IMG/VR virus record: IMGVR_UViG_3300023174_000218
Span: 1-53,744 of that record
Length of the DNA stretch: 53,744 bases
Reading direction: 5' to 3' (one strand)
Origin: a virus
Taxonomy: Duplodnaviria > Caudoviricetes
Shown here: positions 1 through 53,744 of the stretch, one piece after another
How positions within the stretch are numbered: the stretch's first letter is position 1
How the letters are laid out: each line of letters begins with the position of its first letter
Made by a program: the position numbers and the translations under genes
The notes under the pieces: generated by a model
Database searches by the model: none
The model's input: the letters and a program-made list of their open reading frames with translations, nothing else
Told to the model about the DNA's origin: nothing

Positions 1-806
1 ATAGGTGGACGTTTGTTTTCTGCTGCCCATGCTATGTCCAAAGCCTTATCAAAAATTTCTTTTGTAAACTCTGGATTATAAGATACAACAAATTCTTTAT
101 AATCTTGATTTGCTTTAAGTTCATAAATAAATACGATTTCTTTTGGTGCTACTTCCAAAAGGTTTTCTTCAACCATTAGATGGCATAGGTGCAGGTATAC
201 CTGACCCTGTAACTGATGCATTCTAAATGGAGCTTTGATTTGTTTCCAAGCCTGCTCTATATCTCCATTAGCTTGTTGAAGAATTGCAGGTGCCTCAAAA
301 CGTAAAGTTCCTGAACCAATAGATTTAATTTCAATAAGGCAGTCATCGCCTAATCCTTTGATCCAACCATCAGCATGACCACGCATCATATGCTTATCAC
401 TACGTAGCGGGACTTCTTTATATTCTGCCCAACCTACCTGCACATCTTTAGATAAAGCCCAACCAATACCAGTTTCATCTTGCCATTTACCATAGAGCAC
501 ACCCATTTCTGCAAACCATCTTTGCCATTTAGCATGAATAGTGTGGCCTTCTTCAAAGATAGATGCAAGACGAGCAGTAGTTTTATCACGGGTTTCTGTA
601 TAGTTACCAGTTACAGCGTGGTACTGCGCTAACGCACACCAATCTTCTTTAATAATATCGGATGGGTGAATATAACTCATGTCACGTTTGTCAAACGGCT
701 TAGACAAAACATACCGTTCTACTGCACCCATAAGACGAGTTTCTCTTTTACTTGTATTAAGAAATGCCTTCAAATCTTTACTGGCGATAGTCTTAGGTTT
801 TGCCAT
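1..806 (-). CDS. Cas4/RecB-like PD-(D/E)xK exonuclease (3' end runs off the window)
   Basis: Not in the ORF track; translated by hand from ATG 806: MAKPKTIASKD...HPSDIIKEDWC...GHTIH...GHADG...IEIKS...QGQVY. Shows RecB-family D, ExK and QxxxY motifs plus an N-terminal Cys. Confidence 0.8.
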   Translation of the reverse strand, partial: MAKPKTIASKDLKAFLNTSKRETRLMGAVERYVLSKPFDKRDMSYIHPSDIIKEDWCALAQYHAVTGNYTETRDKTTARLASIFEEGHTIHAKWQRWFAEMGVLYGKWQDETGIGWALSKDVQVGWAEYKEVPLRSDKHMMRGHADGWIKGLGDDCLIEIKSIGSGTLRFEAPAILQQANGDIEQAWKQIKAPFRMHQLQGQVYLHLCHLMVEENLLEVAPKEIVFIYELKANQDYKEFVVSYNPEFTKEIFDKALDIAWAAENKRPP

Positions 807-1125
807 ACTTTCTGCCCTCTTTCTCCAACCACTCAGTAAGAGTGAGCCCCTGCTTCTCATACTTGCGTTGAGCTGCGTTACGTTCTCTGTGTGACATACC
901 ACCAAAGATTCCGTGTAGCTCATTATTAATTATAGCCTCCTTTAGACACTCTTGTCTAACCGGGCATTCTGGCTTGCCATCTGTACCCCAACAGATTGCT
1001 TTGGCCTTATCAGCTATAGGTTTATATAAAGCTTTATCTCGTGGTGGAAAAAATATCTCTGTATCTTCTCCCTGACATTTTGCTTCATATCGCCAAGTCC
1101 AGCTGGGGTCATCGCTGTAACGCAC
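793..1125 (-). CDS. whiB: WhiB-family transcription factor (copy 1)
   Basis: W..AKC..EDTEIFFP...AKAIC(x8)CPVRQECL..A......GIFGG.S..ER; four Cys and a G(I)FGG turn. Confidence 0.9.
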   Translation of the reverse strand: MRYSDDPSWTWRYEAKCQGEDTEIFFPPRDKALYKPIADKAKAICWGTDGKPECPVRQECLKEAIINNELHGIFGGMSHRERNAAQRKYEKQGLTLTEWLEKEGRKYGKT

Positions 1126-1445
1126 TAGTCACCTCTTATAGAATTACGTAATTCAAAAAAATCCTCCTCTAAAAGAACGACGTAATTCTCACCATCAAGG
1201 TGAAGCCCTAGAACCGGAGTACGGCTATCTAGTATTGCTTCCTTTGTAATTTTTTGAAGTACCTCTGACTTAATAGTCACTGACTTCTTTCCAGTCCACT
1301 TATGTTCTATTAAAAGATCGTCACTTCTGACGTCTCCTTTACGAGACCAAAATGCACCAGAGGCGGCACTGCGCTTACCACCTGCTATTTTTTCTAAACG
1401 TTTTTCATGCTTTAAAGATTGTTTCTGTCCTTCACTCTTCATCAA
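1125..1445 (-). CDS. Holliday junction resolvase-like PD-(D/E)xK nuclease
   Basis: E...SGA....KGDV.....LIEHK motif, 106 aa, directly downstream of recA. Confidence 0.75.
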   Translation of the reverse strand: MMKSEGQKQSLKHEKRLEKIAGGKRSAASGAFWSRKGDVRSDDLLIEHKWTGKKSVTIKSEVLQKITKEAILDSRTPVLGLHLDGENYVVLLEEDFFELRNSIRGD

Positions 1446-2493
1446 TTGCTTCGATCATAAGAGCTGGCCCTGCCTTTAATGTGTCCATTACAGCACGGCT
1501 AATCTCATCTCTCAACTCGATCTCTTCTCTGAGAGAATCAATAAGAGCTTGTGCTCCTTGCCACTTACGTTCACCATAGTACATCCAACCACCACGACGA
1601 TCTACAATACCATTAAGAATAGATAATGCCACAATCTCTTTGCCGGTGTCAAATCCACCTGCATCAATTGCACCACCATCTGCAAAATAAAAGTCTAAAT
1701 ACGCTGTTTGCTGTGGTGGAAAGGTCTTGTTCTTAATAGTTCTAACGCGAATAGTCTGTCCAACACGACGCTTATCCTGTCCAGTGCCAACCTCAAGCCA
1801 GTCATCACGTTTGACTTCTGCTCGAATACTATAGGCATAGTCTTTTCCAAGACCACCTGGCGTGGTGCGTGGGTCTCCATGCATAACTCCAATTTTCATA
1901 CGATACTGATTAATCATAATTCCTAGTACTGGGCGCTCTGCCTCTACTAAATCGCGTTTTGTAGCTGAGGCTACTTTTCTAAAGAATTTGTTCGTGATGA
2001 GGGCTCCGCGTCCCACAGTGAATTCTTCCATGTGTTTTTCGTCTTCCGCTGAAGGAACGAGAGCGGGGAGAGAATCAACAACAACCATGTCAACAGCCTT
2101 ACTTTCCATAAATTGGATAACCGCATCAAATGCATCCTCCATACTATTAGTTTCTACAAGAATAACACGCTGAGTATCTACGCCACAAAGCTCTGCATAC
2201 TTTGCATCAAACGCTTCTGCAGCAATCCATACCGCAGTAAATTCAGGATTAAGTTTTTGGTTAGCACCAATAGTCTTAAGAGCTAATGCTGTCTTACCAT
2301 GTGAAGCTTCACCAACTAACTCTACCCAATGATTCATAGGCCAGCCACCACCAAGCACAACGTCAAGCGTTAGAGAACCGGTAGTAATACGCTCTGCTAG
2401 TCGAACTTTATCTGCAGTAACTACTGTTCCTGCACCAAGCTTCTTATTGATGTTTGCTACAACTTTAAGTGCTTCTGAATTTATAACGGACAT
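1432..2493 (-). CDS. recA: RecA-like recombinase
   Basis: TGSLTLDVVLGGG, Walker A GEASHGKT, VVVDSLPALVP, INQYRMKIGVMHGDPRTTPGG, KNKTFPP. Confidence 0.95.
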   Translation of the reverse strand: MSVINSEALKVVANINKKLGAGTVVTADKVRLAERITTGSLTLDVVLGGGWPMNHWVELVGEASHGKTALALKTIGANQKLNPEFTAVWIAAEAFDAKYAELCGVDTQRVILVETNSMEDAFDAVIQFMESKAVDMVVVDSLPALVPSAEDEKHMEEFTVGRGALITNKFFRKVASATKRDLVEAERPVLGIMINQYRMKIGVMHGDPRTTPGGLGKDYAYSIRAEVKRDDWLEVGTGQDKRRVGQTIRVRTIKNKTFPPQQTAYLDFYFADGGAIDAGGFDTGKEIVALSILNGIVDRRGGWMYYGERKWQGAQALIDSLREEIELRDEISRAVMDTLKAGPALMIEAIDEE

Positions 2494-2882
2494 TACTCTA
2501 GTCTCCCTACGATTGTTGTTGGATTAAACCCGCCACTTTGTCCTACTTGTTTTGATGCTACTACTGGACCATTACCGGTACCAGTTCCAGATAATCCAGA
2601 ACCTTGTTGAACAATAGGATATCCACAGTCGTAACAACGCATGCGTCCACCGGCAGGAGTAGACATGTAATTTCCTGAATAGCATGCAGGACAACGATCA
2701 GCATTTCTTGCACTCTGTGCTTTAGTGACTAACTGATCTTGATTAGGATCATAACTTACCTGTGTATTTGGAGCACCAGGAGTTGCTTTATACACATTAC
2801 CGGTCGGAGGTGCCGTAGCCGGAGTAGGAGTACTATTTGGAGTACTACCTAATTTATTTGCCCACCAATTATTACTCATCAT
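2493..2882 (-). CDS. hypothetical protein with Zn-ribbon
   Basis: CPAC...CYDCGYP; coupled to both neighbours. Confidence 0.7.
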   Translation of the reverse strand: MMSNNWWANKLGSTPNSTPTPATAPPTGNVYKATPGAPNTQVSYDPNQDQLVTKAQSARNADRCPACYSGNYMSTPAGGRMRCYDCGYPIVQQGSGLSGTGTGNGPVVASKQVGQSGGFNPTTIVGRLE

Positions 2883-3306
2883 CTACCGCCAATGACTTTA
2901 TCAGTCCTAGATTAAATAAAGTTGACACACAAGATACTGAAGAAGACAACGCAACAAGCCTAAACAGTCTAGTTAGTTGTTCTACATCTTGTACGCCAAG
3001 CTTTCCTAATTCATCATAGTCTTCCTCTTCATCCTCAATCATGTACGCTGAAGCAGCGATCTTGGATGTAATATCAGCATGAGAGTCTATAAAAGGAAGC
3101 AATGTTGCAAATTTTTCTAAACGTTTTTGACTTTCACGCTCTTCCATCTCTGCAACGTCATCAGAAATAGGAGGCAAACCCATAGCATATGCAATTTTTT
3201 CTGCAGGCATAAGCATAGTATCGTAAATAACTTGACGTATTAAAACAGGCAAGGGAAGATGTTTAATCTGACCACGTTTTGCCTTAGGTTTTTTATTCCA
3301 GAACAT
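2872..3306 (-). CDS. hypothetical protein
   Basis: 144 aa ORF with TAATG overlap to polA. Confidence 0.7.
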   Translation of the reverse strand: MFWNKKPKAKRGQIKHLPLPVLIRQVIYDTMLMPAEKIAYAMGLPPISDDVAEMEERESQKRLEKFATLLPFIDSHADITSKIAASAYMIEDEEEDYDELGKLGVQDVEQLTRLFRLVALSSSVSCVSTLFNLGLIKSLAVDDE

Positions 3307-5282
3307 TATTTAGCTTCTCCCCAACGTTGCACGGTTTTTACATCTGCGATCATTGGGATATTAAGTGCTTTAATACCTTCCATGGCTTCACGAATAGCTG
3401 CTGCTGTTTCTTCAGCTAAATGATCTGGAGTAACAGTTACCAATTCATCGTGGATAGTCAAGATTAAACTTGACTCTGCCGGGATCAACTTATGTGCCCT
3501 AATCATAGCAAGCTTTATAAGATCTGCCGAAGATCCCTGAATTACCGTGTTAAACGCTTGACGCTCTGCCCTAGAGCGTTGCCACATAACATTTGATCGT
3601 AAGTCAGGGATATACCTACGACGGTTTAGATAAGTCAAAGCGTAGGGAACTGGGCCACGTCTACGGCTATCAGCAATAACTTGCTTTTTGTATTTAGCAA
3701 CTGATGGGAACTTAACCATAAAAGCATCCAATAGGTTGCGTGCTTCATTAACCGATACACCAATTGATTCAGCAATCTTATCTGGACCAACTCCGTACAT
3801 CATAGCTAACACAAGAGTCTTGGCAGCATCACGAGTTACTCCAACAGTATTTCCAATAGTAGTATAAATATCTACGCCTTCAAGATAAGAGGTACACATA
3901 ATTCTATCGCCACTAAATGAAGCAAGAACACGTGGCTCAATCTGAGAATAATCTGCTACAACAAGTTTACTGCCTTCAGGAGCAACAAACAGATTACGGA
4001 TAGCTTTACCGTTTAGTGTACGTGGGTTAGGAACGTTTTGTAAGTTAGGATTACGACTAGAGAATCGCCCGGTCTCTGCACCGTACTGGATAAAATCTGT
4101 GTGGATCTTACCATTAAGTAAAAGGCTTTTCTTAGCCACAGTCTTAGACTTACCAAGAAGTGTTCGCGTAATATCTCCACCCATGTAAGGAATAACGTAG
4201 GTTGTCAACAACTTATTAAGGTCTGAGTAGTTAAGCATTTCATCTACCAAAGCGTCTTTGCCAGCAAACATTTTTAATGCAGGCTCTGCAACAGAAAAGT
4301 CAGCAACTGTAGGGTCTGACCCAGCTTCAATACGTTTTTCTCCTGCGGGCGTAAGTAACTTTGGACGAAGACCTCTGCCACCCTCTGTTTTTTTAGAAAA
4401 TAAAATTCTTTGTTTTTCAGGTACGCTGTTAATATTAAATGCTTTACCAGCAAACTTATAGATGTTAGCCTTTGTAGTTTCTAGTTGAAGTTCTAGGTTA
4501 CCTTTAAGTTTCTCTAACTCATTGACATCAATGTCTGCGCCACGAAGTTCCATAGTACAAATTACTTCAAGAACATCCATCTCTAAATTAAACAATCCGC
4601 GAAGGTTATCTGTATCTAATTTATCAGCATACTTGTTCCAAAGTTTCCAGGTCCACTCAGCATCAAGACCGGCATAGGTTGCCACCTCATCAAAAGAATA
4701 TACCTCTACTTCTTTACCAACACCCTTAACCATGTGGTAACCAAACTCACGCTTTAAACAATCATCAAGACCAAGGTTAAGGCGATCTTGTGTGTTAATA
4801 ATAAATGCAGCATTAAGGGTACATGCATATGGCTGCGCCGGAAGTTTACCAAAATACTTAGTAACACTCTGTAGATCAAACTTTAAGTTGTGCCCGATCT
4901 TAACCTTGTCACTAAAGAACAAGGGTTTTAATGCTTTAAATACTTCACCCGGAGTTAATTGATCAGGTGCCTCAGTAAAAATCTTTGTGGCTTTACGTTC
5001 ATCTTTGCTGTAATCAGATGCACGAATAGGTAAGCCTTTAATAATACGATCTTGTGCAGAGGGAAGCAATGGATATTCTGTACGAATATAGTCACCATTT
5101 GGATGACCCATAGGAATAACATCCACACGGCCTTCAGTGGCCAGTGCGATCCAAGTGATTATATTTTGGCGAGGATCTCCCCGATGATCCCCTACAGTTT
5201 CCACGTCAAAAACAAAGGCATCTTGTTCACTGTAATAAAAAACAAGATCCTCTAATTTTTCTAGTGTGGTAATAATATTCAT
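3306..5282 (-). CDS. polA: family A DNA polymerase with 3'-5' exonuclease
   Basis: ExoI FDVET, GHNLKFD, YAGLDA; TGRFSSRNPNLQN; motif A ADYSQIEPRVLA, motif B RDAAKTLVLAMMYG, motif C TIHDEL. Start moved to ATG 5282, which has a GAGGAG SD. Confidence 0.95.
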   Translation of the reverse strand: MNIITTLEKLEDLVFYYSEQDAFVFDVETVGDHRGDPRQNIITWIALATEGRVDVIPMGHPNGDYIRTEYPLLPSAQDRIIKGLPIRASDYSKDERKATKIFTEAPDQLTPGEVFKALKPLFFSDKVKIGHNLKFDLQSVTKYFGKLPAQPYACTLNAAFIINTQDRLNLGLDDCLKREFGYHMVKGVGKEVEVYSFDEVATYAGLDAEWTWKLWNKYADKLDTDNLRGLFNLEMDVLEVICTMELRGADIDVNELEKLKGNLELQLETTKANIYKFAGKAFNINSVPEKQRILFSKKTEGGRGLRPKLLTPAGEKRIEAGSDPTVADFSVAEPALKMFAGKDALVDEMLNYSDLNKLLTTYVIPYMGGDITRTLLGKSKTVAKKSLLLNGKIHTDFIQYGAETGRFSSRNPNLQNVPNPRTLNGKAIRNLFVAPEGSKLVVADYSQIEPRVLASFSGDRIMCTSYLEGVDIYTTIGNTVGVTRDAAKTLVLAMMYGVGPDKIAESIGVSVNEARNLLDAFMVKFPSVAKYKKQVIADSRRRGPVPYALTYLNRRRYIPDLRSNVMWQRSRAERQAFNTVIQGSSADLIKLAMIRAHKLIPAESSLILTIHDELVTVTPDHLAEETAAAIREAMEGIKALNIPMIADVKTVQRWGEAK

Positions 5283-5286
5283 TGCT

Positions 5287-5337
5287 CTCCTCTGATAGTA
5301 GAGGAGCCCGTGAGAAAGGAGGTAGACCGGGCCCCTC
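5287..5337 (-). promoter_or_regulatory. structured leader of polA (hairpin with anti-SD loop; alternative SD-sequestering hairpin)
   Basis: Minus strand: GAGGGGCCCG-GTCTACCTCCTTTCTCA-CGGGCTCCTC, then TACTATC-AGAGGAG-AGCA-ATG. Confidence 0.55.
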
Positions 5338-5353
5338 AAGTTAATGGGTATGA

Positions 5354-6058
5354 CTAATTGCTTGCTGCAATTTCACGAGCAATCTCTGCAAGTTCTGCCT
5401 TAGTGGACATGTGGAGAGAATCTTGTCCAAGAGGTTTCATTGTTTTGATTAACTCAGCAGCTGCAATAGGATCAATTTCCCATTCATCAGCAAGGTCACG
5501 TTCCTTTACAGGAACGATAGAGTAAGAAGTCTTGGTGCCTTGACCAGTCTTACTTACTGCCCAATATAAGTCAGGACGATTGAGTGGACCTGTCTTCGCA
5601 TTTGAAGCAAGCTTTTCAAGTTGACCGCATAGGCGAACTCCGACAATCATTAGTTGGAGTTGTGGGTCTTCATCAGAAAGGTTAAGAACAGTAAATGCAA
5701 ACTTTTGGTCTGGCTTACTACCCACAGCAATTAGTGGGTCACCTTCACCAATACTAATGAATGACTTTTTACCTGGACGATTAATCCAATGCTGCATAAA
5801 TACCATTGGTTCGTCCGAGATGAATTTAATGAGTTGAACATCTTCGTCAAAACGGAAATCCGTTGCGAAGGTTTTTGTTGATTTAGCTACAGCTTTCTTA
5901 GCTGCGCCCCAACCTGATTGAATAACAGATGAGTGTGAAGGAACTTCATTCTCATCTTCAGGTGTAAAGAGTTCTTCCAACTCTTCTTGGTTAGGTGTTG
6001 TTGTTGCATAAGAACCTACGTTTGGTAGATCTTTTTGTATTTTTAATGAAGCGCTCAT
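5354..6058 (-). CDS. putative single-stranded DNA-binding protein (gp32-like)
   Basis: Adjacent to polA; IKF...QHW...DPL...GPL...VSKTGQGTKTSYSI pattern resembles phage gp32-like SSBs. SD GAGGAAG before ATG 6058. Confidence 0.55.
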   Translation of the reverse strand: MSASLKIQKDLPNVGSYATTTPNQEELEELFTPEDENEVPSHSSVIQSGWGAAKKAVAKSTKTFATDFRFDEDVQLIKFISDEPMVFMQHWINRPGKKSFISIGEGDPLIAVGSKPDQKFAFTVLNLSDEDPQLQLMIVGVRLCGQLEKLASNAKTGPLNRPDLYWAVSKTGQGTKTSYSIVPVKERDLADEWEIDPIAAAELIKTMKPLGQDSLHMSTKAELAEIAREIAASN

Positions 6059-6116
6059 GGCTTCCTCTCTTTTACTTGGCTGATAGCTGAGACCCAAGGG
6101 TCTTTACGCTAGGTGA

Positions 6117-6584
6117 TTAGTTAGTTTCTTGATCATGAATTACTTTCCAAGATTCTGCCAATTCAATTGACATATCTGGATAGCGATTCCAATCAATTCT
6201 CGGAGCCTCTAGGAGTCCACGAGAGTTGAAGATCTTAACAGTTGCCTCAATCATTGCTTTAGAATACATCCGCCATCCTGGCTTCTTTACTCCATTTACA
6301 ACGATTGACTTTAGGCGATAGGGTGCACGTGGTATATAACCTTTTCGTTCCCAAAGCCGTAGAGTAACTATCGGTCTTCCTAGTGCTTGGCACAATGACC
6401 CTGCACTATATAATTCTACCACGTTTCCGTTAGGTAGTTTTTTAACCTGTGGATTTGCATCCCAGGAACCTTCTTCTTTTGCCTTCTTTGGTTTAATATT
6501 TGGATCTACAGGGCGGCGTTTCTTCTTAGACCCTGGATAGAAATCATCTAGGCCGCTAAAGAATTTGTCTACCTGGTCTTCCAT
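6117..6584 (-). CDS. MerR-like helix-turn-helix DNA-binding protein
   Basis: YSAGSLCQALGRPIVTLRLWERKGYIP...GWRMYS. Confidence 0.75.
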   Translation of the reverse strand: MEDQVDKFFSGLDDFYPGSKKKRRPVDPNIKPKKAKEEGSWDANPQVKKLPNGNVVELYSAGSLCQALGRPIVTLRLWERKGYIPRAPYRLKSIVVNGVKKPGWRMYSKAMIEATVKIFNSRGLLEAPRIDWNRYPDMSIELAESWKVIHDQETN

Positions 6585-6586
6585 AT

Positions 6587-7021
6587 TTAAGCCTTGCTAG
6601 TAAGGAATGCGTACGACACTTTCTTTGGAAACATCTTATCTACTTCTTCTTCTGTGATAAGACCTTCATATAGACATGCCATTACTTCGTCTTCTTTAAG
6701 AACTGGAAGCATTGTATAGCAACGGTCATATAAATTTTTTTCTTTAAGAAGTTCTACAGCAATTTCTTCGTCTAATGATTGTGATACTTTGCGTTGGCGT
6801 TGTAAGGAAGTGAATCCGTCAACTTCGTGGGGAAGACGGAGCCACAAGTTTCCTTTTTCATCAGGCTCACCTATAGTATCAACTAGCTCTGACAAGTCTA
6901 CTTTGATTGAATCTCGTTGCTTACTCATGTCGTCAATACGACTACGTAGAGATATAAATTCTGAGACCTTTGGCATGAAACCTGGGTCTTGTGGATCTGG
7001 GCGTTCAATAACAGTTGGCAT
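6587..7021 (-). CDS. hypothetical protein
   Basis: 144 aa; GGAGG SD; N-terminal coiled-coil-like segment. Confidence 0.75.
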   Translation of the reverse strand: MPTVIERPDPQDPGFMPKVSEFISLRSRIDDMSKQRDSIKVDLSELVDTIGEPDEKGNLWLRLPHEVDGFTSLQRQRKVSQSLDEEIAVELLKEKNLYDRCYTMLPVLKEDEVMACLYEGLITEEEVDKMFPKKVSYAFLTSKA

Positions 7022-7037
7022 TTTTCCTCCTGTTATT

Positions 7038-7066
7038 ATTCTATAGGGTAATCCTTAAGAATGCAA
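7038..7066 (-). promoter_or_regulatory. sigma70/SigA-type promoter
   Basis: TTGCAT-17 nt-TAGAAT upstream of the GGAGG SD of 6587..7021. Confidence 0.6.
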
Positions 7067-7207
7067 ATCGCCAACATAGGCTTTGAGAGCTTCAATAATC
7101 ACGTCTGTAACGGTGCGCTCTTCAATGGCAGCCTTGTCTTTCACAGCAGTCCAGAGGTCGTTAGACACACGGATAGTGCGAGTTGGGGTCTTAGGTGCGT
7201 TAGGCAT
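7055..7207 (-). CDS. ribbon-helix-helix DNA-binding protein (50 aa)
   Basis: Not in the ORF track: MPNAPKTPTRTIRVSNDLWTAVKDKAAIEERTVTDVIIEALKAYVGDLHS, a classic RHH pattern. Confidence 0.8.
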   Translation of the reverse strand: MPNAPKTPTRTIRVSNDLWTAVKDKAAIEERTVTDVIIEALKAYVGDLHS

Positions 7208-7216
7208 GCTCATATT

Positions 7217-8758
7217 CTAAACCGAAACTGCTTCTAAGAAAGCCCTAAGTGTTCCTGCCGTAAGTGTTACACCACCCTCAGTATTTATACCTTCTCCATC
7301 AATAATTGCATTTGCTACAGCCATCTTCTGAACTAACATAGAGTGTTGTCGTTCTTCAATTGATCCGTCCATAATAAAGTCTTGGATTACGATTGAGGGC
7401 CAGGTACTGGATGCTCTTCTGATTCGTCCATTACGTTGAAGTGCGAGTCCGGCATTCCACGGAAGGTCGTAGTTAATAAGTAAATTAGCTTGCGGTAAAT
7501 CAACACCATAACCCCCAGCGTCAGAGCTAACCAAAATGCGTACTTCGGGATCCGTCTGGAATTTGATTTTTGATTCTTCTTTTTCTTTAGCATTCATTGC
7601 TCCTGTATACGGGGAGGACTTGTAATTAAGTTCATTACGAATCAAGTCAACCATGTGAACATAACTTGTAAATATAACAACTTTGTTTCCTTCATACTCA
7701 CCAAGAAAGTTATCAACATACTCTTTGAGTGCGGATAGCTTTGGTGTCTGCTTTAGTTTATCAAGCTTGCCCGCCTCTTGCAACTGTCCTGCGTAACCGG
7801 AGGTAGAAGATGACACACGCACTAGTTCATGGTGATCGCATAGCATACGAAGAGCAGTAAGCTTTGACATTACCTTGCCCTTGAGTGCGTCCATCACATC
7901 GTTGGAGTGCTCCCCAGCGTAGTGGCTGAACAGATCAAATGATGAGCCAAAAGATTCCATAGCATCATCTAAATCTTTTAATAGTTCTCTTGCAATCTCT
8001 TTATATAGAACAGCTCCGGCACGATCAAACTCTACTAAAATTGGCTCCGCAAAAATTGTATCGGGTAGGTAGGGTGCAACGTCTGCATCTGTCTGTCTCT
8101 TGCGTACTGTCGTGCCTGCAAGTGTTTTACTAAGGGTAGTTAAATTACGATAACGTTCTACTCCACCAAAACGATTACGTACAATAAAGGTTTGGTCAAA
8201 TAAATCAAAACGACCTAAGACTTTAGAATCTACAAATTGCATAATGCTGTAAAGCTCTTCCGGCTTACCATTCTCAATAGGAGTACCGGTTAGCGCAAAC
8301 TTGACTGGACTAGTTAATTTTTTAACGTGTTTTGATCGTTTTGATCTGAATGATTTAATTGCTGTTGCTTCGTCACAGACGACAAAGCCTCTTGCCAAAG
8401 ACTCAACATACTCCCAATCATTAACAACCTGCTCATAATTGAGGATGACGTAGTCGGCACCTTCTGCTGTGACATACTGTTCTGCTCTTTGAGACGGGGT
8501 TCCATCCACGACCACAGTACTTGAAGACTCACCGGTAAACTTCCTAATCTGATCTGCCCACTGATACTTCAATGAGGATAAACAGATAACTATACCAGGT
8601 TCTGTAATCTTTCCTTCATCTTTTAACTTTTCAATAGCAGCAATAGTTAAAACAGTTTTACCCAGGCCAAGGTCATAGGCCACAAGCATCTTCTTGCGGT
8701 CTACCATAGCCTCTACAGCATCTACCTGATAGGGTAAAAGTGTTCCAGTAAAACTCAT
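7217..8758 (-). CDS. SNF2-family helicase/ATPase
   Basis: LLPYQ, DLGLGKT, ILNYE, VCDEAT, ALTGTPIEN, GGYGVDL, INYDLPWN...QRNGRIRR. Confidence 0.92.
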   Translation of the reverse strand: MSFTGTLLPYQVDAVEAMVDRKKMLVAYDLGLGKTVLTIAAIEKLKDEGKITEPGIVICLSSLKYQWADQIRKFTGESSSTVVVDGTPSQRAEQYVTAEGADYVILNYEQVVNDWEYVESLARGFVVCDEATAIKSFRSKRSKHVKKLTSPVKFALTGTPIENGKPEELYSIMQFVDSKVLGRFDLFDQTFIVRNRFGGVERYRNLTTLSKTLAGTTVRKRQTDADVAPYLPDTIFAEPILVEFDRAGAVLYKEIARELLKDLDDAMESFGSSFDLFSHYAGEHSNDVMDALKGKVMSKLTALRMLCDHHELVRVSSSTSGYAGQLQEAGKLDKLKQTPKLSALKEYVDNFLGEYEGNKVVIFTSYVHMVDLIRNELNYKSSPYTGAMNAKEKEESKIKFQTDPEVRILVSSDAGGYGVDLPQANLLINYDLPWNAGLALQRNGRIRRASSTWPSIVIQDFIMDGSIEERQHSMLVQKMAVANAIIDGEGINTEGGVTLTAGTLRAFLEAVSV

Positions 8759-9222
8759 GCAGATACCTCTTCAGTTAAAGTATTAGATAATCTTTTTACA
8801 GAGTTGCAAACCTTACAAGTGATAGAAATATCTTCGCCAGCATGGCGAGTACGTCGGTTACTTATGTGAGTTAAAGATTCAGCGCCAAATAGGGGGTGCC
8901 CATTTACACAAAATGTTGGGTCTAAGTTTAGTTTTCTTTTCTGAGTATTTTCTGCAATGGTTGCCTGTCTAAGGTGATCAGGATTACAACAGTTTCTTAC
9001 CATACAAAGGTGGTCTACAACTAGTCCGTCTACAATCTTTTCTTTTAATACAGACATAGTTAGGCGATGTACTAAATAGAGTGTGCCCTTAATATTAAAA
9101 CGACCATATCCGTCGTCAATTTTTCCAGTCCAAAGCCAACATGAATCAGTCTTGTTTACTTTATCCCAAAAATGTTCTGGTAATTCCTCAATAGAGTTAT
9201 AGTCTAAAGATGGTTTAGCCAT
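8755..9222 (-). CDS. HNH endonuclease with C-terminal Zn finger
   Basis: CWLWTG...GYGRF...VHRL...VDHLC..RNCCNPDHL...EN; CVNGH...CKVC. Confidence 0.88.
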   Translation of the reverse strand: MAKPSLDYNSIEELPEHFWDKVNKTDSCWLWTGKIDDGYGRFNIKGTLYLVHRLTMSVLKEKIVDGLVVDHLCMVRNCCNPDHLRQATIAENTQKRKLNLDPTFCVNGHPLFGAESLTHISNRRTRHAGEDISITCKVCNSVKRLSNTLTEEVSA

Positions 9223-9373
9223 GTTGTACATTCCCCGTCTCTGTAGATGTTACTTTACGACTCATACACCTATTGCAATAGATGTAAGTGCTACCTGTAA
9301 ATGGACAACTAATACCTTCTCCGTAGGTATGGCCAGACCTATTACAACGCCACTGTTTAAATGCTTTAATCAT
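9215..9373 (-). CDS. small Zn-finger protein (52 aa, DUF1660-like)
   Basis: Not in the ORF track: MIKAFKQWRCNRSGHTYGEGISCPFTGSTYIYCNRCMSRK...; ATGA overlap with primase and fills the gap exactly. Confidence 0.6.
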   Translation of the reverse strand: MIKAFKQWRCNRSGHTYGEGISCPFTGSTYIYCNRCMSRKVTSTETGNVQHG

Positions 9374-10338
9374 AAAAATGCCATCTCCCCAAAGACAGAA
9401 TGTTTTGCCTTCTCTATACCCATTATAACTTGTTCTGCAGGCATATCGCCAATATCTTTATAATCTCCGTCGTACTTAAAAAAGAAACATTCAAGCCCCT
9501 CTTTCTTTGTACGAGCAAGCATGTCACGGGAAGCTTTCTCACCAGCAGGATCCATCTTTGGATTATCAAATGCAATAATGAGTTTATCTGCACGACGCAT
9601 TAGATCTACTTGATCCTGGCTGATAGATGCACCAAAAGTTGAGACACCACCTTCAATTTCCAATGACGATAGTTTTACTACGTCTAAAGGAGACTCAACT
9701 ATGATCATAGTGCCACTGCTCCAGACATCTAAACCAAATAAAGTTTTAGACTTTTGCACACCGGTAGGGCGATTACGAAAGTATCGGTTTACTTGACCCT
9801 TCTCTTGCCAACCCATAAGCTTATTGTTTTGTGGGTTACGAATAGGTGTGATCCAACCCTGTTGCTTAGTGTCCCACTTAACCGTATGCTTTGCACAAGC
9901 CTCTGCGGTTAGGTTTCTTGCATCTAATGCCCACTGTGGTGGCACATCAAATACAGCAAGTCTAGCTTCACTCATTTCAATTAAAGGTTGTACCGGAATG
10001 TAAGTGTTCTTAGCTTCTTCTAATTGTTTTGCTATGAGTTCAAAGTTAACCTCAATATTTTGACGTAACCAATCCTTGGCTGCTTCAAAATCAAGACGAC
10101 CCCACTGAGTTTCAAACTCGTTAATCTCTGCAACGAGAGTGAGCAGAGTGCCCCGGTATCCACACGAGAAGCAATGATGGACACCGGTCTCTACATTCAT
10201 TGACCATGAAGGACGAGAGTCTGGACGACCAGTACGCTCTAAGTGCATAGGACATAGACCAAGCAGTTCATCCCTGCGTTGATCGGTATCAATACCTAGC
10301 CTTAGTAGTACAGACTCTACATCGCCCTCACGATACAT
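9370..10338 (-). CDS. DNA primase (CHC2 Zn finger + TOPRIM)
   Basis: CPMH...D..PSW...HCFSCG; IIVESPLDV; AFDN; KDIGD. Confidence 0.9.
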   Translation of the reverse strand: MYREGDVESVLLRLGIDTDQRRDELLGLCPMHLERTGRPDSRPSWSMNVETGVHHCFSCGYRGTLLTLVAEINEFETQWGRLDFEAAKDWLRQNIEVNFELIAKQLEEAKNTYIPVQPLIEMSEARLAVFDVPPQWALDARNLTAEACAKHTVKWDTKQQGWITPIRNPQNNKLMGWQEKGQVNRYFRNRPTGVQKSKTLFGLDVWSSGTMIIVESPLDVVKLSSLEIEGGVSTFGASISQDQVDLMRRADKLIIAFDNPKMDPAGEKASRDMLARTKKEGLECFFFKYDGDYKDIGDMPAEQVIMGIEKAKHSVFGEMAFL

Positions 10339-10339
10339 G

Positions 10340-10558
10340 TTAGTCCTCTTCTGTATATTCTTCTTTAGGTCGATCAGCCATCATTATATAATCTTCTGGC
10401 ATGTCTGGCAAAGTTGGTGCGGTAGCTTTAGTACCACACTCTGCACATTCCATATCTAAGAAGTACATTGAAACTTCATAGTCTTGAAACATGGCTTTAA
10501 TATTCCAAAGCATTGAGCCACAAGGACAAACGTGAGTTGGTTCCCCACGCACGTCCAT
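10340..10558 (-). CDS. small Zn-ribbon protein
   Basis: HVCPCGS...MECAECG. Confidence 0.7.
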   Translation of the reverse strand: MDVRGEPTHVCPCGSMLWNIKAMFQDYEVSMYFLDMECAECGTKATAPTLPDMPEDYIMMADRPKEEYTEED

Positions 10559-10578
10559 TGCATTTGTGTAATCTGGTT

Positions 10579-10830
10579 TTAAATCACTGATGTCTTTAAT
10601 AATCTTTTCCTTTCATGCGGTGTTGTTCCTGCCCAAATGCCCTCTAGATTTGGGATCTGTATTGCGTATTCAAAACACTCTTTTTTCATCCAGCAATCTC
10701 CACAAATTTTTTTAGCAACTTTTACTGCCGTATGATTTGTGTACTTCTCTGGAAAAAAAAGTTCTGGGTCTTCACCAGCACAAAGCTGAGTTCCGTTAAA
10801 AGGGTTTGATTGGAGTGCCAAAGGATCCAT
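10579..10830 (-). CDS. whiB: WhiB-family transcription factor (copy 2)
   Basis: CAGEDPELFFP...AKKICGDCWMKKECFEYA...GIWAGTTPHER; start trimmed to MDPLAL. Confidence 0.9.
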   Translation of the reverse strand: MDPLALQSNPFNGTQLCAGEDPELFFPEKYTNHTAVKVAKKICGDCWMKKECFEYAIQIPNLEGIWAGTTPHERKRLLKTSVI

Positions 10831-12040
10831 ATTCTTCAAACCGCCCTTCTTCCCAGTCCCATAAAAGATCGCTAGTTGCTGGACCAGAGTTACGGCTTGC
10901 AACAATACGAAGTTCACGAGATGAATCATCTTCTTCATCTTGACGTTGCAAACCAAGAATCACATCAGAGTCTTGGAAAAACGAGGATGAATAACCAATC
11001 GCATCTGCAGATACCTGTCGCTTCTTCATCTTCCAAAGAAGAACTTGGGTGGACACCACAATTGGAATATTAGCTTTTTGTGCTAAACGTTTTAAGTTAC
11101 GAGTAATACTTGTCAAAGCTTGTGGAGTATTAGATTCTCCACTTGCCTCATCAACCATAAGATATACACCGTCAACAAAAACAATGTCTGGTTTAATTTT
11201 TTCAATCTTTGCAGCCAATCCAGTAACTGTCATTGCAGAAGTACTATCTGTAAGATAAAACTTTTGCATAGTTTCCATACGCTCTAAAGAAGCTTTATAT
11301 CTACGTTCTTCTTCTAAATTTAAATTTCCTCTTACTAGACGAGAGTGTGCAATCTTGGCACGCATAGCATCGTGACGATGTTGCTGTTCGATGTTGCTCA
11401 TCTCAAAAGATTGAAACATTGGGACATGTCCGTCTTCATGAACGTTAACTGCAATCTGCATTGCAAGCACAGACTTACCTGTTTTAGGCGGAGCAATGAT
11501 TGTAATAAGCTGACCATTTTGCAAACCAGCAGTTGCCTCATCAATAGTTCTAAATCCTGTGCGATAGCCAAGTAGGGCGCCATCACGAGTTTTAATATCT
11601 AAATATTCTTGATAACGTTTATCAGGATCTTTAGTCAAATCTAAATCGCTAGATTGAGAAACACCTTCATCATAAATAGTTGCAATTCCAGAACTCATCT
11701 CTGCAATAGCACCATCGTGGTTACCGGAAGCAATAAGCTCTGCAGCAGATTGAACTACTTCAATAGCTTTTTGACGTCTTCTATATTCAACTAATTGATC
11801 TACTAAATAGTCTAAGGAATCTTCTACAGCAAGCAAACGGTATGTAGGGAAGTTATCCTTAACAGTTACTGCGCTAGGGATCTCTTGGTAACGAGTCCAG
11901 TGAGTTCGGATAAATTTCCATACAGCACGGTTTTCATCAACAAAGAACCAACTATCGTCTACACCTTTTTCTAAGGCAGGGATAATTTCTCGAGTTCTTA
12001 CAACCCGAGATATTAATCTCTCTTCATTATCTGCTGCCAC
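10796..12040 (-). CDS. dnaB: DnaB-like replicative helicase
   Basis: TGFRTID...GLQNGQLITIIAPPKTGKS, SFEMS, VFVDGVYLM, LKRLA, QDSDVIL, SRN. Confidence 0.92.
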   Translation of the reverse strand: MAADNEERLISRVVRTREIIPALEKGVDDSWFFVDENRAVWKFIRTHWTRYQEIPSAVTVKDNFPTYRLLAVEDSLDYLVDQLVEYRRRQKAIEVVQSAAELIASGNHDGAIAEMSSGIATIYDEGVSQSSDLDLTKDPDKRYQEYLDIKTRDGALLGYRTGFRTIDEATAGLQNGQLITIIAPPKTGKSVLAMQIAVNVHEDGHVPMFQSFEMSNIEQQHRHDAMRAKIAHSRLVRGNLNLEEERRYKASLERMETMQKFYLTDSTSAMTVTGLAAKIEKIKPDIVFVDGVYLMVDEASGESNTPQALTSITRNLKRLAQKANIPIVVSTQVLLWKMKKRQVSADAIGYSSSFFQDSDVILGLQRQDEEDDSSRELRIVASRNSGPATSDLLWDWEEGRFEEYGSFGTPIKPF

Positions 12041-12443
12041 CGGCTGCCCCCATATCTAAATACCAATGCCCATAACGTAGCCCACGTTCGGGTATATCAA
12101 TAACATGCTTTAGCTCTGGTCTATATGGTAACTCTGCAACAAGATCCGCAGGTACCCTATAAGCTTTTGAATAATTAAAAGGATTAGTTCCAAGATTATC
12201 TAGATCTTCAAGAACCTCATCCATTTCTTTTTGAGTAAATCCGTACCCTACTAATTCTAATGTGTATGAGTAGGTTTCTGCAAATCGCCAAAATAAAGAA
12301 AGCGACTGTCTATTGTACGTAGTTTCTTCACCACTAACCGCCACACCAAATACCTTTTTAAAAGTGGGCCTGCGATCAAGAATGCAGTCCAAAGTAACCA
12401 CAACCCGCATAGGAGTTTCATTTGATATATCGCCCCCTTTCAC
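12027..12443 (-). CDS. hypothetical protein
   Basis: 138 aa ORF inside the replication operon. Confidence 0.7.
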   Translation of the reverse strand: MKGGDISNETPMRVVVTLDCILDRRPTFKKVFGVAVSGEETTYNRQSLSLFWRFAETYSYTLELVGYGFTQKEMDEVLEDLDNLGTNPFNYSKAYRVPADLVAELPYRPELKHVIDIPERGLRYGHWYLDMGAAGGSR

Positions 12444-12445
12444 AG

Positions 12446-12745
12446 TTACAGTACTTCGATCTTGCCGTATTTCAATAGAAAGTTTCTAAACATAATTGGA
12501 TCTAAACTTGCCATCTCTGCTGCTAATGGGGGAGCCTTAGTAGATATTTCTACTGGATATACTCCAAAATTATTTTTCATACGTTCTGAAACATATCGAG
12601 TGTGCTTGCACATGCTGCGAGTGTTAAAGCCTTCGCAATTACAACGCAACTTTTTGTTATCTATATTAATCCAAACTTCATGAGGTCCAGAGTCAGACAA
12701 AAATAACTGCGTAACTTGCCATGTACTCATAGTAGTTTCCTTCAT
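12446..12745 (-). CDS. SWIM zinc-finger protein
   Basis: CNCEGFNTRSMCKH (CxCxnCxH); start at the ATGA overlap. Confidence 0.75.
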   Translation of the reverse strand: MKETTMSTWQVTQLFLSDSGPHEVWINIDNKKLRCNCEGFNTRSMCKHTRYVSERMKNNFGVYPVEISTKAPPLAAEMASLDPIMFRNFLLKYGKIEVL

Positions 12746-13419
12746 GCTCGTCTGTCCCCCTGTGGCGCTTCTACTTCGATTGGTATAAATGCTTCCATAG
12801 CAAAGCTTCCCATAGGTGAACCATAAACACTTCCCCAATTTTCAAGAGGAACGTTTGTAGTTACAATCGTTGGAAGCCCTGCGTTAAATCTTGAACGTAG
12901 TAACGCATCAAATGTATTCTCTGCCCAACCTGATGCAGTTCTATATTCCTTACCGATATCATCTAGAACAAAAACTCTTACATTATTCATTCTATCCGAG
13001 TCACCATATATGCCGTCAAGTAGGTTTTGAGTAACATCATCTTCATCTGAAAACTGAGATTTCTGTAACCGCAAAAGCTTTGGATAGTCCATAAACCCGC
13101 CTATGCGGTTTGGGAGTCTTCCGGGAGTACCTAAGACGTCCCCTGAGATACCCCTAATAAGGCTCTGGAGGGCCGTAGAGGCCATAGTAGTCTTTCCGTG
13201 ACCAGGATTACCCACCAGCATAATTCCAAGCCCGCAGGAAGGCATTCCGGCCTTTTGGATAATCTCACCATTTACCACTCTAGCCACCCATTTCTTAACT
13301 GCATCAAGAGCGGGTGTGGAATCTAAATCCGAGAATTCTTTGCCAATGGTTTTCATTGGAAGGCCAGCCTGTACGATTTGTTTCCGGATGCTTGGGGCTT
13401 CTTTAGATAGATCGTACAT
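12742..13419 (-). CDS. DnaC/IstB-like AAA+ ATPase (helicase loader)
   Basis: GNPGHGKT, FVLDDIGKE, RSRFNAGLPTIVTTN. Confidence 0.88.
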   Translation of the reverse strand: MYDLSKEAPSIRKQIVQAGLPMKTIGKEFSDLDSTPALDAVKKWVARVVNGEIIQKAGMPSCGLGIMLVGNPGHGKTTMASTALQSLIRGISGDVLGTPGRLPNRIGGFMDYPKLLRLQKSQFSDEDDVTQNLLDGIYGDSDRMNNVRVFVLDDIGKEYRTASGWAENTFDALLRSRFNAGLPTIVTTNVPLENWGSVYGSPMGSFAMEAFIPIEVEAPQGDRRA

Positions 13420-14336
13420 TATTCTCCCTCTAGTAGTCGCATCATTTTTTCTTGATGAGCTTTAAATTTATCTGTTGAATAAACTGGTTGCTCTGGTTTC
13501 TTAACAATTCTTTGGATTGTTGGGTAGTACGCAAAGAACCTCTGCCACAACGGCTTACCAAGCCCAGCTTCATGCAGGTTGCGAGGATCTGCAAAGAACA
13601 TACGCATGGCTTTTAAAATCTCGTAGCGTTGAGTACCTTCGCTAAGTTCTTTGTTGATCCAAGTAGATAGATACTTGCCGTTTACCTGGTGCGATGTATT
13701 TGGAGCAGATTTCTCAACTAGGTCATAGAATTCTGCAATCAAATCTGTGGTAGACCAAAGCTCCTCGGGAGTATTAATACGGTTACGGCTACTGCGTTGA
13801 GCCTTAACTGGTTTTTTGTACTTGGCATTAAGACGAGCCTGACGGTCATCAACTTTACCTATAATGCCAGCAATAGTTTCTTCTTCGCCACGCTTTGCTT
13901 TAGGGGTTTCTTCTTCCCCATCAAGATTCCAACTCATCTCATTCTCCTTAAGGGGCGCTTGCGCCCCCATAGTTAATAATCCGTTAGGATTATTAACTAT
14001 GTTTGTACTAGTAGATATATCACTAGTACTAGTAGTTATATAGTTGTCTATGTATAGGTGCCCTGAAAACGAGGGCACGGTAGAAAGCAGCTTTTTAGCC
14101 TCGTCTGTAAATTTTAGACGGGCAATCCACTGCCCGTTATTCTGTAAACGGACAGACTTAATGTATCTAAGATCCTTAAGTTCATTGATGGCAGCCTGAA
14201 GTACATCTCGACCTTCCGAGAATTCTTCACTCTTTTTTAAATCGTCAGCAGAAAACACCCGACCCTTTTCAGCAAAGTAATAAAAAAGTGATCTGGCCCG
14301 TAAAGATAATTTTGGGTTAACAATTGGTTTTAGCAT
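13419..14336 (-). CDS. putative replication initiator
   Basis: N-terminal wHTH (NPKLSLRARSLF...EGRDVLQAAINELKDLRYI), low-complexity linker, immediately upstream of the DnaC-like loader. Confidence 0.7.
   Translation of the reverse strand: MLKPIVNPKLSLRARSLFYYFAEKGRVFSADDLKKSEEFSEGRDVLQAAINELKDLRYIKSVRLQNNGQWIARLKFTDEAKKLLSTVPSFSGHLYIDNYITTSTSDISTSTNIVNNPNGLLTMGAQAPLKENEMSWNLDGEEETPKAKRGEEETIAGIIGKVDDRQARLNAKYKKPVKAQRSSRNRINTPEELWSTTDLIAEFYDLVEKSAPNTSHQVNGKYLSTWINKELSEGTQRYEILKAMRMFFADPRNLHEAGLGKPLWQRFFAYYPTIQRIVKKPEQPVYSTDKFKAHQEKMMRLLEGE
13952..14040. repeat. inverted-repeat cluster, candidate replication origin
   Basis: GGGGCGC-TT-GCGCCCC (13952-13967); 15-bp perfect inverted repeat CATAGTTAATAATCC-GTTA-GGATTATTAACTATG (13968-14001); TACTAGTA palindromes. 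Confidence 0.5.
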
Positions 14337-14359
14337 ATAACCCTCCCTCTATATCTATC

Positions 14360-14635
14360 TTACAGTCTATCCACCCTGTTTGGCAAACCGCGGGTTTGAC
14401 GTGGAGAGATCCCTGCTAGTACTTGTTCTGTAGCAAGCGATAGGGTAAGGCCTACAAACGTAGTTGCTAATGTATAAACTACTAGATATAATAATCGTGT
14501 ATTTAAATTAAGGCATGCAAGTAAACTAAGAACCAACGCTAATAGTCCTCGCCACTTTCCTAACGGTTTGATTAAACTTTCTACAGCTGTTAGAATACAT
14601 GCTGTAGCCAGTCCTGCGATAATTACTATGCCCAT
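14360..14635 (-). CDS. small membrane protein
   Basis: 91 aa with about three hydrophobic segments. Confidence 0.65.
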   Translation of the reverse strand: MGIVIIAGLATACILTAVESLIKPLGKWRGLLALVLSLLACLNLNTRLLYLVVYTLATTFVGLTLSLATEQVLAGISPRQTRGLPNRVDRL

Positions 14636-14644
14636 AGATACATT

Positions 14645-16612
14645 CTATTCTCTAAATACAACTCTGTCAATATCGAAGGCTTGACCTGAGACATAGGTTG
14701 ATGGGCTAAAAGTAATATTTACAATTGCATATGCCGCACCTGTAATAGAACTGACTGGGAATGAGTTTCCAATATAAGCCCAACGTTCAGTATGAGTTAT
14801 GGTGGCAGTCTGTGTTCTAGCCGCAGTTGTTATAACTGTGTTATTAGCACCAGTTGCATCTTTAGAGTTTGTTGTTTTATTTCCAGTAAGATTGTCTTGA
14901 TAAACCACAATAACATTGTCATTAAGGTCATAGTAATTAACTACTAGTGAATAACTACCAAGTGAATCAGAGTTAACAGGTCTAATTGCAACTGAAGCAT
15001 AGTAACCAGCATCTGGTACTAAATAAACCTTTTCGGTTTTAATGCCAAAAGGTTTAGCAGAGCTAGAACCGGCAGTAGTAACACGACAGTATCCTTGTCC
15101 ATGAGTTAAGTTATCTGCAAATAATGTACCTTTTGCAATTCTTCTTGTTAAAGTTGAATTAACTGAAATCCAACCATTTAAATTATTTTCAAAAGAAGAA
15201 GATTTAATTTTTGCACCAGGCAGGTCTTGATACTCATCTAAAGCACTTCCTGTGTTAATACCCCAGTTAGAACCTATTGGCATAAAGTCAGATATAGTTG
15301 CATTTAAACGATTAATCTTTGTAGCATAATTAGCAAAATAACTGCTCTTTCCTCCACCAACACTTGGAATTTTAGCTGCCCAAATTGTTTTACCTGAGGT
15401 TAATGGATTAGGAATTGCAAAAGTAGATCCCAAAGTAGTATCAAGATATTGAGTTACTACACGTCCATACTCTGCATGAACACCGTCAATATGAAAATAA
15501 GTAGATGTTGATCCAACAGGGTTTGCTACCGAAATATTAAATGGTACAGTAGTTTGACCTGCTGTTAATTGAACAACAGTATGTATTCTTTTCCAATCCC
15601 CAGATTCTGCAAGAGTAATAGGAAAAGTATTAGTTCCAATAGTATAAGTAGTATGTGCTCTACGTACATATGCAGATATAATAAAATCTTCTCCGCCAAT
15701 AGCGGCTGAAGGAAGATGTGCAATACCGCTTAAAGAACCTGTAGAGATGTAAGTATTTTTACCAAAATAAAGTCCATACTTAGGTCCTAAACCACCATCT
15801 GAAGTTTCTCTAGAAAGTCCACCTGCGCCAACTGAAGTCCAGTCTGTAGTGTTAAGTTCAAATCCAGAGTTACTTACATAGTTATATACTTCTTTAGTTT
15901 CCCATTTACAATCTGCAGGGGCATAGTATTTTTGAGTTAAAGGGTCTGTAATTGTTACTCCGCCATCACCATCAAAAAATGGGTCTACTATAGTAGAGGC
16001 TTCTAACATGCCTCCATCTAACCAATAATTATCCCCAGCAACATTGTTTGTAAAATAAAAACTAACTTTAACTAAAGGGTTTCCGGCATCTTGTGAATAA
16101 GGTGGGGTAATAGCTGTAGCATAAACTTGAGTAGGGGTTGTTGTAGAAAGAGTAAATGAGTCACCATCTACAAAATACTGCGTAGTTGGATAATATTGTC
16201 CATCAGTATCAGAAAAAATAGAAGACTGTAATTGTTTAGAGGATTGATTAGAAAATTCAATTCTTACTTTAGCCGTTCTAGCAGCAGACCCCATAATATA
16301 AGCACTAGCAACAATTTGTTGTCCTGGCGCTATAGATACCCAATCAGAAATATATCCTGCTGTACCGTTAGCTGTTGAGGTTAATTTTCCTAGTTTTGTA
16401 CCATGAATTAATGCGGCTGTAGTTACGCTATCTTGGGTTAAAGTTCCATTTAAAGCATCCCAAGAAGATACTCCGTATTCCATTTCAGGATTAATAAAGT
16501 AATTTTCTTTTTCTCCTGCAACGTTAATATAAATTTTACGAGCATCTTCATACATGAGACTATGTTCTGCCTCAGCAAATTGAAGCATGTCAAAGTAAAT
16601 ATTATCAGCCAT
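14645..16612 (-). CDS. tail/baseplate protein with tandem carbohydrate-binding-like (CBM4/galactose-binding) domains
   Basis: Three repeats starting N..FE/ME....W and ending xDG/DRxxxE (WLDGGMLE, HIDGVHAE, DIDRVVFRE). Confidence 0.75.
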   Translation of the reverse strand: MADNIYFDMLQFAEAEHSLMYEDARKIYINVAGEKENYFINPEMEYGVSSWDALNGTLTQDSVTTAALIHGTKLGKLTSTANGTAGYISDWVSIAPGQQIVASAYIMGSAARTAKVRIEFSNQSSKQLQSSIFSDTDGQYYPTTQYFVDGDSFTLSTTTPTQVYATAITPPYSQDAGNPLVKVSFYFTNNVAGDNYWLDGGMLEASTIVDPFFDGDGGVTITDPLTQKYYAPADCKWETKEVYNYVSNSGFELNTTDWTSVGAGGLSRETSDGGLGPKYGLYFGKNTYISTGSLSGIAHLPSAAIGGEDFIISAYVRRAHTTYTIGTNTFPITLAESGDWKRIHTVVQLTAGQTTVPFNISVANPVGSTSTYFHIDGVHAEYGRVVTQYLDTTLGSTFAIPNPLTSGKTIWAAKIPSVGGGKSSYFANYATKINRLNATISDFMPIGSNWGINTGSALDEYQDLPGAKIKSSSFENNLNGWISVNSTLTRRIAKGTLFADNLTHGQGYCRVTTAGSSSAKPFGIKTEKVYLVPDAGYYASVAIRPVNSDSLGSYSLVVNYYDLNDNVIVVYQDNLTGNKTTNSKDATGANNTVITTAARTQTATITHTERWAYIGNSFPVSSITGAAYAIVNITFSPSTYVSGQAFDIDRVVFRE

Positions 16613-16839
16613 TAGTTATCTTCCAATGGAGTGGGATTTTCCCCATTAATTAAAATTGATAGTTCTTCTAAAGAAACAAATTTTTTGCTTTCTGCGTGAT
16701 AAGCACCACCAATAACAGCTAAGTTTTCATTAGTGTACTCAATACATGTTTTTTTAGTAACTGCTTCAGCAACTTCTTTAGAGTCACATATAATAATGTT
16801 TTCAACCATATTAGATTCATTTACTATAGCAAAGTTCAT
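16612..16839 (-). CDS. small fibre-associated protein
   Basis: MNFAIV...VENII...IEYT...A.IG..Y...KF; similar to 42042..42314. Confidence 0.7.
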   Translation of the reverse strand: MNFAIVNESNMVENIIICDSKEVAEAVTKKTCIEYTNENLAVIGGAYHAESKKFVSLEELSILINGENPTPLEDN

Positions 16840-17012
16840 TTATCTATCCTTTCGTAAAATTGATTTCCATCGTATTCTCCACCAATATAGGCAGGGCTAT
16901 TTTTTAAAGTCATTTGCACTAGTGTACACGAGTTATCTACGGTTTTTTTTTCAGTTTCCCAACAAAATCCAACAACTATTTTGTCTTTTAATACTGCATA
17001 CATTAAAGACAT
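16836..17012 (-). CDS. small fibre-associated protein (58 aa)
   Basis: Not in the ORF track: MSLMYAVLKDKIVVGFCWE...MTLKNSPAYIGGEYDGNQFYERIDK; ATGA-coupled. Confidence 0.65.
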   Translation of the reverse strand: MSLMYAVLKDKIVVGFCWETEKKTVDNSCTLVQMTLKNSPAYIGGEYDGNQFYERIDK

Positions 17013-17015
17013 ATT

Positions 17016-17744
17016 TTAATAATAAATCCATAAACCGCCAGCGCCACCTGCACCGCCGCCACCTGCAGCGCCACCACTGGTATTGTTAGCCATTCCTCCA
17101 CCGCCTCCACCGCCACCACCAGATCCATATGTGCCCGCACCACCAGTACCTCCAGTAGCACCATAGTAACCACCCGCAGTACCTGCTGCACCACCTACTG
17201 GAGAACCAGAAGGAGTTACGGTAGGAGTTGTTCCACCTGCACCACCTGCACCATTAATACCACTAGAAAGAAGTCCTGCACTACCGCTACTTGCTGTCCC
17301 AGTAGCCAGCCCACCTGCGCCAGGGGTGCCAGGATAACTTCCAGTAGCTGCACCACCTGCTGCACCACCTGATGCACCTATACCGCCAAATGCAGATAAT
17401 CCTCCAGCAGAACCAGCGCCACCAGATCCGCTTGTACCTCCTGATCCGCCTGAACCACCTGCTCCAATAATGCAAGATGAACCTGCAAAAGCAATACCAA
17501 AAGCATATTGACCAGATGCTCCGCCGCCGCCGCCTGAGCCGCCGCTAGATGTGATGCCACCTGTGGTGTTTAATCCACTACCACCTCCGCCACCACCACC
17601 ACCACCAACAATTAGCGCATAAACAATATTTATTCCAGTAGGATAAGTTAGTCCACTTTGAGTTGAGGTAATAGTCTGTCTTAAACTTGGTTGAATTGCG
17701 GTAAAAGAAGCTGAGGAACTTTCTGGAAATACGTTAAGACCCAT
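17016..17744 (-). CDS. glycine-rich adhesin-like protein
   Basis: LRQTITS...VYALIVGGGGGG...GGLWIYY; same architecture as the 42-50 kb array. Confidence 0.75.
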   Translation of the reverse strand: MGLNVFPESSSASFTAIQPSLRQTITSTQSGLTYPTGINIVYALIVGGGGGGGGGSGLNTTGGITSSGGSGGGGGASGQYAFGIAFAGSSCIIGAGGSGGSGGTSGSGGAGSAGGLSAFGGIGASGGAAGGAATGSYPGTPGAGGLATGTASSGSAGLLSSGINGAGGAGGTTPTVTPSGSPVGGAAGTAGGYYGATGGTGGAGTYGSGGGGGGGGGMANNTSGGAAGGGGAGGAGGLWIYY

Positions 17745-17821
17745 TATGCAACCTCCAATTCTGTTGTTGATACTGTAGCCAAGGTTGTGGCTATGTTTGC
17801 TAGGTCTCTTGCTTTGGACAT
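17744..17821 (-). pseudogene. 25-aa remnant of a tail fibre gene
   Basis: MSKARDLANIATTLATVSTTELEVA with its own SD (GAAGGT) and TAATG coupling to the next gene. Confidence 0.5.
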
Positions 17822-17847
17822 TAGTTACCTTCTCTCGTATTATTTGC

Positions 17848-18987
17848 TTATACTGCGGTTGAAAAAACGGTTAGTCCAGCATTAGCACTACTTAAACTTG
17901 TACTGCCAGTTACAAGAACCCAAATTCCATTACCGTACCCTAAAGATGAAATTTCCTCAACGCCTGGCGTTGTAGTTGGTGTAGCCGAAGCCGCACTTGG
18001 TATTGTTTCTATTTTTTCAATAGCAAAAGTATATCTATTGTTACTGCCAGTAGTAAATCTAGTATAAACATCTGTTGCACTGTATGTTAATAAAACTGTA
18101 AATGATTGCGAGCCATTAGCAACATTATCAAGTACATAATATTTAGAATTAACACTATCCCAAATAGGTAATATCCTATTAAGATTATTGTTGGTTGGAA
18201 ATGAACTTATTAAAAAAGAAGGAGGACTTTGTGACTCATAAGTTACTGTATCCCATTGTGTTGATACAGAAGCAGATGCTCTTCTTACGTTAGAACTTAG
18301 TGCATTAAACTTATCTGCGTGAGGCATATACCAAATATATCCACCATCTGAGGCTACATTGTACGAAGGAGCAAGAGTCCAACTAGTTCCATTTGTAGAG
18401 TAATAGGCTTGCTGATTAGCAACAGCATAATTGTGTGATGCTACTAGTACTGTTTGAGCAGTGTTTACGGCTATACTTTGAATATTATTTACTGGGCTAA
18501 GTCTTGCTGTCCAAGTAATTCCATCAGGTGATGTAGAAATTGCATTTACTGAACCACCAGCGTCACCATTTAAAACAAATAAATTTATTGACCCAGCGAC
18601 CCATATAATATCAAAAATACTACTTCCAGCAGTAATTTGGCTTGTTCTTGAAGTCCAACTACCACCTAAAGTTGTTGATGTATACAGATAACCAGTATTA
18701 CCGCCAACAACCCAAGTCGTACCATTAAAAGCAATTGCTCTTACTCTTTGATTAGCAGGAAAAATTATTTGGTAATTCCAAGTTTTTGCATCTGTGGAAT
18801 AACCAATAACGCCAGTACTAGTTCCAAAAATATAATAACCACCAAGATAATAAACTTTAGTTGAAGCAAAACCTGGGGTTTGGGCACTACGTGCTCCGCT
18901 TAGAGAGGCAAAAGAAGGAGTGCTATACCCAGTCCAAACTTTTGTTCCAGTACTAACAGTTGCTGCAGGAATTTGTTGTAATGCCAT
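17848..18987 (-). CDS. beta-propeller (Asp-box/BNR-like) receptor-binding protein
   Basis: Repeats YSTDAKTW, TSPDGITWT, YSTNGTSWT. Confidence 0.65.
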   Translation of the reverse strand: MALQQIPAATVSTGTKVWTGYSTPSFASLSGARSAQTPGFASTKVYYLGGYYIFGTSTGVIGYSTDAKTWNYQIIFPANQRVRAIAFNGTTWVVGGNTGYLYTSTTLGGSWTSRTSQITAGSSIFDIIWVAGSINLFVLNGDAGGSVNAISTSPDGITWTARLSPVNNIQSIAVNTAQTVLVASHNYAVANQQAYYSTNGTSWTLAPSYNVASDGGYIWYMPHADKFNALSSNVRRASASVSTQWDTVTYESQSPPSFLISSFPTNNNLNRILPIWDSVNSKYYVLDNVANGSQSFTVLLTYSATDVYTRFTTGSNNRYTFAIEKIETIPSAASATPTTTPGVEEISSLGYGNGIWVLVTGSTSLSSANAGLTVFSTAV

Positions 18988-19304
18988 TACGCTATCTCCA
19001 CTCCTGAGATGTGAAAGTTAATTGTTGTTGCTGATGCTCCACCAGTAATGGTGTTAGTTGTTGCTAATACTTGCTTAAGGTCAATATAAACCGTTGAGTT
19101 AGCAGAAATAGCAGTGGTTGTATGTAATGCCACCTGTCCTGCTGATGGACCCATAGCCAATGTAAATGTACCAGCAGAGGCTGCTGTATTAGTTACTGCT
19201 ATATTGCTTACTACTGTAGTAGTTGAAGCAGGAACTGTATATAATATAGTTGTTGTAGTTGTTGTTGCTGCTCCCCTAAAGAGAGCCTTAGTTGTTGTAG
19301 CCAT
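18987..19304 (-). CDS. small beta-sandwich fibre adaptor protein
   Basis: LYTVPASTTTVVSNIAVTN...FHISGVEIA. Confidence 0.65.
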   Translation of the reverse strand: MATTTKALFRGAATTTTTTILYTVPASTTTVVSNIAVTNTAASAGTFTLAMGPSAGQVALHTTTAISANSTVYIDLKQVLATTNTITGGASATTINFHISGVEIA

Positions 19305-19323
19305 TAGTTACTACCTTTCGTTG

Positions 19324-19698
19324 TTAGAGTGCGCCCATAAGGAGCAGTGTTAGTTCGTCTATTACGCTCCCTGGACCACCTGCTGCGGTTAGGTTAATAT
19401 CACCTGATGCAGTTACTGTTCCAGTTAAAGTTGGGGCTGTTAAAGTTTTGTTAGTAAGAGTTTGTGTACCTGTTGAGGTAACATCACCTGTTCCATTAGC
19501 AGTCCATGCTGATCCATTGTAGGTCTCAAGGGAATTTGTACCAGTAAGGTAAGAAACCATTCCAGCAGCCAAAACTCCTGAAAGAGCTGTGGTGCGTGCA
19601 GAAGCATCGGCAAAAACCATAACTGTCTGATTCATTAAATAAGAATTGACGTTTGCAGCAGTAAGAATCTCACCACTATTAAATATCTTATATGCCAT
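19324..19698 (-). CDS. short tail fibre protein
   Basis: GEILTAANVNSYLM...GMVSYL...YNGSAW...TQTLTNKTLTAP; hydrophobic C-terminal motif ELTLLLMGAL. Confidence 0.7.
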   Translation of the reverse strand: MAYKIFNSGEILTAANVNSYLMNQTVMVFADASARTTALSGVLAAGMVSYLTGTNSLETYNGSAWTANGTGDVTSTGTQTLTNKTLTAPTLTGTVTASGDINLTAAGGPGSVIDELTLLLMGAL

Positions 19699-19710
19699 TG
19701 ATTTTCCTTA

Positions 19711-21018
19711 CTATGATAACGTTGAGGTATTGAGTATACCGTAAGATGAGCTGTCGAGAATGAATATATCGTTAAAAACATTAATATTAATTTTGGCAAA
19801 AACAGCCCCTAAGGGAGATAGTTTTCCATTTCTTCCTGAGTCTGAAGCCGTAGTAAATTCTTTAAAAGCAGTGGTAGTAGTTAATCTAGGGCCTTCAGCA
19901 GTAGTACCCAAAGAATTACCAAATTGATCATACCAAGTGATGGTAGCAGTAATTATTTTAGAGGTTGTATCGTGTCGTGCCCAGCCACTAAATAAATAAC
20001 GGGTATTTTCTTTAACAGGTATACTGTTGTTTTTTATATCAAGTCCTGAAGCAGGCAGAGACATTGCTAATGCAATTATATCTGTGCTATTTACTTTGCC
20101 TAACCCTAGATTTTTTGCTGGATAGCTGGTATCAACAAAGGGTGTAGGGGCAGACATACCCTCAATGGTGTAAGTTGATCGGGTAAGAGTACCAGCAGAA
20201 ACTCCCCAACGCCCTACAGATTCTTCAAAAGAAGAGTCATTATAGTCTAACATCATATTGTGACCTAAAGAATAATTAGCATTCCAGTGAGTTAATGCAG
20301 TAGTATAAGTTTCTAATCCTAAAGAAGTTCCCTTATATGAATTAATAATATTGCCTGTAGCAGCAATAGATCGGTTGTAGATATCTCCTAAAGCAGCTTC
20401 ATACTTAAACCCTAAACTTGTACCTTTATACTCTAATAGAGAACTGGGAGTATAAAAAGAATCCCATGAGTTTAACAATAGTTTTCCTTGTACTCTCATG
20501 TAGTCGTACATAAAAGAAAAAACGCCTAGGGTAGTTACTAAACTATTATCTCCATAGTTTGAAAAATCTTCTCCAACATTGTTATCAGAGTTAAGCCAGG
20601 TTTTAGGTAACCAATTACTAATTTTAAGTAAAGAGTTTTTATTTCCAATTAAAATTGCATATGAACTGCCACAAAATATCCAAGAACTTCCATTAAATAA
20701 CCAAATAGAATAAGAAACTTCTAAGTCTTCTCTATCAGTAGAAACATCTGTATAAAAGGTACCAATACTAGAGTATGAGCCGCCATCAAGAAAGGTTCCT
20801 TTAGCAGGGTCATCTAAAGTACCTGTATAACTTTTAACCAAAACCCAATGCGTAGGTGATGGGTCTGTAGGGTCTGCTGTAATTGGATCCCAATTAATTG
20901 AAATTGTTTTATAGTCACTTGATGTAGCAACGATATTAGATTGATAGTAAACGCTTACTACGGATGTTACACCGTAACGAATTCCAGAACCATATCGTTT
21001 AGTACCATATTTTGCCAT
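19711..21018 (-). CDS. baseplate wedge/tail protein (P2 gpI-like) with a truncated CBM-like domain
   Basis: Follows baseplate J; FN3-like N-terminus, LPK..LN, SYKGTSLGL; DSSFEESVGRW begins a CBM-like domain. Confidence 0.7.
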   Translation of the reverse strand: MAKYGTKRYGSGIRYGVTSVVSVYYQSNIVATSSDYKTISINWDPITADPTDPSPTHWVLVKSYTGTLDDPAKGTFLDGGSYSSIGTFYTDVSTDREDLEVSYSIWLFNGSSWIFCGSSYAILIGNKNSLLKISNWLPKTWLNSDNNVGEDFSNYGDNSLVTTLGVFSFMYDYMRVQGKLLLNSWDSFYTPSSLLEYKGTSLGFKYEAALGDIYNRSIAATGNIINSYKGTSLGLETYTTALTHWNANYSLGHNMMLDYNDSSFEESVGRWGVSAGTLTRSTYTIEGMSAPTPFVDTSYPAKNLGLGKVNSTDIIALAMSLPASGLDIKNNSIPVKENTRYLFSGWARHDTTSKIITATITWYDQFGNSLGTTAEGPRLTTTTAFKEFTTASDSGRNGKLSPLGAVFAKININVFNDIFILDSSSYGILNTSTLS

Positions 21019-21021
21019 TTA

Positions 21022-22770
21022 TTATATACCGCCAGTAATTGTAGTGACTAAACTACTAGCAAGAAGGTATGGAATTTCATTTGCAGCAAGCGTAATTGTG
21101 CCAACAGATCCAGAACCATTTTTAGATAGTTGAGTTACTGTTGCTGAAACTACACCTTCAACATTTTGAATAGCTGAAGTAATTGTAGATAAAGGAATTG
21201 TTTTACCAAAGGTATTTTGATCATAATAAAATAAACCGGTTTCACCAAGCATAGCTTGATAAATAGCCAGTTTTATATCTGAATTTTTATACGCAGGGTC
21301 TGCAGTTATTGTTGCTGAAATGTAAATAGGCACATATGTTGGGGGAAGAACAGTTACTGTTGTTCCAGCTAAAATTTTATCGTCCATATATGTTTGAACA
21401 GCATATGCAAGATTAGTCCAAGAAGATGTGGGAGTTAAAGAAATTGCTAATCCACCATTTACATATGTAGCAGTTAAAGTACTAGCAACAGTAAACGTTG
21501 AGGTTGAAGGAACTGCTGTAATAACTGCTCCCTGTAAATTATAAGCAATTGGATTGATACCTGAAATATTTAAAGTATTGCCAATAGCAAATCCATGGTC
21601 TACATCTGTAGCAAAAGTTACGGTTGTTCCTGTAGTAGCAATACCAATAATATTTGCTTGAGGGTATCCCGTAGCTGCTTGTCCATCATTCATTGGTTGG
21701 ACATAAAGGTTTACACTTGTATACACACTTGATGAGGCATTAGATTTTCCTACACCTTCTGCAAGATTTGCTAGATAAGCATAGTCTTTTAAAGTTACAG
21801 CTCTACGACGTGTAAGAACAGCAGCTTTAATTTTATTTTTAATGTCTTTTGTTGAGTCTCCGTCAGCCCCACCAGTTGCCGGAGCACTGTTAGATACAGT
21901 AAAGTAAGTAGTTACTTGTGGATCTAGATTTCCAGGAAAAAAAGTAATTTCTGTAATAGATAGGGATTTAATATTTCCTGCAGCACCAACACTAGTTTTA
22001 TAGGTTGCACTAATTAACTGCCCACTAGGTGGAATAGAACCATTAATTCCGTCACCAAACTGGATATTAACAGACCCATCTTCATTAGGTGTTGTTGTAA
22101 AAACTTTACTTGTAGGACCGGCTTCAAGAATATTATCTATATACGTCCAGTTACCAAATGCAACTCCTTGTCCTACATAAACCGTAATAGATGGATTTAC
22201 AACTCCTAGGTCTGTTATATTAAAACTTTGATTTGCTGTTCCATCAGATGAACCTATGTTTGCAGGTAGAGCTACGTTATAGGTACTATCAATTAAGTCA
22301 GGTTTATCAGTGTTTACAGTTTTTCCCTCTTGACATAAAAGAGTAATTGCTGCGCCAGGAGCTACTGCTGTAGCTGCTGTAGTTGTTTCAAAGTATACTT
22401 CTGAATAAATACCAAAAGAAAGTGGGGCCATTACCTGAGTACCGATAGGAATATCAATTGTATTAGAACTAACATTAGTAAACGTTACATATACGGAAGC
22501 CGGTGTAGGACCAGAAATATTATAATCATACAACTTAGCAAAAGATAAAAGAGTACTGCGTTGAATAGCAGTATCAATAGTAGTTTCATTTGCAATACGG
22601 TCTAAATAATGGGACATAATATCTCCCATATAGGCAAACGTTTCTACCAATACGTGCCCTAGATCTGAATAATCTGTTGGGTCCCAGGTTGTATTAGTGC
22701 GCTCTTTAATTAAGGCAATCAAATCTGCTTTTAACGCAGCAAAGTCTCTAGATGTATAGTCAATTTGCAT
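21022..22770 (-). CDS. baseplate J-like wedge protein
   Basis: IDYTSRDFAALK, SDLG..LVE.FAY.GD, IQFGDG..G.IP, ATGGAD, RAVTLKDY. Confidence 0.9.
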   Translation of the reverse strand: MQIDYTSRDFAALKADLIALIKERTNTTWDPTDYSDLGHVLVETFAYMGDIMSHYLDRIANETTIDTAIQRSTLLSFAKLYDYNISGPTPASVYVTFTNVSSNTIDIPIGTQVMAPLSFGIYSEVYFETTTAATAVAPGAAITLLCQEGKTVNTDKPDLIDSTYNVALPANIGSSDGTANQSFNITDLGVVNPSITVYVGQGVAFGNWTYIDNILEAGPTSKVFTTTPNEDGSVNIQFGDGINGSIPPSGQLISATYKTSVGAAGNIKSLSITEITFFPGNLDPQVTTYFTVSNSAPATGGADGDSTKDIKNKIKAAVLTRRRAVTLKDYAYLANLAEGVGKSNASSSVYTSVNLYVQPMNDGQAATGYPQANIIGIATTGTTVTFATDVDHGFAIGNTLNISGINPIAYNLQGAVITAVPSTSTFTVASTLTATYVNGGLAISLTPTSSWTNLAYAVQTYMDDKILAGTTVTVLPPTYVPIYISATITADPAYKNSDIKLAIYQAMLGETGLFYYDQNTFGKTIPLSTITSAIQNVEGVVSATVTQLSKNGSGSVGTITLAANEIPYLLASSLVTTITGGI

Positions 22771-22772
22771 GA

Positions 22773-23162
22773 TTACCTCGTCATTATTCCGTCATAGTTA
22801 ATTGTGCCAGTGTTAATTGTTAGAGAAGTAAGTGTATCATCTGGCAGCTTTAAAGACACAATTACATTTTCCGTACCGTTAAAATTTTCTCCAGCAAACT
22901 CTACTGCGGTCACGCTAACTTCTGGGATCCAGGCTGCAATTGCTTCTGAGATAGCAAGCGGAATAGCAATTCGGGCATCGCTGTCATTTTCAAACAAGGA
23001 CCTGCTCCAATCAACTCCATAAGTAGGAAGCATTGGGCGTTGCCCTACATTGTAGGACAAAAGAGTTAAAACACGATCTAAATAAATTTTAGTAGCCGAT
23101 GAGGTAGATTCAACTACTCCAAAAGGACTAATAATATAAGGAAAACTTAAAGCTTGATTCAT
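22773..23162 (-). CDS. gp25/W-like baseplate wedge protein
   Basis: LSFPY...LLS...GQRPMLPTYG...EAIAAWIPEV. Confidence 0.85.
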   Translation of the reverse strand: MNQALSFPYIISPFGVVESTSSATKIYLDRVLTLLSYNVGQRPMLPTYGVDWSRSLFENDSDARIAIPLAISEAIAAWIPEVSVTAVEFAGENFNGTENVIVSLKLPDDTLTSLTINTGTINYDGIMTR

Positions 23163-23755
23163 GACTGTACTCCTATCCATACTGGATAATCAGGATCTCC
23201 TGCGATAAACATAACCCAAACTAATTGATTTATTGCCGGAACAGTTCGGTGAAAAGTATGTTCTGGCGTTTTAAGACTAGTAGAAGAGCTAGTAGTTCCA
23301 GGAGCACTAATACCACTAGCAGAAGTATATGTGCTAGTTTCTTGTGTGTCTGTTGTAGCGGTAGGAGATGCCCCAACAATGCCCTTAGTTACCATAGTTT
23401 TAGTAGTTGTATGTGGATGGTTTAATTGTCCCCCACCACTTTTAGCAACAACAGTCAAGGCAGGAACTGTACCTCCGCCAGTACCTCCTACAACTCCTGT
23501 TGAAGTAGTAGTTAGTAAAGCTGCAATCTGTGCAGCAGTATGCGGTTGATGATCTGGATGGTAAGATGAATCTGTTATTGGTAAACAAGCTTGAGCCCAG
23601 TTATGAGACTCAACTCCAGTAGGTCCATAAACTAAAATTTGTATTCTATTTTTCTTTAATGGGTCTGCAACACTAGTAACTTTTCCAGAGTATAGTCCAT
23701 AAAAACGAGGACGACCTTGAGGGTCCATCATATATTCAGTATCATATTGAGTCAT
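23159..23755 (-). CDS. baseplate spike (gp5/gpV OB-fold) protein
   Basis: YGLYSGKVTSVADP...RIQ...WA...C and VP.....VWVMFIAGDPDYPVWIG. Confidence 0.85.
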   Translation of the reverse strand: MTQYDTEYMMDPQGRPRFYGLYSGKVTSVADPLKKNRIQILVYGPTGVESHNWAQACLPITDSSYHPDHQPHTAAQIAALLTTTSTGVVGGTGGGTVPALTVVAKSGGGQLNHPHTTTKTMVTKGIVGASPTATTDTQETSTYTSASGISAPGTTSSSTSLKTPEHTFHRTVPAINQLVWVMFIAGDPDYPVWIGVQS

Positions 23756-24366
23756 CGCAAAACCTTTCCACTACTAGTAGCAGACCATTGTACAGTTTTT
23801 TTAATTCCACCGATATTTGGTGCACCGTTTTTAAAGGCTGTACTGCCAGCAACCAATGGTACAGAGGTTTGAGATTTATTTTGAATAGCTGTCTTAGCAA
23901 AAATTCCATAACTTGGGTTAATAGAAGAAGCATTAGGGGATATAGTATATTCACTAAGTTTAGATTTTGAAGAAGTTAAAGACTGACCAGCAAAATCACT
24001 TTGAACATCTCTAGTATCAGATCTAGTCCTAGCTTTAGGGTCCACATCTCCAATAATGTCAGTTCCTACCTCAATATTTAATATGTAATTTGCTACACGT
24101 CCGCCAAAGACATGCTCTACGGAAAGAACTGTCCAATATCCAGACATGCCATTAGGCAACCCATCAAGATATATTGGGTCATATGGCCGAAGAGTTGCAT
24201 GTCCAACTATAGATACTTTTGCTCTATGCTGATATCTATTAGCGTTATTAAAAGATTGAGCAATCTGTTTAGAATTTGTTAAGTCTTTAATAACTTCATG
24301 TGGATGATGTTTTTTAAATATTGCTGGTTGGGTACCATTAGATTTATTAGATGAAAAATTACTCAT
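23752..24366 (-). CDS. baseplate hub, C-terminal part
   Basis: RAKVSIVGHATLRPYDPIYLDGL...SGYWTVLSVEHVF, typical of the gp27/gpD C-terminal barrel. Confidence 0.7.
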   Translation of the reverse strand: MSNFSSNKSNGTQPAIFKKHHPHEVIKDLTNSKQIAQSFNNANRYQHRAKVSIVGHATLRPYDPIYLDGLPNGMSGYWTVLSVEHVFGGRVANYILNIEVGTDIIGDVDPKARTRSDTRDVQSDFAGQSLTSSKSKLSEYTISPNASSINPSYGIFAKTAIQNKSQTSVPLVAGSTAFKNGAPNIGGIKKTVQWSATSSGKVLR

Positions 24367-25232
24367 TATTTAGCCAACTTTTTAGCAAAGTACGTTTTGT
24401 TTGGGATAACTACTCCTGGATTACCTTTTTTAGGTGCAACATGTGGATGAGTAGTCTTTACTACAGAGGCTGTTTTATTATTAACTCCGCTAACAACCCT
24501 GTCTATACGCAGTCCCATCTCAGGTGCTTGATCAGAAATAATAGGTTCAAACGCTATAATTGTTCCAGTCATACGTAATTCACGTGGCACAACCCCACCA
24601 ACCTCATCATCAATGTAATCAAAGTAGGGTGCAGACATTTTTTTACTTTGATAAATTTTATCTTTTGATACAAACGTTAAAGTTGTATTTTCTACTAAAA
24701 GGGCAAAACCATTTTGTTTGGCCAAACTTCTGCACAACTGCCAATCACTTTGTCCTGATTGAGTTATCTGGTCACGTACTCTAGGGTCTCTTTGAGTAAC
24801 AGCTTGCATACTATGTTTTTTAGCAATCTTACTTATGACTTGATCAGAGGTTGTATTTTTGTATACTTTTTGATCAGTATTTTTTAAAACCCAAGACGCA
24901 CCTACGCATACAATATCCATATTTCCACCCTGCCAAGAATTGTTTTGACGAACGTGGTGAATATATCCATACCAAGTTGAATTAAGTTTTCCTGAACGAT
25001 ATGTAAAAACTACAGGATCTCCTGATAGTAAAGCCTCCTTTTTAGTTGCAGGCTTACCTTTATAATGCAGTACAAGACGGTCATGTTCTTCAGGATCTTG
25101 GTGCAATTCAGCACCAACTAAAATAAGATCCATGTCAGAAGCTTTTGGAAATGTGGCCGTAAAATCGCTATCTTTTGCATTAGAGTTCCATACAAAATTT
25201 TTATGGGCAGGGCTATTTTGATCAATTGCCAT
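24366..25232 (-). CDS. baseplate hub (gp27/gpD-like), N-terminal part
   Basis: WYGYIHHV, IVCVGASWVLK, IAKKH, QSGQSDWQLCRSLAKQNGF. Confidence 0.75.
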   Translation of the reverse strand: MAIDQNSPAHKNFVWNSNAKDSDFTATFPKASDMDLILVGAELHQDPEEHDRLVLHYKGKPATKKEALLSGDPVVFTYRSGKLNSTWYGYIHHVRQNNSWQGGNMDIVCVGASWVLKNTDQKVYKNTTSDQVISKIAKKHSMQAVTQRDPRVRDQITQSGQSDWQLCRSLAKQNGFALLVENTTLTFVSKDKIYQSKKMSAPYFDYIDDEVGGVVPRELRMTGTIIAFEPIISDQAPEMGLRIDRVVSGVNNKTASVVKTTHPHVAPKKGNPGVVIPNKTYFAKKLAK

Positions 25233-25503
25233 ACGGAATCCTTAAAATAGTTCCTTCTTCAATATCAAATGGGTCGTCAATTTCAGGATTAATCTCCATA
25301 ATTTCCCACCAATATTTTGCTCCTACCCCAAAAACTTCTGATAACCTAGAAAGGTTGTCTCCATTTTTCCAAGTATAGGATATGTAATTAAGTGTTCTGC
25401 TATCTGGAAAACGTCTAAATACAGAGATGACATAATCACCTGTGTATTTATCAGGGGTTTGAGTTAAAGGTCCCTCGTAATATCTTGATACTCTTTCTAT
25501 CAT
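25222..25503 (-). CDS. LysM/tail-X-like baseplate protein
   Basis: YTWKNGDNLSRLS...WWEIMEINPEI.DPFDI..GTILRIP. Confidence 0.85.
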   Translation of the reverse strand: MIERVSRYYEGPLTQTPDKYTGDYVISVFRRFPDSRTLNYISYTWKNGDNLSRLSEVFGVGAKYWWEIMEINPEIDDPFDIEEGTILRIPYGN

Positions 25504-27206
25504 CCTGGTGCCTTTTCTGTGCTAATTATATTAGATTTAATAACTCCTGCTTTAACACCTTCTCCAAGACCAGTAGCAGTCCATAAGGCAGGGTAACGAA
25601 CAAAAGTAATACTTACAGTACTAAGCATTGGAATCATGTTTAAATCAAACATCACATGGTTTACATTAAGACTTGCTACTGAACCAAAGTACTTTAAGTT
25701 TTTGTTTAACTGAAGCCAACAAGGTGTGGCAGTAGTAAATCCAAAATCTGCTGAAGCACCGTTGTATTCTTTATCAAATAACAAAGGTTTGTTTAATGGG
25801 TCTCCATTTAAAACTCTATACAAAAATTCAAGATCATACTCCGTACCGCGATTTAAAATGCCTTCTTTTTCATAGTCTTTTAATGTTCTACCATATAACA
25901 TGTCTTGAGAAACTTTAGGATTTGACATGCGTAAGTATTTTAAATCAGGAATTCTATTTAAGTATAGTTCAAAAGTTACGTTAGAGTTACCTACAAGCAA
26001 TGTAGCAGGATCTTTTGCACCTAAAGTCCAGTCTACAGAGTTATTAGACGAACTAGAATAACTAAAAGTAGTGGGATTATACATAAATCTAAAACCCCAT
26101 TGATTTGATGAGTTTGAAATTATGTCTGTAGTTGCTTTTAATTTTTCTGGGTCTCTATTTAAAGCTTTAGCGCCATTTACATCTTGATAAATTAAACCAC
26201 GTTCTATTGTTTTTTCAGGAAAAATGGCAAGGTCTTTAAACTTATCACTATCTTCATACTCTGCTTTTTGTCCCATAGACGTTCTAGATTTGTTATCGTA
26301 TGGAGGAGGATTATACCTATAGGCGCCTTTTGGTACATAAGTAGGGACGTCTTTATAAGTAATGTCGGTATTAACTGTAGACGATATAGATTTATAAGTT
26401 ATATACTTAGAAGCAACTTGTGCATTCCATTTATCTATGTTTGCTTTACTAGAAAGATCTTTAAGTAAATTAGGTGTATCTAAAGCTTTACAATCTTCTC
26501 CATTTAAACCACAAGTCCATATTTCATCATAATTTTTAGTTTTACGATGCACTATAAAATACCAAGTTTTATTATCTGTTGCAGATATATCATATTTTTT
26601 AATAGTTAATTCAGCATTAGAAGTAGTTGATGTTGAAATCCCTGATAATTGTGGACAAGCTTTAATTGCTGTTATAGGAAATGTAGGAGGTTTTTTTGCA
26701 GTACTCCAAATAATGTTTGGTGCATCATTAGTAGTGTTGTCAACATTTCTCCAATTTATTTGTACATTAGATAAGTTAGAAGAAGCAGTGCTTTTCCAAC
26801 CTATAGTAAATGTTGGAGTATAAGATACTGCACCGGTTGTTGCTCCGCCTTTACGGGTAAAAGCAATCTTAGTATGGCTTTTACCACTAACTGATTCGTC
26901 AACAAATTTACCTATATTAACAAAGGCAGCTCCTTCACCGGATGTAAATTTTAAGTCAAATCCAGCCGGACCATTATTAGTTGAAGGAACTATAGTTCCC
27001 TCAAGCGGATAGGCTTTTCTCCAAGTTGTAAAACTTGCATTTTCAGTTTCATAAACATCAATTAAATAATATACTTTATATATTGTATTAGTAGTTATAG
27101 AGTCAAATTTAAGTTCTTCTTTTTTTAATAGTTCACTTACTGAAAGATCAAGTGTACCTTCATCAATATAACGTCTAACATCTGCATAATAGTATTTAGT
27201 AGGCAT
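25500..27206 (-). CDS. tail tube initiator-like protein with a long N-terminal extension
   Basis: C-terminal WGFRFMYNPT...FELYLNR...GTEYDLEFLYR...VNHVMF...MIP; sits between tape measure and LysM genes. Confidence 0.6.
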   Translation of the reverse strand: MPTKYYYADVRRYIDEGTLDLSVSELLKKEELKFDSITTNTIYKVYYLIDVYETENASFTTWRKAYPLEGTIVPSTNNGPAGFDLKFTSGEGAAFVNIGKFVDESVSGKSHTKIAFTRKGGATTGAVSYTPTFTIGWKSTASSNLSNVQINWRNVDNTTNDAPNIIWSTAKKPPTFPITAIKACPQLSGISTSTTSNAELTIKKYDISATDNKTWYFIVHRKTKNYDEIWTCGLNGEDCKALDTPNLLKDLSSKANIDKWNAQVASKYITYKSISSTVNTDITYKDVPTYVPKGAYRYNPPPYDNKSRTSMGQKAEYEDSDKFKDLAIFPEKTIERGLIYQDVNGAKALNRDPEKLKATTDIISNSSNQWGFRFMYNPTTFSYSSSSNNSVDWTLGAKDPATLLVGNSNVTFELYLNRIPDLKYLRMSNPKVSQDMLYGRTLKDYEKEGILNRGTEYDLEFLYRVLNGDPLNKPLLFDKEYNGASADFGFTTATPCWLQLNKNLKYFGSVASLNVNHVMFDLNMIPMLSTVSITFVRYPALWTATGLGEGVKAGVIKSNIISTEKAPG

Positions 27207-29527
27207 TATAAAGCACTTCCAATCTTCTTAAGAACATCGCTTTCACTAAGTTTTTTACCAATCATTTTAACAAGACGATCAGTTTCTTGTACACTTCCTT
27301 GAGCAATGTGTACCTTCATTTGTAAGTTAACAACAACGTTTTTAGAATTAGACCCACTATAAGCAGTTCCAATATTCATTCCCCCAGCTGGTCCACCAAG
27401 ATCTTCATTAAATCCGGAGCTAGTTAAAGAAGAACTTAAAGTTGGACTTGAAAGAGAAGTAAGAGAACTACTTGACATTGGTCCTTTTCTTAAACCAGAA
27501 GTAGTTTTTTTAGCCACAGACATAAGCTGTCCAGAGATTGCTCTAGGACCTGCAACAGATGAAGCAGTTAAATTTCCTCCAGTAGGTGCTGCCGGTGCTC
27601 CATTTAGATAAGGTGCCGGATTTATTTTAACACCCTTCTCATTGAGAAGTTCAAAGTGAAGGTGTGGGCCAGTAGAGTTACCTGCTCCAGGGGCTCCAGG
27701 TTTACCGCCAGACTTACCAACAACTTGTCCTGGAGAAACTTTTTGTCCTCTAGAAACATTGATTTGAGATAAGTGACCATAACGAGAAGCGGTACCATCT
27801 TCGTGTTTTACTTCAACCCAGTTTCCATAACCATTAGCATCGTTACCAATAGTACTAATAGCACCTGCTTCAACAGCAGTTAAAGGACTACCTACTGGTA
27901 TACCAAAGTCAATGCCATGGTGGTTTGAAGAAATACCTGGATGTTTAGAATTATCTCTTGGACCAAATCCAGAAGTTATAACTGCACCCTTTGGTACAGG
28001 GCTAACCATTGGTGTTGGAACCGAACTTCCACCAGGTCCACCAATTCCTAAGTTACCGTGATCATGTGGACCACCAGTAGCAAAACCAAGAAGACCACCA
28101 GCAGCAGCACCAATAGCAGCTCCTTGTGGACCAAAAAACATTCCAATTCCAGCACCCATACCGCCATATTTTGCAGCATTACCTGCACGTGAGCGCATAC
28201 TTCCTCTAGTACTTCCGCTTTGAATTGCACTTCCCGCAAGTCCTACCCCAGTTGCAACTAACCCACCTTTTAAAAATTTTCCACTCAGACCAACACCACC
28301 TCCGCCACCACCACCGCCAAGCAACCTAGTTAATACTCCAAATTGCACAAGACCTGAAATAGCCCCACTTATCGCACTGCCAAATCCGGCAAGAAGTCCT
28401 CCCATGTTTCCCGCATTAGGAAGGGTTTGTAAAATTCCTTTAAGAGTCATAAGGCCATCATTAACTGGACCAAGAGTATCTGCCATAGTACTGTAGGCGT
28501 CATTAAGCGCAGCAGTAGTGCGAAGTGATGCATCATATCCTCCAACTAAACCTTGTTCAGTTGCAGCAAGTTTTCTATTTTCACTTGAATTAAATCTAAA
28601 ATTAGCACGAAGAGGAGAGCTTTGATCTACACCCATTGCATTAAGAATCTTATTAGGATCTTTCATTTGCGATGCTGTAAGAGGTTTTCCATTAGAAGCA
28701 CGTGCAAGAATACCGGATTGGATCATCTGCATTAGCTGAGGATCGCCACCAGTAATTTGTTGAATGGTTGCGTAACCCTTACTGCCAGGGTTTAATACAA
28801 GAGCTGCTTGTTCTTTTGTGATCCTTTGACCACGATACAAGAAACTATATACGTCATTAATAATTGTGTTAGGTGGTTTTAAATTACCTTGAGTATCACG
28901 AATTTGAATACCAGCACGTAAAAAATTCATGCCGTTCATTCCCGCCATACTTGCGGCAGCCATCTCGTTACTCATACCAGACATGGCGCTTAATCCGCCA
29001 ATTTGTGACATGATATTTTTAGAACTTATTGAACTAGCTGTGTAACCACCTTGATACATTAAGTTCATTGCAGCCATGGTTGGACCCATAGCACTTGTTG
29101 CTCCGCCACCTACTTGTGCATTAGCTTGCATAATTGCTTGGCGTGAAGACATGCCACTAAGACCTGCGTAAGTATCTGCACCCAGGCGTTGCTTAACTGC
29201 ATCCATAGTATTAGGTGCGGCTTTCATATATGTGCCAGCACCAAATGCTGCTAAGCCAAGACCCATCCCAACTTTTTCAGCACGTGTAAATGAACCAAGA
29301 CCAAGACGTCCGGCGCCTGGTCTGCCTGCTGCAGCTTTTCCTGTAGCAGCTTCGGTTTCTTTAATACCTTTAGACCAGGTATCAACCATTTCGTCTACAA
29401 GTTTTTTAGCCTCTTTGAGATACTTAATAAACTCTTTAGGCATTCCTTCAAAATCAACTTGATCAGAGATAGGTGAAAAAGAGGTGGACTCAGCATCCGA
29501 TGGTGGGAACATACTTTGAGTTGCCAT
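27206..29527 (-). CDS. tape measure protein with M23 peptidase domain
   Basis: Ala/Gly/Met-rich helical region; ITSGFGPR...HHGIDF...YGNWV...YGHLS...GNSTGPHLHFE. Confidence 0.88.
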   Translation of the reverse strand: MATQSMFPPSDAESTSFSPISDQVDFEGMPKEFIKYLKEAKKLVDEMVDTWSKGIKETEAATGKAAAGRPGAGRLGLGSFTRAEKVGMGLGLAAFGAGTYMKAAPNTMDAVKQRLGADTYAGLSGMSSRQAIMQANAQVGGGATSAMGPTMAAMNLMYQGGYTASSISSKNIMSQIGGLSAMSGMSNEMAAASMAGMNGMNFLRAGIQIRDTQGNLKPPNTIINDVYSFLYRGQRITKEQAALVLNPGSKGYATIQQITGGDPQLMQMIQSGILARASNGKPLTASQMKDPNKILNAMGVDQSSPLRANFRFNSSENRKLAATEQGLVGGYDASLRTTAALNDAYSTMADTLGPVNDGLMTLKGILQTLPNAGNMGGLLAGFGSAISGAISGLVQFGVLTRLLGGGGGGGGVGLSGKFLKGGLVATGVGLAGSAIQSGSTRGSMRSRAGNAAKYGGMGAGIGMFFGPQGAAIGAAAGGLLGFATGGPHDHGNLGIGGPGGSSVPTPMVSPVPKGAVITSGFGPRDNSKHPGISSNHHGIDFGIPVGSPLTAVEAGAISTIGNDANGYGNWVEVKHEDGTASRYGHLSQINVSRGQKVSPGQVVGKSGGKPGAPGAGNSTGPHLHFELLNEKGVKINPAPYLNGAPAAPTGGNLTASSVAGPRAISGQLMSVAKKTTSGLRKGPMSSSSLTSLSSPTLSSSLTSSGFNEDLGGPAGGMNIGTAYSGSNSKNVVVNLQMKVHIAQGSVQETDRLVKMIGKKLSESDVLKKIGSAL

Positions 29528-29532
29528 TTACA

Positions 29533-29655
29533 TCACCGCCTTATTCTAGCCGTAGCTCTATCTAACCAATTTATACGTTCTCTCATACTGAGGTTACGTA
29601 CTTCATTTAGTGTCCACCCCGGATAATTCTGGACTATTAAATCCTGCATATCCAT
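29533..29655 (-). CDS. tail assembly chaperone, downstream (frameshift) part
   Basis: Not in the ORF track: MDMQDLIVQNYPGWTLNEVRNLSMRERINWLDRATARIRR; the frame is open back through the upstream stop. Confidence 0.7.
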   Translation of the reverse strand: MDMQDLIVQNYPGWTLNEVRNLSMRERINWLDRATARIRR

Positions 29656-29677
29656 GAGTAGTTCGTAGTCAATCTCG

Positions 29678-30511
29678 TTAGCGAAACAATTCCGCTAAAG
29701 TTAGCGGAAGCGGTACCTCCGTGCCGCAAGACTGACATGGGATTTTTATTTCACTGAGTTGTGGGCCTGGGTTGCGGTTTGTAATTTCCTGAAGAATGTC
29801 TCTACGGTCTTTCAGGCTTAGTTTTCGAACATCGTCTAAACTAAGTACTGTCTTTCCATTGATAGATTCAATACAGTTTTTCAGAAGAATTGTATCTAAT
29901 TCTGCTGAAGTTTTGTTGGTAGATGTAACAATAGCTTTTTGGGTACTTCCAGTAGGAAGTGTTACTACTACGTCTCCAACCTTACACTTAACATTAAAGG
30001 TATGCTCCCCGTCAAATTTCTTAAGAGGAACGTCTTTAGATAAGTCTATTTCAAAAACTTGCTCTACGTTACAGCTAGGGCATTCTCCAGGTCCTAATTT
30101 AATATCAGATCCAAAAGTAGCTTTTCTAATTGCTAGTAGTAATAGTTCACGATCACCGGCATAGAGAGCATCTAGTGTCTCTTTGTCAGCAAGTTCGTCA
30201 CCAATCTTTACTGTGGCTCGTTCTAAGATTGTTAAAAGAGCTTTTCCAGGATCAGTAACCTTAGATAAAAGTTCTTCATCTAACCCATTAAGTTCTCTAA
30301 TTTCTGCTGTAGAAATTAAACCTAAAAATGGATCCATTAATCCGCCCAATAGTTCAACTGTAGTATCAGGTGGGGGCGTAGTAGTAACTTTTACATTACT
30401 ACTAGCCACCACCGGATCAGGTGAAGCCATTGCCTTAGACGCTAGTTCATTTGCTAAAGCTGGGTTATTTGCCGCATTTATGCTCGTATTAGTAGTCATT
30501 TTATTTTCCAT
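29678..30511 (-). CDS. tail assembly chaperone (T4 gp26-like)
   Basis: IRELNGLDEE, L..GDRELLLLAIR..TFG, CPSC, L...DR..I, CQSC; lies between tube and tape measure. Confidence 0.8.
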   Translation of the reverse strand: MENKMTTNTSINAANNPALANELASKAMASPDPVVASSNVKVTTTPPPDTTVELLGGLMDPFLGLISTAEIRELNGLDEELLSKVTDPGKALLTILERATVKIGDELADKETLDALYAGDRELLLLAIRKATFGSDIKLGPGECPSCNVEQVFEIDLSKDVPLKKFDGEHTFNVKCKVGDVVVTLPTGSTQKAIVTSTNKTSAELDTILLKNCIESINGKTVLSLDDVRKLSLKDRRDILQEITNRNPGPQLSEIKIPCQSCGTEVPLPLTLAELFR

Positions 30512-30524
30512 TTCTTTTAATTAA

Positions 30525-31151
30525 TTAGTTACCGGCTCTAGTACGTTCAGGTGCAGAATTAGAAGCCTCGTAACCTGTTGCATAAGATACATCCCAACCT
30601 TCATGCACTAGAGACATTTCTTCTACCATAAGGGTATTAGCTCCTGCATCTAGATTGCTATAGGATAGGGATGAGATCCAAGCATTGTATACCTTAAAAC
30701 GAAGTGATGTGTGTTGCTTAAGATCAACATCTGCTTGTGTACCACCTGTGCCACCAGTACTTGCCTGAGGATTTGGATGGCTTAAAACTTGGATATCAAG
30801 GTCACAACGGAATCCGGCACCAACACCAGTTGTATAGCTAGGAGTTAGAACTGAAAACAGACGCTTCATCCATTTTGCATTTGAATCTTGTCCCAACATT
30901 ACTCCTTTAGAAAGAGTGATTGGGCTGAATGCTGATTGACCAGGGATTTGGTGAACGTTAGTATTATATCCACCTTCACGATAGGCAATAGGCTCAGTTG
31001 TTACATTAAGGCCAGATAGAGAAACAAACCCCATCTTTGCTGGCTTTGATGTATCTTTCCATTCATCTGTTGGTATAAACGATACTAAGAACTTAAAATT
31101 ACGGACTGGATCCGTCATTAAAGTACTTAATGTATTATTAGTTGCTGGCAT
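30525..31151 (-). CDS. tail tube protein (T4 gp19-like)
   Basis: DPVRNFKFLV, GF..LSGL..TTE.I.YREGG, ITLSKG, YNAWI..L..S.LDA....L.VEE..LVHEG. Confidence 0.92.
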   Translation of the reverse strand: MPATNNTLSTLMTDPVRNFKFLVSFIPTDEWKDTSKPAKMGFVSLSGLNVTTEPIAYREGGYNTNVHQIPGQSAFSPITLSKGVMLGQDSNAKWMKRLFSVLTPSYTTGVGAGFRCDLDIQVLSHPNPQASTGGTGGTQADVDLKQHTSLRFKVYNAWISSLSYSNLDAGANTLMVEEMSLVHEGWDVSYATGYEASNSAPERTRAGN

Positions 31152-31166
31152 TTTTATTTATCTCCT

Positions 31167-32951
31167 TTACGCTGATGCGTTTCCGGTTAGTTGTCCAAGC
31201 TTAATGACAACAAACTCTGCTGGGTACTCAAGAGCTACACCTATTTCAATATTAACTTTACCTTGTTGAATATCGCTAAAGCTAGTTGTAGTATCGTCGC
31301 ACTTTACGTAAAATGCTTGAGCTGGATTTGTTCCACGTAGTCCACCTGATTGCCAGTAAGCAAGAAGGAAGCTACTTAAAGATGTGCGAATTTGAGACCA
31401 TAGACGTGAGTCATTGTTCTCAAAAAGAGCAAACGATGTTAGATCATTAATAGACTTCTCAATGTAGATTAAAGAACGTCGGATATTGATATAACGGTTG
31501 TTTGGAGTATTATCAAGAGTGCGGCCACCCATGATAACAATACCTGCGCCAGGAACCTGACGGATAGCATTAATTGGATCAACTGATGTATTGATAGCAT
31601 CAAGTTCAGCATTAGTAAACAAGTGCTCAGTAGATACAGCAAGAGCCATAACATTCTGAAGACCTGCTGGAGTCTTGGCTGGACCACGAGATGCATCAGT
31701 AGCAATGTACTGGCCAACAACACCGGCGCCAGGAGCTTGTAGGCGAGTTACGCCAATCCCCTTATTCACATCTGGAATGCTGTACCAAGGGTAGTAAGCT
31801 GCTGCAATATTTCCTGAAGTAACTCCAGAAAAAATAGCGTAAGTTGCACTTACTTGAGTTTGTGCAGCAGTTGCTGATAGTCCAGCAGGAGTATCAAAAA
31901 CTGCAAAACAATCATTGCGACTAGCTGCATAAGCAACTGCGTCACCATGAATTTGTGCTGTAAGAGTACTTGTTGCAGCATATGGAGCATCTGGTGCGTA
32001 AATAACTAGAGGGTTAAGTACGGAATCAAATGTTGACCATGCTCCTGCATAATCAGAACGACCAAGAGATGCACCATCTGATCCTCCAGCAAATCCAATA
32101 AAACCAGTAGTAATTGCTGGAGTTTTTGTATTATCTAAACCTACGCTGCTAATAGTAATTACTGAAGTAGGATTAGAGTTAACAATAGAAAGAACAAAGT
32201 TTCTATCTGTAGATGCCATGCTTAAATCTGAATAAGATTCAATTAAGGTTGTAGATGAGTTGCCATTAACAGTAGTTGTCTGATATACCTCAAGACCAAA
32301 ACGGCTAGCAGAACCAGAAGCAACAATTTTAACTGAATAGTTACCGGACCAAGATCCAGCGCTAGCAGCATTAATTGTAAATACTGGGTTAGAAGGTACG
32401 GTTACTACTACTGTAGCTGTTGCAGAAGCACCGGTTACGGCAGTTCCTGTAGCAGCACTTGTAACAGTAAATTGTGAACCTGAACGAGTAGCAATAGTTG
32501 CATTAGTTAGGTTAAAAGCTGTTGTTGAAAGTCCAGTAATAGATACTGTTTGTCCAACAGCAAATGTGTTAGTAGCTGTGTATGTAATTGTTCCAGAAGC
32601 TGCAGAGGCTGCAGTTACTGTAGCAGTAGTAGTGGTAGTAGTTCCAGTACCATCGTTAACAATCAAGGATCCTGTTCCAGGACCTGATCCGATAACACGC
32701 TTTACATATAGATTGCGGCCACCATTAGCAAAAAAGTTATAGGCAGCCCAAGTTGTTGGGTATAAGTCATTTAATCCACCAAAAGTCTTAACAAAATCTG
32801 TCCAAGTACTTACTAGAACAGGTGCTAATGTAGGACCTTGTGGAAGAGCTCCAGCAAATGCTCCGACAGCGTTTGCAGTGTTTGCAGGCTGCACAGCTTG
32901 AGGAAGAGCTACTTCCTGGATATAGACTCCGGGACGGGCAAGATTTGCCAT
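31167..32951 (-). CDS. tail sheath protein
   Basis: RPGVYIQE, FFANGG, YYPW, KTPAG, INAIR..PG.GI..MGGRTL, YINIRR, FENND..LW, PAEFVVI. Confidence 0.95.
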   Translation of the reverse strand: MANLARPGVYIQEVALPQAVQPANTANAVGAFAGALPQGPTLAPVLVSTWTDFVKTFGGLNDLYPTTWAAYNFFANGGRNLYVKRVIGSGPGTGSLIVNDGTGTTTTTTATVTAASAASGTITYTATNTFAVGQTVSITGLSTTAFNLTNATIATRSGSQFTVTSAATGTAVTGASATATVVVTVPSNPVFTINAASAGSWSGNYSVKIVASGSASRFGLEVYQTTTVNGNSSTTLIESYSDLSMASTDRNFVLSIVNSNPTSVITISSVGLDNTKTPAITTGFIGFAGGSDGASLGRSDYAGAWSTFDSVLNPLVIYAPDAPYAATSTLTAQIHGDAVAYAASRNDCFAVFDTPAGLSATAAQTQVSATYAIFSGVTSGNIAAAYYPWYSIPDVNKGIGVTRLQAPGAGVVGQYIATDASRGPAKTPAGLQNVMALAVSTEHLFTNAELDAINTSVDPINAIRQVPGAGIVIMGGRTLDNTPNNRYINIRRSLIYIEKSINDLTSFALFENNDSRLWSQIRTSLSSFLLAYWQSGGLRGTNPAQAFYVKCDDTTTSFSDIQQGKVNIEIGVALEYPAEFVVIKLGQLTGNASA

Positions 32952-32984
32952 TCGGGGTTTCTCCTTTAGGGTTAGGTTGTTTTC

Positions 32985-33614
32985 TTAATGAGACGGAATT
33001 GTTTGCCAAATAGTTGCGTTAAGGGTAGTTTGGTACCCTAGTGATGTATTGACATCGGTTACAGTATAAACTGCGCTGAGTTGATCAGGGAACAGTTCTG
33101 CACTGATTCGAATATTGTAGACATTACTAAATAAACGTTTACCGCCTTCAGTAGTATCTCTTTTTGAGAACCCCAACATATCCAAACGACGGTTTGTTCC
33201 GTCTTGAGGAATGGGTAGTTGCCCAAATCTAAATGGTAGTCTACCAGGTGCAAACAACTTAGACATAATCTGACGATCATGACGAGGTTGGCGGGACCAT
33301 GTGGAGACTTGGTAGATAAGATCTACCGGGATAGGAAAGTTAACTGGTTGGTTTATAGAGCTATCTTGTTTAAGATTAGGTGTCATGTCCTCAGGTGTAT
33401 AAGTCAGATCTACTATGCCTCTATGGGCACGCTCTATATCCTCACGAACACCTACTAAGTCTAAAGTGATGTAAGGATAGCTCTGTTGACGAATATCTTT
33501 ATCTGGCTGTCCATAGTAGACAGCAACAGGGCGTGCAGCATTTCCGCTGTCTGAAACAGTGATGCCTTGAAGCAAGGTCTTTAGGGCTTCATCTTCATTA
33601 ATAATAAATGGCAT
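32985..33614 (-). CDS. tail completion/terminator protein
   Basis: V.YGQPD.DIR.QSYPYIT, PVDLIYQV.TWSR.PRHDR; immediately upstream of the sheath gene. Confidence 0.7.
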   Translation of the reverse strand: MPFIINEDEALKTLLQGITVSDSGNAARPVAVYYGQPDKDIRQQSYPYITLDLVGVREDIERAHRGIVDLTYTPEDMTPNLKQDSSINQPVNFPIPVDLIYQVSTWSRQPRHDRQIMSKLFAPGRLPFRFGQLPIPQDGTNRRLDMLGFSKRDTTEGGKRLFSNVYNIRISAELFPDQLSAVYTVTDVNTSLGYQTTLNATIWQTIPSH

Positions 33615-33883
33615 TAGTTAGCCCCCAACATAAAAGTTCTTAAAGCAGGTGCAGGTTGGGTATCTTGAGTTCCATACTCTAAAGCATGGATAATATCCTT
33701 ATAGTTTCTTGGATGTGAAATTGCATGGTTTTTACCATCATATGTAATATTAAGATTATTTACAACTTCTGATGGCCAGCCGTATGAAGAAGCATGGTTT
33801 TGAAGTTGTTTTGTGCGAACTTTTACCGCTTGTTTCTCTGCAGCAATGATTAGGGAATCAAAAGTTTTTTTGAAGTTACCCAC
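33614..33883 (-). CDS. putative neck/tail completion protein
   Basis: LEYGT...P.PALR C-terminus resembles HK97 gp10-like proteins; GTG start. Confidence 0.55.
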   Translation of the reverse strand: MGNFKKTFDSLIIAAEKQAVKVRTKQLQNHASSYGWPSEVVNNLNITYDGKNHAISHPRNYKDIIHALEYGTQDTQPAPALRTFMLGAN

Positions 33884-34037
33884 GGTTACGGAGCCATTTC
33901 GATAGCAAAAACCCCGCAGCAAAACCAACAACGATTTTCTTACCACCGTTTTGGTTAAGGCTGGCTAAGCCACGAACAAACTCCTGTTTATCGGCATCAG
34001 TCTCTTCACGAACAAGCCGAGTAGCTAAATTAATCAT
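33876..34037 (-). CDS. small protein with C-terminal hydrophobic helix (53 aa)
   Basis: Not in the ORF track: MINLATRLVREETDADKQEFVRGLASLNQNGGKKIVVGFAAGFLLSKWLRNRG; GGAGG SD. Confidence 0.65.
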   Translation of the reverse strand: MINLATRLVREETDADKQEFVRGLASLNQNGGKKIVVGFAAGFLLSKWLRNRG

Positions 34038-34119
34038 AATTCCTCCATAGGAAGATGCAGGGTGTTACAAGCAGGGTTCCGGATTACTCCGGCGTCAATA
34101 ACAATCATAAAGCAAAAAT

Positions 34120-34482
34120 TTAATAATTTATGGCTAAAGGCTCAGTATTATAAGAATCGCGGTTTTGGTAGGTTTTTAGCCTGTGACAGTTTGCACAAAG
34201 GGTTTGAAGATTTGCCAAACTATTGTTTGAACGATCCCCGTCTATATGGTCTACGTCTAACTGCATTCTATGCTCTGGTACAAACCCACATCGTTCACAA
34301 GTATCTTTTTTGTAAGCTACCCAAGGCCTACCTTTATTCACTCGAATACCTACTGTACATCTCCAACCAAATGAGCCTGTTATATTTCCTCGCCGTTTAA
34401 CACTAATAGGGCCACAATTTGAGCACAGAGCTGTTCTAAGCTCCGGGTCAATGTTTGATAGACGATGTATATGTTTTCCCAT
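34120..34482 (-). CDS. HNH endonuclease
   Basis: CERCGF...LDVDHIDGDRSNN...NLQTLCANCHRLKT; start trimmed to MGKHIH. Confidence 0.88.
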   Translation of the reverse strand: MGKHIHRLSNIDPELRTALCSNCGPISVKRRGNITGSFGWRCTVGIRVNKGRPWVAYKKDTCERCGFVPEHRMQLDVDHIDGDRSNNSLANLQTLCANCHRLKTYQNRDSYNTEPLAINY

Positions 34483-34498
34483 ACCTATATCATAAACG

Positions 34499-34522
34499 AA
34501 AAAACCCCCTGCGGAGGGGGTT
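34499..34522 (-). terminator. Rho-independent terminator
   Basis: AACCCCCT-CCGC-AGGGGGTT followed by a T-run. Confidence 0.8.
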
Positions 34523-34528
34523 AAATCG

Positions 34529-34753
34529 TTACTTCTTTTTAATTTTCTTGGCCAGAGCCTTGTCCATCTTAACGTCTTCTTTAGCTGATGGCTTCTTCTT
34601 ATCCATCTTCTTATCAGCCGCTTCAAACTTTTTCTTTTGAGCAGGTGTCATGCCTTTTTTTGCTTTGGCATCTTGCTTCTTATCAGCAGACTTTGACATA
34701 GGCTTCTTGCCTGACATCTTGCCCTTCATTCCACATCCACAGGTAGCGCACAT
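34529..34753 (-). CDS. small Lys-rich basic protein
   Basis: MCATCGCG... then many Lys; TAATG-coupled. Confidence 0.75.
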   Translation of the reverse strand: MCATCGCGMKGKMSGKKPMSKSADKKQDAKAKKGMTPAQKKKFEAADKKMDKKKPSAKEDVKMDKALAKKIKKK

Positions 34754-34926
34754 TATTTTTTCTTCTTTCGTAGGGCCGCAAAATCAGAACCTTCTAGTTT
34801 GCCGTCTTTATCTACGTCAAGCTTCTTCTGCTTTGGGGACAGTTTCTTATTAGTCTTCTTAGCGCCCTTCTTGCAAGCGCCTTTACATCCCGGCTTTGAA
34901 CAGCCGCATCCACATGACTTACACAT
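34753..34926 (-). CDS. small Cys/Lys-rich protein with EF-hand-like loop (57 aa)
   Basis: Not in the ORF track: MCKSCGCGCSKPGCKGACKKGAKKTNKKLSPKQKKLDVDKDGKLEGSDFAALRKKKK. Confidence 0.75.
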   Translation of the reverse strand: MCKSCGCGCSKPGCKGACKKGAKKTNKKLSPKQKKLDVDKDGKLEGSDFAALRKKKK

Positions 34927-35132
34927 TATTTTTTACCTTTCGTATGGGGGTTTTTCTTATGCCATTCTTTAGTTGCCTTGACGCCCTCTTTAACAGTCTT
35001 GGCTCCAGCTTTTTTAGTCAGGTTAATCTTATCCCATTTAGGATCATTCTTACCTGCATGGTCGACTATAACATCGCCCTTTTTATTCTTCTTAACCTCG
35101 TGGACCTTGCCACTAACCTTTAGTTTTGCCAC
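34926..35132 (-). CDS. small Lys-rich basic protein
   Basis: 68 aa, GTG start, coupled to neighbours. Confidence 0.7.
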   Translation of the reverse strand: MAKLKVSGKVHEVKKNKKGDVIVDHAGKNDPKWDKINLTKKAGAKTVKEGVKATKEWHKKNPHTKGKK

Positions 35133-35253
35133 TTTTTTTCTTCACTTTCGTTGGTAGTTTTTTACCTTTAGGTGTATGTTCTTCCCACTTTTCGGCCATT
35201 TTAGGATCATTAGCATACATCCATTTACGTTGAGATTGAGATTTAAAAGGCAT
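35113..35253 (-). CDS. small Lys-rich basic protein (46 aa)
   Basis: Not in the ORF track: MPFKSQSQRKWMYANDPKMAEKWEEHTPKGKKLPTKVKKKSGKTKG. Confidence 0.7.
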   Translation of the reverse strand: MPFKSQSQRKWMYANDPKMAEKWEEHTPKGKKLPTKVKKKSGKTKG

Positions 35254-35834
35254 TATAGTGAGCTTTCATCAAAGGCAGTGTAACCAGCGTAGCGCTGGAA
35301 CTGCGAGTCATTGACCAGTTCTTCGGCGTTAACTTGCTCACAGGATATCTGTAACAAGGTGTACTTATTTTTAATAATACCATGTGGTGAGACCTGTGTA
35401 GGTGAGAATACTTCATTTCTGAAGACAATTCGATCACGTAGATATGCGTCTGGGTTTATCTCTACGGTTGAAAGTTCACGACGGTTAGCCGCATTTCCAC
35501 CATAAAAATTTAAGTGGTTTTCAACAACGTCAACATTAATTGTAACGGTTAAAAGATCTGTGTTATAGAAACCACGGTCGTTCTGTACTGTAGCGCCCTG
35601 TTCTAAATGGGCATTAACTACTGGAATAGTAAAAGGGTTAAGCCATTTACGGCCTCCACCAATAACGGATGAACCCACATCATAAATAGGGTCTACTGCA
35701 GTATTTACTGGATCAAAAATCCACCAGTCTATAAATGTACCGACAGTTTGCACAAGCTCAACGCTTGTACCAGATACGTTTGATCCACGTTCATAGGATA
35801 TATTAAAACGTCCTTCACGTTGATCCCCACGCAT
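35253..35834 (-). CDS. head closure/neck protein
   Basis: VDPIYDVG...KW..P..IPV...RGFYNTD...DRIVF..EVF; assigned from beta-barrel-like pattern and position. Confidence 0.55.
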   Translation of the reverse strand: MRGDQREGRFNISYERGSNVSGTSVELVQTVGTFIDWWIFDPVNTAVDPIYDVGSSVIGGGRKWLNPFTIPVVNAHLEQGATVQNDRGFYNTDLLTVTINVDVVENHLNFYGGNAANRRELSTVEINPDAYLRDRIVFRNEVFSPTQVSPHGIIKNKYTLLQISCEQVNAEELVNDSQFQRYAGYTAFDESSL

Positions 35835-35836
35835 AC

Positions 35837-36085
35837 CTACTCCGTATCTTCGGTGTATTCGCCCCATTTACCTATAGGACATTTTGCTGAATCTAATTTA
35901 GTTTTTGCTGCCATAATACAGCCGCACTTTAAACATGTTTTAGTTATCTTTTGAAAAAACGGACAAGTTACACAAAGTGTATATCTAGCTTCTGCTTCTT
36001 CTTTAGGAATCTTTTGACTATTAATCTTTAATAAATCTAAAGGTGTAACGCCATTTCTAGCTTTATACTCTTCCCAAGGATTCAT
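35837..36085 (-). CDS. small Cys-rich protein (DUF6171-like)
   Basis: R...CVTCP.......CLKCGC.M..KTKL..AKCPIGKW. Confidence 0.75.
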   Translation of the reverse strand: MNPWEEYKARNGVTPLDLLKINSQKIPKEEAEARYTLCVTCPFFQKITKTCLKCGCIMAAKTKLDSAKCPIGKWGEYTEDTE

Positions 36086-36108
36086 AATGCCCCACCCCTT
36101 TAAAAAGT

Positions 36109-36378
36109 TTAGTTACCAGCAGCCTTAGCACGTGCAACAAGTACATCTTCATAACGGGTAAATTTTCCTGTGCTTGGATTGTATTGATCGCCAGGCAAAA
36201 TTCTATCTGTATTAAAACCTAAATCAACAAAAACCGGGTTGCTTTTAAAAGCAGCAAGGGTTGCCTCATCTACGGCCATAACCTGTACTACCTCTGTATC
36301 CACAACAAGAGCGACCTTTGGCAGGTCATCACGTACTGGATCAATTTGCTGATTGTTTGAACTAGTAGCCATTAACAT
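36109..36378 (-). CDS. small fibre-associated protein
   Basis: VALVVD.EVVQVM...AAF.SNP.FV...G..Y...KF; paralog of 38001..38336. Confidence 0.7.
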   Translation of the reverse strand: MLMATSSNNQQIDPVRDDLPKVALVVDTEVVQVMAVDEATLAAFKSNPVFVDLGFNTDRILPGDQYNPSTGKFTRYEDVLVARAKAAGN

Positions 36379-36444
36379 CTCCTAAAATTAATTTACCAAC
36401 TTCCTATAGTATACAGGAAACTTGTATAAGTAGGACCTATAGTA

Positions 36445-37233
36445 TTAAAGATACCGTTTTTTAGTACGGTAAAACCTTTTATAGGATCCACCCACTTGCT
36501 TATTGCCAGGCCCATATCCATCTTTTTCATACTGTTCTGTCAGCAGTTTTTGACTTACCTTGAACTCATCAGATGGCTTAGTAATTACCTTTGAAGACCA
36601 GTCATCCCTTTTAAATGGGGTAATTTGAGCTATGGGAGTCCCGGCAGGTAAAACCCCACTAAAAGTGTTCTTTACAAAAAATGGAAAATTTATAGGCCTA
36701 AAATAAGAGTCTGTATCTACAACACCACTAAGCGTATAAAAAGGGAGGTAAGGTGCATTAGCTGGATGGCTAATTAAAGTGCTGTAGCCTGCCGGAGTTT
36801 TAATAACGTAGGGGTTTATCCACTTATAGGCAAAAACGCAGTATTCAGAAGAAAAGGGCATGGTACCAATTTGTTCTATAGGGTGCATACTCACAGGTTT
36901 ATATTCAGGATTAAATGACCCTGATATGGTGTGGTGACCTTTTTCTTCATCATACTTAAATTCATAATCTTTAGATGTAACAATATAGTAACCTAAAGTT
37001 AAAACATCTAATACTGGGATACAACGCTTTATTGTAAATTCTTCATGCTTATGAGAATGATTTGGGTGGTTTATAGATACTCTATTGTCAATTTTTTTAT
37101 ACCATTCCGGTATATTATCAATACTTTTAACTACATTAACAGGAGAACTTTTTAAGTCAGCATCAGTAAGTAGAAACTCTATCGTCTTTTCTTTTGATGG
37201 TGAGCTACTTACTTTGTGCTTATTCTTGAACAT
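36445..37233 (-). CDS. dUTPase-like beta-fold protein (DUF6065-like), paralog 1
   Basis: IPEWYK, TIKRCIPVLD...GY, TPAGYS.L..HP.N, SGVVDTD, GTPIAQITPFKR..W. Confidence 0.7.
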   Translation of the reverse strand: MFKNKHKVSSSPSKEKTIEFLLTDADLKSSPVNVVKSIDNIPEWYKKIDNRVSINHPNHSHKHEEFTIKRCIPVLDVLTLGYYIVTSKDYEFKYDEEKGHHTISGSFNPEYKPVSMHPIEQIGTMPFSSEYCVFAYKWINPYVIKTPAGYSTLISHPANAPYLPFYTLSGVVDTDSYFRPINFPFFVKNTFSGVLPAGTPIAQITPFKRDDWSSKVITKPSDEFKVSQKLLTEQYEKDGYGPGNKQVGGSYKRFYRTKKRYL

Positions 37234-37984
37234 CTGTATCCTTTTTATATTTTTTAGGTACCCAAAGCTTAGATCGGTAATAACCAAACTGTACAGCCCT
37301 AGCTTTTTCAGCAATAAATTTTTCTTTAGGACCAAATACTCTAGATGTAGCTACCCATTCTTGTCTGTTTATTGGTATTAATTGTGCAAAGGGTGTGCCT
37401 TTTTCAATAATACCGGTCCAACCTTCTTTAAGAAAAAATGGAATATTTCCATTAGGAACAAATCTATCACTATCTACTATGCCGGATAAAGTTGTAAAAG
37501 GTAGTTGTGCTTGATTTAAAGGGTGTGTAACAAGTACACTCCAACCTTTAGGCACTTTCCATCCCCATTTACCATTCCATACCATGTGGTTGTGGGCGTG
37601 TCCTGCAGGCCTTGGAATAGTATACCCAATAGCACCTTTTCTTTCTGAAATCAACTGCCAATCAGTATTGCTATGTATATACTCTTCTTTAGAGTTTTTA
37701 TCTAAATATTTATATTCGATCTCTACCCCATCATTTTTAATAATTTCAATGTCAGCCCATGTAGTAAGAAAGTAACCTGAGTTAAGAGCATCAAGAAATG
37801 GCATACAAATTTTCATTCCAGCAGTTTTTAATTCTGGCTTATCTATATCTAAGTAACCAGTTTCTTTATTAATAAATGATTCCCCTTCTTTCCACCAATT
37901 AGGCAAAATAGATGCTGCTGGAATAGGGGTATTAATTGGCAACGTAAAATTTGGGTCTAATACAAATTCTATTTTTTTATACAT
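37220..37984 (-). CDS. dUTPase-like beta-fold protein (DUF6065-like), paralog 2
   Basis: LPNWWK, MKICMPFLD...GY, VPKGWS.L.THPLN, SGIVDSD, GTPFAQLIP..R..W. Confidence 0.7.
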   Translation of the reverse strand: MYKKIEFVLDPNFTLPINTPIPAASILPNWWKEGESFINKETGYLDIDKPELKTAGMKICMPFLDALNSGYFLTTWADIEIIKNDGVEIEYKYLDKNSKEEYIHSNTDWQLISERKGAIGYTIPRPAGHAHNHMVWNGKWGWKVPKGWSVLVTHPLNQAQLPFTTLSGIVDSDRFVPNGNIPFFLKEGWTGIIEKGTPFAQLIPINRQEWVATSRVFGPKEKFIAEKARAVQFGYYRSKLWVPKKYKKDTDVQE

Positions 37985-38000
37985 TATGCTCTCCTAAAGA

Positions 38001-38336
38001 TTATTCTACAAATTTATTATCTTTATACTTGTAACCAACTTTTACCTTAGTAAGGTCTAATACTTGAATAATTGTTGGGTTACTTAATAAAATAGCGGCT
38101 AAATTTTCTTGACAATGCATAATTTCTACTACTTCATCGTCTAGTACAAAAGCAATATGTTTGGTTATTGAAGATGTGTCTGGCAATAAATTCTGCTGAA
38201 TAATAGTTTTCATTTGGAGATCTTTATACCAATGAAAATGAAACCCTAATTTATGAGGTAAAGATTTTATAAAGTTTTTTTTCTTACTTTTTTTATATTC
38301 CTTAAGTTCTTTTTTGTACCGATTATTGTTTGCCAT
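38001..38336 (-). CDS. small fibre-associated protein
   Basis: IAFVLDDEVVEIM...AAILLSNPTII...VG.KY....F. Confidence 0.7.
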   Translation of the reverse strand: MANNNRYKKELKEYKKSKKKNFIKSLPHKLGFHFHWYKDLQMKTIIQQNLLPDTSSITKHIAFVLDDEVVEIMHCQENLAAILLSNPTIIQVLDLTKVKVGYKYKDNKFVE

Positions 38337-38344
38337 TTTTACCC

Positions 38345-39523
38345 CTAGACTGTTACAAAGTTTACTTCATAACTAGAAAATGTAGTTCCTTGATTATAGT
38401 TTGCTGGTGCAAGAATCATACCATGAGTTGTAGTAGGTGTATAACCGGTAGCTGTATATGTCTGATCGGTGCCAATTTGGCTACCAAATCCTGAGGCTGA
38501 ATAGGCTCTTACTGTTATTTCTCCAGTATTTCCTTTAATTATTGTTTTAAGCCCAACAACTAAAGAAGAAAGAGTAAATGTTACTGCAGTGGTAATAGTT
38601 CCTGCTATAGATTTAAGAACGTTTACGGTATAGCTGTAGGAATAATTATAGTTGAAAGTATAGGCGTCATTACTTCCAGTAGCACAGGTATAAGAATAAG
38701 AATTACTTCCAGTAACACAAGTGTAAGTGTAAGAATTATCTCCGGTAACACAAGGGTAAGAGGAAGAATTATCTCCAGTAGCACAGCTGTAATAATAATA
38801 AGTTGTATATGAGTATGGAGTACAACGATATGCGTTGTAACCTTTTACACAGGTATAAGCAATGTAATAGCCTCCGTATACCTGCGAGTAACAAGTGCCG
38901 TAATTAGCGTTTCCACCAGTACAATAGTTTCCAGAGGAAGGATATGATCCAAGACATGATCCATAGTTAGTATTTCCAGCCGTATAGCAGGTGCCCCAGT
39001 TAGCATTGCCTGCAACAAAACAAGTGCCATAGTTAGCATTTCCAGCCGCATAGCAAGTACCGTAGTTAGTGCTAGCTGGAACATATTGAGTATCATAACT
39101 CTCAGTTGCATTAGTTGCTGTAGCCCACCAGTTATTACTATCTGTCACCCAGAAAGTAGCACCAACACCATTAGTTACGTTATCTTGAAGTATAGTGACA
39201 TCTGTAGCACCAAAGTCAATAGTAGCAATTGGATATGTGCTAGCAGCAGAGTTAGCTGTAGCTTTATTATCTATAATTCCCCAAGCCCCACGAATATTGT
39301 TCCAAGTATTAATTCCATCAGGAGAGCCTAAAGAAGTTGCGCTTGTAGTTCTTTGAAAACTATCTAGGAATATAGCTAAAAACCATTTCTTCCATACTCC
39401 GCCAACTTTAACCCAACCAGAAAGTACATTTCTCCAACTAGATGCTCCACCAGAAGTTACTTTTACAAGTATAGTTTTAGCAGCACGGTTCCAAGACCCA
39501 TCTACTTTAATTTGTGCTGGCAT
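38345..39523 (-). CDS. fibre-tip/receptor-binding protein with Cys/Tyr-rich insertion
   Basis: N-terminal KVDGSW...WVKVGGVWK motif, lectin-like beta-sandwich (FLDSF.R...HGM), internal 12-Cys repeat region. Confidence 0.7.
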   Translation of the reverse strand: MPAQIKVDGSWNRAAKTILVKVTSGGASSWRNVLSGWVKVGGVWKKWFLAIFLDSFQRTTSATSLGSPDGINTWNNIRGAWGIIDNKATANSAASTYPIATIDFGATDVTILQDNVTNGVGATFWVTDSNNWWATATNATESYDTQYVPASTNYGTCYAAGNANYGTCFVAGNANWGTCYTAGNTNYGSCLGSYPSSGNYCTGGNANYGTCYSQVYGGYYIAYTCVKGYNAYRCTPYSYTTYYYYSCATGDNSSSYPCVTGDNSYTYTCVTGSNSYSYTCATGSNDAYTFNYNYSYSYTVNVLKSIAGTITTAVTFTLSSLVVGLKTIIKGNTGEITVRAYSASGFGSQIGTDQTYTATGYTPTTTHGMILAPANYNQGTTFSSYEVNFVTV

Positions 39524-40455
39524 TACACGTACACCAACCAAATATCTCCATCAAGATATCCTGAGGTACTAGATGGTGCTGCGGTGTTTAAATAAATATT
39601 TCTTACTACGCCAGATGATGTACTAGCGGATGTAACTGCAGCGTTAGATGTAGCTAGGTAAGTAGTTGGGGTTACCCATGTAGCAGTTGTACCATTGCTT
39701 GTTAAAACGGTTCCAGAGGCTCCTAGAGCAAGTCTAGATACGGCTCCAGCTCCTGACCCAAGAATTAGATCTCCGGCCGTTGTAACGGTCGCTAAAGGGA
39801 TTTTAGAGGTATCTGTAGGCACACCCCAAGCAATAGATCCTGCACTTACAATAAGTGACTGACCATTAGACCCAATACCTAAACGACCAACAGTTGCTGA
39901 ACCTGAACCAATAATTAAATCGCCAGCGGTTGTAACGGTAGATAGTGGAATCTTAGCTGCGGCTGATGTTGTAGCTGTACCAATATTGGTAGTAATAGTT
40001 GAGTACTCTGAACTACCTACATAGAGAACGTTGCTAGATCCAACCTTAGGTAATCCTGCTGAATCTAAGTTAAAGTTAAGTGTGTTTGCAGATGAGTATG
40101 CTTCAATAAGGTTAAGGCTAGATGATCCAGCACGAAGAGTTAATCCTTTATTTGTAGTGGTAGTGATTGTGCTTCCACCCGCAGTTGATGCGTATGGCGC
40201 ACCTGTAACACCAGAAACAAGTCCTGCCTCAATATTAGCAAGACGGTCATATACAGTTCCCCAAAGAGTACCCTGAGAAAAAGATCCGGACCATGTTGAT
40301 ACCAGAGGGTTTTGGGATGTAGCAGCGCTACCTATTACTTCTTCAATCTTTTTAACTTCTTCTTGAAGGGAGTTAACGTTATCAGCAATAATTGTGTTGA
40401 CAAGATCCTGCTGGGCGGTGTAGTTTCTTACGCTATTGGGATATACGGCTGGCAT
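39523..40455 (-). CDS. tail fibre protein
   Basis: A.NVNSLQEEV..IE N-terminus; two KIPL.TVTTAGDLI.GSG...RL..G..G..L repeats; RNI.....AP.....DGDIWLVY end. Confidence 0.75.
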   Translation of the reverse strand: MPAVYPNSVRNYTAQQDLVNTIIADNVNSLQEEVKKIEEVIGSAATSQNPLVSTWSGSFSQGTLWGTVYDRLANIEAGLVSGVTGAPYASTAGGSTITTTTNKGLTLRAGSSSLNLIEAYSSANTLNFNLDSAGLPKVGSSNVLYVGSSEYSTITTNIGTATTSAAAKIPLSTVTTAGDLIIGSGSATVGRLGIGSNGQSLIVSAGSIAWGVPTDTSKIPLATVTTAGDLILGSGAGAVSRLALGASGTVLTSNGTTATWVTPTTYLATSNAAVTSASTSSGVVRNIYLNTAAPSSTSGYLDGDIWLVYV

Positions 40456-40499
40456 AGGACTCCTTAGTTATGCCCCTACTATAGCAGGAGGGCTATATA

Positions 40500-41057
40500 T
40501 TAGGAAGGGTTTATACGTTTAAAATTATCTATAATGGCAGCAGTATAGTTGCTTGGAATGTCCATAGTAAGTAATTTAGAAAATATAGCTTTTGACTCTT
40601 CTGATCTTCCTATCCACCAACCAGAAACAGCTTTTTCAAACTCTAAGGCAAATCTTCCTGGGTAACCTACAGCAACAGGTAGAGCAGGCTGCTCAACTTT
40701 AGAAAGACCCATAACAGCCCAAGTATAGGCATTATGCCATTCCGCCTTTTGTTCATAATATTGAGCCATAATAAAATAGGCTTCAGGGCGATCAGGGTTA
40801 ACTATCAATGCTTGGCGCCAACAATTAAGTACCGTATGCTCTCTATTATTTTGATTAGAAAAACAAACCGCCATTTTTAATAGGGAAGCATATGCCAGAT
40901 CATTGTGGGTATCCACTCCGTACTCAGCAGTCCTTAAATAAAAGGTTATTGCAGAAGCCGCCTGCTTTAATTCTTCGTACTTCATTGCTACCCTAAAGTT
41001 TAACTCCGGGTTAAAAGGGTCCTTAGACAGGTCTACTATCAACTCTTCAATTCTCAT
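40500..41057 (-). CDS. TPR-repeat protein
   Basis: Helical TPR-like motifs: A..FYLR.AE, AL...PDRPEAYF. Confidence 0.7.
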   Translation of the reverse strand: MRIEELIVDLSKDPFNPELNFRVAMKYEELKQAASAITFYLRTAEYGVDTHNDLAYASLLKMAVCFSNQNNREHTVLNCWRQALIVNPDRPEAYFIMAQYYEQKAEWHNAYTWAVMGLSKVEQPALPVAVGYPGRFALEFEKAVSGWWIGRSEESKAIFSKLLTMDIPSNYTAAIIDNFKRINPS

Positions 41058-42036
41058 AATTAAGAGCCTCCACGATTAATTCATCTACCAGTATTCCAGG
41101 GGTACGAAGAATAAAAGCGCAGTTATCGCTGACGCTAAAGCTTAGGAGTATATCCCCATCAAGCTTTGCCGCTCCAACGCAGAATTCAATTCGAGCATCT
41201 AAGAAAGAGAAGGGTTTAGATAAACCCACTAAATCTATATTGTTATCCCAGACACATAATCTATGACGATAGATACCGTCTTTTTGCATTAAGTAATTTT
41301 TAAATAGATCTACTTCATGGGTGATTGAGATGTAACCGTCACCCCATCTGACAAGTTGAGACCCCCCACGTTGATCTTTGTTTGGTCTGATACCTTGCTT
41401 GAGGGACACTTGTTTGGTAGTTTTGATTTCTGGGATGTATTGCACAACTTCCACAGGAGAAGCCCACTTAATAAAATTATAAGGCCTATCAGCAATAGGC
41501 ATCCAGTTTTTTTCACAGTATGAGGTATCAGGTTCTGGAGTCGGGATACGATCACGGTTAACCTCTTTAACAGTCCAAGTTTCTTTATCAATATCTATCT
41601 GGGTAAGTTCCATACGACCTTGACCACTAGTTGTGGTATCACGCCGCACCCCTATAATGTAATACTTATTATCCCATTGAACAAGGCGAGCATCTTCTAA
41701 ACCAACAAACTCCCAGATAGGAGTGTGTAGATTTAACATTTCTACCCTTGCGTGGTTAATTACTTCAAGGTTTTTATCTAACCTTACTAAGTAGTTTTCA
41801 GTAATTAAACGTTGATCTTTTTCAGGGTGTAGGTATGCCAAAGGTCCCCACGGGGATGGGAAAAGCTGCTTGTTCTCAGAATGATAAAGCGTGTAGTTAG
41901 TAGCTCTGACATTAACTAAGATATCTCCGTCATTATCTATGTAGATAGATGGATTCATCAGAGCTATCAGATCATGCGAAAAAACTAAAGGAGCTAACTT
42001 ACCACCACCCTGTACCGATTTTTGCACCAGATTCAT
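41047..42036 (-). CDS. five-bladed beta-propeller glycoside hydrolase-like protein
   Basis: NPSI, GLEDARL, CEKNWMP, RGGSQL, YRHR, IEFCVG, F.V.D (GH130/GH43-like propeller). Confidence 0.7.
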   Translation of the reverse strand: MNLVQKSVQGGGKLAPLVFSHDLIALMNPSIYIDNDGDILVNVRATNYTLYHSENKQLFPSPWGPLAYLHPEKDQRLITENYLVRLDKNLEVINHARVEMLNLHTPIWEFVGLEDARLVQWDNKYYIIGVRRDTTTSGQGRMELTQIDIDKETWTVKEVNRDRIPTPEPDTSYCEKNWMPIADRPYNFIKWASPVEVVQYIPEIKTTKQVSLKQGIRPNKDQRGGSQLVRWGDGYISITHEVDLFKNYLMQKDGIYRHRLCVWDNNIDLVGLSKPFSFLDARIEFCVGAAKLDGDILLSFSVSDNCAFILRTPGILVDELIVEALNYEN

Positions 42037-42041
42037 AGTGA

Positions 42042-42314
42042 TTATTCTACAGTATTACGAAGCGCTTCAATCTCTTCTTCAGTTAATCCTGCTGCGATAA
42101 GTTTTTGTCTTGCTTCTTCTGCTGGGTTAACCTCTACAGGTTCAGGAGCAGTAAAGCGCCCTGTCTCTGCATCGTAAGTCCAACCAATACCCGCTGGATT
42201 TTCAGGGGTATACTCAATTAATTCTGCGCCCATAACTCTAGCCGCATCTTCTTTATCATCAGCAACAATTACATTGCTGACTGTGTTTCCACCCATTACT
42301 GCATATGTAGCCAT
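42042..42314 (-). CDS. small fibre-associated protein
   Basis: MATYAV...VSNVIVAD...IEYT..NPAGIGWTYD...FTAP; C-terminal KL...GLTEEEI. Confidence 0.75.
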   Translation of the reverse strand: MATYAVMGGNTVSNVIVADDKEDAARVMGAELIEYTPENPAGIGWTYDAETGRFTAPEPVEVNPAEEARQKLIAAGLTEEEIEALRNTVE

Positions 42315-42329
42315 ATTTATTTCCTTTTC

Positions 42330-43193
42330 TTAGTAGTAAATATAAACAACGCCGTTACCGCCTGAACCAGCAGTACCACCAGTAGGACAAGCACCACCAC
42401 CGCCTCCACCAGTTCCACCATTTCCTGCTGTAGCGCCCGAAGCGTTAGAACCTGCTCCCGTATATCCTGCGCCACCGCCACCAGCACCAAAAGATGTGCC
42501 AGTACCAGTTGAACCTGTACCACCTGCGCCACCATTGCCTGTACCACCTGCACCACCAGTTGCAATACCTACTGTTGACAATGAACCACCGCCACCGCCA
42601 ATTAGCCCTGCTCCACCTGCTCCCGCAGATTGATTTCCTGTGGTTCCAATATTTCCACCACCGCCGCCACCTGAAACACCAGCACCGCCAATATTAGGAG
42701 TTCCACCATTTACTGCGTTTGCACCATTTCCTGCATAACCAATGGTACCTATTGGAGCACCTGTATAAGAAACACCTCCAGCAGAACCACCACCAGTTGA
42801 CCCACCCCCACCACCGCCACCAATTCCTACTGACCCGCTAGCACCGCTTGAACCTTGTCCACCTGCTCCACCGCCACCAATAACCATTCCATAAACACTT
42901 GAACCGCCAACGGTTGAACCACCGAAAGTATTACCTCCTGTTCCGCCAGCACCAACGGTTACGGAAGTTGAAACATAAGTCCAACCAGCAGAATAACCAC
43001 CTGCTCCACCACCGCCTGCACCTGTTGTTGCAGAACCGCCACCGCCACCGCCGCCAATTACAATTGCATACACTCTTTGAATACCAGTTGGGATTGTTAC
43101 AGGAAAAGTTCCAGGCGTAGAAAATGTCTGTCGTAACTGCAACCCATAGGGGGTATCACTAAACTGTGAATTGTTATATATTGAGACGCTCAT
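42330..43193 (-). CDS. glycine-rich adhesin-like protein, type B
   Basis: PYGLQLRQTFSTPG, GGYSAGWTYVS, SSVYGMV, SYTGAP, GNGVVYIYY. Confidence 0.8.
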   Translation of the reverse strand: MSVSIYNNSQFSDTPYGLQLRQTFSTPGTFPVTIPTGIQRVYAIVIGGGGGGGSATTGAGGGGAGGYSAGWTYVSTSVTVGAGGTGGNTFGGSTVGGSSVYGMVIGGGGAGGQGSSGASGSVGIGGGGGGGSTGGGSAGGVSYTGAPIGTIGYAGNGANAVNGGTPNIGGAGVSGGGGGGNIGTTGNQSAGAGGAGLIGGGGGSLSTVGIATGGAGGTGNGGAGGTGSTGTGTSFGAGGGGAGYTGAGSNASGATAGNGGTGGGGGGACPTGGTAGSGGNGVVYIYY

Positions 43194-43217
43194 ATAGACT
43201 CCTTATTAGTTATTGTA

Positions 43218-44081
43218 TTAGTAAAAAAGGTAAAGTATTCCTGCGCCACCGTTGCCAATTGCGTTGTTAGGATTACCACCACCACCGCCACCGCCAAGAC
43301 CACCAGCGCCACCAGCGCCGCCGCCTGCACCGTTACCTGCTATTCCAGCACCACCACCACCTGCGCCACCAGAGTTACCTGTGCCACCAGTAGTTACCGC
43401 GCCTGTTAAAATGTTTATTCCATTGCCGCCATTACCACCTAATTTAGTTCCTGAAGTGTAAACAGCAGCACCACCACCACCTGCTAAGCCATTACCGCCG
43501 TTACCGCCATTGTGGTTTCCAGTACTAGCAGAATTGCTACCGCCTGCGCCGCCAGAAATACCATCTCCACCTGCTCCACCGTTTGAACCTGATGTTGAAA
43601 TAGCCCTTCCACCACCGCCACCTGAACCAGAACCTGCTTTTGATGTTGTAACTCCAATAGACCCACCTGGTATGCCCCAATAATTAGTTGCACCTAGTCC
43701 ATCAGTACCACCACCACCACCAAGTATTCCATTATTACCACCACCACCGCCAGGGCCTGCAATTACATTTCCATAGCGCGTATAACCTCCAGAAGTTCCA
43801 ACAACACAACTAGAAGTTGCGATAGTCCAACCCCAAGCAATACCACCTGCACCGCCTGCAGAATAACCACCAGCACCACCACCACCAACAGCAATTGCAT
43901 AAACAAATGTAATTCCACTAGGAATTGTGACTGATGTAGTTCCAGCGTTGATTGTTTGTTGTAGTTGTAATCCATGCGGCAAAATAAAATGGCTAAACCC
44001 ATTAGCAGGAGCAGTATTAGCTGAAGGATTCCAACTAGACACTTGAGTGGCTGCTTTATTTCTTATGTATAAGTTTTTCAT
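43218..44081 (-). CDS. glycine-rich adhesin-like protein, type A
   Basis: QVSSWN, AWGWTIATSSC, YTRYGNVIAG, NGINILTGA, GAGILYLFY. Confidence 0.8.
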   Translation of the reverse strand: MKNLYIRNKAATQVSSWNPSANTAPANGFSHFILPHGLQLQQTINAGTTSVTIPSGITFVYAIAVGGGGAGGYSAGGAGGIAWGWTIATSSCVVGTSGGYTRYGNVIAGPGGGGGNNGILGGGGGTDGLGATNYWGIPGGSIGVTTSKAGSGSGGGGGRAISTSGSNGGAGGDGISGGAGGSNSASTGNHNGGNGGNGLAGGGGAAVYTSGTKLGGNGGNGINILTGAVTTGGTGNSGGAGGGGAGIAGNGAGGGAGGAGGLGGGGGGGNPNNAIGNGGAGILYLFY

Positions 44082-44090
44082 AACTATCTC

Positions 44091-44999
44091 CTAGTAAAAC
44101 AAATAAAGAATACCTGCGCCACCTGCGCCTGCAGTACCTGAACCTGAGCCACCGCCTCCACCGCCAAGTCCACCAGCACCACCAGTAGTTCCTGATGCCG
44201 CAGTTCCATTACCAGCAATACCACCACCACCACCACCTGCGCCGTTTGTACCAGTTCCTGTTGAACCTGCACCGCCAGTTGTAATTGCGCCAGTAAGAAT
44301 GTTTATTCCGTTGCCGCCAGTTCCGCCAGTACGAGTACCAGTACCTGCTTCAACAAGTCCTCCACCACCACCTGCTAAACCATTACCACCATTGCCGCCA
44401 GTATTTGTTTGAGAACCTGTTGCTCGTGATGAACCACCGCCACCGCCTGAGATTCCATTACCACCATTACCGCCAGTAATTGTTGTAGAACTTCCAAAAC
44501 CACCACCTGCACCAGAACCTGAGCCACCAGTTGTTGTTGTTGAAGTACCAGCAACACCGCCTGGTATTCCATAATAATTAGTTGCGCCAGCACCAATTGT
44601 TGAATAACCGCCGCCACCTGCTGAACCTAAAATTCCATTACTTTGTGCATTACCGCCACCGCCAGCGATTATGTTTCCATAACGAGTATAACCGCCATTA
44701 CCTGTACTAAAACCAGTACCACCAGCACCAACAATGCAACTAGAAGTTGCAATAGTCCAACCCCAAGCGACTCCACCTGCCCCACCTTGATTAGCACCAC
44801 CACCACCAACTGCAATTGCGTAAACAAAAGTTATACCTGCTGGAATTGATACAGAGGTTGTACCAGCGTTGATTGTTTGCTGTAATTGAAGGCCATAAGG
44901 TAAAATAAATGAAGTTAATCCATTAGGAGTGGCATTATCGTTTTGATTCCAGGTAGAAACCTGAGAACCAACTTCACCTCTAGGTAGATATTGATGCAT
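44091..44999 (-). CDS. glycine-rich adhesin-like protein, type A
   Basis: Same conserved blocks as 43218..44081. Confidence 0.8.
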   Translation of the reverse strand: MHQYLPRGEVGSQVSTWNQNDNATPNGLTSFILPYGLQLQQTINAGTTSVSIPAGITFVYAIAVGGGGANQGGAGGVAWGWTIATSSCIVGAGGTGFSTGNGGYTRYGNIIAGGGGNAQSNGILGSAGGGGYSTIGAGATNYYGIPGGVAGTSTTTTGGSGSGAGGGFGSSTTITGGNGGNGISGGGGGSSRATGSQTNTGGNGGNGLAGGGGGLVEAGTGTRTGGTGGNGINILTGAITTGGAGSTGTGTNGAGGGGGGIAGNGTAASGTTGGAGGLGGGGGGSGSGTAGAGGAGILYLFY

Positions 45000-45009
45000 T
45001 ACCTACCCC

Positions 45010-46185
45010 TTAGATTATACGGTTAACGTATCCTGAGATTGCAATAGCGTTAGCTTGAGAAGCATATGCATAGATTGCAGAATAGTTTGTAGAAGCATTA
45101 GGAGACAAAATTAAACCTGGATTTATAAGAGTCAAACCAGAGTTTCCAGGAATTGTAATAGTCATTTCCTGTGATGGAGTTGCTAATGCCTGTGGGAATG
45201 TAGATGCGGCACCAAATGTCTGAGGTCCGCCTACTATTAAAGATAGAACAACCGCTGAGTTTGTTAAGTTAGTTGCGTATAACCAGACCTCATCAAGACC
45301 ACCACCAGTATTGTTATGTATAAATGTACCAATAGCAGGAAGTGCTGATGCGGTACCTGTCTGTGCTGAAAGAATTGTTGTGAGAGTTGATGGAACAGAT
45401 ACTGTAAATCCAAATGCATATGTTGTTGATGTTGGGGCGGCTAAAGTTGATACAGAGAGAATTGGTGTTGAACCAACGTTATAACCTGTAGTAGTTAAAC
45501 CAGATACACCTACTAATTGAGTTGCGGCAAATATTTGGGCGTTAGTAGAGTACACATAAGAGTATAAAGCGTTATAAGAGGTTGCTGTACCTGACTGAGA
45601 GGTGAGTGCAATAGCAGATGTGCTAAATGGAACTGATGCGGTAAAGGTAGTAGATGATGGGACGGTTACAATTGTAATGTTTGCTAAGTTAGCAAGTGCT
45701 GAGTTAGTTCCTGATAGACCCGTAATAGTGACGGTCTGACCAACAAGAAAACCGTGAGCCGCAGATGTTGTGTATGTAACTGTGTTTGTGTTACCAGTTA
45801 ATGCTGCTGCGGTTACAGTTGCAGTTGTATTTGATACCGCTACCGTTGCTGTACCACCTGATGTGTAAGATTGTGAAGCAACTGCGCTGGTTACAGTGAA
45901 AGAAGAGCCTGTAGCAGATGTAATAATTGCGTTAGTTAAGTTGGCGTTAGTAAAACCAACAATACCTGTAATAGTAACAACTTGACCAGCAGTAAATGTA
46001 TTAGTTGCTGTATAGGTAATTACAGAACCAGTAGTTGTTGCGTTGGTAATTGTTGCAGTAATAGCTGTACCAACTGGCGCCTGAACGTTAGCAACTGTAC
46101 CAGTGGCTAAAAGAGTAGGAGTAGTAACAAGGGTGGGGAAAGAGTTAGATTGCCCTGATAAAATTACCTTGCTATATGTTGCCAT
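45010..46185 (-). CDS. fibre adaptor protein with inserted Thr-rich beta-domains
   Basis: MATYSK..LSG N-terminus and IH...DEVWLYA.N...GL.L..PGLIL...ISGYVNRI C-terminal core, separated by about 260 aa of repeats. Confidence 0.65.
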   Translation of the reverse strand: MATYSKVILSGQSNSFPTLVTTPTLLATGTVANVQAPVGTAITATITNATTTGSVITYTATNTFTAGQVVTITGIVGFTNANLTNAIITSATGSSFTVTSAVASQSYTSGGTATVAVSNTTATVTAAALTGNTNTVTYTTSAAHGFLVGQTVTITGLSGTNSALANLANITIVTVPSSTTFTASVPFSTSAIALTSQSGTATSYNALYSYVYSTNAQIFAATQLVGVSGLTTTGYNVGSTPILSVSTLAAPTSTTYAFGFTVSVPSTLTTILSAQTGTASALPAIGTFIHNNTGGGLDEVWLYATNLTNSAVVLSLIVGGPQTFGAASTFPQALATPSQEMTITIPGNSGLTLINPGLILSPNASTNYSAIYAYASQANAIAISGYVNRII

Positions 46186-46223
46186 TTATATTCTCCTTAA
46201 TTATAGATTTTATTGTAACAGTT

Positions 46224-46682
46224 TTAAAAGATTTGACTCGCTAAGACTATTTGATCTCCATCGCCTTTTGTTAAATTACCAACAGAATCAATGCCACTAA
46301 GGGCAGTTCCTGTGGGGTTTCTCCATTCAATTAACCTACCAGTTTGGCCAGTTAGCCCCTGAACTGCAAATCCAACTGATCCGCTAGTTGTTGGGTAAAC
46401 AACTTGGCTAGTTCCAAAACCAGTTCCCTGAACTCCCTGTATACCCTGGATACCAAAGCCACCAGTCAATCCCTGTGTTCCTTGAGGACCAGCACCACCG
46501 CCAGCGCCTGTAAATCCCTGTAAACCAATTGTACCCTGTAATCCTTGATTACCTTGAACTCCCTGAACAGATACAGAACCAACAGATTGCCAAACGGAGC
46601 CAGTCCAAAGCCACGTAAGACCACTATATGTATATGTGGTTACGTTTGGGGTTAACCCTGATGTTGGAAAAGTAATTGGCAT
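46224..46682 (-). CDS. short collagen-like fibre protein
   Basis: MPITFP...TW.WTGSVW, G-X-Q repeats, C-terminal DGDQIVLASQIF. Confidence 0.7.
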   Translation of the reverse strand: MPITFPTSGLTPNVTTYTYSGLTWLWTGSVWQSVGSVSVQGVQGNQGLQGTIGLQGFTGAGGGAGPQGTQGLTGGFGIQGIQGVQGTGFGTSQVVYPTTSGSVGFAVQGLTGQTGRLIEWRNPTGTALSGIDSVGNLTKGDGDQIVLASQIF

Positions 46683-46713
46683 TTAAAACTCCTTAAATCT
46701 ATTATACATTTGA

Positions 46714-47529
46714 TTAGTAATAAAGAAGTACTACTCCATTACCTCCATCACCACCTCTACCATTTGTTGCTGCACCGCCTCCTCCACCTCCGCCTGCACC
46801 GCCAGTACCGCCATTAATACCAAAACCTGGTGAACCTGCGCCTAAAAATCCAGCACCTCCACCTCCACCACCTGGATTATTAGTGCTACCAATTCCTCCA
46901 GAATAAAAGTCTCCAGTACCGCCTACTCCACCAGTTCCTGTTGTTCCTCCTCCTCCGCCACCTCCACAAATTAAACCTCTACCCCCCGTAAAACCAGTTC
47001 CAAAATTATTTGTGCCCCCTCCTCCGCCTGTTGATACACCGTCTCCGCCATTGTTAAATCCATTTCCAGCCCCAGAAGCATAACTAATTCCACTAGCACT
47101 AGCGGAAGGTGCGCCAGTATAAGAAATAGTTGAGTTTTGATTTGTTGGGGTTGCGACTCCTGCAGCGCCTCCACCGTTTCCAGTAATCAAACTTCCTCCT
47201 CCACCACCAGCCATCACCATTCCGTAAATTGATGAACCACCAACAGCACCAGTACCAACAACCGCTGTGCCAATACCACCAGCGCCTACTATTACTGTAT
47301 TTGAAACATAAGTCCAGCCTTGTGAGTATCCACCAGCTCCACCGCCTCCAGTTCCTACAGTAGTAGAAGAACCCCCTGCACCACCGCCACCAATTACGAT
47401 TGCATAAACTCTTTTAATATGAGATGGAATTGTTACAGATGAAGTTCCAGGGGTAGAAAATGTCTGTTGCAATTTAAGCCCCAAAGGAGTATCACTATAC
47501 TGTGGACTTTGATTAATATCACTACTCAT
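46714..47529 (-). CDS. glycine-rich adhesin-like protein, type B
   Basis: QTFSTPG, GGYSQGWTYVSN, SSIYGMVMAG, ISYTGAP, GNGVVLLYY. Confidence 0.8.
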   Translation of the reverse strand: MSSDINQSPQYSDTPLGLKLQQTFSTPGTSSVTIPSHIKRVYAIVIGGGGAGGSSTTVGTGGGGAGGYSQGWTYVSNTVIVGAGGIGTAVVGTGAVGGSSIYGMVMAGGGGGSLITGNGGGAAGVATPTNQNSTISYTGAPSASASGISYASGAGNGFNNGGDGVSTGGGGGTNNFGTGFTGGRGLICGGGGGGGTTGTGGVGGTGDFYSGGIGSTNNPGGGGGGAGFLGAGSPGFGINGGTGGAGGGGGGGAATNGRGGDGGNGVVLLYY

Positions 47530-47538
47530 TATTACTCC

Positions 47539-48375
47539 TTAATACCATAGAAAAACAGCGCCATTTCCTCCAGAACCTGCTAAGCCTAATGTTGAGGCAC
47601 CACCGCCACCGCCTCCGCCTAAACCACCATTACCACCATTATTTGCTATTGCATTAGCCCCAGCAGAAAGATAACCAGCACCACCACCACCACCACCAAA
47701 ACCAAAACCTGTTCCTGATGAACCTGTGCCACCTGCAAAGAAATCGCCAGTACCACCAGCACCGCCTGTGCCTGTACCTGCTGTTCCTGCTGCTCCGCCT
47801 CCGCCTGTGATTAGACCACGACCTGAAGCAAATGCAGTTACAGTTCCAGTTACTGTTGCTGAACCAGCACCGCCTCCGCCTGAAACACCGCCAACGCTAG
47901 GGCCACCAAGAGAACCGCCACCTGCATAACCAACTGAACCACTTGTAGCCGCTGGCGCACCAGTATAAGAAATTGTTGAAGTAGCAGTTGTTGAAGGAGT
48001 TGCGCCTGAACCTGCTCCTGCCTGTTGTCCGTTTGTTGAACCAGCACCACCACCAGCCATCACCATTCCGTAAATTGATGAACCACCATTAGCACCAGCA
48101 GCCGCAGTTGAAGTTCCAGCACCACCAGTTCCAACAGTTACTGTGTTTGAAACATAAGTCCAACCTTGTGAGTATCCTCCTGCTCCACCGCCTCCACCGC
48201 CACCAGTTGCCTGTGATGAACCTGCTCCACCACCACCAATTACTACAGCCCATACACGGTTAATTCCTGCAGGAATAGTAACTGGAAATGTTCCAGGAGT
48301 AGAAAAAGTTTGTTGTAGCTTTAAATTGTACGGCGAATCAACAAATGATGAATTCTTATAAATGTCTATGCTCAT
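47539..48375 (-). CDS. glycine-rich adhesin-like protein, type B
   Basis: Same blocks as 46714..47529; shares a 42-nt identical DNA stretch with it. Confidence 0.8.
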   Translation of the reverse strand: MSIDIYKNSSFVDSPYNLKLQQTFSTPGTFPVTIPAGINRVWAVVIGGGGAGSSQATGGGGGGGAGGYSQGWTYVSNTVTVGTGGAGTSTAAAGANGGSSIYGMVMAGGGAGSTNGQQAGAGSGATPSTTATSTISYTGAPAATSGSVGYAGGGSLGGPSVGGVSGGGGAGSATVTGTVTAFASGRGLITGGGGAAGTAGTGTGGAGGTGDFFAGGTGSSGTGFGFGGGGGGAGYLSAGANAIANNGGNGGLGGGGGGGASTLGLAGSGGNGAVFLWY

Positions 48376-48384
48376 AGTTGTCTC

Positions 48385-49299
48385 CTAGTAAAAAAGATAA
48401 ATCAATCCTGCGCCGCCATTAGCACCCGAACCACCGCCACCGCCACCAAGTCCGCCAGCACCACCAACTGTTCCTGATGCAGCATTTCCATTACCTGCCA
48501 CTCCTGCACCGCCACCGCCACCGCCGTTTGCGTTTGTTCCAACAGACCCAGTACCACCACGCAAAGGTGCCCCCGTTAAAATGTTTATTCCTGATCCGCC
48601 GTTACCACCAGTACGAAAACCAGTTGAGGTAATTGCTCTCCCTCCACCTCCACCTGCTAAACCTGAACCACCATTACCACCAGTTTCAATTCCTGTTCCT
48701 GTAGTAGCAAGACCGCCACCGCCACCTGAAATACCATTTCCGCCATTACCGCCAGGAATACCAGGAGTAAATGAATAACCCCCTCCTCCTCCTCCACAAC
48801 CAACATTTCCGTTACCAGGCGTTCCTGAAGCACTATTAAAGCCACCAGTTCCCGCAACAATTCCCCAATAATTTGTTCCACCTGCTTGCGGATTTATTCC
48901 AAGTTGTCCACCTGCTCCGCCACCTCCCAATATTCCAGTAGCGGTACTTGGAAGAGCGCCACCGCCAGCAATAACGTTTCCGTAACGTGTATGACCACCT
49001 CCTGAAACACCAGAAGCACCTCCAGCACCAACAATGCAAGATGAAGTTGCAATAGTCCAGCCCCAAGCAATTCCACCTGCACCGCCGCCTGCCGCAGAAC
49101 CACCACCGCCACCGCCAACTGCAATGGCGTAAACCCAGTTAATACCATTTGGTATTATTACTGTTCCAGTAGATAATAAAGTTTGGCGCAATTGCAAACC
49201 ATAAGGAGTAATAGTAGAACCAGTAATAACAAAATTGGATGACGGAAACCAACTTGATACTTGTGAGGATACTTCGCCTTGTTTTAAATGTTTATTCAT
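48385..49299 (-). CDS. glycine-rich adhesin-like protein, type A
   Basis: SQVSSWF, AWGWTIATSSC, TRYGNVIAG, GINILTGA, GAGLIYLFY. Confidence 0.8.
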   Translation of the reverse strand: MNKHLKQGEVSSQVSSWFPSSNFVITGSTITPYGLQLRQTLLSTGTVIIPNGINWVYAIAVGGGGGGSAAGGGAGGIAWGWTIATSSCIVGAGGASGVSGGGHTRYGNVIAGGGALPSTATGILGGGGAGGQLGINPQAGGTNYWGIVAGTGGFNSASGTPGNGNVGCGGGGGGYSFTPGIPGGNGGNGISGGGGGLATTGTGIETGGNGGSGLAGGGGGRAITSTGFRTGGNGGSGINILTGAPLRGGTGSVGTNANGGGGGGAGVAGNGNAASGTVGGAGGLGGGGGGSGANGGAGLIYLFY

Positions 49300-49305
49300 A
49301 ATTTA

Positions 49306-50208
49306 TCACCAGTACAGGTAGATGATTCCTGCGCCACCTGAGCCTAGTGCTGAACCTGAACCACCACCACCGCCACCACCAAGTCCGCCTGCACCGCCAG
49401 TAGTTCCTGAAGCATTTGAACCATTACCAGCGATACCGCCACCGCCACCACCTGCACCATTTGTTCCTGTTCCTGATGTACCTGTGCCACCAGTTGTAAT
49501 AGCACCTGTTAATATATTAATACCGTTACCACCATTGCCACCAATGCGAGTACCACTATTAATTGTTGCTGAACCTCCACCACCACCTGCTAAACCATTG
49601 CCACCGTTACCACCTGTGTTAGTTCCTGAACCTGCTCCCTGAGAGCCACCACCGCCACCACCTGAAATACCTGAACCCCCGTTAATCCCTGCAACCCCGT
49701 TAGTTGCTGAATTGTTACCGCCACCAGCACCCGAACCTGAGCCGCCTATATTTGCTGCGCCTCCTGGTATTCCCCAGTAATTGGTTGAACCAGTACCGTT
49801 TGTTCCACCACTACCTCCACCCCCAAGAACCCCATTGAGGTTTCCACCGCCTGCGCCACCACCAGCAATTACATTTCCATAACGTGTGTAGCCACCTGTA
49901 CCATTGACAGCACCTGCACCAACTACGCAAGTGGGAGTTGCTAAAGTAAATCCCCAAGCAACGCCCCCAGCACCGCCACCAGCGCCAAATGCTCCTGATG
50001 CACCACCACTACCACCGCCACCAACTACAATGGCATAAACAAATGTAATTCCATCAGGAATAGAAACTGTTCCAGTTGAAGTAATTGTTTTTCGCAAAGT
50101 TAATCCATATGGATTTACTAACGATGTATAAGTAGATGTATTAGATGCGGTTGGGTTCCAAGAACTTACTTGACTTCCCGACTCTCCACGTTTAATCGGG
50201 TTGGCCAT
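49306..50208 (-). CDS. glycine-rich adhesin-like protein, type A
   Basis: SQVSSWN, AWGFT, YTRYGNVIAG, NGINILTGA, GAGIIYLYW. Confidence 0.8.
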   Translation of the reverse strand: MANPIKRGESGSQVSSWNPTASNTSTYTSLVNPYGLTLRKTITSTGTVSIPDGITFVYAIVVGGGGSGGASGAFGAGGGAGGVAWGFTLATPTCVVGAGAVNGTGGYTRYGNVIAGGGAGGGNLNGVLGGGGSGGTNGTGSTNYWGIPGGAANIGGSGSGAGGGNNSATNGVAGINGGSGISGGGGGGSQGAGSGTNTGGNGGNGLAGGGGGSATINSGTRIGGNGGNGINILTGAITTGGTGTSGTGTNGAGGGGGGIAGNGSNASGTTGGAGGLGGGGGGGSGSALGSGGAGIIYLYW

Positions 50209-51686
50209 TAACTAAACACCTGCCCTGATATAACACCTTGGTCTGTATCATAAGTTGCTGCTGTAGAAATTGAAGCGCCCTGAATTCCTTGTAATCCTAC
50301 TGGACCTTGTAAACCTTGATAATTTCCGTAAGCCTCAAACCACTCAACACCATCATATACATAAGTTCTACCATCATTAGTATTAACCCAAACCTGACCA
50401 TTATATGGTGGAGTTGGTTGTACAGAGTTAACATTGAATACGCCTTGAACACCTTGTAAACCAGTAGTTCCTTGTAATCCTTGAATTCCCTGAGTGCCTT
50501 GAACTCCCTGTATTCCATTTATTCCTTGAGTACCTTGTGTTCCTTGTATGCCTTGAAGACCCTGAACACCCTGAATACCCTGTGTGCCTTGTGGTCCTTG
50601 TAAGCCCTGTACTCCTTGTATTGAAATTCCTTGGATACCTTGAGTGCCTTGTGCACCGGTAGTTCCTTGGATACCTACAGCAGTGGTAACTAAAATTATA
50701 TTGGAGTTATTACCAAATCCAGTTAGCCCAGTTCCTACAGCAGTAACATAAGTTACTGGAATTTGAACATAATCATTATTTCCAGGGTTAACGTCACCAC
50801 TAACTTTAAAGTGCTGAAGGTTATTTGAATTATTTGCATCTTGAATAAATACATTGTCATTAACCTGTAAAAGGTCTAAAAACATATCTATATCTACGTT
50901 AAGTTGTGTTAAATGATTAATATAAAGAACAGTAGAATTAATTTGAGTACCGTTGTTATATCTTAAATAGCCGTTAGTTGGTTGTGAATTAGATGTGCTA
51001 TTTGCATCTATCTTGTACTCAAAATAACTAGAAGAAACACCGCTTGCACCAGTAATGCCCTGAATACCTTGACTACCAGTTGTTCCTTGAACTCCTTGCA
51101 AACCTTGAGCTCCCTGAATACCGGTAGTTCCTTGGTTTCCATTTACACCTTGTGTGCCTTGCACACCTTGTATTCCCTGAATACCTTGTGTGCCTTGTGG
51201 TCCCTGAACACCTTGTGTACCTACTACTCCTTGTAAACCTGTATAGCCTTGAATACCAGTAGTTCCTTGAGCACCTTGAGTTCCTTGTAAACCTTGAGTG
51301 CCCTGAGTACCTTGTGTACCTTGTGTACCTGTTATTCCTTGTACTCCTTGAGTTCCCAGTAAACCTTGAGTACCCTGTACTCCTTGTGTGCCCTGAACTC
51401 CTTGAGATCCTGTTATGCCCTGTCTTCCTTGCAGACCTTGTAAACCTTGAGTACCTTGTGTTCCTTGTAACTGTGCATAACCAAAGCCTTGAATACCTAA
51501 TATTCCTTGTGTACCTTGAAGTCCTTGAATACCTTGTGGACCAGCTGAACCAATATTAGTAATATCTGGTGAAAGAGGGTCAGGAATAAGATCAGACTCT
51601 ATATATGTAATACCCGGAGCTACATCCGTAATAATAATTAATTCAGTACATAATACACATGTACCGCAACTATCTATACAGCTCAT
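50208..51686 (-). CDS. collagen-like fibre protein
   Basis: Long G-X-Q triplet runs interrupted by a globular domain; GQVW.NT.DG.TYVYDG..W knob; C-terminal DTDQGVISGQVFS. Confidence 0.85.
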   Translation of the reverse strand: MSCIDSCGTCVLCTELIIITDVAPGITYIESDLIPDPLSPDITNIGSAGPQGIQGLQGTQGILGIQGFGYAQLQGTQGTQGLQGLQGRQGITGSQGVQGTQGVQGTQGLLGTQGVQGITGTQGTQGTQGTQGLQGTQGAQGTTGIQGYTGLQGVVGTQGVQGPQGTQGIQGIQGVQGTQGVNGNQGTTGIQGAQGLQGVQGTTGSQGIQGITGASGVSSSYFEYKIDANSTSNSQPTNGYLRYNNGTQINSTVLYINHLTQLNVDIDMFLDLLQVNDNVFIQDANNSNNLQHFKVSGDVNPGNNDYVQIPVTYVTAVGTGLTGFGNNSNIILVTTAVGIQGTTGAQGTQGIQGISIQGVQGLQGPQGTQGIQGVQGLQGIQGTQGTQGINGIQGVQGTQGIQGLQGTTGLQGVQGVFNVNSVQPTPPYNGQVWVNTNDGRTYVYDGVEWFEAYGNYQGLQGPVGLQGIQGASISTAATYDTDQGVISGQVFS

Positions 51687-53236
51687 TAGAACGGTCCTAT
51701 AGGGTTACTAACTTCTGAGTGTGTAAATACCTTGCCGTAAAGATATGTTTTTACTTTATTACTATTTGAAGTTAGCTGTAGATCGTAGTAGGCAACGTTT
51801 GGAAGGTTTGCTGTAACTGACCCTGGAAGAGTCATTGTTAAAGTGTCTACTATACCTCCTACTGTAGATGCACTCTTTGTTATAGTAAATGTTCCAAGAA
51901 TTACTGGACCAACTCTGCTTGCTGGAATAGATGGGGAAAGACGAATTTGGGCAAGTGGTGTGTAAGAGGTAAGGTCCATGGAGAATCTAATAACTTCAAT
52001 AAAGTCATCCCCAGAGTAAAGTGAAAGATCCTTTGAGATAACTGGAGCACTTGGAGAAATATCGCCATAGTTTGGGAGCGATAGTGAAACTCTTTGTGGA
52101 AGAGATGCATCGTCAATTTCTTGAGGACGATATACAGGAATGTAACGATTACTCATACGGCTAATACGGCGAAGAGTCATTACTTCAATACGATAAAGAC
52201 CTACACCAAGCATAACGCAAAGTTCTCTATATTGTTCTTTACGTGTTTGAACCATCTCTGTAAGCTGGCGATAACGTTCAGAACGTGGTATAGAAACTCC
52301 GTCTGGAGAAATAATATCAATATCAAATGCTGAGTCGTTAGCTAAGGTATAAAGAGCCATAGTTGAAGCTAGAAGAATTACTGGGTATTCTTCAATACCG
52401 GGCAATCTATTTAAAGTAGTAAGGGAGCTCCCATTAGTATCTGATTCATTACGGCTATGTTCTAAGAAAGCATTGTTAATATAATAGTAAATTTCAGAAT
52501 CTGTAAAATAACGGTAGGCTGTACCGGAGATAGTAATTACCGCATTGTTTGTTGGGGCCACTGCCAAGGTTAAAATACCTATGCCTTCTTCTATAACTGT
52601 TGTAGAAGAGACGTTAAAGGTTGCAGATAGACCTGAAGCCACTGCTGAGGCGCCAGTTACTGCGACACCAGTGACAGCATTGGTTACTGTAAAAGATGTT
52701 GTAGTTCTAGAGGCTACTATCACACCAGTTAAATTAAACGGGGATGAATACGTACCTGTTGCAGTTGAAGTTGCTCCGGTAACAGTAGAGGTAACTGTAA
52801 AGCTAGTTCCGGCATTTACTGCCAAAATAGTCTTTGTACCATTAAAACCAGTTGTGGTAGAACCAGATATGGTAATTGTTTGGCCTGCTGAAAGACCTGT
52901 TGTTGAAGTTGTTGAATAAGTTACAACAGAGCCAGAACCCGCAATAGCGGTTATAGAAATAGAGTTAGTTAATCCAGTAATATTTACAGTTTGTCCAGCG
53001 GTTAAAGAGTTGCTAGAAGTATAGGTAACAGTTCCTGAAGTAGCTGAGGCAGCTGTTACTGTAGATGTAGATGTTGGGACAGCCACTGTAATAACTAGGC
53101 TACTGCCTAGAACTGGAGCTTGACTGAGTTGAAATCTAGTTGTTAATCCATCGCCTGTATAAGTGTCTACAAAAGAACGTGGGGTATCGCCAATTTCGGA
53201 CCGCAATCTACTTGCGAGTTCTGATAAGGTGGCCAC
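51686..53236 (-). CDS. head-tail adaptor/neck protein with inserted beta-domains and C-terminal BppU-like domain
   Basis: L...LRSEIGD, YFTDSEI, DI.SPDGVSIPRSERY.QL; C-terminal GDDF...YYDLQLT...TYLYG. Confidence 0.65.
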   Translation of the reverse strand: MATLSELASRLRSEIGDTPRSFVDTYTGDGLTTRFQLSQAPVLGSSLVITVAVPTSTSTVTAASATSGTVTYTSSNSLTAGQTVNITGLTNSISITAIAGSGSVVTYSTTSTTGLSAGQTITISGSTTTGFNGTKTILAVNAGTSFTVTSTVTGATSTATGTYSSPFNLTGVIVASRTTTSFTVTNAVTGVAVTGASAVASGLSATFNVSSTTVIEEGIGILTLAVAPTNNAVITISGTAYRYFTDSEIYYYINNAFLEHSRNESDTNGSSLTTLNRLPGIEEYPVILLASTMALYTLANDSAFDIDIISPDGVSIPRSERYRQLTEMVQTRKEQYRELCVMLGVGLYRIEVMTLRRISRMSNRYIPVYRPQEIDDASLPQRVSLSLPNYGDISPSAPVISKDLSLYSGDDFIEVIRFSMDLTSYTPLAQIRLSPSIPASRVGPVILGTFTITKSASTVGGIVDTLTMTLPGSVTANLPNVAYYDLQLTSNSNKVKTYLYGKVFTHSEVSNPIGPF

Positions 53237-53294
53237 GGATCCTCCAGGTAAATGTTATATTAATTATCTATCAAAAATTATAATAAATCTGCAT

Positions 53295-53340
53295 AAAAAA
53301 GGCCTCACTCCTACAGGAGGGCGGTTGTAGGAGTGAGACT
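53295..53340 (-). terminator. Rho-independent terminator with a long stem
   Basis: CTCACTCCTACA-ACCGCCCTCC-TGTAGGAGTGAG-GCC-TTTTTT. Confidence 0.8.
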
Positions 53341-53357
53341 ATTAGACCTTGTACGGT

Positions 53358-53720
53358 TTACAAACGGTCGTACAAGTAACCTTTTTCTTTTAGGTGATTT
53401 GCTACAACCTGTGAAACTTTGTACTTCTTGCCCGCTTGGAAAGAGTAGTGGTTGCCTGCTCCTATTGTCATCATTTCAAGGTCTTCTGCAACACGTACGA
53501 CAACTGAGTCGTCTGCGAGGCTTACGCCGAGATCTTCAACCTCATCAATTACAGTTGGTACAGAAGTTGTAAGATCTACAATCTCTGTAGCATCACGGTA
53601 ATCTTTTGCCGCTGTTGCCATAGACATTTCGCCAGCACGAGCTGCGAGAGCTTCTGCATTGGCCTTAATTTGTTCTTCTCTTTGACGTCCTGTGACGTCA
53701 GTAACTTTTGCTTTTGCCAC
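53358..53720 (-). CDS. hypothetical virion-associated protein
   Basis: AGGAG SD; C-terminal G..YSF.AGKKYKV...VA.HL.EKGY, of a type often found after capsid genes. Confidence 0.65.
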   Translation of the reverse strand: MAKAKVTDVTGRQREEQIKANAEALAARAGEMSMATAAKDYRDATEIVDLTTSVPTVIDEVEDLGVSLADDSVVVRVAEDLEMMTIGAGNHYSFQAGKKYKVSQVVANHLKEKGYLYDRL

Positions 53721-53744
53721 GATGTGTATTCTCCTGTTAGATAG

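Follow-up and report, generated by a model that had tools for sequence, protein, structure and literature searches.

The 392-residue protein encoded at 38345..39523 (minus strand, stop codon included) of the window, that is, the whole 53,744-nt stretch of viral DNA that was analysed, was identified by ORF calling in the tail-fibre module and carries a mirror-symmetric ladder of 12 cysteines. This ladder protein is most likely a fast-evolving, disulfide-stapled receptor probe on a tail adhesin, adjustable rung by rung. The whole explanation, in which a two-armed hairpin with nested disulfide rungs is mounted on a lectin-fold tail adhesin and tuned in length by its repeats, is given a probability of roughly 0.6. 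The length-adjustable two-arm design is common to hundreds of uncultured phages and is without a printed description.

The ORF comprises 392 residues from its ATG and 398 if begun at an upstream TTG, and the same starting Met is shared by all eight close homologs. The cysteines are situated at residues 157, 168, 179, 190, 201, 211, 225, 234, 247, 258, 269 and 280 (392-aa numbering), separated by spacings of 11, 11, 11, 11, 10, 14, 9, 13, 11, 11 and 11, and the protein has no Cys outside residues 157–280. In the outgoing arm, they lie in order in the contexts NYGTC, NYGTC, NWGTC, NYGSC, GNYC and NYGTC, and in the returning arm in AYTC, AYRC, YYSC, SYPC, TYTC and SYTC, with VYGGYY (residues 215–220) forming the centre between the arms. 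A recount of the translation thereby reproduces exactly what the original prediction had described, namely 12 Cys at these spacings with NYGTC units leading out and SYxYTC units leading back around VYGGYY. The same prediction had called the segment very Tyr-rich, and 31 Tyr are indeed found among the 154 residues encoded by 38640-39100, compared with 39 in the whole protein.

When the cysteines are paired from the outside inwards, the index sums are 437, 437, 437, 437, 435 and 436. The palindromic gap score is 3, which gap shuffles reach with P = 0.041; this value is weak because most of the gaps equal 11. Random placement of 12 Cys in the 156-aa insert attained this score in 0/20,000 trials. 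Eight Gly–aromatic facings occur in the Cys register (S = 437), with 7 and 9 at S +/- 11 and 1–6 in the other registers. At the DNA level, the arms correspond to two separate 33-nt direct-repeat arrays, one for the returning arm (38669-38798, 3.9 copies, 80% matches) and one for the outgoing arm (38961-39069, 3.3 copies, 72% matches). A DNA palindrome as the source of the symmetry was rejected, as the ladder region contains no inverted DNA repeats; the mirror symmetry therefore exists at the protein level only. An 88-aa ORF at 38845-39111, which overlaps the repeats in another frame, was taken as spurious.

The protein is organized into an N-terminal region, two halves of a lectin fold and the insert between them, all encoded on the minus strand. 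The N-terminal region of about 48 residues (39380..39523) is a β-strand repeat with KV.G.W motifs, modelled by AF2 as strands 4–7, 10–13, 18–24, 27–33, 35–40 and 43–49 (pLDDT 72–93). It is absent from many shorter family members, whose matches start near query residue 49, and may serve as the attachment part. The first half of a ConA-like lectin sandwich follows at residues 49–140, ending in ...FWVTDSNNWWAT (39104..39379, pLDDT above 90), and the second half occupies residues 297–392 (38348..38635, pLDDT 95–98); over residues 20–150 and 290–390, the AF2 pLDDT exceeds 90. Between the halves lies the hypervariable insert, residues 141–296, with all 12 Cys (38636..39103, pLDDT 39–69). It consists of the outgoing arm with Cys 1–6 and repeats of the form (Y/F)xAGNxNYGTC (residues 150–211, 38891..39076, with DNA that also falls in the repeat families D1/D3), the tip (residues 212–224, YSQVYGGYYIAYT, 38852..38890), where the AF2 strands turn at G217–G218, and the returning arm with Cys 7–12 and repeats of the form xTG(D/S)NSYxYTC (residues 225–287, 38663..38851). 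At the low confidence of the insert model (pLDDT 39–69), the turn is placed at the GG of VYGGYY, and the strand pairs 206–215/219–229, 186–198/237–249 and 178–180/255–257 are mirrored about i+j = 435.

The Cys-free flanks are shown by the predicted structure to form one ConA-like lectin sandwich at high model confidence; the ladder is therefore placed as an insertion in a loop of this sandwich. In VIA-align, the best match is CBM66 (4b1m, Z 16.4, rmsd 2.4, 148 residues aligned), followed by the receptor-binding domain of TM4 gp23 (9n6a, Z 15.4) and the Douge baseplate protein (8zdo, Z 15.4), and legume lectins are matched at Z of about 12. The matches cover model residues 49..392 on both flanks of the insert, so that the earlier proposal of an insertion in a lectin-like β-sandwich was borne out by structure comparison (Z 15.4–16.4). 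Foldseek with the whole model against the PDB returned weak rows, none at E <= 0.001. In a BFVD search, the top six matches were family members from uncultured phages (E 2e-25 to 2e-13), after which came minor tail and tail fibre proteins of Gordonia, Arthrobacter, Rhodococcus and Mycobacterium phages.

Profile searches against Pfam and PHROGs assigned the ladder protein to no family, tblastn against 50,697 phage records gave no match, and the UniProt members of its family are named 'uncharacterized protein'. Relatives were collected as 390 representative clusters at E <= 0.001; the loci and clusters behind the family counts are not all independent. Among the eight close homologs, the arms change together. 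One homolog (P0006) is longer by a Cys-less 11-aa unit in each arm, placed between C3 and C4 in the outgoing arm and between C9 and C10 in the returning arm, which is the same rung position; the Cys site is taken by Tyr in the former and by Gly in the latter. In two others (P0007 and P0008), each arm is short of about 10 aa including one Cys near the tip, leaving 5+5. Only the tip loop varies in length independently (+3 and +13 aa). The proposed test of whether repeats are gained and lost in matched pairs was thus answered favourably within this group, with +1/+1 in P0006 and -1/-1 in P0007 and P0008.

The balance of repeat numbers expected from the original prediction holds in these eight homologs but fails in two near-identical metagenomic variants of a distant subfamily, the outcome that had been named as counting against it. 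In one variant (L047, 33 Cys), the outgoing arm alone is short of one repeat, and in the other (L048) the returning arm alone is short of two; both may be assembly collapses of the repeats. In a further member (L046), the arm periods differ, 13 vs 12 aa, so that the nested sum shifts by 1 from each rung to the next; this is not an ideal in-register ribbon.

Across the family, the Cys count is even in 136/150 representatives with mutual identity of at most 50%, and in 133/147 of those having any Cys (binomial P = 8e-26); the 14/150 odd counts include some fragments. Among 160 proteins with non-zero even counts, 90 are 2 mod 4 and 70 are 0 mod 4; therefore, the unit is a pair and not a tetrad. 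Five of 180 family proteins are Cys-free, so the fold is independent of the staples, and at the other extreme the relatives carry up to 21–23 Cys pairs. Palindromic Cys spacing exceeds that of gap shuffles at P < 0.05 in 80/157 members and at P < 0.01 in 51/157. For 129 representatives, the mean z is -1.94 vs -0.07 for a direct-repeat control, z falls below -2 in 68 vs 11 of them, and the mirror score surpasses the direct-repeat score in 108. Nested sums also stay constant in members with other periods (5, 7, 8 and 12–13 aa), for example, 381 in 8/10 pairs of P0099 and 332 in 5/6 pairs of P0065. Furthermore, the two halves of the insert hold equal Cys numbers in 49/79 representatives, against 15.4 expected. 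In 86/104 members, the offset of the nested-sum centre from the insert midpoint differs from the median offset by no more than 5 residues, but randomly placed Cys centre there too.

Comparison of the homologs shows the insert to be a hot spot of fast divergence, with 43–83% identity against 69–99% for the flanks. Identity to the sister contigs is 67% for the ladder protein and 92–94% for the flanking genes, and in one locus (L006) the same flanks enclose a family member of 37% identity with 22 Cys. No reverse transcriptase of a diversity-generating retroelement was found among the 56 ORFs scanned, and no second copy of the variable region was detected, the repeats being only the internal 33-nt arrays within 38600-39150; the record is estimated to be about 54% complete, and a retroelement may lie elsewhere in the genome.

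The ladder gene product would accordingly be built as a distal tail-fibre or adhesin protein whose core is the ConA-like sandwich (residues 49–140 and 297–392), with one sandwich loop projecting a two-armed antiparallel hairpin of about 150 residues. The outgoing arm would consist of six 11-residue units, each ending in Cys, followed by the VYGGYY turn and a returning arm of six Cys-ended units. Cys k would then lie opposite Cys 13-k, and the nested model predicts pairing from C1–C12 through C6–C7. The hairpin would presumably be monomeric, with its two strands drawn out into a ribbon and not packed into a compact stack. In an ideal ribbon, the odd period of 11 residues would place successive rungs on alternate faces; therefore, bulges or another geometry would be needed.

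Disulfide is the probable chemistry of the rungs. Phage particles assemble in the reducing cytoplasm, and the rungs would most likely form once the particle reaches oxidising conditions, stiffening a Tyr/Asn/Gly-rich ribbon. The hairpin probably binds a receptor, with its tip and faces touching a host surface structure. Its length would be tuned by gain and loss of 33-nt units in the two separate arrays, selection retaining the variants whose arms change together. The original prediction had considered disulfides unusual for a cytoplasmically assembled virion protein, a view tempered by the precedent in the tail of phage Milano (PMC10811340).

Several other architectures were weighed against the stapled monomeric hairpin. 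A trimeric needle, in which three hairpins intertwine into a six-stranded structure like that of gp37 and the Cys rungs are inter-chain disulfides or line the core, would account for arms that change together, for even Cys numbers and for mirrored spacing as well as a monomer does. Phage fibres are usually trimers, the T4 gp37 chain likewise runs out and back, and bundling would stabilize a ribbon whose arms are each about 65 residues long. However, the insert emerges from a loop of a lectin sandwich, a fold found as a monomer in the structures that were matched, it lacks the His-x-His metal motif (the sole His of the protein, residue 367, belongs to the second, C-terminal sandwich half), and none of the computed results favours the trimer. 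Such a needle is regarded as rather unlikely. Slightly less credit is given to a compact stack, with each unit a short strand plus turn, and two meander sheets tied by nested Cys into a two-layer domain of about 3 nm. The turn-like Gly-Asn or Gly-Asp-Asn motifs in every unit, the odd repeat period and the tolerance for arms of different period (L046, 13 vs 12 aa) would be accommodated by it, and the matched indels and parity are also consistent with it. Against this, the low-confidence AF2 strands are 10–13 residues long and not 4, and members with periods of 5–8 aa are too short for a strand and a turn.

The chemistry and the path of the chain could also differ from the stapled hairpin. Paired cysteines that are reduced or metal-bound, with the arms held by Tyr/Gly packing and without disulfides, would agree with cytoplasmic assembly, with the 5/180 Cys-free members and with the lack of a visible oxidase gene in the window. 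This alternative is judged improbable, since Cys counts that are even without favouring multiples of four suit two-Cys units better than four-Cys metal sites, the particles are surrounded by oxidising water, and tail disulfides do form in Milano (PMC10811340). Short regular repeats with one Cys each would also be expected of a β-solenoid of the type seen in insect antifreeze proteins or internalin J, in which the Cys form a stacked ladder or disulfides within a coil and the chain does not run out and back. In the ladder protein, by contrast, two repeat types are kept in separate halves and do not alternate, the indels amount to one unit per half, the spacing is palindromic and not translational (mean z -1.94 vs -0.07), and a stacked ladder does not demand even parity. 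The solenoid is accordingly given very little probability; across the family, the even Cys counts, the palindromic spacing and the balance of Cys between the arms fit the nested out-and-back pairing of the original prediction and not a solenoid.

The genes around the ladder gene are likewise on the minus strand. The ladder gene is the last of a run of fibre genes, and its ATG shares 1 nt with the TAA stop of the gene before it (TAATG), so that the two are translationally coupled. This gene, which lies upstream, encodes a 310-aa fibre-like protein (39523..40455) with a weak match to a PHROG 'virion structural protein', and it is kept upstream of the ladder gene in the sister contigs at 73–75% identity. 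A conserved companion protein of 111 aa is encoded 8 nt downstream (38001..38336), with a homolog behind the ladder-family gene in 24/36 loci with enough downstream DNA. A second conserved companion is a DUF6065/phrog_7084 protein (37220..37984, PHROG E 3.8e-36), present downstream in 30/36 of such loci. Its predicted fold is dUTPase-like (AF2 pLDDT 92.8): each of the top 22 VIA-align matches is a dUTPase or a dCTP deaminase (best Z 9.2), and Foldseek gives 14 dUTPase-family matches at E <= 1e-3. A DUF6065 paralog (36445..37233, PHROG E 6.9e-43, weak Pfam DUF6065 match) shares 27% identity with the first. The idea that the pair are 2OG/cupin oxygenases modifying the Asn, Tyr or Cys of the repeats was rejected in view of the dUTPase-like fold, with cupins reaching only Z 3.1–3.5. 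PDB sequence searches with the single DUF6065 protein and with a profile gave no match, and a literature search found no paper naming DUF6065. Thiol oxidase and thioredoxin-like genes were not seen among the window's ORFs, the record being about 54% complete. A first scan of prokaryote genome contigs for the ladder protein gave no match; a second returned two loci, one in a Bacteroidetes MAG, where the contig is 12 kb long, and one, a weak match, in a Gammaproteobacteria MAG, and both are unusable as host evidence.

Receptor-binding proteins determine the host range of phages, and their known variable parts are loops, swapped domains and retroelement-mutated patches. Here, a hairpin on a lectin-fold adhesin changes length in matched steps and keeps its Cys paired across hundreds of diverged relatives. 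Literature searches on cysteine, cystine and disulfide ladders and on Cys-rich phage tail, tail fibre or receptor-binding proteins found no such phage protein, and no solved structure of one was found. It is tentatively suggested, at somewhat less than even odds, that a large group of uncultured lake phages, probably those of actinobacteria, recognizes hosts by an undescribed general device, a lectin domain bearing a two-stranded 'antenna' that is stapled by disulfides and can be extended rung by rung. If so, the number of rungs (0 to >20 Cys pairs in the relatives) would set the reach of the tip through the host envelope, and host range would be dialled in a genetically simple way, by adding or removing repeats in pairs. 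Should the rungs be disulfides, no longer cystine ladder would be known, and the protein would show a viral route from low-complexity repeats to a rigid, protease-resistant probe.

Oxidised Cys in a phage tail is established by the contractile-tailed Agrobacterium phage Milano, for which disulfides are described in tail, baseplate and short-tail-fibre proteins, including intrachain disulfides in the short tail fibre (PMC10811340). The Milano bonds are scattered inter- and intra-chain links and not a repeated nested ladder on one hairpin (PMC10811340). The C-terminal domain of TM4 gp23 (9n6a), Douge (8zdo) and CBM66 (4b1m) possess the same β-sandwich as the ladder protein (Z 15.4–16.4, 148–177 residues aligned), at 9–14% sequence identity. 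The likeness to TM4 gp23 and Douge is one of tail regions, and the nearest look-alikes from cultured phages in BFVD are minor tail proteins of actinophages. However, the insert is uncovered by any matched chain, and the Cys-laddered hairpin has no counterpart in the lectin and CBM structural matches.

Outside phage tails, peptides of the protegrin and tachyplesin type are cystine-ladder hairpins. In theta-defensins, three parallel disulfides join two antiparallel strands (PMC13408038). The likeness lies in antiparallel strands with nested Cys pairs, a pairing proposed for the phage ladder, but all these peptides are only 18 residues long and have Cys at alternate positions, and the backbone of theta-defensins is cyclic. 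The phage ladder instead has six rungs that are 9–14 residues apart within an insert of about 150 residues in a 392-aa protein, and the sequences are unrelated. In the case of T4, the needle domain of gp37 at the tip of the long tail fibre (PDB 2XGF) binds the receptor, and its chain reaches the tip and then turns back, forming an intertwined trimer with iron on His-x-His motifs. The out-and-back tip would be alike, but the phage ladder insert contains no His. In bovine ultralong antibodies, the CDR H3 is a long two-stranded β-ribbon that holds the binding tip off a β-sandwich domain, with disulfides located in the knob and not in the stalk, and with diversity that is somatic. The phage ladder differs in that its diversity arises as repeats are gained or lost and as phages exchange genes; if the antenna reading is true, it would be a natural counterpart of these ultralong antibody stalks and a possible engineering scaffold.

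The ladder protein (ORF 38345-39523, minus strand, 392 residues) contains 12 Cys, located from residue 157 to residue 280, and the rest of the protein is Cys-free. The Cys spacings are 11, 11, 11, 11, 10, 14, 9, 13, 11, 11, and 11. Six (Y/F)xAGNxNYGTC units are followed by six xTG(D/S)NSYxYTC units, with VYGGYY situated between the two arms, and 31 of the 39 Tyr of the protein are inside a 154-residue segment. Every element of the ladder in the original prediction, namely the 12 Cys, their spacings, the two repeat types, the VYGGYY center, and the Tyr-richness, is present in the translated ORF. When the residue indices of Cys k and Cys 13-k are added (C1-C12 to C6-C7), the nested sum is 437 four times, then 435 and 436. 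In this Cys register, Gly is opposite an aromatic residue 8 times, compared with 7 and 9 at plus or minus one period and 1-6 in other registers. In the DNA, each arm is a 33-nt direct-repeat array of its own, and no inverted DNA repeat was found across them; therefore, the mirror symmetry is a protein-level property. When 12 Cys were placed at random in the insert, 0 of 20,000 trials reached the palindromic gap score of the query (3); its P of 0.041 against gap shuffles is weak because most gaps are 11.

The ladder protein matched no Pfam or PHROG family, and tblastn against 50,697 phage records gave no match. In the AlphaFold2 model, obtained from a 101-sequence alignment, the pLDDT exceeds 90 at residues 20-150 and 290-390. 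No match to this model was detected in the PDB by Foldseek at E <= 0.001. VIA-align identified a ConA-like sandwich, with matches covering both flanks of the insert, including CBM66 (4b1m; Z 16.4, rmsd 2.4, 148 residues aligned), the receptor-binding domain of TM4 gp23 (9n6a; Z 15.4), the Douge baseplate protein (8zdo; Z 15.4), and legume lectins (Z about 12). Therefore, a loop of a lectin-like domain has received the ladder as an insert, as had been proposed from the sequence. The best BFVD matches were six "uncultured Caudovirales phage" proteins (E 2e-25 to 2e-13), followed by minor tail or tail fibre proteins of Gordonia, Arthrobacter, Rhodococcus, and Mycobacterium phages. The insert is modeled with low confidence (pLDDT 39-69), with a turn at G217-G218 and strand pairs 206-215/219-229, 186-198/237-249, and 178-180/255-257 mirrored about a sum of 435.

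A word-index search found 35 relatives. Exhaustive searching yielded 390 representative clusters with E <= 0.001, 188 of them with E <= 1e-10; not all of the loci and clusters behind these and the following family counts are independent. Common to all relatives are a Cys-free N-terminal half (...FWVTDSNNWWAT) and a C-terminal half (...ITVRAYS...QIGSDQ...HGI), separated by an insert whose length ranges from about 69 to 420 residues and whose sequence is unalignable between subfamilies. In the 67 proteins whose two anchors were located by the first patterns, no Cys occurs in the flanks, save a single N-terminal Cys in four. Five of 180 proteins are Cys-less. The Cys count is even in 136 of 150 representatives and in 133 of the 147 with any Cys (binomial P = 8e-26). 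The even counts among the 180 proteins comprise 90 that are 2 mod 4 alongside 70 that are 0 mod 4; therefore, the conserved unit is a pair and not a four-Cys site.

The mirror spacing was evaluated in members with at least 8 Cys and an even count, query included, by 2,000 shuffles of the Cys gaps of each protein, and the palindromic score gave P < 0.05 in 80 of 157 members and P < 0.01 in 51. Across 129 representatives, the mirror score has a mean z of -1.94 and a direct-repeat control one of -0.07, z falls below -2 in 68 versus 11, and the mirror score outperforms the control in 108. Constant nested sums persist in members of quite different sequence and period, as in the relatives P0099 (381 in 8 of 10 pairs), P0065 (332 in 5 of 6), P0105 (504-506), and P0028 (42 Cys, mostly 627). 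Of the 79 representatives that have the two anchors and 6 or more Cys, 49 divide their Cys equally between the halves of the insert, versus 15.4 expected; the half-to-half differences are -4 (5 representatives), -2 (16), -1 (1), 0 (49), +2 (5), +4 (2), and +12 (1).

Among eight close homologous sequences (62-92% identity), repeats are gained and lost in matched pairs, the behavior anticipated for a hairpin in the original prediction. P0006 (+1/+1) has 11-aa units added at mirror positions, one between C3 and C4 and the other between C9 and C10; its gaps are 11, 11, 22, 11, 10, 28, 8, 13, 22, 11, and 11, with nested sums of 472 (five pairs) and 470 (one pair). Neither added unit contains Cys, the Cys site being Tyr in the outgoing arm and Gly in the returning arm. 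In P0007 and P0008 (-1/-1), about 10 residues including one Cys are missing near the tip of each arm, resulting in a 5+5 form also present in the metagenomic loci L001-L005 and L018-L020. The tip loop is the sole part varying independently (+3 in P0003 and P0005, +13 in P0004 and P0006). In a distant subfamily, three near-identical metagenomic ladder genes with 32-34 Cys are found at L046:2959-4683, L047:1037-2722, and L048:2959-4611 (all plus strand), and their more distant relative L057 has 44 more residues than L046 in each arm.

Matched indels, parity, mirror spacing, and arm balance support the predicted nested out-and-back hairpin as a topology, and the two-arm nested arrangement is given a probability of about 0.85. 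The balance of repeats holds in the close homologs but not throughout the family: L047 (33 Cys) differs only in the outgoing arm, by one 13-aa unit, and L048 (32 Cys) only in the returning arm, by two 12-aa units, the kind of unbalanced number named at the outset as contrary to a hairpin. Such imbalance may represent real alleles, or repeats collapsed in short-read assembly. The arm periods of L046 are 13 and 12 residues; therefore, its arms are not an ideal in-register ribbon, and the odd period of 11 likewise argues against one. An extended monomeric ribbon and a trimeric needle or compact stack are about evenly probable forms of the insert. The best-supported reading of the ladder protein is a tail adhesin, in which a lectin-like domain bears an out-and-back hairpin with six nested Cys pairs. 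Matched addition or removal of 33-nt units in the two arms would adjust the hairpin length. The rungs are probably disulfides, and would most likely exist as such in the free particle. Counting against this reading, neither a thiol oxidase nor a thioredoxin-like gene was found in the window, a record of 53,744 bases estimated to be 54% complete.

The insert is 43-83% identical to those of close homologs, compared with 69-99% for the flanks. In the sister contigs L003-L005, L019, and L020, the flanking genes are 92-94% identical, versus 67% for the ladder protein, 73% for the upstream fibre gene, and 78-84% for the DUF6065 genes. Between the same flanking genes (92-94% identical), a sister phage (L006:4481-5719, plus strand) encodes a family member that has 22 Cys and 37% identity to the ladder protein, which looks like a cassette swap; this locus has one DUF6065 gene only. 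The fold, gene position, and divergence point to receptor binding by the ladder protein.

All large ORFs of the window are on the minus strand. PHROG matches indicate a replication module (DNA polymerase, UvsX-like recombinase, DnaB-like helicase, and primase), contractile tail genes (baseplate wedge proteins, tube, and sheath at 31167-32951), and a long series of fibre genes that extends from about 42 to 53 kb. The best match of the sheath protein is from Streptomyces phage BRock (34.5% identity), and this and the BFVD matches hint at, without proving, an actinobacterial host. A 773-aa tail protein (27206-29527) with an M23 peptidase domain (Pfam E 8e-26) is likely a cell-wall-digesting tail component. 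Two HNH endonuclease genes are situated between the helicase and primase genes (8755-9231) and after the tail sheath module (34120-34626). This series includes a collagen-like protein (50208-51686; Pfam Collagen E 2e-36), whose only Cys are four in its first 13 residues (CxxxCxxCxxC). Seven paralogous glycine-rich proteins of 271-304 aa are encoded at 42330-44999 and 46714-50208 (Pfam Gly_rich_2 on 46714-47529), with two N-terminal subtypes and C-terminal ends ...LYLFY or ...VYIYY. A 391-aa Thr/Ser/Ala-rich protein (45010-46185) contains an E1_FCCH-like repeat (Pfam E 8e-10) and a C-terminal phrog_30535 match; this protein has a homolog in L049-L063, ahead of ladder-family genes from a branch poor in Cys (4-6 Cys).

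The fibre genes are separated from the ladder operon by genes for a TPR protein (185 aa) and a 329-aa protein without family (40500-42036). Both show 92-94% conservation in sister contigs whose ladder genes have no more than 37-67% identity. The ATG of the ladder gene overlaps the TAA of an upstream 310-aa fibre-like gene (TAATG). Eight nt downstream of the ladder gene lies a gene for a Lys-rich 111-aa protein without family (38001-38336), which could be an assembly helper. Among 36 loci having a complete family gene and 2.5 kb or more of downstream sequence, 24 carry a homolog of this protein after the ladder-family gene. In 30 of these 36 loci, at least one DUF6065 gene is located within 4 kb downstream on the same strand, and in two more upstream. 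The window contains two DUF6065/phrog_7084 paralogs (36445-37984), 27% identical to each other. An oxygenase was suspected and dropped, the predicted fold (pLDDT 92.8) being dUTPase-like instead, as seen in the top 22 VIA-align matches (best Z 9.2) and in 14 Foldseek matches at E <= 1e-3.

T4 gp37 forms an out-and-back needle, and bovine antibodies carry ribbon stalks. A literature search returned no description of a lectin-fold phage adhesin with a repeated Cys ladder. In theta-defensins, a nested Cys ladder comprises three parallel disulfides between two strands (PMC13408038), and tail disulfides are known in phage Milano (PMC10811340). None of the four systems is known to join a phage adhesin of lectin fold with a ladder repeated over 6 to more than 20 rungs; the ladder protein belongs to an undescribed, widespread variant of phage receptor-binding proteins.
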